The position numbers were made by a program, and so were the translations under genes. Below the pieces are notes generated by a model. That model did no database searches. It saw only the letters and a list, made by a program, of their open reading frames with translations, and was not told the DNA's origin. From an uncultured delta proteobacterium (GTDB lineage: Bacteria > Desulfobacterota > Syntrophia > Syntrophales > UBA2185): a stretch of DNA of 28,104 nucleotides. Shown here in pieces: positions 1 to 28,104 of the stretch. Position 1 is the stretch's first letter, and each line of letters begins with the position of its first letter. Where the stretch lies: assembly GCA_963729715.1 (NCBI GenBank), contig CAVSPA010000013.1, forward strand, positions 1 through 28,104, written 5' to 3'.

Positions 1-873
1 TCCGAGGGGCCTACCCTCATCTCCTGGTTGGGTAGAGTCGAGGCGCGGACCGGACTTCGTATGATGCCGACGTTTCCTCGTCCCCCCCGCTCATTCCGTA
101 CGGCGGGTTTTCCCCGATACGGCTGGAAGGCTCGCTTTCAAGTGGGACCTTCCCTGACTGTTTCCAGCTTAAGTTTGCTCCCGACATACGCTCGTTCCGG
201 CCTGGTTTGTCACCACCCTTAGTGTACCAATCAAGTCCGCCCTCTTTTCCTGCTCAGTGTCAGGTCGACGCCTTCTTGATACACCGCCTTGGAGGGTAAT
301 AAGCCCTCCGCCCCAGGGGTCCTCGCTCTGGTCCGGGTTATGCTGTCCCGGTCCGTCATCACTTAATCGACCCCCTCCGCCCCTCTCGCAGGCACATCGC
401 GTCTTCGCCACCTTTGTGACTTATGCTCGATGTCTTCGCTGTGCGGGGCGCCTAGGCGACCCGCGAGAGGTTCCGAGCTTTTGCTGTTCATTCCTTCCTA
501 ACATGCCATCCTCTTCAACCCCGGGGAGTTCAGTCATCGTTCTTGTCCAATATTTCGATGCCGACATGGGCCTTCGCCAAGCTGCAAACGGCTCGGCACT
601 CCCGATATTCCCGCCATCCGTTTCACGCGGGGCCACATTTCGGGGCTTCTCTGGTTCGCTCTTGCTACGGCCTGCTAGGTTGCTCGTCCCCCTGGACGGA
701 TCAAACTAGGACTCTCCCAGCCTCCGGGGACTTTTACTTCCAGGCTTTCGATGAGTTGGTCACCCTTCTCATCGCTGGATATAACTACGGCAGTCATTGG
801 ACCCCTCTGCCGGCGGGACTTTCACCCGCTGGAATAACAGCTAGCCTCGCTGCACTGCAGCCTCGTGGCGCAC
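1..873 (-). mobile_element. Outer group II intron, 5' part only; interrupted by the inner intron and running off the window edge
   Basis: Canonical GTGCG 5' end at 873 (GTGCGCCACGAGGCTGCA, 873-856). It resumes after the inner intron as CAGGAGATGAGGGTAGGCCCCTCGGA (26-1), which resembles a domain I stem-loop. Confidence 0.72.
27..855 (-). mobile_element. ORF-less group II intron (inner intron, about 829 nt)
   Basis: The minus strand starts GTGCAGCG at 855. Domain V CAGCCGTATCGGGGAAAACCCGCCGTACGGAATG lies at about 125-92 with the AGC triad. A domain VI-like stem ends CTCTACCCAAC at 27. The EBS1 hairpin GCCG-TTTGCAGCT-TGGC is at 592-576. No RT/maturase ORF in the ORF track. Confidence 0.88.
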
Positions 874-897
874 TTACGATATCGAAATAAAAAATCC

Positions 898-926
898 TTG
901 ACATAATTGTTTAGGTATATGCTTAA
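898..926 (+). promoter_or_regulatory. Probable sigma70 promoter with ArsR-type operator
   Basis: TTGACA at 898-903, then an imperfect palindrome TTAGGTATATGCTTAA (911-926) just upstream of the ArsR gene. Confidence 0.55.
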
Positions 927-961
927 TTGATTAAGGAATGTGGAATGTAAGTACGGAAGCA

Positions 962-1435
962 ATGACGATGGAACCTGTCCAGATTTTTAAAACCCTAGCG
1001 GATGAGACGCGGTTCAAGCTGATCAAGCTGTTGCTGACCCATGACCTTTGCGTGGGGGCCCTGGCAAAGCACCTGAGCATATCGGAAGCGGCCGTTTCCC
1101 AACATTTGAAATTTTTGCGGAAAGCGGAATTGGTCAGGGGGGAAAAGCGGGGCTATTGGACCCATTACACGGTGGAAAGGGAGAAGCTGCACGAGCTGGC
1201 CGGACTCCTTGGAGAATTGACCGATCTGCAGCCATGTCCCGAAAGCGTTTGTATCAAAAAACTAAATAACAAAATCGATTGTCACAAGGAGGAAGAAAAA
1301 ATGTGCGACTGCAAGTGTCAGTATCCGGAGAAGTTGAAAGGGAAACCTGAGGAGTGCACCCTTGAGCAAATCAAGGAATGCCACGGGGACACGGAACATC
1401 CTTGCGTGGACAAAAAGGAAAAGAAAAAAGAGTAG
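962..1435 (+). CDS. ArsR/SmtB family transcriptional regulator with Cys/His-rich C-terminal extension
   Basis: FKTLADETRFKLIKLL..LCVGALA..ISEAAVSQHLKFLRKAELV..EKRG winged-helix signature. Start uncertain (938, 962 or 968). Confidence 0.9.
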   Translation: MTMEPVQIFKTLADETRFKLIKLLLTHDLCVGALAKHLSISEAAVSQHLKFLRKAELVRGEKRGYWTHYTVEREKLHELAGLLGELTDLQPCPESVCIKKLNNKIDCHKEEEKMCDCKCQYPEKLKGKPEECTLEQIKECHGDTEHPCVDKKEKKKE

Positions 1436-1551
1436 TGGGGATGCGTAGCGCATCAATGGGTCATTCCGTCGATTGCCCAACAGACCAAGGGCATGGCGAC
1501 TTGACGATCTTGGAAGGGGCCCATCCTCCATTCACAAAGGGAGATTGATTA

Positions 1552-2709
1552 ATGGGTAAGACGGTGACGATTCAAGGGTTATTTTTGTCCTTCTTCCGAC
1601 TTGGACTGACGGCATTCGGCGGCCCTGCAATGCTGACACACGTCAGGGAACTCTCGACCCGCCGCCATCAATGGATCGATGAGACTGATTTTAAAAACGG
1701 CGTCGCCCTCTGCCAAGCCATACCGGGGGCCATAGTCATGCAAGTGGCCGCGTATGTCGGACTCAAGGTTCGGGGAATTCCCGGGGCATTGGCTGCCTAT
1801 GTAGGTTTCGCATTACCAGCCTTCATCCTGATGTTGATCCTTTCGGCTTTATATGCCCGATTTAACAGCCTTCCAAAGTTCATCTCTCTGTTTAATGGCC
1901 TTCAGGTGATAGTCGTTGCGATCATTTTTAATGCGGTCTTATCTTTCGGCAGGAACATCGTAAACAATTACAAAAGCATTATCGTAGCGATCTTGTCTGC
2001 TCTCTTGTTCTGGTTGCGTATAAGTCCTTTTACTGTCATCATTGGAGCCGGAATTCTTGGCATGACATTGTTTAGGGTATCTATTTCGAGTGCTTCTTCT
2101 TATGACGATAAAGGAGAAAGAAAGTGGAACACAAAGGAACTCGCTGGTCTTTTGGTCGTATTTTTCGTCTGCCTTGCCGGTCTATATTTTATTAGCCCTA
2201 TCCTCTTCAGTCTGTCTGCAGTAATGCTCAAAATAGATCTCTTCGCCTTCGGAGGAGGCTTTGCCTCACTTCCACTTATGCTTAATGAGGTGGTGATCAA
2301 CCGGGGATGGCTGGACAGCAAGACCTTTATGGACGGAATAGCCCTCGGCCAGGTAACCCCGGGTCCCATTGTTATTACAGCAGCCTTTGTGGGATATTTG
2401 GTCTATGGGATTATGGGTGCGATCACAGCGACAATCTCTATATTTACACCTTCATTCTTTCTGGTGGTTACAATTGCACCATTTTTTGACCGGTTGAAGA
2501 ACTCCGTATATTTTATGAGAGCGATAGATGGGATTTTCGCATCCTTTGTGGGGCTGCTCTTATATGTTTGCATCAAATTCACAATGACTGTTCCCTGGAA
2601 CGCTATCAAGATTCTTCTGGCACTCGTGGCATTAGTCGCTTTGCTTCGCAAGATAGACACCCTGTATATAGTATCAATAGGAGCCGTTATTTCCGTATTT
2701 GTTTTGTAA
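1552..2709 (+). CDS. chrA: Chromate ion transporter (CHR family, long chain)
   Basis: Two homologous halves: LGLTAFGGP..QAIPGA and DLFAFGGG..GQVTPGP. Hydrophobic. SD GGGAG upstream. Confidence 0.93.
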   Translation: MGKTVTIQGLFLSFFRLGLTAFGGPAMLTHVRELSTRRHQWIDETDFKNGVALCQAIPGAIVMQVAAYVGLKVRGIPGALAAYVGFALPAFILMLILSALYARFNSLPKFISLFNGLQVIVVAIIFNAVLSFGRNIVNNYKSIIVAILSALLFWLRISPFTVIIGAGILGMTLFRVSISSASSYDDKGERKWNTKELAGLLVVFFVCLAGLYFISPILFSLSAVMLKIDLFAFGGGFASLPLMLNEVVINRGWLDSKTFMDGIALGQVTPGPIVITAAFVGYLVYGIMGAITATISIFTPSFFLVVTIAPFFDRLKNSVYFMRAIDGIFASFVGLLLYVCIKFTMTVPWNAIKILLALVALVALLRKIDTLYIVSIGAVISVFVL

Positions 2710-2977
2710 GATGATTTAAATCAACCAGTATTTCTAATGGTAATCGTTAGGTCTCATAGGTACTCAATTCTAAGGATAAGGTAGGTGAAGCCAATAAAAA
2801 GGTTTGCCTTGGTAAGTCTAAAAGAAAAACACACACTCCTTCCTGAAGTCAAGCATGTCAATATTCTGCCGTTGATACTAGATTTCAAACTGTATTCAGT
2901 GATGACAGAAAATATTGCCTTGATATTCCTTTTCAATCGCAATTTATCCTGGAAGAAAAATAGAAGAAAAACAGAAC

Positions 2978-3006
2978 TTGACAATTGTCACGTGACGCGT
3001 TATCAT
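2978..3006 (+). promoter_or_regulatory. sigma70 promoter with overlapping palindromic operator for higBA-1
   Basis: TTGACA (2978-2983), 17 nt spacer, TATCAT (3001-3006). Palindromes TGACAATTGTCA (2979-2990) and GTCACGTGAC (2987-2996). Confidence 0.75.
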
Positions 3007-3012
3007 AAACGC

Positions 3013-3294
3013 ATGATAAAGACCTTTTCTGATAAACATACTAAGGATCTTTTTGAAACGGGGAAATCGAGAAGGTTTAAACCGGATCTTCTCAGAAGAG
3101 CTATACGCAGACTCGAATACATTGACTTTGCAACGTGTATTGACGATCTTAAAACGCCACCGAGTAACCGCCTTCACTCTTTGAAGGACGACAGAAGCGG
3201 ACAACATGCAATATCTATTAACGACCAATGGCGCATATGCTTCCGATTCGTTGATGGCGATGCATATGATGTCGAAATAACCGATTACCATTAA
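3013..3294 (+). CDS. higB: HigB-type (RelE/ParE superfamily) toxin
   Basis: MIKTFSDK..PPSNRLHSLKDDRSGQHAISINDQWRICFRF..DVEITDYH. True start is the ATG at 3013, not the ORF-track start at 2785. Confidence 0.92.
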   Translation: MIKTFSDKHTKDLFETGKSRRFKPDLLRRAIRRLEYIDFATCIDDLKTPPSNRLHSLKDDRSGQHAISINDQWRICFRFVDGDAYDVEITDYH

Positions 3295-3305
3295 TGAGGT
3301 TTACT

Positions 3306-3620
3306 ATGAGTTCAGCAAATAGAATAAATCGCAAGATAAAACCAACCCACCCAGGGGAAATGCTACGCGAGGATTTTATACCGGATTATGGGTTAACTGT
3401 GTCCGGACTTGCCGGAACGCTTGGGGTATCACGTCAGACAATGAATGAATTGCTGCGAGAACACAGGTCACTGACACCTTTAATGGCATTGCGTCTAAGC
3501 AGGTTATTTGGAAATTCTCCGGAATTTTGGCTTAACGCACAAAGAGCTGTTGATCTGTGGGATGCTCAAAACAGTCACCGTAATGACATAAAACGCATCA
3601 AGCCGCTGAAAGCAGCATAG
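3306..3620 (+). CDS. higA: HigA antitoxin (XRE HTH)
   Basis: PTHPGEMLREDF..MALRLSRLFGNSPEFWLNAQ..DLW. Start at 3306 (GAGG upstream) or 3294. Confidence 0.92.
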   Translation: MSSANRINRKIKPTHPGEMLREDFIPDYGLTVSGLAGTLGVSRQTMNELLREHRSLTPLMALRLSRLFGNSPEFWLNAQRAVDLWDAQNSHRNDIKRIKPLKAA

Positions 3621-4033
3621 GATACTGCGGTGATTTGGCTATTTTGAAATATTATGAGGCAACTTTTCTTTATTGAAGCCTTCCTCAATAGCCCGACAGA
3701 TATTTCCGGTATACTGTACTTCACTTCCTAATCAACGTAATGACATATTTCGATTCACTCAAATCGAAGGCCTTTTCTGACAAAGGCCTATTCTACAGTT
3801 GACTGATAACGAGACATCCTATAGAATATACTTACGTCATCCAAAAAGAAGGGGGACGTCATTTGGCATATCCGCACTCTATACATCTTCCTTATTTTCA
3901 TTCTCCTATCTTCGACGCCTTTTCTCCATGCTGCACGGAACGGCGCATAGCCCTGGTCACCGGCAACGGCTAAGAGGGAGACCAGAAAGGGTACGCAGGC
4001 CACGTGCCGGGAATATCTCAAAGGAGGAAAATC

Positions 4034-4417
4034 ATGAAAAAGGTAATTGTAGTTCTGGCGATTATGTTCCTGTCAAGTATGGCGGCACAGGCACAGATGG
4101 GCGGTGGGATGATGGATCGTGGAATGATGAATCAAGGTCAGGCCGGGGAGTCGCAGTCATCTCCGGTGGCCACTCCCGGAGCGAGAATATTCAGGGCTAA
4201 TTGCGCGAGCTGTCATGCGGACGGGGGAAATGTTGTAGCACCCAATTTGCCCCTGAAAGGTTCCCGTATGTTGGCGGACTTTAAAACATTCCTTAATTTC
4301 ATTCGCCATCCCGAAATGCCTGATGGATCTAAAGGCGCAATGCCTGCCTTTACTAAATCTAAAATATCCGAGCAGCAGGCGAAGATACTCTATCAATTTA
4401 TTACCGCAAAATACTGA
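4034..4417 (+). CDS. Periplasmic monoheme cytochrome c (c6/c553-like)
   Basis: AGGAGG SD, Sec-type signal peptide, CASCH heme motif, distal AMPAF Met ligand. Confidence 0.88.
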   Translation: MKKVIVVLAIMFLSSMAAQAQMGGGMMDRGMMNQGQAGESQSSPVATPGARIFRANCASCHADGGNVVAPNLPLKGSRMLADFKTFLNFIRHPEMPDGSKGAMPAFTKSKISEQQAKILYQFITAKY

Positions 4418-4430
4418 GGAGATCCAGAAG

Positions 4431-4757
4431 ATGAAGAAATATCTTGAAATATCTCTTATGATAATAACCGGTCTGCTTGTGTCCTGCGCCCGTGAAGGTT
4501 ACTATGGCCCGCAAGGTCCCGGTGGATGGGGTCCCATGATGCATTATGGATTTGGATATGGAGGGATGTTTATGTAGATAATACCCCTGATCGTCATTGG
4601 ATTGCTGATCTATTTCATTGTTCAGTCCCAGAAAACGAAGGGCCGGACGCCGACACAGAATGAAAGCCCCCTGGATATCCTGAAATCACGTTACGCCAGG
4701 GGTGAGATAACGAAGGAAGAATTCGAAAGGATGAAAAAAGATATCGGCGAATTATAG
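4431..4757 (+). pseudogene. SHOCT-domain membrane lipoprotein interrupted by in-frame TAG at 4575-4577
   Basis: Lipobox LLVSC. The frame continues GGMFM*IIPLIVIGLLIYFIV..ESPLDILKSRYARGEITKEEFERMKKDI (SHOCT motif) to TAG at 4755-4757. Confidence 0.8.
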
Positions 4758-4777
4758 AATCATAAAGGAGAGGAAAT

Positions 4778-5140
4778 ATGAAGCCATGCATGGCTGTGCT
4801 CATCATTGTTTTATGCTTTAGTCCCGTCCTGAACGTCTACGCTCAGTCTCACGATGATCCAGGGACCAGTGCAAACTACGACCGCGGCAAAGCTCTCTAC
4901 AAGAAAAACTGCCAGTTTTGTCATGGCGCCAGAGGAGACGGAAATGGCCCGGCGTCTGGCTCCATGTACCCGAGGCCTGCCGATTTCACCAATCCCAACT
5001 TCTGGAAAACAAACAATGACGATAAGATTGCCGGAATCATCAGGAACGGACTCGGCATGATGCCCGCATTCAGGATTTCACCCGATGGTATAAAGACCAT
5101 CATCGAATATATTTCTCATACGTTTAAGCGGAACCGTTAG
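4778..5140 (+). CDS. Periplasmic monoheme cytochrome c
   Basis: Signal peptide, CQFCHG..GDG.GP..P.PADFT, distal MMPAF. Confidence 0.88.
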   Translation: MKPCMAVLIIVLCFSPVLNVYAQSHDDPGTSANYDRGKALYKKNCQFCHGARGDGNGPASGSMYPRPADFTNPNFWKTNNDDKIAGIIRNGLGMMPAFRISPDGIKTIIEYISHTFKRNR

Positions 5141-5220
5141 ATAATATTTTTTATTGGTGTCCAAATCATTGTATCTAAGCGGTGAATTCGATCATGCGAT
5201 TTCAGAATGGCGGAATAGAA

Positions 5221-6561
5221 ATGTCGGGAGAAGTATTTAAAGCTGCGGCCTTTCTTTTTGCACTTGTGTTATTCACTCTCTTTCTGCCGGATAACGCTTT
5301 CAGCGTTCCCAGTTTTAAACGCCAGACAGGCATGTCGTGCAACGCCTGTCACACGGCATTTCCCGAGTTGACTCCTTTCGGGCGCGCTTTCAAATTGGGC
5401 GGCTATACTCAAAGTAACAGCGACAAGCCCTATGAGTACCCCCCTCCGATAGCAGCAATGGTCCAGGCGTCTTATACAGAAGCGAAGGGCTTGAACACGG
5501 GTATCGCTCCTTTTAATAACGGGGTCAATGACAAAATTAATATCCCCCAGCAGGCCAGTCTGTTTTATGGAGGAACAATTTACGGCAATGCAGGGGCATT
5601 CGTGCAACTTACCTACAGCGGCATCAGCAACAGTCTCAATCTGGATAACACTGATCTACGTTATGCCGATGACGTAACATTGGGCGGGAGACCATTGGTT
5701 TACGGAGTTACAATCAACAACAATCCCACGGTTCAGGATGCCTGGAATACTACCCCGGCCTGGGGCTTTCCCTATGCCACTTCCGCCGTCGCCAACACAC
5801 CGGCTGCATCTGCGGTAATAGATGGCGGTCTTGCCCAACAGGTTGGAGGCGTTGGCGTCTACGGCTATTGGAATAACCTCATCTACGGTGAGCTCTCAGT
5901 CTATGGCACAAACCGCAGAGGCATAACCAGACCCCTGGGCGCCGGCACAACGACAGATACTGTTGTCGACGGTGCTGTCCCTTACTGGCGTCTGGTGCTG
6001 CAGAAGGTCTGGAAGGAGCATTCCTTTTCACTCGGCACTTACGGCCTTGTGGCAAATATTTTTCCTTCCGGCAACACCGGCGGGCCGACAGACAAATTCA
6101 CTGATACGGCACTGGACGCCCAGTATCAGTTCATCGGCAAGAAGCATATATTCACCATGCAATCGACATGGATCCACGAAAGACAGGACTGGGATGCCAG
6201 TTTCGCCACAGGCGCTACCGCGAATTCCTCGGATTATCTTGACACGTTTAGAATCAACGTCAATTACTATTACAGGGCAGATATTGGAACCGTAGGCGGG
6301 ACGGTCCGCTACTTCTCTACGACCGGGAGTTCAGACCCCGTACTGTACTCACCAGCGCCGGTAAGCGGCAGCAACACAGGCAGTCCGGACAGTCGGGGTT
6401 TCCTGTTTGAGGCGGATTATCTTCCGCTGGAGAATGTTAAACTGTCGCTACAATATATAATGTACGACAAGTTCAACGGCGACCGGTCAAATTATGACGG
6501 GTCCGGCAGAGACGCCTCCGACAATAATACGGTATATCTCGTGCTCTGGCTCTTGTTTTAA
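5221..6561 (+). CDS. Cyc2-like outer-membrane cytochrome c / beta-barrel porin fusion
   Basis: After the signal peptide: VPSFKRQTGMSCNACHTAFPELTPFGRAFKLGGY. Then about 380 aa rich in amphipathic beta strands, ending in Phe (YLVLWLLF). Confidence 0.82.
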   Translation: MSGEVFKAAAFLFALVLFTLFLPDNAFSVPSFKRQTGMSCNACHTAFPELTPFGRAFKLGGYTQSNSDKPYEYPPPIAAMVQASYTEAKGLNTGIAPFNNGVNDKINIPQQASLFYGGTIYGNAGAFVQLTYSGISNSLNLDNTDLRYADDVTLGGRPLVYGVTINNNPTVQDAWNTTPAWGFPYATSAVANTPAASAVIDGGLAQQVGGVGVYGYWNNLIYGELSVYGTNRRGITRPLGAGTTTDTVVDGAVPYWRLVLQKVWKEHSFSLGTYGLVANIFPSGNTGGPTDKFTDTALDAQYQFIGKKHIFTMQSTWIHERQDWDASFATGATANSSDYLDTFRINVNYYYRADIGTVGGTVRYFSTTGSSDPVLYSPAPVSGSNTGSPDSRGFLFEADYLPLENVKLSLQYIMYDKFNGDRSNYDGSGRDASDNNTVYLVLWLLF

Positions 6562-6854
6562 CTGCTGAGCAGCCGTGGGGAGTTTTAGTGTTACTCTCTT
6601 TCCATCGTTAATCCTCGATCTGGGTAAATGTCCCCGCTGAACATAGGTAGGTGAAGCCCGCAATTCCTCCGGGTCGGCGATCTTGATCAATTGCCAATCG
6701 GATTTTTTGTAAGTCCTTCCTGAAATCATTAGGCCGAACAGTTTCATCTCTATAGTAGATTTCTTCTGGAAACAGTGATATCTGAAAAGCCTATTAGAGA
6801 ATAAAATTCATGAACCCTTAAACCCTGCGTGAGGGTGCTATGGACTGATTGTTG

Positions 6855-6885
6855 AAACCCCGTTTCTCGAAAGAGGCGGGGTTTT
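6855..6885 (+). terminator. Intrinsic terminator-like hairpin directly upstream of the isochorismatase RBS
   Basis: AAACCCCGTTTCTC-GAAA-GAGGCGGGGTTTT followed by T-rich sequence. Confidence 0.7.
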
Positions 6886-6903
6886 GTGTTTGAGGAGGTA
6901 ATT

Positions 6904-7575
6904 ATGAAATGGACCAATAAGATTTTGGGATTTATCTGCCTGTTCCTTCTTATCTTTTGTGCGGCCACGCCTGTTCTTACAGTAAAGAGCGCTGATATGA
7001 TGCAAGCGAATCACTCAGCGCTATTAGTGATGGACGTTCAAAACGGAATCGTTCAGCGTTTCGCTGAAAAACCAGAAGTCATGGTTCCATTTCAACGTGC
7101 CGTGAGCGCTGCCCGTCGTGCTGGGATTCCGGTTATTTTTGTTCGTGTCGCGTTCCGTAAAGGCTACCCTGAAGTAAGCGCAAAGAACAAAATGTTTTCG
7201 GCCATCACAAAATTTGGAAGCATGACCATTTCTGATGCTTCGACGCAAATTCATTATTCGGTAGCGCCGCTTCCGGATGAACCCGTCGTGACGAAATTAC
7301 GCGTGAGCGCGTTTGCCGGTAGTGATCTTGAGATTATTCTCCGCGCCCGTAAGATCGACACGCTAATTCTAACTGGTATTGCAACAAGCGGTGTTGTCCT
7401 TTCAACTTTGCGAGAAGCTGCGGATAAGGATTACGGGCTCGTCGTTCTTTCCGATGCGTGTTTAGATGCAGATCCAGAAGTCCATCGCGTGCTGGTTGAA
7501 AAGTTGTTTCCCCGTCAGGCGGATGTTTTAACCGTGAGTGAGTGGGCTGACACCTTACTGAAGCAGGGAGAATAG
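6904..7575 (+). CDS. Isochorismatase-like cysteine hydrolase family protein with N-terminal signal-like segment
   Basis: ALLVMDVQN, VVTKLRVSAF, GIATSGVVLST..AADKDY..LSDAC. SD GGAGG. Confidence 0.88.
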   Translation: MKWTNKILGFICLFLLIFCAATPVLTVKSADMMQANHSALLVMDVQNGIVQRFAEKPEVMVPFQRAVSAARRAGIPVIFVRVAFRKGYPEVSAKNKMFSAITKFGSMTISDASTQIHYSVAPLPDEPVVTKLRVSAFAGSDLEIILRARKIDTLILTGIATSGVVLSTLREAADKDYGLVVLSDACLDADPEVHRVLVEKLFPRQADVLTVSEWADTLLKQGE

Positions 7576-7645
7576 ATGCAGAATTAATGCAGGGAATGTT
7601 AATTCGCAGTGTTTGTTTAAAAAATTAAAGGTATATGGAGAATTT

Positions 7646-8140
7646 ATGCGAGAGCAACTTATCAACAAAATGAAAAATACCTTTGGCGACGACACAAAGA
7701 GAATCAACCACGCTTTGGCGGTCCTTCATTTTGCCGAGGAAATTCAGGTGGCAGAGGGAGGCAACCTCGTAATCGTCCAAGCTGCGGCTATTCTCCACGA
7801 TATAGGCATCCAGGAGGCGTTTAAAAAATACGGATCCACGGCTGGTGTACACCAAGAGATTGAGGGCCCGCCGATTGCAGACATCATTATGAAATCGCTT
7901 GAAATCGACGACGAGACCCGTCGGCATGTCTGCCTGATCGTTGGCAGTCACCACAGCGGCAATAAAATAGACACTCAGGAGTTCCGCTGTATCTGGGACG
8001 CAGACTGGATCGTCAACCTGAGTGGCATGTATGCAACATGGTCCCCGGAAAAAAAACAGCATACAATCAAGAAGTATTTCCGCACGGAAACAGGAAAACG
8101 CTTGGCCCGGGCAAGTCTTGGACTGGAAAAGGAAGGGTGA
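7646..8140 (+). CDS. HD-domain metal-dependent phosphohydrolase
   Basis: RINHA..AAILHDIG..HH..WDAD motifs. Confidence 0.88.
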   Translation: MREQLINKMKNTFGDDTKRINHALAVLHFAEEIQVAEGGNLVIVQAAAILHDIGIQEAFKKYGSTAGVHQEIEGPPIADIIMKSLEIDDETRRHVCLIVGSHHSGNKIDTQEFRCIWDADWIVNLSGMYATWSPEKKQHTIKKYFRTETGKRLARASLGLEKEG

Positions 8141-8367
8141 ATACAAAATAAATGGCCATCATCACAGAAAATGGATGAATGCATGAATAGGCTCAGGACT
8201 TCTTTCTTTGCATTTCAGAAGCATTCTCATTTGCTTCTTCCTGAAATCCTCAAACCGCTAACTTCGATTTTCATTGTAGAGTTCAACCGGTAATCCTCAA
8301 CACACAATGGATATTTCTCCGTGATTGATGTATAGAACCACATTCATATGTGGGAGGGTGCACATCG

Positions 8368-9891
8368 ATGAAATCCATTCTGATAAGAACCAGTTTTCTT
8401 TCCTTATGCCTGCTATTATGCATTCCTATGAAGTCTAATGCGGCCAGCGAGCAACGGACAGCCCTTGTAATCGGCAATAGCAATTACAGTTCTGGCCCTC
8501 TCAAGAACCCCGTCAATGACGCAACAGATATGGCTGCTGCGCTCCGTAAAGCAGGGTTCACGGTAGTTCTGAAGAAGGATGCAAACCTTGAGACAATGGA
8601 GCAAGCCATAGAGGATTTCGGTAACCGTCTGAAACGAGGTGGTGTGGGCCTTTTCTATTATGCTGGCCATGGAGTTCAGGTGAACGGCGTCAATTATCTT
8701 GTTCCTATAGGAGCTAAGGTTAACAAGGAATCGGACGTGCGATTCAAAGCCATTGACGTTGGGCGAATCCTCGCCGAGATGGAGAACGCCAACAACGGCC
8801 TGAATATAGTGCTACTCGACGCCTGCCGTGACAACCCCTTTGGCAAGAGTTACCGCAGTGCCTCCCGTGGCCTATCTATTGTGAGCAATGCTCCGACCGG
8901 CACGTTCATTTCATACTCCACCGGTGCTGGCCAAGTGGCCAGGGATGGTGAGGGAAGGAACAGTCCCTACACAAGGACTCTTCTTCAATATATGCGGGAA
9001 CCCGGGGTGCCAATTACGGAGCTATTCATAAAGGTTCGCCAGAAACTACGCAAGGAGACCGGGCAGGTGCCGTGGGAATTATCATCGCTGGAGGGTGAAT
9101 TTTATTTTGTACCGGGAGCAAAAAAGGCAGCGGCAGATTATGTGGGAGATGAACCTCAAAAGGAAGAAAAATCTACACAGATTCAGAAGCAAGAGAGTTC
9201 AGCCTTTGCTGATTTAAAAAGGAAGATGGAAGAGAGACGTGAAAAAGAAAGCCAATGGGTAAAGGATTTTGAGGATGCTAAACAGATGGAAGCGGATAGC
9301 CCGGATATGGCACAGAAGATTCAGGTGTGGCGGCAGTTTCTTGCAACTCTGCCTAATGAACTTACCGCCAAGGGCAATGAAATTCAGAAACGCGCGAGCA
9401 ACAGAGCAGAGATGTTGGAACACTGGAAAACAATTGGTAAGACACCACCCAAGGAAATCAGGAGCGATGGGCGGTTCATAGCCTATGATGACGGAACGGT
9501 GCTCGACACCCGGAACAAGCTCATGTGGGCAGCGAAGGATAATGAATATGATCTCAATTGGGTGAGCGCCAAGAGTTATTGTGACAATTATCGAGGGGGT
9601 GGATACAAAGACTGGCGGATGCCGACTGAAGAGGAGCTGAAGGGAATATTTGGTTCAGGAGAACCAAGACCTGGAAAATGCCAACAGGCTCAAAGTATGA
9701 CCCTGACGGAATTGATTAATCTGTCCTGTTATTGGGTATGGACATCTTCAACCAATATAGTCCCTGGTGGTCAGGCTGCCCTCTATGCTGATTTCCGGTA
9801 TTCGCCAGTGAGCAATTCTATGTATATCGGAAATTACGCACAGAAGGAAACGTTATGGCTACGAGCCCTTCCGGTGCGTTCTATCAAATAG
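8368..9891 (+). CDS. Secreted caspase-domain (peptidase C14) protein with C-terminal DUF1566/Lcl-type domain
   Basis: ALVIGNSNY..L.NPVNDA, YYAGHG and LDACR catalytic dyad. C-terminal GTVLD..LMW..A..YC..GGYKDWRMPT..EL. Confidence 0.88.
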   Translation: MKSILIRTSFLSLCLLLCIPMKSNAASEQRTALVIGNSNYSSGPLKNPVNDATDMAAALRKAGFTVVLKKDANLETMEQAIEDFGNRLKRGGVGLFYYAGHGVQVNGVNYLVPIGAKVNKESDVRFKAIDVGRILAEMENANNGLNIVLLDACRDNPFGKSYRSASRGLSIVSNAPTGTFISYSTGAGQVARDGEGRNSPYTRTLLQYMREPGVPITELFIKVRQKLRKETGQVPWELSSLEGEFYFVPGAKKAAADYVGDEPQKEEKSTQIQKQESSAFADLKRKMEERREKESQWVKDFEDAKQMEADSPDMAQKIQVWRQFLATLPNELTAKGNEIQKRASNRAEMLEHWKTIGKTPPKEIRSDGRFIAYDDGTVLDTRNKLMWAAKDNEYDLNWVSAKSYCDNYRGGGYKDWRMPTEEELKGIFGSGEPRPGKCQQAQSMTLTELINLSCYWVWTSSTNIVPGGQAALYADFRYSPVSNSMYIGNYAQKETLWLRALPVRSIK

Positions 9892-10083
9892 GTATTGATA
9901 GCGTTTGCTTCTTCCCGAAATGTTGTTCTTCTTAATCAGCCTATTGATATAACTTTCAAATACTTATCCTGACGTAGGCTTATCAGGGTGGATCAATAAA
10001 AATTGGTTGTAACATGCAAATTTTTGAGCGTGATTTTTCCAAGCTGAGATACTACGAACTTCCTTGCTTGTATCAAATACTAG

Positions 10084-10218
10084 AGAACAAAAGATATTGC
10101 CGAGTTGTTGGGCTATTCGCAACAGACGGTCGATTTTCACAGATTCAACATTCGAAATAAATTGGGAATGAGATACAAGAAGTCAAATCTCAGATCAGGC
10201 TTGCTTTCCTTTAAATAG
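10084..10218 (+). pseudogene. LuxR-type HTH remnant
   Basis: RTKDIAELLGYSQQTVDFHRFNIRNKLGMRYKKSNLRSGLLSFK*, preceded by an in-frame TAG at 10081 and lacking a start. Confidence 0.7.
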
Positions 10219-10816
10219 TATTCTGAGTGGTCCGCAGGGGATTTATTCGATCTGATAGGGCCAGGTCATTCGAATAATCCGCCAATAGATTAGGATAGGA
10301 GTTTATAGGGGCACGACGTTTTATGTTTCATATGAGACGCACGAATTTGACGTGCTCTCGATTCTCGCACCGCATGTTAACTTAGAATTCTGCCATTGAC
10401 ACTTCCTTCCAGCTATGTAGGCGAACCACCGAACCCACGGGGTCAGACTTTAACCGAGAACGTTTTACACGGCACAGCCTACGAGTCTGAAGCCATGCAA
10501 ATTTGTAGATATCAGTGCATGAAAAAAGAGTTGGAAATGTGACCGTCGATTGAGGATCGTCAATTGCTTCTTTCCTGTCCAAAATTTATTGGAATCGAAA
10601 ATCCTCTCTTAGTCCTACCTTAATCAGTCCACTTCCCTTTGAAACGCTACATATAGCTTAAAGCTCATCCTTTTTTAATTATGCCAGGGGATATGCAGAA
10701 CTGCGTATGCGATTATGCTCATTATTGGTCTTTCTTCATAAGCAGGCTTTCCCCAAACTCGATGTAACTTGCCGTATCAATGCACATTTTTTCTTAGTGG
10801 GCAATATTCGCTTAGA

Positions 10817-10832
10817 TGGCAGTGTTTTTGCA
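10817..10832 (+). promoter_or_regulatory. sigma54 (-24/-12) promoter
   Basis: TGGCAG-TGTTT-TTGCA matches TGGCAC-N5-TTGCW. A candidate activator palindrome ATATGCAGAACTGCGTAT lies at 10691-10708. Confidence 0.72.
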
Positions 10833-10926
10833 CATTAGGGAGAGCATCAGGTTGTCAGTGACAGTAATCGCCCAACACGTTGGCGATTATAAATTTTATT
10901 AACCATCAACCATGAGGAGGAATGCC

Positions 10927-11331
10927 ATGATCGTGAAGAACATGAAGGACACTCAAGAGACATCTATTTCAAGTTACCCTTACAAGGGAAAACCACTGCC
11001 CGTCAAGGACACATCCATCCGCTGGTTGTCGCAAGCAGGTCCGGCAGATTCGCCGGAATATGGTTTGAGATTCTTTACTCTCGGACCAGGCGGCAGCATA
11101 CCCATTCATAATCACCTGTACTATCAGACGATGTACATTTTGAGCGGGAAGCTTATCGTAACATCTTATTCCAAAGAAACTGATGCCAAAGTTGAAGAAA
11201 AAACAATAGGGCCACACGATTTTTGTTTTGTGCCCACCATGGAGCCACACAGCATTGTTAACCTGAGCAAGACCGAAAGCGCCACTCTTCTGTGCTGCAT
11301 CGGCGTTTTATGTTCAGACGACACGATATAG
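10927..11331 (+). CDS. Cupin domain protein
   Basis: LRFFTLGPGGSIPIHNH..Q..YILSG and FVPTMEPHSIVN cupin motifs. AGGAGG SD. Confidence 0.88.
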   Translation: MIVKNMKDTQETSISSYPYKGKPLPVKDTSIRWLSQAGPADSPEYGLRFFTLGPGGSIPIHNHLYYQTMYILSGKLIVTSYSKETDAKVEEKTIGPHDFCFVPTMEPHSIVNLSKTESATLLCCIGVLCSDDTI

Positions 11332-11443
11332 ACGCTTCAGAGGAGAAATTACTATCCTCAGTGACAAGGCAACAGACAAACAGTCTGTTTCGGAGTCAAA
11401 TGTGCACCCATAAAAAAATAACAGAAAAATTAGGAGGAGAAGG

Positions 11444-12217
11444 ATGAGTTATACAGTTAAATCAGTTTGTCTGGGATCAATCGAGGCGGATCAGTCGGGA
11501 TTCACGTATATGGCTTTCCCGGGAGTTCCCATCGTTCTGGATGTGGCGTACTTTATTGTGAAAGGCGCGCCCAAGACCATTCTTTTTGATACGGGTTCCT
11601 GGTCCGCCTTAATGGCGAAGTACTGGCCGGGCAAGGGTGTCGATTTCCAGACATTTGAAGAGTCTCTGGCAAAAGAAGGTATGAAGCCCGAAGATGTCGA
11701 TATTATCATCACCTCGCATATGCACCACGACCACGTTGGTAATCATTTCAAATGTAAGAATGCGGAAGTCTATATTCAGGTCGAAGAATTCGCTTTTGCA
11801 CAGGCGCCTCACCCTCTGCATGCGCAATACTATCCGAAAGACTTGATGGACCAGATAGACGCCATGAAAGTGCGCTTGATACGAGGCGATTATGAATTAT
11901 TTCCCGGTATTCGCATCATGCTCACGCCGGGTCATACGCCGGGCACCCAGTCTCTATGCGTCGATACCAAAGAAGGGAAAACGGTTATTCCCGGTCAGTG
12001 CACGACGTACCATACGTTTGTGGAACCGTGCAAGTGTCTTCCGAAGGGCCATCCATTTGCCGCTTGGGAGGTATTCAGCCAGACCATTGCAACAGACATG
12101 AATCAGGCGTACTGGAGCAATCTACAGGTAAAAAAGATGGCTGATGTCTTGCTTCCCTGTCACGGGCCCGGATTTGATGAAAGAACAAAAAAATATCTGC
12201 CGCCTTCAATGAAATAG
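11444..12217 (+). CDS. Metallo-beta-lactamase-fold hydrolase (N-acyl homoserine lactonase-like family)
   Basis: ILFDTG, SHMHHDHVG, TPGHTPG, LLPCH. Confidence 0.88.
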   Translation: MSYTVKSVCLGSIEADQSGFTYMAFPGVPIVLDVAYFIVKGAPKTILFDTGSWSALMAKYWPGKGVDFQTFEESLAKEGMKPEDVDIIITSHMHHDHVGNHFKCKNAEVYIQVEEFAFAQAPHPLHAQYYPKDLMDQIDAMKVRLIRGDYELFPGIRIMLTPGHTPGTQSLCVDTKEGKTVIPGQCTTYHTFVEPCKCLPKGHPFAAWEVFSQTIATDMNQAYWSNLQVKKMADVLLPCHGPGFDERTKKYLPPSMK

Positions 12218-12440
12218 ATTGTTTGCTTTGTCATGAAACCTGATTGGCGGATATAGAAAAATATTGAGCAGGTTACATACGCATTAAGAGGCATGGGTGT
12301 ACTTTCCAATAAGTGCGGCAAATAGTCCTTCATGAGGTCAAAGCAAAGGTGTGCACAGTTGGGCGCCATGCGAAGCTCCTCATGAAGGACGCATGATGCG
12401 AAGTTAAAAACTCGGGAAGGTTTTGGGGAGGTTGAATAAT

Positions 12441-14342
12441 ATGGCGTACATAATTGCGACAGCGTTATTTGCATTAGCTCTCTTGCTGACAGGGTATATC
12501 ACAACAAACTATATCAGGGGGCTTCACTCATTTAATATTGCCGGTCGTGAGCTGGGTATCTTTGCGGGATTCACCGGGATAGTTGCCACAGGTGTCGTAG
12601 GTCAAATGATCGTAATGCAGTCCGGGCTCGCAGTTAGTTTCGGTTTCCTGGCAAGCTTGAGTAGTACTGTGCCTTATGGATTAGGATTGTTTCTTTATGC
12701 ATTTACTGTAGGCCCGGTTATTAGAAGGTGCGGTGGCCAGACGTTAGCGGAATTCATGGAATCAAGATTTTCCAAAGAAGCAAGGTTAATTACCAGTATT
12801 ACACAAATTCTTGGAATGATGGGAGTTGTTGCACTTTCGACGGTTGCGCTCGCTAACATTACTCAAGCCTTGCTTGGGTGGCCGTGGCTTGTCGGGATCA
12901 CTGTTTTTTTTAGTATGTATGGGCTTTTCATTATCTTTGGCGGGTTTTGGGCAGTTACAACAACAGACATATTAGAGTTGATAATAAAAGTCGGTATAGC
13001 ACTCCCTGCTGTTACAATTTACTTAGCGATTCACTACGGAGGATTTGGTTTTCTTATCGATTCCTGGCCACATAATTTTCTTACAACCGGATATGCGGGC
13101 GGGCAAATGAACATTTTCTCGCCCATTCATCCAAGTTATTTAACACTTGGGTGGATGTTCTTTGCAATAACGATGGGGTCTTCCTATTATTGGATGAGGG
13201 GCGCTGCAGCGAGAGACGAAAGAGTTCTGAAACTTACATATATTATAGGAGGACTCACGATCGTCTTTTTGGCTCCAATCATCTATGGTATCTACGGGGC
13301 ATACGCGGCGGTGCTTAATCCCGGAGCTTTCCAGCCGTTAGGAAAATTATCAGTAGATGCTGCAGTAGGTATGTTAATGAAAAAGTTGAATACCGCGGTA
13401 GGAGTGACTTTATATGTTGGACTGTTAGCTGCTTCTCTTTCAACCGGAGCTATGGCCCTTATCGGAGTTACTGCAACATTGCAGAGAGACGTTATCAAGG
13501 GGACTAAGTGGGGGAGCACCGTCCACGGCGGGCGTATTCTAATTGTCCTCACACTCATCGGGATATGGCTTTTGTGCTTTTATCCAAGGGCTATTGTTTA
13601 CCTGTTCAGTTACGTCTTTGCGTGGTTTATTCCCTCCTTTGCTGCCATATTATTCGGGTTCTACTGGAGAAGAGTAACTAACGCAGGAATAGTTTGGGGA
13701 ATCACGCTTAGCAGTTTGGCGATGCTGGTGTTGCAATTGGGTGAGTTGACGGGTATCTTGAAGACATGGCATATCGCTCATCCAGCCATAGTTGGAAGTA
13801 TCGTTGTGTTTGCTGTCATACCGGTTGTGAGTATTTTTACGATGCCGAAATACTTTGGCGAGTTGAATTGGAAAGCCAAGCCTTCAGAAACGGAACTATT
13901 ACAACCAATTCCTGCAGGAATTGGTGAAGCTGAAAGAGAAGTAATGAAGGCAATTCGACGAGGTTATGTAACTTTGGCAGATATCGTTGATTTATTTTCG
14001 GATAAGGCATCTTCAGAAGTGAATGAAATAGTTGAGCGCTGTGACGCCAACCGTTTGATAGAGCGGGAAGCTTTGTACGGACTGGGATTATTTACCTTCT
14101 CTTTGACGGATAAAGGTGTGAAGTTACTGGAGCCTCTTTCCTCTGAAGATGAAAAGCTTCAGACCAAAGGACTGGATACGATGTCAATCGAGATGTTAAG
14201 AATTGCTGATAGAGATCCGAAGAATTATGTGGATGCTTTCATAAAAGATGGGAAGACCGTACTTGGAGCACAGGCGGTTGCCAATAGATTGGTTAAGCTT
14301 GGTTATGTTAAAAACAAGGGGATTTTTCAAAGAGAAATTTAA
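12441..14342 (+). CDS. Sodium:solute symporter family protein with C-terminal tandem winged-helix domains
   Basis: About 13 TM segments with SSS motifs (TLAEFMESRFS, GGFWAVTTTD, LLAASLST, FYWRRVTNAG). Soluble tail with wHTH-like repeats. The frame continues past the TAA at 14340 to TAG at 14400-14402. Confidence 0.85.
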   Translation: MAYIIATALFALALLLTGYITTNYIRGLHSFNIAGRELGIFAGFTGIVATGVVGQMIVMQSGLAVSFGFLASLSSTVPYGLGLFLYAFTVGPVIRRCGGQTLAEFMESRFSKEARLITSITQILGMMGVVALSTVALANITQALLGWPWLVGITVFFSMYGLFIIFGGFWAVTTTDILELIIKVGIALPAVTIYLAIHYGGFGFLIDSWPHNFLTTGYAGGQMNIFSPIHPSYLTLGWMFFAITMGSSYYWMRGAAARDERVLKLTYIIGGLTIVFLAPIIYGIYGAYAAVLNPGAFQPLGKLSVDAAVGMLMKKLNTAVGVTLYVGLLAASLSTGAMALIGVTATLQRDVIKGTKWGSTVHGGRILIVLTLIGIWLLCFYPRAIVYLFSYVFAWFIPSFAAILFGFYWRRVTNAGIVWGITLSSLAMLVLQLGELTGILKTWHIAHPAIVGSIVVFAVIPVVSIFTMPKYFGELNWKAKPSETELLQPIPAGIGEAEREVMKAIRRGYVTLADIVDLFSDKASSEVNEIVERCDANRLIEREALYGLGLFTFSLTDKGVKLLEPLSSEDEKLQTKGLDTMSIEMLRIADRDPKNYVDAFIKDGKTVLGAQAVANRLVKLGYVKNKGIFQREI

Positions 14343-14428
14343 ATAACGGAAAAAGGTAGAGAAATTCTTCGTCAAATAGATAAGGGGGTTAAGAACAAAT
14401 AGGTTCCTATCAATGACGATTTAAGCGT

Positions 14429-14742
14429 GTGCCCGTCTTGTCGAAGCAAAAGTGTACTGGTCCCCCTACTCCACATGAGTTGACCAGAGATCCGGACTGG
14501 GACGAAGATGAAAAGATGCTTACGACGTATGACCTGGGACTTGATAACAGGTCATCTGTAAAGGTGTTTATAGGTATTGATAAACCGGACTTGCATAAAT
14601 TACCTTTTCTCTGAAGCCTGAAGATCTTGCCGCCCTGCCAGCGCTTTCAAGAGATGAACAGGAGATGTTTACCCATAGAATTATGCTTGAGGATTTGAAG
14701 GTTTTACCGGCTAAATATCAGTCAAAGGAGACGACCTTATGA
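14429..14742 (+). pseudogene. Truncated, frameshifted C-terminal gene fragment upstream of the ferredoxin
   Basis: ..GIDKPDLHKLPF, frame change at the T-run near 14605-14608, then LKPEDLAALP..KETTL*. Its TGA overlaps the ferredoxin ATG (ATGA at 14739-14742). Confidence 0.45.
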
Positions 14743-15068
14743 AATTTGATATGCCAACATGCGGAGGTTGCAGGACTTGTGAATTAGCGTGTTCGTATCA
14801 TCATACCGGCGAATTTGCTCCTTCAGTATCCAGTATTAAAATTCTCGATAAAGAAGACGGCGCTGGATATTACGTGTTGTTTCTTGAAGACAATGAGGAA
14901 AAAGAGAAAGGTTGTGACGGTTGTGTTAATTTGGACGTCCCCTTGTGTGTAGAATTCTGTAAGAAACCGGAAGAACTAACAAAGATGGTGAAAGAACTCC
15001 TCGAAAAGGTGAGATCAAAGGGAAGAGAAGCGGAGATGAATATCAGGCCCGCGCAAGGTTTGCGTTAA
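14739..15068 (+). CDS. 4Fe-4S ferredoxin-like subunit associated with AOR
   Basis: CGGCRTCELAC and CDGC..PLCVEFC. AAGGAG SD. Confidence 0.85.
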   Translation: MKFDMPTCGGCRTCELACSYHHTGEFAPSVSSIKILDKEDGAGYYVLFLEDNEEKEKGCDGCVNLDVPLCVEFCKKPEELTKMVKELLEKVRSKGREAEMNIRPAQGLR

Positions 15069-15139
15069 TCGCCTTCTGCTCGTCACATAAAGTAATTCGT
15101 AAAGAAGGACGGGAGAAAAAAACATCAAAGGGATATGAG

Positions 15140-17086
15140 ATGTCAGAAAATGGAAGTCTATATACATATGCTGGTAAAATTCTCCACATCAATTTAAGCA
15201 ATGGGAAAATCTGGACGGAGCCTACATCAAAATACGCCAGGGAATGGTTAGGGGCATCCGGAATTGCCGTCAAAATCCTCTACGATGAATTGAAGTCCTG
15301 GGTGACGCCCTATGATCCGGCGAATAAGCTCATCTTCGGTTCGGGGCCCCTTGTGGGAACGACGGCGCCCGGAGCGAATAAGATGAATGTAAGTACATTG
15401 GGTCCGATGATTCATGGATGGGCCAGTTCCTGCAGCGATAGTTACGTGGGAGCTCAACTAAAATTTTCTGGGTATGATTCCATTGTTTTTGAAGGAAAGG
15501 CCCATACGCCCGTATATTTATGGGTCCATGATGATAAAGTGGAGATTCGGAATGCCAGCCATTTGTGGGGGAAGACGACTTGGGAGACCCTGGACCTAAT
15601 CCGAAAAGAGTTGGGCGATCCTTCCTTGCATATTGCGTCCATCGGGCCCGCGGGCGAGAATCTTGTTCGCGGCGCATGCATTGTCCAAGATACAGGGAGA
15701 GCGTTTGGGCGCTGTGGTACAGGGGCCGTAATGGGATCCAAGAATTTGAAGGCGATTGTGGCCAAAGGCACGGGTGCAATCAGGGTGGCCCAACCGACGC
15801 GGTTTATGGAAGCTGTAAAAAGATCCCGAGCCTTGTATAAGACTGCCCGGAGTGTAGAGAACTTTCATAAATACGGGACGCTCTCTATTTTCCAGGCGAA
15901 GCAAGACGTATGCGGTATTCCGTACAAAAATTTTCAGGAGGGGCGTATCCCGGATGATATGGCCGCAGTTATGCACCCTTCTAAGACTTGCGATAAATAT
16001 ACGATTGCTCCCGTAAGCTTCCCCGGATGTGGTGTGGGGGGATGCGGCCGGCGGCTACATATCACAGAGGGACCTTATGCCGGACTCAAGACCGAGTGCA
16101 ACCAGTGGGAGGTTATGGGAACACTGCAGGGCCGTCTCGCCGTTTGGGAACCTACCTTTATGCTCAAGATCAACGCCGTCTGCAATAAGTTGGGACTGGA
16201 CGTGGATGCAGTTGGAGGCGCCATCGGCTGGGCGATGGAGTGCTATCAACGGGACATCCTCAAAGAAACCGATACGGACGGTCTCAAATTAAATTGGGGC
16301 GACGCCGGCGTTATTCTCGAACTGACTCGAAAGATTGCCTACCGGGAAGGTTTTGGGGACATATTGGCGGAGGGATGCGCAAGGGCGGCCGACATCCTCG
16401 GCCGGGATAGCAGGTACTATGCTATGCATATTAAAGGTCAAGATCTCTACGAACCGCTTCGGGGAGCGAATGCTTGGGCCTTGGGAGTCACCACCGCTAC
16501 CCGCGGTGGAGGTCATACCTCGGGGGCTCCGGTATGCGAAACGGTTCCCAATTTGGACCTCAAGAAAGCCAAGGAGATTTTTGGGGTCGATAATGCCGAC
16601 CAATCTACCGCTTATGAAGGGAAGGCTAAAATGGTGAAAGTCATGGAGGTCGTTCACCGGGTATGTAACTCTTTCGGTGTTTGCATGTGGAATACCATTG
16701 CTTGGGATTTAGGAATGCCCGGGTTGCCAGAGTTAACCGAACTTTACTCTGCGGCTACAGGTTGGGAGACTTCGGCGGAAGACTTGGAGAGGCTGACGAT
16801 GAAGCAGCTGAATTTGGAGAAGGCGTTCAACCTGAGATTTACTGCTTTCGATCGAAAAGATGACATGCCTACCCCCAGAGATCTAAATGAGCCCATCCCC
16901 AAAGGTAAGTTAGCCGGTGTTAAAATCGATGAGGAAAAGTGGAATGAACTGCTTGATGATTACTATGATCTTCATGGATGGGACAGAAAAACCAGTTTCC
17001 CTACGAGAAGAACTTTGATTGATTTAGGGATTGGCGATGTGGCAAACGACTTAGAAATGATCGGCAAATTAGGACGAGGAGCATGA
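15140..17086 (+). CDS. aor: Tungsten/molybdenum-pterin aldehyde:ferredoxin oxidoreductase family enzyme
   Basis: YAGKILHINLS, LKFSGYD, IGPAGENLV, GRCGTGAVMGSKNLKAI, CNKLGLD, IAYREGFG..LAEG, YY.LHGWD..P. Confidence 0.93.
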   Translation: MSENGSLYTYAGKILHINLSNGKIWTEPTSKYAREWLGASGIAVKILYDELKSWVTPYDPANKLIFGSGPLVGTTAPGANKMNVSTLGPMIHGWASSCSDSYVGAQLKFSGYDSIVFEGKAHTPVYLWVHDDKVEIRNASHLWGKTTWETLDLIRKELGDPSLHIASIGPAGENLVRGACIVQDTGRAFGRCGTGAVMGSKNLKAIVAKGTGAIRVAQPTRFMEAVKRSRALYKTARSVENFHKYGTLSIFQAKQDVCGIPYKNFQEGRIPDDMAAVMHPSKTCDKYTIAPVSFPGCGVGGCGRRLHITEGPYAGLKTECNQWEVMGTLQGRLAVWEPTFMLKINAVCNKLGLDVDAVGGAIGWAMECYQRDILKETDTDGLKLNWGDAGVILELTRKIAYREGFGDILAEGCARAADILGRDSRYYAMHIKGQDLYEPLRGANAWALGVTTATRGGGHTSGAPVCETVPNLDLKKAKEIFGVDNADQSTAYEGKAKMVKVMEVVHRVCNSFGVCMWNTIAWDLGMPGLPELTELYSAATGWETSAEDLERLTMKQLNLEKAFNLRFTAFDRKDDMPTPRDLNEPIPKGKLAGVKIDEEKWNELLDDYYDLHGWDRKTSFPTRRTLIDLGIGDVANDLEMIGKLGRGA

Positions 17087-17384
17087 AAAATACTGGCCGA
17101 TAAATGAATCATAAATTGTCCTAAACGAGAGTTGGTTTGATAGTGGGAGAACCTGCATTGCAAGCGGGGTTTACGCCACTAACTTCTCCCTCACATTCTT
17201 TTCTTGTACGTCTTCAAATGGGGGCTACTTCATTTGTGCGGTTGTCTCCACAGAGAAAGAGCTTGTTGGACAATAAGGCTTTATCCTTTGCAGCTTAAGA
17301 GTTTATCACACTAAAAAGTGACCGTTGCGAAGTGGTGAAACCAGGAATCAGCGTTCATTAATGCAGTGGAAGGAGGTTTTCAAT

Positions 17385-17705
17385 ATTTCAACAATTGAAT
17401 TCGCAGGAAAACAATACGAAGTGGATGAGGACGGTTATCTCCAGGAACCTGACAAGTGGAGTGAAGAGTTTGCCCAGGCCTATGCGAAAGAGGAAGGCAT
17501 CGAGGGTGTCCTGACCGAAGAGCACTGGAAGATTATTCGCTATCTGCGGGGTTATTTTCAGCAGTTCGGTATGGCTCCTATTATTAGGAAACTCTGTAAA
17601 GATAATGGGATCAATAAGCAGAAGCTCGACGAACTCTTTCCGACAGGACCTGCCAAAGGGGCCTGCAAGCTGGCAGGGCTATCGAAACCAGCCGGATGCA
17701 TCTGA
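17385..17705 (+). CDS. DsrC/TusE family sulfur-relay protein
   Basis: VDEDGYL..W..LTEEHWKII.YLR..LFPTGPAKGACKLAGLSKPAGCI, with both C-terminal Cys (CX10C). AGGAGG at 17371-17376 points to an ATT codon at 17385. Confidence 0.85.
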   Translation: MSTIEFAGKQYEVDEDGYLQEPDKWSEEFAQAYAKEEGIEGVLTEEHWKIIRYLRGYFQQFGMAPIIRKLCKDNGINKQKLDELFPTGPAKGACKLAGLSKPAGCI

Positions 17706-18284
17706 ACGATATTATCAGCAGTGGGCGCATCGTGTTGAATAGGGCTCAAGGAGCGATAGCACATGGGTTGTGTGGATCGTAATCCGCACATTTTCCGTAA
17801 GATTATTTTTCCGGGTGCTGCTGCGTGCAGAAGCTTATATCTTGTTGCTGCGGATATGCGACAGGAATCTGAATGTCTTGTCAGCATCTGAGAAATTCTT
17901 TAGTCTAAATTTTCCTCTCGCTGTCGCTGGGGCATGTTTGATTGCACGACCTTCCCATGGGGTTGTCTGAACCGGTGATGGCGAACGGAAATCTCCTGGT
18001 CCCCGCAATCAACAGAACGACGCTGATGGGCTCATTTGCGGATGCATCGATGAAGTGGGCATCGCTTGGCCCGGAACGTTCTTCCCGCTCATCCATGATA
18101 GTCTCACACAACATGACGCGCCAAGTTCCATATGAAGCGAATCCAAACCACGCGTCCCGGCTGCAATGTCCCGGCCCACGCCTTTGAGACTTGCCTGAAA
18201 GGCCGGAATGGTTTATATGAGAGCCGATATGAAGCATAAAGCCGTTTAACTTTGTCTCCACTATTTCAAGGGAACTATATAAGA

Positions 18285-19694
18285 ATGAAAATGGGCAATT
18301 CATGTAAAGACACCGATATTTTAAATATCATCATGGAATTCGCATCAGATGGAATATTTATTGTCGATAAAAATAGTATCATCGTGGGAATGACTAAAGC
18401 TTACGAGAGAATGAGCGGGATAAAAAGGGAGGAGATCATTGGTTTGCCGGTCGCTACCTTATTGAACATGGGATTATCAAAAGTACCTGTTCTGGAAATT
18501 ATTGAAGAAAAGAAACCTCTATCGGATATAATAACATACTCCCGAACAAACAAGGAAATTCTGGTAACCGGTATTCCCATTCTTGATGAAAAAGGTGATT
18601 TAAACTACGTGGTACTTTGCTTCCGGGACCTCTCCGAATTAAATGCTCTGCAAAAAGAAATATCTAATTCGCAGAAATTGATACAACAGTATAAGAATGA
18701 ACTTGACGTATTGAAACAAGATGCTCCCCATTCTGATATTATTGCCAGAAATCCTAAAATGAAAAGGGTCCTCGAATTAGCAAGAAGATCGGCAGGCGTT
18801 GATTCAACTGTTTTAATATTGGGTGAGTCAGGGGTCGGCAAGGATTTAATCGCCAGATATATTCATCAACACTCCGACAGAAGCATAAAAGGAAAGTATA
18901 TAAAGATCGATTGCAGTTCGATACCAGAGACGTTGCTGGAGTCGGAATTATTTGGATATGAAAAAGGAGCTTTTACGGGTGCGAGAGAAACCGGCAAGCA
19001 GGGCCTTTTTCAAATGGCAGAAAAGGGCACTCTTTTTCTCGACGAAATCGGCGATTTACCTATACAGCTTCAAATGAAATTGCTCAATACCTTACAGGAC
19101 AGGAAGATAAACCCTCTCGGCAGTCTGAAATCCATTGATGTGGATGTAAGAGTTCTGGCTGCAACAAATAAAGATTTGAGAGCATTGGTAGAAAGCGGAT
19201 CATTTCGCAGTGATTTGTTTTATAGACTTAATGTTATTCAAATAGACATTCCACCCCTTAGAGAAAGAAAAGAAGAAATCATCCCCCTGGTGTTTCATTT
19301 CGCAAAAAAAATATGCTTGAAGTACGGCATAGAAAAGGACTTCTCATCGGAGGTATTGAGGCTTTTTGAAAATTATGAATGGCCGGGAAATATCAGAGAA
19401 TTGATAAACGTCGTTGAACGGTCAATCGTATTGTCTACCAATAATACTATTCAATTGCAGGACATTATGGAATTGAGTCCTATTTTCGCCAAGAAGACGC
19501 ATCCTCCATTGTCAGCAAGGAAGAACAAAGCATTAAAAGAAGCATTAGATCAGGCTGAACGCAACTTGATATTAGATACTTTGAACGAAAAGAAGTCATT
19601 AAAATTGGCCGCAGAGGAACTCAAAATAGATATTTCAACACTTGTTAGAAAAAAAAGGAAATATAAAATCAAATTCGACGGCAGTTTTGACTGA
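18285..19694 (+). CDS. sigma54-dependent enhancer-binding activator (PAS + AAA+ + Fis HTH)
   Basis: GESGVGK, ESELFGYEKGAFTGA, LFLDEIG, FRSDLFYRL, WPGNIREL and a C-terminal HTH. Start uncertain (18285 or 18291). Confidence 0.93.
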   Translation: MKMGNSCKDTDILNIIMEFASDGIFIVDKNSIIVGMTKAYERMSGIKREEIIGLPVATLLNMGLSKVPVLEIIEEKKPLSDIITYSRTNKEILVTGIPILDEKGDLNYVVLCFRDLSELNALQKEISNSQKLIQQYKNELDVLKQDAPHSDIIARNPKMKRVLELARRSAGVDSTVLILGESGVGKDLIARYIHQHSDRSIKGKYIKIDCSSIPETLLESELFGYEKGAFTGARETGKQGLFQMAEKGTLFLDEIGDLPIQLQMKLLNTLQDRKINPLGSLKSIDVDVRVLAATNKDLRALVESGSFRSDLFYRLNVIQIDIPPLRERKEEIIPLVFHFAKKICLKYGIEKDFSSEVLRLFENYEWPGNIRELINVVERSIVLSTNNTIQLQDIMELSPIFAKKTHPPLSARKNKALKEALDQAERNLILDTLNEKKSLKLAAEELKIDISTLVRKKRKYKIKFDGSFD

Positions 19695-19844
19695 GTTATG
19701 ATAGTATTGGCGGGCTAGATAGAAAATATAAGGTGGCAGGATCAATCGCAGGTCAATGCGAACTATGAAGAGATTACCCCAGATTCATAGTGATAAATGA
19801 TGTGAAGAGGATAATCTAACTAGTTCACTTGAAGGAGGCAGACG

Positions 19845-20702
19845 ATGAGTTCCACAAATGATGTTCGGTCATCATACACAAGGCGTAGTTTTCTGCGTAC
19901 TACAGTAAGTGTTGCATCAGCAGGATCAGCATTGTTATTGCTTTCTGATGACATTATTGCGGGCAATAAGCCGCCGCAATCAAAGCTGCGTACATACAAT
20001 GGCAGCACCGATCCCTATCCGATACCCTGGCTGGATAAGAACGGCAGCCATAACCAGCCGGCAGGCCCGAACTTGGAACCGTCGCACATTTTCCATTTTA
20101 AAGGGCGGGTTGCCCGCTGCGCCGGTTTCGTCGGTATGGGTACCGACAATAAAGGCAACCGGATTGCCTTCGGCACACCAACAACCGATTACGGATACAT
20201 GCAGGGAGAATACTTTGCCGGGCGCACTCCTCAGACAGGCACATTCACTCATATATGACTCACTTTGTTCCAGGGGCAGGCTGCCCCTGCAAACCAGATT
20301 CACGATTTTCATCCCCCTATTTCACCTTCCGGGTTGTACTGGGTGGTTCCGGTTCCTGAAGGGGGACTGATCATTAGTCCCGACGGGCAGACAGTAACAC
20401 TTGAGATGAAAAACATTGCGGTTGTCGATCAACCGAGGTGGCCCGCCCTTGATGCCGTCGGCATGCCGGCTGTTATGAGTTTTAAGATGATATGGGAGGC
20501 GACGGACGAAAAAATCATTTACGACGATCCGCAGAAACAATTTCGAGTGGAAGGCTATCGCGCTACATCACAGCTTGAGGCGCAAGTTAAAGTTCCATCA
20601 ATAGGCTTCTCATGGAAATCCGACCCCCTATCAGAATCGCATGCCAATTTTGCGATCATCGGGAATGAAGTGAATGGACGTTACTACAGTCCGATGAAGT
20701 AA
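19845..20702 (+). CDS. Tat-exported hypothetical protein with in-frame TGA at codon 138; candidate selenoprotein of 285 aa
   Basis: Twin-arginine motif TRRSFLR and AGGAGG SD. ORFs 19845-20258 and 20265-20702 share one frame with a single TGA between them. The second ORF has no SD. A SECIS-like hairpin follows the TGA. Confidence 0.7.
20264..20293 (+). promoter_or_regulatory. Putative bacterial SECIS element
   Basis: TTTG-(TTC bulge)-CAGGGGC-AGGCT-GCCCCTG-CAAA. The upper stem starts after a 12-nt spacer from the TGA and has a G-containing apical loop. Confidence 0.6.
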
Positions 20703-20733
20703 TCTGTTATTTGGTTGCCGCTTTCGGCATGGG

Positions 20734-20774
20734 GGCTAATAAGCGGTTCGACTGGAGTGCGCGAAGCGAGTTTC
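20734..20774 (+). repeat. Possible left half of a truncated attC site
   Basis: GGCTAAT-AAGCGGTTCGAC-TGGAGTGCGCGAAGCG resembles an attC R''/L'' arm. No matching GTTRRRY arm follows. Confidence 0.4.
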
Positions 20775-21406
20775 TTACTCAGCAGAACTGTTTTGGGCCA
20801 TCTCTTTTTCGATATTGAAAAGCCCCTGAAGATAAGGGGTTTCTGAGACCGATTTCAGGCCCTTTTCATTTTGACCACTCACCACACGTGCCAATATAAC
20901 TGTGTGACTATCTGGATGCAAATCTTTCAAGCAAACCATCCAGGCACAAGTATAGCCCTTGCCGGAACCCATCGGGCCCTCGCCCATGTGTAAGTCAGTC
21001 AGTCCCTCTGCGCTCGGATATCAACCGCATCACCGGATTGCTAATCTATGTCTGATCATGAAACCGTTCGCCCCAGGCCAGTGGCGTCACCCCGTGGTAT
21101 TCATGCATCGACGCGTCCTCGACAAACCGTAAACGTGTGGATCAGCGCTGTGGTTCAGCAGCAGACGGACACAGCCATGCTTTGTTTACTTTGAGAAAAT
21201 CGGGCCGCCCATAATGAAGCATGTTCATGGATATGTCCTACCGGCACAGGCGCTTTTCCCGTGCGGAGCAAAGAATTTGATCACTGCGGGGATGCGCCAA
21301 ATAATGACTTCCAGCCAGATCAAGCACGCCGACCCCTGCTCCCTATACAGATATAACTGCAGTTCAGTTGCTGCATTAACGCCTTCTCGAAACTCAGGTA
21401 ACTGGG

Positions 21407-21975
21407 CTAAGCGCCAAGTTCCCGCACAGTGCGCAAATAGCCGACGACATCCTCCCGGCTGAGCATGCCCTGAATTTGCCCATCTGCCATCACGGGAAGT
21501 TGGTTGACTCCATCGCGGTCCATCTCTTTCAAAGCTTCCCATAGTTCCGTACCGGGCCGCAACTGTTTCATCTGTTCGGCTGGTATCATGGCCTTGGCGG
21601 CTGTGATAGTCGGCCAATCGGAACGTGGAATCTCCTTGATGTGATGCAAAGTCAACAAGCCGACAACTGTGTCGCCCCGTTTGACCACGAAACTCCGGCG
21701 ACCGCTCGCCAGAATGTGATCGTCCACCAAGTGTTGCAAAGTGATGTCGGGAGGAATGGCTGCATATTGCCGATTCATGGCTTGGGAGACCTCATGGCCG
21801 GCCAGCATATCTTGGAGCCCCAGTTGCTGAACCTGCCCCCTGGCGGCACTTTCCAGAAACCAGCCGATGAAGGCGATCCACATGCCGTTGAAGATGTTGC
21901 CGGTAAATATTTGCCACACGCCGAAGAAGATGAAGAGGTAGGCGACGAATCGCCCCACGTTGGCGGCGATTGATA
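21407..21975 (-). pseudogene. 5'-truncated site-2 protease (M50) with CBS domain pair
   Basis: IAANVGRFVAYLF..GMWIAFIGWFL..A followed by two CBS domains. The N-terminal HExxH region is absent. Confidence 0.8.
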
Positions 21976-21982
21976 TCGTTGG

Positions 21983-22297
21983 GTGGCACAAAATGATTAT
22001 TTTATCAATAAAGGGGCAGCGACGAAGTTGAAGTGCTTTGTCGTTGGGCTTATATGTTGGTCTTTGGGTGTTGTATTATTTTACCTTAGCATAACAAAAG
22101 AGATCATATTTTTACGGATTATAGGGGGTTCAATCCTGCTCGTTGATTTTTTTATACTATTTAAAGCCTTGGAGAGAGCTCTCTACACTCAAGGCGGAAG
22201 CAGATATACAGGAACGCCCGGAGTTGTAGCCGTTTTTTTATTGTTTTCCATTATTGGATTGCCTGTGGCATTTACTACACTGGGAAAAAGCTTCTAA
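21983..22297 (+). CDS. Hypothetical membrane protein (cassette-like)
   Basis: Three hydrophobic segments, AT-rich, start uncertain. Confidence 0.5.
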   Translation: MAQNDYFINKGAATKLKCFVVGLICWSLGVVLFYLSITKEIIFLRIIGGSILLVDFFILFKALERALYTQGGSRYTGTPGVVAVFLLFSIIGLPVAFTTLGKSF

Positions 22298-22402
22298 ATA
22301 CGGAGTAAATGGGGTAAATGGGGTTAGCCCTTGCCAGAGGTCTGACATATGGTGTTGGGCTAAAATCCAACTAATATAAAACCATCATGGGGAGGATTTC
22401 TT

Positions 22403-22966
22403 ATGAAGAACATGGTTTTTGCGTTTCTTGTTTTGTTAGTTGCGGTTGTTTGTTTTTGGGAAGATTCGATTATTCGCGCTGAAACACCAAGCAGTAAGTT
22501 ACAAGAACAAGGGACACTCAAAGATCAGCGAGACGGGAAAGTTTATAAAACAGTACAAATTGGCAAACAGACATGGATGGCAACAAATCTTGCCTATAAA
22601 GCAAACAGTGGCTATTGTGCATACAACAACGACCAGAGATATGTGGCAACATACGGCTACCTTTACGATTGGAAAACGGCAAAAGTTGTATGCCCCGCAG
22701 GCTGGCATTTACCAACCGACGCTGAATGGACAGCGATGACAGACGAATTGAAAAACCCCAATACCAGGCGTTTCCCAGGCATTCCGGCTGGCATTCGTTT
22801 TCCAGATGGCACATTCGACTTAATTGACACCAACGGTTACTATTGGAGTTCTACCGAGCACAATACAGACTTCGCGTGGTATCGGGTCATGTTAAGAGGC
22901 CATATAGTAAGAGAGAGTATCGATAAGAAAGCCGCTTTTTCTGTGCGTTGTGCTGAGGATGAATAG
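22403..22966 (+). CDS. Secreted FISUMP (Fibrobacter succinogenes major paralogous) domain protein
   Basis: D.RDGKVYKTVQIG.QTWMA.NL, YGYLYDW, CPAGWHLPT..EW, YWSSTE, FSVRC. Confidence 0.88.
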   Translation: MKNMVFAFLVLLVAVVCFWEDSIIRAETPSSKLQEQGTLKDQRDGKVYKTVQIGKQTWMATNLAYKANSGYCAYNNDQRYVATYGYLYDWKTAKVVCPAGWHLPTDAEWTAMTDELKNPNTRRFPGIPAGIRFPDGTFDLIDTNGYYWSSTEHNTDFAWYRVMLRGHIVRESIDKKAAFSVRCAEDE

Positions 22967-23043
22967 ACTATTATTCTATTTGATTATCAGACGCTCTGAC
23001 ACATGCCACAATGTGCAATGACGAATGAAAATCAAACAAATAC

Positions 23044-23109
23044 GCCCAACGAATAGCTGCACAGGACGTGGCAAAACAGCGCGCCACGCCGGTGAGCACC
23101 ATGTTAGGC
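23044..23109 (+). repeat. attC site (integron cassette recombination site)
   Basis: GCCCAAC (R''), CTGCAC (L''-like), central CGTGGC..GCCACG stem, GTGAGC (L'-like), GTTAGGC (R'). 66 bp. Confidence 0.8.
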
Positions 23110-23179
23110 GGGAAGGTCTCGCTAAGTACAGCCACGCAACCAACGATCACGAAATGAAACTGGATCGAGAGGTACCAAT

Positions 23180-23725
23180 ATGAACCACAAACAATCGAGC
23201 ATGGCATACGGGTGTTTGGTGTTCTTGACAGCTTTGTCTCTGGCGAGCTGCAGCATAAATCAATTTAACTACCGGCGCATCTATTCTGGTGCTCCACTGC
23301 CCCGCAATGAGGTTGCCATTGTTATTAAGCCCGATTATTGCTTTATTACGGCGCTGGAAGAAGACGGGAAATCACCGAAACAAACGCCACTCCTATGGGG
23401 AGACATTGAGCTCCTTCCCGGCAAATATACGTTGTATATACACTGGGGGAAGATCAACACTGGATATGCTTCTACTACTATCACGAAGGCGAAAGAGCCG
23501 CTTCCTATACAAATCATTGCTCAGCCCGGCCGTGTCTATTTCATCTATCCCGATTTCAGTGAGCGCGGCAGATGGAAACCTGTAGTTATAGACAATGTTA
23601 CTGACAAGGACTTTGAATCGATAGCGACTAAGTATCTTAATGTGCCGGTGTGGAGCTATGTCGAAGGGATCTTGAAAGGTGAGCGCCGTTCACTCATGCA
23701 GACCGAAAAGGGTTATTGGCAATAG
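23180..23725 (+). CDS. Hypothetical lipoprotein (gene cassette)
   Basis: GAGGT SD, lipobox LASC, directly after the attC. Confidence 0.7.
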   Translation: MNHKQSSMAYGCLVFLTALSLASCSINQFNYRRIYSGAPLPRNEVAIVIKPDYCFITALEEDGKSPKQTPLLWGDIELLPGKYTLYIHWGKINTGYASTTITKAKEPLPIQIIAQPGRVYFIYPDFSERGRWKPVVIDNVTDKDFESIATKYLNVPVWSYVEGILKGERRSLMQTEKGYWQ

Positions 23726-23855
23726 GAAGAGTCAAAAGACAACCAATCAAACCTCAGTGGAGCAAGCATCGACTCAGCATCCACTCAAGGTTAAATCTGG
23801 TGCCTCTGCTGATGAAATCAAATGGAAATATCAACCTTAGGTTAGTGGAGGTAAT

Positions 23856-24353
23856 ATGAAGTATCTTTTGCTACTCGCACTACTTGTTGTTGATTTTTTT
23901 ATCTGTCTTTTTGGTTATTTGTTGATTGGAATCTCTCTGGAGAAGAAACCCAAACAAGGTGAAGCGGTGTTGGTCGATGCGCGAAAGAGAGTCCTTTCCT
24001 CGTTGAAGCTATTTCTTTTTGCGGTGCTAAGCCTAAACATAGCCATTATCCTCGCCATATTCTTTAAAAAGTTAGGATATCTCTCATCGGGATTTTTTGT
24101 ACTAGCTGGTATCTTGGTTTTGCTATTTGTCGTGCATAGAAGGAAATATAGCAAGGTATTTTCATATGTATATTGGTCTGAAATGCAACACAATCAGGTT
24201 GCCTTAAGTGGTGTTACAACAGCTGTAGATTGTGGATATAAGGGGAGATGTCCCAAATGCGATCTAAAACTGGAATATGGGTATACACAGCCTATAAGCG
24301 GGAAATATCAATGTACCTACTGTGATTGCGTTTATAGTTTGTCGGGTGATTAG
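23856..24353 (+). CDS. Hypothetical membrane protein with C-terminal zinc ribbon
   Basis: GGAGG SD, three TM segments, then CPKC-x17-CTYC. Confidence 0.7.
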   Translation: MKYLLLLALLVVDFFICLFGYLLIGISLEKKPKQGEAVLVDARKRVLSSLKLFLFAVLSLNIAIILAIFFKKLGYLSSGFFVLAGILVLLFVVHRRKYSKVFSYVYWSEMQHNQVALSGVTTAVDCGYKGRCPKCDLKLEYGYTQPISGKYQCTYCDCVYSLSGD

Positions 24354-24563
24354 CTGTTGCGTTTCCAGGCGGACGCTGGCCACTTCAATCTGGAATCCTC
24401 AGTTCTGATGAATGTCCACTGCTGAACAGTAGGTGTATCATTCAAGAGTATCATCTCATATAATTTGCCTATTGATTGTCTGATTCTTAGTATTTTTTCA
24501 TTCCTGCCTTTATAATTCCGTCTTCCCCAAAGACCTCACAGACAAAGAATATGGAGGTGCGTC

Positions 24564-25403
24564 ATGACGACACAAGAAGCGATAACCCTGTTCAAATATT
24601 ATCTTCAAGCAAACCACAAAGAGAGAACCATTGACAGCTACAGCCTTCTGCTTGACAGGTTCAATGCGATTCATGGAGAGAGACTACTGGAGGATATCAG
24701 TCCCGATGAGATCTTCCATTTTCTGGAAAGTGTGACGCAGAAGCTGTCTAAATCCACACGGAGGCTCCGGTATGCCCAGATAAAATCCTTTTATAACTTC
24801 ATCATCGACCGCTGCTCACTGAATATGAGGAATCCCTGCAACACGACGCTGCTCAGCAAGGCCTTCAGGGCACCGAAACAGTTGCCACGCAAGATCCTCG
24901 ACAGGGAAACGGTGGAAGAAATGATCTACAACGCGAAAAGGCAGCGTGACCGGTTGCTACTGGAACTTCAGGCGCGATGTGGATTGAGAATCGGTGAATT
25001 GCTGAAGATCAAGGTGTCGGATGTCTCTGACAGAACCATCACCCTTAGAGAACCCAAATCAGGCAAGGAGGTAGAAATGGCCTACATGCCGGAGAACGTT
25101 TCGAGGAAGCTGGCGGAATACGTCAAGGAGAAGGCCCTTCAAGGAGAGGATCGGATATTCGCCATCTGCTATTCGACAGCAAGATCCCTTGTCAGAGGGC
25201 TGGGAGCCAAGTTGAATGTCCATGTGTCACCCCATGATCTCCGGAGATACTCAGCCACTTATGCCAGCAGAAACGGTGTTCCCCTGGAAGTAGTATCGAA
25301 GGTAATCTTGAGGCACCAGGATTTAAAGACAACGCAGGTCTACCTCGGAAAGATCACCGATTCCGAAGCGATCCGATGGATGGACATCCTTCACGAAAAA
25401 TAG
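24564..25403 (+). CDS. Tyrosine recombinase / integrase (XerC/D-like)
   Basis: SAM-like N-terminal domain, CGLRIGEL, PHDLRR, LRHQDLKTTQVY. No obvious IntI-specific insertion. Confidence 0.92.
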   Translation: MTTQEAITLFKYYLQANHKERTIDSYSLLLDRFNAIHGERLLEDISPDEIFHFLESVTQKLSKSTRRLRYAQIKSFYNFIIDRCSLNMRNPCNTTLLSKAFRAPKQLPRKILDRETVEEMIYNAKRQRDRLLLELQARCGLRIGELLKIKVSDVSDRTITLREPKSGKEVEMAYMPENVSRKLAEYVKEKALQGEDRIFAICYSTARSLVRGLGAKLNVHVSPHDLRRYSATYASRNGVPLEVVSKVILRHQDLKTTQVYLGKITDSEAIRWMDILHEK

Positions 25404-25609
25404 GATCATTCAACATAACCAATTGGAACATGGAGGTCTTTGGGGTTCATAAATCATGTCCAGATCACCCATAATGCGTTATCTTATCATCAGAAACTGC
25501 GAGTTTCATCCTGATAATATCAACCATTAATTCAGAAAAATCTGAATAGTTCAACCGGTATTCATCACAGTTCAAAAAAAGCTATGGAGTTTAATCGTGA
25601 TAATATTTC

Positions 25610-25638
25610 TTGACAAGTGTAACCATATTGGTTACAAT
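25610..25638 (+). promoter_or_regulatory. sigma70 promoter with perfect operator palindrome for higBA-2
   Basis: TTGACA (25610-25615), 17 nt spacer, TACAAT (25633-25638). Palindrome TGTAACCA-TAT-TGGTTACA (25618-25636). Confidence 0.8.
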
Positions 25639-25645
25639 ACGTCAA

Positions 25646-25923
25646 ATGATAAAATCTTTTATCCATAAGGGTCTGGAAAAATTTTCTACGATGGCACCCG
25701 TAAAGGCATACAGACAAAGTATGTTTCCAAAATAGAGACGATATTGGATCGACTTGACGCAGCAAATGAAATCAAAGATATGAACTACCCCGGCTCCGGC
25801 CTTCACCTGCTGCATCCAAGAAAGAAGGGGCGTTGGGCGGTAAAAGTGTCCGGCAATTGGCGGGTGACGTTTGAATTTAAGGGTGGAGACGCATTTAACG
25901 TAAACATTGAAGATTATCATTAA
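25646..25923 (+). pseudogene. higB: HigB toxin with a 1-nt frameshift (absent from the ORF track)
   Basis: MIKSFIHKGLEKF, then adding one T at the 25682-25685 run restores FYDGTRKGIQ..LHLL..GRWAVKVSGNWRVTFEF..VNIEDYH*. Confidence 0.85.
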
Positions 25924-25935
25924 AGAGGATGATTT

Positions 25936-26247
25936 ATGAGAACACGAAAGAGACCGCCTATTCATCCAGGATCTATTTTACGGTTTCATTATTTGGAGCC
26001 GTTGGAAATTTCGGTAACGGACTTAGCGAAGAAGCTTAAATTGTCGAGAAAAACAGTATCCAAGATATTGAATGAAAGAGGTGCCGTGACAACAGACGTT
26101 GCTTTAAGGTTATCGAGGGCGTTTGATACTACTCCTGAATTATGGTTGAACCTTCAAAGAAATTACGATCTCTGGCATACGGCCAACGAAACCACTGACT
26201 GGCAGGCGATAAGACCCATATTAAAAATTGCCCACGTAAGCGCGTAG
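25936..26247 (+). CDS. higA: HigA antitoxin
   Basis: PIHPGSIL..ALRLSRAFDTTPELWLNLQRNYDLW. Confidence 0.92.
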   Translation: MRTRKRPPIHPGSILRFHYLEPLEISVTDLAKKLKLSRKTVSKILNERGAVTTDVALRLSRAFDTTPELWLNLQRNYDLWHTANETTDWQAIRPILKIAHVSA

Positions 26248-26663
26248 GGCCTCAATATTGATGCAATTAAGTTCCTCTTGATATTCTCATTCCGGTAGAA
26301 ACATGTAATAGTTCAGCGGTCTATTTTCTGTTTGTATTGCGCCTCAAATCCTTCCTGAACTACTCAAAAATCCAACCTCAATAAAAATGCACGATTTCAA
26401 ACTATAATCATTGACTATGCTTTCTCAATAATTATGACGGCAATAATGTGACACTGCGGGAAGCCCGATGGCTACTGGACAAATTTTCCATGTTTTGCGA
26501 AGTTTGCTTTTAGACCTTAATATACGAAATGATTTAAATAGTTATTCAATTATAATTATGTAATGTTTTCCTTTTGAAAAAAAATGCCATGTGATATGAT
26601 AACGTCCAAATTATCGGGAAATGCGAACTTCGTATATTAATTGTTAGACGAAAGGAATACATT

Positions 26664-27761
26664 ATGAAAAAAATAATATTTTTTGTCACTGTTACATACT
26701 TGTTTGTATTGTCCCCATTGTCTGCGGATTCTTGCACGGTGTTTCGACTAAAAGCCAACGACGGATCGATCATTGTCGGGCGTTCAATGGAGTTTGCTGT
26801 TGATATGAAATACGATGTCATCGTGGTACCGAGAAATAAAGCCTATGTGAGTCCCGCCCCTGATGGAAAAGATGGTTTATCCTGGAAAACACGTTACGGT
26901 TACGTCGGGATTGGATCATTCGGAATGGAGTATGGCTTATCAGACGGAATAAATGAAAAAGGACTTGCAGTCGGTTTACTTTGGTTTGAATCTGACATGA
27001 AATGGCAGGATGTTACCCCCCGCGAGAGGAAACGCGCCCTCGCCCAAATTATGGTTGGAGATTGGATTCTGGGCAACTTTGTAAGTGTGGATGATGTAAA
27101 GCGAGAAATCCAGAAATTGAAAGTCTTCAAATACACGGACCCAAAAACAAAAATATCCCCGAGCGTACATTTTATCGTTTATGACGCAAATGGCGGTTGT
27201 ATCGTTATTGAGTATGAAGACGGCATGTGCAACATCTATGACAATCCCCTCGGCATTATGACGAATGCTCCCAGATTTCCCTGGCAGTTAACGAACCTGC
27301 GTCAGTATGTCGGTATGTCGAGTGAAATGCCGGGATCCTACCAGTTGTCGGGATTAACATTTTCAACAACAGGCCATGGGTCGGGAATGTTTGGTCTTCC
27401 CGGCGACCTTACTCCACCGAGCAGATTCGTCCGTCTCGCTGTTTTAACCAGGTTTTCCGATATACAACCGGACGCCGAAAGAACGCTTAATCTTGCCCAG
27501 CATGTCATCAATACGTTTGAAATCCCCTTCGGTTTGGTAACCGATACAATGCCGGACAAAAAAACTATTCTTAAGGAATCCACGCAGTGGGTCACCTTTC
27601 GGGATCTCACAAAACGTATTCTTTACTTCAAAACATACGATAACCAGAATCTCCGGAAAATCGATATGAATAAGATTGATTTCTCAGGAACATCGGTGAA
27701 GCGGATTCCGCTGTTCGGAACATCTGAGATTATTGTGGATGTCACTGATCAAGGGCGTTGA
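26664..27761 (+). CDS. Secreted choloylglycine hydrolase / penicillin V acylase family Ntn-hydrolase
   Basis: Signal peptide then nucleophile Cys (ADS|CTVF). GRSMEF, DGINEKGL, TNAP.F.W..NL, GLPGD.TPPSRFVR. Confidence 0.92.
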   Translation: MKKIIFFVTVTYLFVLSPLSADSCTVFRLKANDGSIIVGRSMEFAVDMKYDVIVVPRNKAYVSPAPDGKDGLSWKTRYGYVGIGSFGMEYGLSDGINEKGLAVGLLWFESDMKWQDVTPRERKRALAQIMVGDWILGNFVSVDDVKREIQKLKVFKYTDPKTKISPSVHFIVYDANGGCIVIEYEDGMCNIYDNPLGIMTNAPRFPWQLTNLRQYVGMSSEMPGSYQLSGLTFSTTGHGSGMFGLPGDLTPPSRFVRLAVLTRFSDIQPDAERTLNLAQHVINTFEIPFGLVTDTMPDKKTILKESTQWVTFRDLTKRILYFKTYDNQNLRKIDMNKIDFSGTSVKRIPLFGTSEIIVDVTDQGR

Positions 27762-27780
27762 ATTGACCAAATGAGCGAAC

Positions 27781-27826
27781 GGGGAGATAGGTAACAGACT
27801 GTTCTGGGTACATGGGTAACACTTTT
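27781..27826. mobile_element. IS481-like terminal remnant
   Basis: Tandem imperfect repeats AGATAGGTAACA (27785-27796) and ACATGGGTAACA (27810-27821) followed by CTTTT, resembling IS481-family subterminal repeats as I recall them. No transposase present. Confidence 0.4.
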
Positions 27827-27834
27827 ATGTGAAC

Positions 27835-27885
27835 GCCTAACAAAATCAATACAACCGATCGCTGCGCTCCGGGCGGTGAGTTACT
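27835..27885 (+). repeat. Degenerate attC site
   Basis: GCCTAAC-AAAATCAATAC..CGCTGCGCTC..GGTGAG. The right-hand R' box is degraded. Confidence 0.5.
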
Positions 27886-28104
27886 CGCTCTCTACTCGTA
27901 ATCATCAGTCCTGACAAATTATCACCACTCACCCTTTGTAGATGAACGAAACAGATGACCACTCTGTATCTTCCTGAAAGAGAAATTCCTCAAGTCTTCC
28001 ATTAGACGTAACATTTCTTGTGGAAATCAACAAATGTCATCTCTTCTGAATTACGAAGGTCAAAGAAAGAGAAGCCAACATAATGCATTTAAGAGGAAGC
28101 CGGA

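Follow-up and report, generated by a model that had tools for sequence, protein, structure and literature searches.

Near the end of a contig assembled from an uncultured delta proteobacterium of the order Syntrophales, two sequences that look like group II intron 5′ ends follow each other on the minus strand, GTGCG at 873-869 and GTGCAG at 855-850. Does one intron sit inside another here, and if so, how did it get there? The window, by which we mean the whole stretch of DNA analyzed, comprises 28,104 nt (G000:C13:1-28104), and its position 1 is the contig end. The first-pass annotation had described the two stacked 5′ ends, together with an inner 3′ end reading ...CCCAAC on the minus strand with its final C at 27, and all of these coordinates were verified. 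The locus is intergenic, upstream of and divergent from a gene for an ArsR-type regulator. The reading that we hold with considerable confidence is that positions 27-855 of the minus strand correspond to a complete, ORF-less, IIB-like intron that retrohomed into an RT-encoding intron, giving an intergenic twintron.

The exact limits of the insertion follow from the genome itself. When window positions 1-900 were searched against their own genome, the 829-nt part turned out to be single-copy, and a match on contig C5 covered 888-856, halting exactly at the proposed insertion point. Insert-free copies of the outer intron, reading GTG(C/T)GCCACGAGGCTGCA directly joined to CAAGAGATGAGGG, are found on C5, C3, C4 and C1, and every outer copy with a readable 5′ end lacks the insertion (4/4). 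On the minus strand, the window reads ...TATCGTAA, then GTGCGCCACGAGGCTGCA, then GTGCAGCGAGGCTAGC ... CGACTCTACCCAAC and finally CAGGAGATGAGGGTAGGCCCCTCGGA, and the C5 copy reads ...ACGTAA, then GTGCGCCACGAGGCTGCA, then CAAGAGATGAGGGTAGGTCCCTCGAAGCC.... The first-pass annotation had called the locus a twintron and had looked to uninterrupted outer alleles as a check; these alleles, devoid of the 829-nt insert, are present in the same genome and bear the call out. They define the insertion as exactly 855..27 (829 nt), and since the letters flanking it differ on both sides, its boundaries are unambiguous. The inner element thereby separates nt 18 from nt 19 of a group II intron that encodes an RT and has its 5′ end at 873. 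The feature touches the contig end, as an artefact might, be it one intron that contains an internal repeat or a wrongly assembled contig end; however, two other genome assemblies and several metagenome contigs have this 5′ junction as well, and both window junctions match the empty-site copies base for base, so that an artefact is barely credible.

The visible outer sequence amounts to 18 + 26 nt, the contig ending 26 nt beyond the insertion, and the ribozyme and RT/maturase features of the outer intron were established in its sibling copies (family Y). The C5 copy is a full group II intron of ~1.83 kb, with a domain I matching RF01999 (124 bits), a domain V/VI matching RF00029 (52 bits) and a 438-aa ORF that carries RVT_1 and GIIM; no endonuclease family was reported in this ORF. 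Two further full copies lie on C3 and C4, the latter with a frame open for just 253 aa, and the copy on C1 is an ORF-deleted derivative. In the window, positions 18..1 give a partial RF01999 match of 13.9 bits, below threshold. A 3′ portion of an outer intron at a contig end (C4:704960..704219, 87% identity) could be the missing remainder; a search of the other contig ends of the genome for outer nt 45-1130 found none. The 5′ exon in the window resembles the ..TTCAAT..GTAA common to the other sites of outer copies, which suggests that the outer intron may find its IBS2/IBS1 within 874..890. When the four copies are folded to a consensus, outer nt 6-10 pair with 322-326, and nt 14-24 pair with 309-319; the insertion site falls within the second of these, the predicted basal helix of domain I. 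This helix is a prediction, since the four near-identical copies, which differ in it by a single one-sided change (G-U to G-C), are too alike for covariation. The earlier proposal that the inner intron homed into domain I of another intron is supported by this predicted position.

Rfam models, to which the first-pass annotation had also pointed, recognize the inner element. Across the 28 kb of the window, a single model exceeds its gathering score, RF02003 (group-II-D1D4-4; E 1.1e-16), with one match, at 831..660 (-), where the element scores 81.7 bits against a gathering score of 49; RF02005 also gives 50.5 bits. A consensus fold was built from 25 distinct full-length members of the family described below; pairing is high, and double changes are seen in most helices. 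The window copy has every helix intact, as well as the three guide pairings. Judged from this alignment, the inner element is a complete, six-domain, IIB-like group II intron that lacks an ORF (Table 1). The first-pass annotation was right on this last point: a blastx search of the element, domain IV included, against intron RTs revealed no ORF remnant (best E 0.17), and the distinct full-length members measure 792-966 nt, too short for an RT.

Group II introns generally begin with GUGYG and end with AY. The inner 5′ end, GUGCA, agrees with this consensus at 4/5 positions, and the 3′ end is AC; within the family, the 5′ end is conserved as GUGCAGC, with UUGCAGC in a few members. The unpaired A of domain VI, at inner nt 823 and 7 nt from the 3′ end, is a candidate branch point. 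Domain V has a non-canonical helix base, GGAAU instead of the usual GGUU, and the G of its AGC triad faces A, not U. Among 28 distinct 3′ tails, GGAAU occurs in 18, GGUU in 4 and other variants in 3, and domain V lies further upstream in 3. This base explains why RF00029 gave no match to the inner element in searches of window positions 1-1000 or 1-220 with E up to 10, when the positive control scored 52 bits. Absence of domain V from the inner element, as the RF00029 miss might be read, was rejected, since the family alignment contains a domain V with a compensatory change (CCGUAC/GUACGG to CCGGAC/GUCCGG). Domains V and VI, which had been noticed in the sequence from the start, are thus real, and RF00029 is blind to both.

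Table 1. Positions of the features at the proposed twintron locus, in window coordinates and in minus-strand order; nt numbers count from the 5′ end of the inner or outer intron.
Feature	Position	Strand	Basis
5′ exon of the outer intron, ..TTTCGATATCGTAA	874..890	-	comparison of five 5′ flanks
Outer group II intron, nt 1-18, 5′ splice site GUGCG	856..873	-	identical 18 nt start the C5 and C3 copies; C4 and C1 have GTGTG
Inner ORF-less group II intron, 829 nt, GUGCAGCGAGG...CUCUACCCAAC	27..855	-	exact insertion, RF02003 match, six-domain consensus fold
Domain I (inner nt 7-382)	474..849	-	closing helix 7-13/377-382 paired in 149/150 cells, 3 double-change pairs; RF02003 core 831..660
EBS2, UGUGGC, pairs with outer nt 5-10 (GCCACG, one G-U)	632..637	-	family covariation
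EBS1, UGCAGC, in an 11-nt hairpin loop	581..586	-	complementary to the 6 nt that precede the intron; family covariation
EBS3, G (inner nt 340), pairs with the first 3′-exon base C26	516..516	-	alignment column
Domain II	379..473	-	helix 383-397/463-477 paired in 314/325 cells; double changes in 5 pairs
Domain III	316..374	-	helices 482-487/535-540 and 502-509/519-526
Domain IV, ~188 nt, without ORF	127..314	-	closing helix 542-546/725-729 paired in 124/125 cells
Domain V, AGC triad 124..122, 2-nt CC bulge	93..124	-	helices 734-739/755-760 paired in 148/150 and 740-743/749-752 in 97/100 cells, compensatory changes
Domain VI, unpaired A at window 33	30..88	-	helix 768-780/813-826 paired in 237/248 cells, 6 double-change pairs
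Outer intron, nt 19-44, after the insertion	1..26	-	aligned with CAAGAGATGAGGGTAGGTCCCTCGAA in insert-free copies; differs from the C5 copy at 3 positions

The guide sequences of the inner intron account for its position. TGCAGC at 586-581 and GCTGCA at 861-856 are exact reverse complements, as had been claimed for EBS1, and covariation in the family agrees. In the outer intron, IBS1 is GCUGCA (window 861..856, outer nt 13-18), IBS2 is GCCACG (869..864, outer nt 5-10) and IBS3 is C26 (outer nt 19); IBS1 and IBS2 are the 5′ strands of the two predicted outer helices. EBS1 was evaluated in the 39 of 57 family loci with a recognisable 5′ end, which reduce to 23 distinct combinations of flank and EBS1; the count leaves out 18 loci with no 5′ end in the available DNA or within 320 nt, as well as flanks shorter than 14 nt (L021, paired 6/6, and L036, paired 5/6). 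Across the 23 junctions, EBS1 pairs with the six upstream bases at 135/138 positions (20 junctions at 6/6, 3 at 5/6). Shuffling EBS1 among junctions gave 72.8 +/- 6.1 paired positions, and 0/2000 shuffles reached 135. One locus left out of the count, L063, is a true exception, with 1/6 paired and a 5′ flank that is the 3′ end of another family copy. The bases beside EBS1 are invariant in the family. EBS2, the six bases after a conserved CGAAA, finds its partner at about -16 to -8 of the flank; across 22 representatives, 117/132 positions are paired versus 89.7 +/- 4.4 in shuffles (0/2000 reach the observed value), the best offset being picked identically for data and shuffles. The EBS3 column complements 3′-exon position +1 in 24/25 distinct full-length members and is the sole alignment column to do so. 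By this column, the contact made by G516 is of the EBS3 type, as in subgroup IIB, and not that of a delta position next to EBS1. Taken together, the EBS1, EBS2 and EBS3 pairings place the entire recognised target in outer nt 5-19, with a predicted target of GCCACGAGGCUGCA followed, across the insertion point, by C. As a separate observation, the 5′ junction forms a palindrome, GCUGCA-G-UGCAGC.

Copies of the inner element in relatives bear on how it reached this site. Among 60 related genomes, it is present in 2, both of the same genus (2/10 there; 0/50 elsewhere), with 99% (G003) and 89% (G001) identity to the window copy. The junction ..GCCA(C/T)GAGGCTGCA, directly before the inner intron, is common to the window, G003, G001 and a metagenome locus (L061), preceded by four different 5′ exons, and the genes flanking the copies in the window, G003 and G001 are non-syntenic. 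Between the window and G003, which belongs to another species, the inner element has 9/829 mismatches, versus 7/26 in the adjacent outer flank (73% identical; Fisher p about 1e-7); flanking genes of the two species are ~79-87% identical. An inner intron that is nearly identical beside an outer flank that has diverged points to recent, independent homing. Across the order (301 genomes searched), 20 genomes have the empty target, at 40 sites in all, and 3 have the occupied junction. A different history would be that the twintron spread as one unit, carried by the outer IEP, with an inner intron that does not home by itself. Such a route to twintrons is considered possible by Mohr et al. 2010 (PMC2882425), and outer-type 5′ ends are present in all four contexts, with 5′ exons resembling homing sites in two. 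Such joint spread is nevertheless very unlikely: it sits poorly with the unequal identities of inner copies and adjacent outer flank and with the excess of empty over occupied outer sites, and family members with other EBS sequences occupy sites that match their own EBS.

On the preferred reading of independent retrohoming, the inner intron would have reverse-spliced, guided by its EBS sequences, between outer nt 18 and 19, with an RT/maturase for both mobility and splicing supplied in trans. In the outer intron, the basal domain I helix would have its 5′ strand split by the insertion, and the outer ribozyme may fold only once the inner intron has been removed, an order suggested by the split helix together with the twintron behaviour described in a review (PMC4424553). 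A conserved part of another mobile intron would offer the inner intron a renewable homing site.

The need for an IEP acting in trans is argued from mobility, since insertion at new DNA sites requires reverse transcription, and an RT must therefore have been available when the inner intron moved. In the genome of the window, open RT frames occur in two intron families, the outer Y and a second one, X (a 473-aa frame, four copies), and the GIIM matches of this genome are confined to these two families. RTs found beside other members of the inner-intron family in metagenome loci form one group, with 48-74% pairwise identity and 33-43% identity to X or Y. No intact RT of this host group was found in the window's genome, where a single fragment at C4:534426..533416 is missing ~70 residues at its N terminus and is not preceded by a domain I in RF02005 and RF02003 searches; this is a 5′-truncated, dead copy. 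In the relatives, GIIM gives no match in G003 and one in G001. An inner intron that needs no maturase to splice in vivo, the proposal made for C.te.I1 of Clostridium tetani, would fit a ribozyme that is compact, highly paired and free of ORF remnants in a genome with no related intact IEP, and would fit the result for G003; C.te.I1 is given as the sole such bacterial case in the review cited above (PMC4424553). A self-sufficient ribozyme of this kind is nevertheless improbable, both because of the reverse transcription that its insertions require and because MAGs often lose repeats, which makes an IEP missing from an assembly weak evidence.

Public sequencing records were consulted for traces of splicing. 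None of the runs contained half or more of the sampled words, none of the records bridges either junction with at least 31 letters on each side, window positions 894-1222 are without cover in the runs, and no RNA joint across 27-855 is listed for them. An RNA-library contig covering 284-877 and a DNA contig covering 347-878 extend just 22-23 nt beyond the 5′ junction. RNA-library contigs carry sequence of the inner element, a presence that is no proof of transcription. A joint from 26 to 856 in DNA, which skips 829 nt (side 24), was considered as a sign of splicing and rejected, as it corresponds to the repeated outer intron without the insert.

Is the twintron still alive? The locus might be a dead relic, in which the outer intron is truncated past the contig end, neither intron is spliced any more, and both are decaying debris of mobile elements. 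In both relatives with readable DNA past the junction, the outer intron survives as a relic, either truncated or with an internal deletion: in G003, it ends 67 diverged nt after the insertion, and in G001, the 3′ flank skips to the RT region of the outer intron, contains a stop and then ends. The inner copy of G001 has small deletions in domain I and a domain V mismatch. The window's genome has no intact cognate IEP, and its other nested elements of the RF02003 type, which on C18 and C3 begin directly after the domain V of another element, are ORF-less and decayed. Against this stand the complete set of helices and guide pairings in the window copy, the first hairpin (GAGGG..CCCUC) retained in the 44 visible outer nt, and the near-identity to a non-syntenic copy in another species, which indicates recent activity. 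We regard a dead locus as a serious possibility, somewhat short of an even chance.

The wider family was retrieved from public collections with a 22-base pattern for the scaffold of the EBS1 loop, in which the six EBS1 letters were left free. This search yielded 56 loci (3 genome records and 53 metagenome contigs), or 57 with the window, from peat and soil metagenomes, two Syntrophales MAGs and one Terriglobales MAG; full-length copies are present in 32/57 loci. Of 20 EBS1 types counted, 8 are clearly nested, on the same strand, in a host group II intron. The site differs among types: nt 18/19 of the outer intron, in the predicted basal domain I helix, for TGCAGC (the window locus); directly upstream of an RF02005 core that is followed by an RT ORF for AGGCTC and GGGGAT; between domain I and the RT ORF for AGCCCC and GCTCCT (after an RF02005 core) and for GACGAC (after an RF02003 core); and downstream of the RT ORF, 2 nt past a textbook domain V hairpin, for CAGACC and CAGATC. 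Four further types have another intron element in the locus, and at L070 the order is reversed, with an RF01999-type element inside a family member. For the remaining 8/20 types, searches of the available flanks (up to 1.5 kb) with E as high as 0.001 found no host intron, and nine loci among these types are without any Rfam match. These observations raise a broader reading, for and against which we see equal weight: that the inner element stands for a lineage of compact (~0.8 kb), ORF-less introns that has been overlooked, is actively mobile and lives as a parasite on other group II introns. Such a lineage would be retargeted via EBS1/2/3 to conserved ribozyme sites of hosts with at least three domain I models, would depend on RT supplied by the host, and would be hidden from RT-based and domain V-based surveys by its deviant domain V and its lack of an ORF.

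Twintrons are known in bacteria and archaea, with four in Thermosynechococcus elongatus, nested arrays in Methanosarcina acetivorans and a domain I insertion in Trichodesmium (PMC4424553, PMC2882425, PMC4649490). The closest likeness is to TeI3 (F3) in TeI4 (F1) of T. elongatus, where, as described by Mohr, Ghanem & Lambowitz 2010 (PMC2882425), the inner intron is ORF-less, has well-matched EBS/IBS pairs and occupies a conserved site of an RT-encoding intron, near-identical inner copies in diverged outer introns were read as recent independent insertions, and families were retargeted by EBS changes. The two systems differ in several respects, as far as that account describes them. A 'driver' IEP acting in trans was demonstrated in T. 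elongatus, whereas it is proposed for the window element, whose genome has no related intact IEP. Inner and outer introns of T. elongatus share one ancestor, whereas here an RF02003-type intron lies in an RF01999-type one. The T. elongatus site is in domain IV between two ATGs of the ORF, leaving the ribozyme core intact, and contrasts with nt 18/19 of a predicted basal domain I helix. Finally, the T. elongatus family belongs to a single genome, and the present one to peat and soil metagenomes and to MAGs of two orders.

The inner intron of Tery_4732 in Trichodesmium erythraeum also sits in domain I of its host and has an atypical domain V (Pfreundt & Hess 2015, PMC4649490). According to that report, both introns of Tery_4732 have IEP ORFs, unlike the ORF-less inner intron described here, and the twintron interrupts a conserved protein gene and was seen to splice sequentially in vivo, whereas the window locus is intergenic and is known from sequence (PMC4649490). 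In M. acetivorans, group II introns, some of them ORF-less, homed repeatedly and site-specifically into group II introns at intergenic locations, which the review describes as a perpetual homing site (PMC4424553). Our literature searches did not find the inner-intron family described, the introns of Dai & Zimmerly 2003 and Simon et al. 2008 lying outside the comparison. By its title, the former (RNA 9:14) reportedly deals with homing into the ORFs of related introns in M. acetivorans; here, by contrast with intron ORFs, parts of the ribozyme are the targets (domain I nt 18/19; 2 nt after the host domain V). The twintron arrangement and the mechanism proposed for it are already known, and the differences lie in a host with another domain I model, a site in the predicted basal domain I helix, a deviant domain V and a broad environmental family.

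Being intergenic, the twintron locus probably has little consequence for its host. Few twintrons and few trans-mobilised ORF-less introns are known from bacteria. The review holds ORF-less introns to be rare in bacteria and considers that not many will have escaped notice, unless their domain V departs from the known ones (PMC4424553); the family of the window element carries just such a deviant domain V. If the parasite-lineage reading is true, ORF-less introns would be less rare in bacteria than is currently stated. The family offers a natural data set on the retargeting of group II introns and a case of an intron exploiting another of a different structural class, and it raises a testable question, namely how specific intron maturases really are.

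Two further nested arrangements were found in the genome to which the window belongs, on contigs C18 and C3. In these, domain V of one RF02003-type ORF-less element is directly followed by a second RF02003-type element (GTGTGTCCAGCGAAGG...), and intact ORFs are absent from all of the nested elements, with a short N-terminal RT remnant retained in the C3 arrangement. The reverse nesting, in which a member of the inner-intron family serves as host, was observed in a metagenome contig (locus L070, oriented positions 253-1641); there, the family member is split after ~120 nt by an insert of ~670 nt in which a domain I of the RF01999 type is present (90 bits), and another RF02003 element lies downstream (100 bits).

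Coordinates of intron-related features and of the gene neighbouring the twintron (C, contigs of the window's own genome)
Feature	Position	Strand	Details
Nested RF02003-type arrangements, two more in same genome	C18:44000-44900 and C3:266936-269100		loci L010-L013
ORF-deleted derivative of outer intron family, ~630 nt	C1:21518-22145	+	89% identical to full copies
Group II intron fragment, 5'-truncated	C4:533333-534426	-	
ArsR-family HTH regulator gene	window 968-1435	+	PF01022, E 7e-14

The ORF-deleted derivative of the outer intron family retains domain I and DV/DVI (RF00029, 45.8 bits). The truncated fragment on C4 encodes an RT from which ~70 residues are missing at the N-terminus and which shares 60% identity with the host RT at metagenome locus L073; the DV/DVI that follow it score 32 bits with RF00029, below the cut-off, and the GIIM scan of the genome did not detect this RT fragment. 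Family X, a second intron family with a 473-aa RT frame, is present in four copies (C3, C4 twice and C12). At C4:226650-226760, the end of a family X copy is separated by 17 nt from the start of an outer-family copy, the two forming a tandem with one transcription direction. Just downstream of an outer intron copy on C5 (~27730-27850) lies a ~125-nt repeat found in at least 15 places in the genome, 73-92% identical, with matches in C3, C4, C6, C8, C9 and C18.

In the window, the ArsR-family gene, whose product has a cysteine-rich C-terminal tail, is divergent from the twintron and starts ~95 nt from the outer intron 5' end. The 5' junction of the inner intron (window 849-862, minus strand) reads GCUGCA-G-UGCAGC, a near-perfect palindrome, and EBS1 of this member has the same letters as the family's conserved intron nucleotides 2-7. 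Because of this identity, IBS1 could in principle pair not only with EBS1 but also with the inner intron's own 5' end.

Follow-up and report, generated by a model that had tools for sequence, protein, structure and literature searches.

In the stretch of DNA analysed here, hereafter the window (28,104 nucleotides of contig CAVSPA010000013.1, from an uncultured delta proteobacterium of the Syntrophales), two open reading frames lie in one frame and are separated by a single TGA. The question is whether this TGA is a true stop, a lesion, a leaky codon or the codon of a selenocysteine (Sec). A preliminary description, made from the letters alone, had proposed a Tat-exported selenoprotein with its Sec at residue 138. 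That reading is supported by the conservation of the TGA, by a covarying hairpin and by the machinery of the host, and none of the refuting checks named in that description contradicts it. The comparison of sequences makes it very probable that positions 19845–20702 are one gene of an undescribed family of bacterial selenoproteins, with Sec encoded by UGA138 and a product predicted to be exported by the Tat pathway (Table 1).

The reading frame is as first described: a single frame leads from ATG 19845 to TAA 20700–20702, the TGA at 20256–20258, between GTFTHI and LTLFQG, is its sole internal stop, and the read-through product has 285 residues, position 138 being the recoded one. The first start codon of the downstream half is a TTG at 20265, without a GGAGG-like Shine-Dalgarno motif ahead of it. 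Upstream of the ATG, a GGAGG-like motif is found at an equal distance in most of 32 homologue upstream regions. The window also has TGGCAGGATCAATCGCA at 19734, but its spacing is off consensus and nothing of the kind is found upstream of the 32 homologues, so that a conserved sigma-54 control was rejected. The claim of a transcript was dropped too: its sole support, one 208-nt metatranscriptome contig that spans 19816–20023, is too little.

Table 1. Coordinates of the predicted selenoprotein gene and of its elements in the window.
Feature	Position	Strand	Details
Selenoprotein gene (predicted)	19845–20702	+	285 codons + TAA 20700–20702; Sec = codon 138; one internal TGA
Shine-Dalgarno AAGGAGG	19832–19838	+	Read directly; 6 nt upstream of ATG 19845
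UGA read as selenocysteine (U138)	20256–20258	+	TGA at the homologous codon in 80/80 + 80/80 loci
Predicted Tat signal peptide and linker, residues 1–45	19845–19979	+	YTRRSFL; R13-R14 at 19881–19886
Predicted mature beta-barrel domain, about residues 46–285	19980–20699	+	AlphaFold2 and conservation in 81 + 80 sequences
Candidate SECIS hairpin	20271–20289	+	Arms 20271–20278 / 20282–20289; triloop GGC 20279–20281; 12 nt past UGA
Lower stem TTTG 20264–20267 / CAAA 20290–20293	20264–20293	+	Window-specific; not part of the conserved element

TGA is an ordinary stop elsewhere in the window, where it ends 4 of the 14 Pfam-supported open reading frames, which rules out a genome-wide reassignment of this codon. 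Four independent DNA contigs, which come from two studies, run across positions 20256–20258, and no difference is listed there; an assembly error at the TGA is thus excluded. The region itself is accessory: the window holds an integrase (24564–25403) and a group II intron (660–831), and no synteny of the region was found with G394, a genome of the same genus.

A scan of a collection of species-representative genomes gave 215 stretches confirmed as encoding a relative of the protein, and metagenome contigs gave at least 341; the best 80 of each were examined. According to the record titles, the relatives come mainly from Acidobacteriota, along with Nitrospirota, Desulfobacterota and others. The near clade is 62–94% identical to the window protein over the full length and the far clade about 30% (27–94% overall). 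The homologues keep the TGA in 80/80 near-clade genome loci, which come from several phyla (best 80 of 215). Similarly, TGA is present in 80/80 far-clade metagenome loci (best 80 of at least 341), even if this search was biased against TGA, since one of the two scan patterns demanded a Trp or a Cys codon. Six more genome matches, from two phylum samples, were each recorded with "1 TGA", and its position at the site was confirmed in five. No TGG, TGY, TAA or TAG was found at the position of codon 138 among the 166 homologues examined at the DNA level. In the loci that are not cut by a contig end, the frame remains open for 140–170 codons beyond the TGA, with one exception of 100 codons.

The preliminary description had predicted that standard annotation would split such a gene in two. 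Indeed, gene callers give separate halves, which end at residue 136/137 or start at residue 139 or later, and the split products are annotated as two "hypothetical proteins". In the DNA, the halves are always adjacent and in one frame; they are separate solely as gene-caller products.

Among the full-length stop-free homologues (top 150 of 486 matches), one Cys form was found (P0250), and others have Ser (P0122), Glu (P0123) or Gly (P0009) at the site. Ser, Glu or Gly is odd at the position of a catalytic residue, and this counts against the Sec reading. Cys homologues are usual in selenoprotein families; their near absence here also counts against it.

Twelve nucleotides past the TGA, the window has the stem-loop CAGGGGC-AGGCT-GCCCCTG (20271–20289) that had been noticed at the outset; with an A-U closing pair, its stem has 8 bp and its triloop is GGC. 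This hairpin alone is unremarkable: its folding energy is −16.2 kcal/mol (z = −2.09), and a fold as good is reached by 7 of 200 shuffled sequences. Its significance comes from the comparison, in which the TGA is kept and the upper stem covaries. Seven of the eight pairs have two-sided changes among 131 distinct sequences, and 89.6% of the cells are paired in these sequences, compared to no more than 54.8% in slid controls. The covariation score is 0.503, versus 0.214 for shuffles (none of 500 reaches 0.503); slid partners give 0.162 or less, and RNAalifold recovers the core of the hairpin unaided. Synonymous changes of Gly codons on one arm are matched by Ala/Val replacements on the other. The first base of the loop is a G in 132 of 137 sequences; in the bSECIS model, the apical loop opens with a conserved G. 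The extension of the stem by TTTG/CAAA with a pyrimidine bulge, which had been part of the original proposal, fared less well: these bases are present in the window, but the pairing is not conserved (39.3% of the cells paired in 77 distinct relatives). Rfam scans, with the gathering cut-offs and with E-values, gave no match to a SECIS-type family at the hairpin.

The host has the complete set of genes for Sec that had been named as a check, all of them over the cut-off: selA (606.7 bits), selB (387.7 bits), selC, which encodes tRNA-Sec (76.2 bits), and selD (390.3 bits), the last with an in-frame TGA of its own. SelB is over the cut-off in 14 of 15 other genomes that carry the gene, compared to 2 of 14 control genomes; with the host, this makes 15 of 16 carriers, the metagenome-assembled genome G406 having no match to selB at E ≤ 1e-60, which counts against the Sec reading. 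In 8 of the 80 far-clade loci, selD adjoins the gene. A given cluster of neighbours recurs in at most 10 of 81 near-clade loci and in at most 8 of 80 far-clade loci, these 8 being the ones with selD.

An explanation that does without selenium is a programmed or leaky read-through, stimulated by the hairpin, in which a near-cognate tRNA, for instance tRNA-Trp, reads UGA138 and the product carries Trp. Ten full-length database relatives in alignments A1 and A3 do have Trp at the site (the Trp-bearing proteins are P0002–P0008, P0010, P0011 and others, and also P0125, P0186, P0198 and P0202), and Cys forms are nearly absent. Moreover, a C directly follows the UGA in 129 of 137 sequences, and UGA-C is a leaky context. 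However, TGG is one transition away from TGA and would be expected if Trp were tolerated, and none of the 166 DNA-level homologues has it. Database proteins with Trp at the site come from JGI contigs of 1–1.8 kb; those whose source was looked up come from JGI contigs of 1.0–1.3 kb or from Logan assemblies, and we infer that they are table-4 miscalls of TGA by metagenomic gene callers; no locus identical to them is found among those fetched. The presence of selB in nearly all of the carrier genomes and of selD beside the gene in some far-clade loci also argues against Trp, as do the position of the hairpin, the length of its stem and its G-first loop, which suit a SelB-binding element. Trp at position 138 is therefore very improbable.

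The AlphaFold2 model of the window protein has a mean pLDDT of 85, with blocks at 88 or above from residue 61 on and values below 50 for residues 1–45. All its elements are strands, and they form one compact closed beta-barrel that extends across the TGA: strands 128–136 and 139–142 lie on either side, the pLDDT exceeds 90 over the junction, and Sec138 is predicted to sit where these two strands meet. The near-clade and far-clade models agree in their architecture.

This model bears on the idea that the UGA is a true stop between two genes, one encoding a Tat-signal protein of 137 residues and the other a C-terminal product about 145 residues long, re-initiated at TTG 20265. Standard gene callers do output the halves apart, and the TTG that lies three codons past the TGA in the window is found at that codon in 23 of 137 sequences. 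Against this idea, the first 12 codons 3' of the TGA are free of ATG, GTG and TTG in 96 of 137 sequences, and a Shine-Dalgarno motif is absent. The halves are never apart or reordered in the DNA of the 166 loci, and the stop between them is always TGA, never TAA or TAG. AlphaFold2 interlocks them in one barrel, with high confidence over the junction, and a separate C-terminal half would be without any export signal. Two genes are, in our opinion, still less probable than insertion of Trp. Finally, the TGA could be a nonsense lesion, the mark of a pseudogene in an accessory region under decay, or it could be a sequencing or assembly error. This idea is favored by the other apparent lesions of the window, reported in the preliminary description, and by the integrase, the group II intron and the lack of synteny with G394. 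Its probability is negligible, however: the identical TGA is retained over phyla and clades of about 30% identity, both the frame and the protein sequence past the TGA are conserved, the four independent contigs span the TGA unchanged, and identities of 27–94% among the relatives exclude a single, recently spread dead allele.

The N-terminal Tat motif that had been pointed out is indeed present: YTRRSFL, in which T-R-R-S-F-L-R is followed by TTVSVASAGSALLLL. The twin-arginine consensus is S/T-R-R-x-F-L-K, with a hydrophobic stretch after it. The Pfam model TAT_signal gives 12.2 bits on the window protein, below its cut-off of 22.7, and matches 6 of 40 members of the family at E ≤ 0.1 (best 5.9e-4). 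The pair of arginines is retained in 78 of 81 sequences of the near clade and in 74 of 80 of the far clade. The host has a tatC over the cut-off (230.7 bits, G000:C5:675230-675883).

The residues conserved across the superfamily (81 + 80 sequences) are H69, D115, M119, U138, Q151, H153, D154, W166, D195, W217 and N277. As stated at first, the protein has no CxxU motif; UxxC is absent too, and the superfamily as a whole lacks a conserved partner Cys. This pattern of conservation suggests a possible Sec/His/Met/Asp metal or redox site.

These observations can be assembled into the following mechanism. When the ribosome arrives at UGA138, the hairpin, with its 8-bp stem and its triloop that starts with G, would work as a bacterial SECIS element and recruit SelB-GTP bearing Sec-tRNA(Sec). 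Sec would be inserted, and translation would go on to the TAA, which would give a precursor of 285 residues. Judging from the sequence, the twin-arginine signal (T-R-R-S-F-L) would direct the protein, once it is folded, to the Tat translocon and across it into the periplasm. The mature protein would be a closed all-beta barrel, and its role would most likely be that of a periplasmic redox or soft-metal/cofactor site, in which the selenolate may be a ligand or a nucleophile that sulfur cannot replace. An irreplaceable selenolate would explain the near absence of Cys forms.

A more specific proposal, which we consider possible but rather doubtful, is that this obligate-Sec, nearly Cys-free, Tat-exported beta-barrel represents a novel class of seleno-metalloproteins or seleno-enzymes of the periplasm, in which either the selenolate of U138 would bind a metal or a cofactor together with H69, M119, H153, D154 and D195, or it would act as a lone nucleophile in a chemistry beyond the reach of sulfur. 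A chemistry restricted to Sec would explain why no TGY is found at the site in 166 loci, over clades of about 30% identity and several phyla. If so, this widespread family of soil bacteria would act as a sink for selenium and be a selenium-dependent trait of bacteria from soil, peat and sediment. The combination of a Sec without Cys alternatives, the absence of a redox motif and a fold without a characterised relative points to a hitherto unrecognised use of selenium outside the cytoplasm.

The hairpin may be compared to known SECIS elements. According to the fdhF and bSECISearch parameters, the SECIS element of fdhF and bacterial SECIS elements in general are, like the hairpin of the window, stem-loops situated 11–12 nt past the UGA, in which a G opens the apical loop; the distance from the UGA to the loop is 20 nt in the window. 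Unlike in the fdhF model, what is conserved here is a perfect 8-bp stem that closes a loop of 3 nt (GGC, GGT or GTT), and the hairpin of the family has neither a conserved bulged U nor a conserved lower stem. The family thus offers a compact and well-supported variant of SECIS, with natural covariation data.

The fold resembles known barrels in its overall architecture. A Foldseek search against the PDB gave nothing at E ≤ 0.001, and a profile search of the PDB gave nothing meaningful, the best real-looking match being the signal peptide of NapA (E 0.58). The wide VIA-align search returned generic barrels only: the fungal Diels-Alderases CghA/Fsa2, the 8-stranded outer-membrane proteins NspA/OmpW, and AttH-like and YceI/haemophore barrels. 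The Z scores (8.2–9.3 for the near-clade model, with an rmsd of 3.8–5.9 over 127–141 residues, and 8.2–8.8 for the far-clade model) are in the tool's typical range for unrelated best matches, and the sequence identity with these closed barrels is 3–10%. The 8-stranded outer-membrane barrels (OmpA/OmpW/NspA-like) are at Z 8.2–9.3, which is the background range, and give no sequence-family match; a Tat signal would also be incompatible with a BAM-inserted outer-membrane protein.

That the protein resembles no recognised family was also borne out: Pfam and NCBIfam at E ≤ 1 give only the weak TAT_signal match for the joined protein, its halves and 40 members of the family. No counterpart of the family was found in the selenoprotein catalogue that was compared: of the 119 families in Table 1 of a 2026 review (PMC13188914), none of those with a Pfam, TIGRFAM or NCBIfam model matches. 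That table includes predicted families without a domain, such as the hypothetical proteins DG, DW, DF, GOS_B and GOS_C. Like the family of the window, they were predicted from a conserved in-frame TGA and a SECIS-like hairpin, and no function is assigned to them; they have NCBIfam models of their own (NF049953, NF041197, NF049942, NF041374 and NF045500, respectively), none of which matches the window protein at E ≤ 1. As far as the available portion of the deep-Sep paper goes (PMC12013277), the families found by that method all have Cys homologues, unlike the present one, which is almost devoid of them, and its authors indicate that selenoproteins without Cys homologues may be missed. Gene callers split the gene or mistranslate its UGA; as a result, annotation, counts of selenoproteomes and predictors based on Cys/Sec pairs all overlook the family.

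A close parallel is with the formate dehydrogenases FdnG and FdoG, which are made as Tat-signal precursors with one UGA-encoded Sec, decoded by SelB via a hairpin within the gene, just 3' of the UGA. The window protein shares with E. coli FdnG/FdoG (TIGR01553) the predicted Tat-signal precursor, the single UGA-encoded Sec and the in-gene hairpin after the UGA. The catalytic subunits of formate dehydrogenase are described as periplasmic in the abstract of PMC3160892. FdnG and FdoG have about 1000 residues, compared to 285 for the window protein, and there is no sequence similarity between them (no NCBIfam or Pfam match); the window protein is predicted to be an all-beta barrel, without molybdopterin or Fe-S motifs and without conserved partner genes. 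Formate dehydrogenase would be joined by a second kind of selenoprotein that is exported through Tat.

Judged from sequence comparison, this gene is a real feature and very probably belongs to a new selenoprotein family that uses a known recoding mechanism. As the preliminary description had stated, two open reading frames in one frame are split by a single TGA, and the downstream half has only a TTG start, without an SD sequence. This TTG (20265) is the first start codon past the TGA; AAGGAGG precedes the ATG. Genome-wide reassignment of TGA is ruled out, since this codon acts as the stop of 4 of the other 14 window ORFs that have Pfam support. A sequencing or assembly artefact is ruled out as well: positions 20256–20258 are spanned by four DNA contigs, which come from two studies and agree there, with no difference listed. 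In metatranscriptomes, one 208-nt contig overlaps the start of the gene (19816–20023), which is too little to claim expression.

Positions and scores of the gene, its neighbours and the Sec and Tat genes of the host (window coordinates, unless a host contig, C5 to C14, is named; G000 is the host genome)
Feature	Position	Strand	Remarks
4Fe-4S dicluster-like (ferredoxin-like) ORF, aldehyde:ferredoxin oxidoreductase and DsrC-like protein cluster	14739–17705	+	upstream of the PAS/sigma-54 activator
PAS/sigma-54 activator/HTH gene	18252–19694	+	directly upstream of the putative selenoprotein gene
Putative selenoprotein gene	19845–20702	+	one frame from ATG to TAA; sole interruption TGA 20256–20258
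SECIS-like hairpin CAGGGGC-AGGCT-GCCCCTG	20271–20289	+	12 nt past the TGA; 8-bp stem including an A-U closing pair, GGC triloop
Tyrosine integrase	24564–25403	+	downstream of the putative selenoprotein gene
selA	C5:251434–252807		606.7 bits
selB	C14		387.7 bits
tRNA-Sec	C5		76.2 bits
selD, one in-frame TGA	G000:C12:74564–75493 (locus L090)		390.3 bits
tatC	C5:675230–675883		230.7 bits

The TGA is kept in the relatives. In the near clade (the best 80 of 215 relative-encoding stretches from a species-representative genome collection, 60–93% identical to the window protein), the homologous codon is TGA in 80/80 loci (76 and 4 in two comparisons). The same is true of the far clade (the best 80 of 341 relative-encoding stretches on metagenome contigs, about 30% identical), with 79 loci plus L128, which was read separately. 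The far-clade search used two patterns and was biased against TGA, because one of them accepted only codons for Trp or Cys at this position. Sampling 400 other genomes of the host's phylum gave one real carrier (57% identity, one TGA), and 400 other genomes from the phylum of another carrier, G402, gave five (identity down to 29%, one TGA each); the site was confirmed as TGA in 5 of these 6 new loci. TGG, TGY, TAA and TAG were found at the site in none of the DNA-level loci of the two clades and the phylum samples. The open frame after the TGA is 140–170 codons long in the loci uncut by a contig end, with one exception of 100 codons, and in 96 of 137 sequences the first 12 codons past the TGA include no possible start (ATG, GTG or TTG). 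Two of the loci, L046 and L061, belong to one MAG (contig prefix CAVWSS01) and are identical around the TGA; some genomes may thus have two copies of the gene.

Searching protein databases with the read-through protein returns few full-length and many half-length matches. An exhaustive HMMER search gave 486 matches; among the 150 listed, 23 reach no further than residue 136 or 137 of the query, and many others start at residue 139 or later, the pattern expected from gene callers which halt at the TGA. The stop-free full-length homologues reveal what else may occupy the site. Trp is found in P0002–P0008, P0010, P0011, P0125, P0186, P0198 and P0202, and the five traced to their source come from JGI calls on 1.0–1.3 kb contigs and from one Logan contig. 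Metagenomic gene callers can pick table 4, which reads TGA as Trp. These forms are probably miscalled TGA codons, since the near-clade genome loci have TGA in 80/80 cases and TGG in none. Cys forms seem to be rare: a single one was seen among these homologues (P0250, from JGI, on a 1.8-kb contig). Such scarcity is unusual among selenoproteins. Ser (P0122, NCBI, 266-kb contig), Gly (P0009, NCBI, 675-kb contig) and Glu (P0123, ENA, 19-kb contig) also occur, in proteins 43–50% identical which retain most of the other conserved residues. They show that the residue has been lost altogether in some lineages, and may be Sec-independent or inactive derivatives.

The GC-rich stem-loop described 12 nt after the TGA is present. 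Taken alone, the window hairpin is unremarkable (−16.2 kcal/mol, z = −2.09, matched by 7 of 200 shuffles), and no Rfam model matches it. Its support comes from covariation. Over 77 distinct near-clade sequences, 94.2% of the cells of the upper helix are paired, and three pairs alternate between forms: pair 23–39 is G-C in 42 and A-U in 31, pair 27–35 is A-U in 42, G-C in 19 and G-U in 10, and pair 29–33 is A-U in 42 and C-G in 31. Over the 131 distinct sequences of both clades, 89.6% of cells are paired, compared to 73.8% after shuffling and at most 54.8% with slid partners; 7 of the 8 pairs change on both sides, and the covariation score is 0.503, compared to 0.214 for shuffled alignments (reached by 0 of 500) and at most 0.162 for slid partners. 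RNAalifold independently finds the five core pairs, all five with compensatory changes. Some compensations combine a synonymous Gly change (GGG/GGA) on one arm with a GCC Ala/GTC Val replacement on the other, which points to the RNA, and not the protein, as the target of selection. In 132 of 137 sequences the loop opens with a G. The proposed TTTG/CAAA extension is present in the window but is not conserved (39.3% of cells paired in the 77 near-clade sequences).

The host has selA, selB, selC and selD. Its selD contains an in-frame TGA and is therefore itself a selenoprotein gene, which gives Sec decoding in this host a positive control of its own. Of 15 further carrier genomes, 14 have a SelB above the cut-off, compared to 2 of 14 control genomes; the lone exception is G406, a MAG whose completeness is not stated. 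In 8 of 80 far-clade loci (L165, L166, L169, L171, L172, L173, L176 and L181), selD adjoins the homologue on its upstream side, divergent in some and co-directional in others; this selD is of the Cys type (TIGR00476, 374 bits in L172).

The N-terminus carries the Tat motif noted before, YTRRSFLR followed by a hydrophobic stretch. The lack of similarity to recognised families also holds: Pfam and NCBIfam have no family for the window protein or 40 relatives (weak TAT_signal matches only), and the PDB contains no sequence relative. An AlphaFold2 model from a 40-sequence alignment has a mean pLDDT of 85, with residues 1–45 disordered and blocks of at least 88 from residue 61 on; it consists of strands throughout, two of which (128–136 and 139–142) flank U138. 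The far-clade model has the same architecture (pLDDT 83.5). Foldseek found no PDB match at E ≤ 0.001, and an independent structure search returned only generic closed barrels: 9nh2_A (Z 9.3, rmsd 4.2 over 139 aligned residues), NspA (Z 8.7), CghA (Z 8.4–8.8) and OmpW (Z 8.2–8.4). As these scores fall in the typical background of the tool, the predicted fold is a closed antiparallel β-barrel without identifiable relative. Residues R13-R14, P57, P59, H69, D115, M119, U138, Q151, H153, D154, P157, W166, D195, W217, S259, N277 and G278 are kept across both clades, the U138 position in 161/161 sequences. Cys92 is found in 74/81 near-clade proteins and 1/80 far-clade proteins, the latter being otherwise essentially Cys-free; there is thus no CxxU motif, in agreement with the preliminary description, no UxxC motif, and no resolving Cys common to the superfamily.

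The gene has no conserved neighbour: any one neighbour is common to at most 10 of 81 near-clade and 8 of 80 far-clade loci. In the window, the oxidoreductase of the upstream cluster matches AFOR_N and AFOR_C (E 1e-74 to 1e-89). Before this cluster stand genes for a sodium:solute symporter and a metallo-beta-lactamase-fold protein. The intergenic sequence TGGCAGGATCAATCGCA (19734–19750) resembles a −24/−12 motif in which the spacing from GG to GC is one base too long, and no motif of this kind was found upstream of 32 homologues. A complete genome of the same genus (G394) lacks the gene and has only short fragments in common with positions 12000–28104 (about 16 kb). The region has the look of accessory DNA, which may have been acquired. 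Elsewhere in the window, a Group II intron domain (Rfam RF02003, 660–831, minus strand, 81.7 bits, E 1.1e-16) is surrounded by short overlapping ORFs (257–890), and the Lcl_C domain is common to otherwise unrelated ORFs, a caspase-domain (Peptidase_C14) protein which has it at the C-terminus (8350–9891, plus strand) and a Fib_succ_major/Lcl_C secreted protein (22403–22966, plus strand). The near-clade record titles are mostly Acidobacteriota/Terriglobia, the others being Nitrospirota, Syntrophaceae, Syntrophorhabdales, Desulfomonilaceae, Verrucomicrobia, Betaproteobacteria, Myxococcaceae, Dormiibacterota and Dissulfurispiraceae. The gene occurs patchily among phyla and at high identity, a combination that suggests horizontal spread.

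Table 1 of a recent review (PMC13188914, 2026) gives 119 selenoprotein families, each with a domain identifier; since no Pfam or NCBIfam model matches the window protein, it lies outside those defined by such models. No such family is described in the passages of deep-Sep and BSepDB that were consulted, or was found in literature searches on new or metagenomic, twin-arginine or periplasmic, or Acidobacteriota in-frame-TGA/SECIS selenoproteins.

The comparative evidence supports a scheme in which the hairpin would recruit SelB and Sec-tRNA(Sec), UGA138 being recoded to Sec, and so supports the proposal of a selenoprotein with U138; the signal sequence suggests that the folded precursor would leave via the Tat pathway. 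Together with conserved residues (His, Met and Asp, or Gln, Trp and Asn), Sec138 might then form a site in the periplasm for a metal, a cofactor or redox chemistry, one that sulfur could perhaps not serve. The mechanism would be that of canonical bacterial Sec recoding. The nearest functional analogue is FdnG, a Tat-exported selenoprotein, which has no homology to the window protein.
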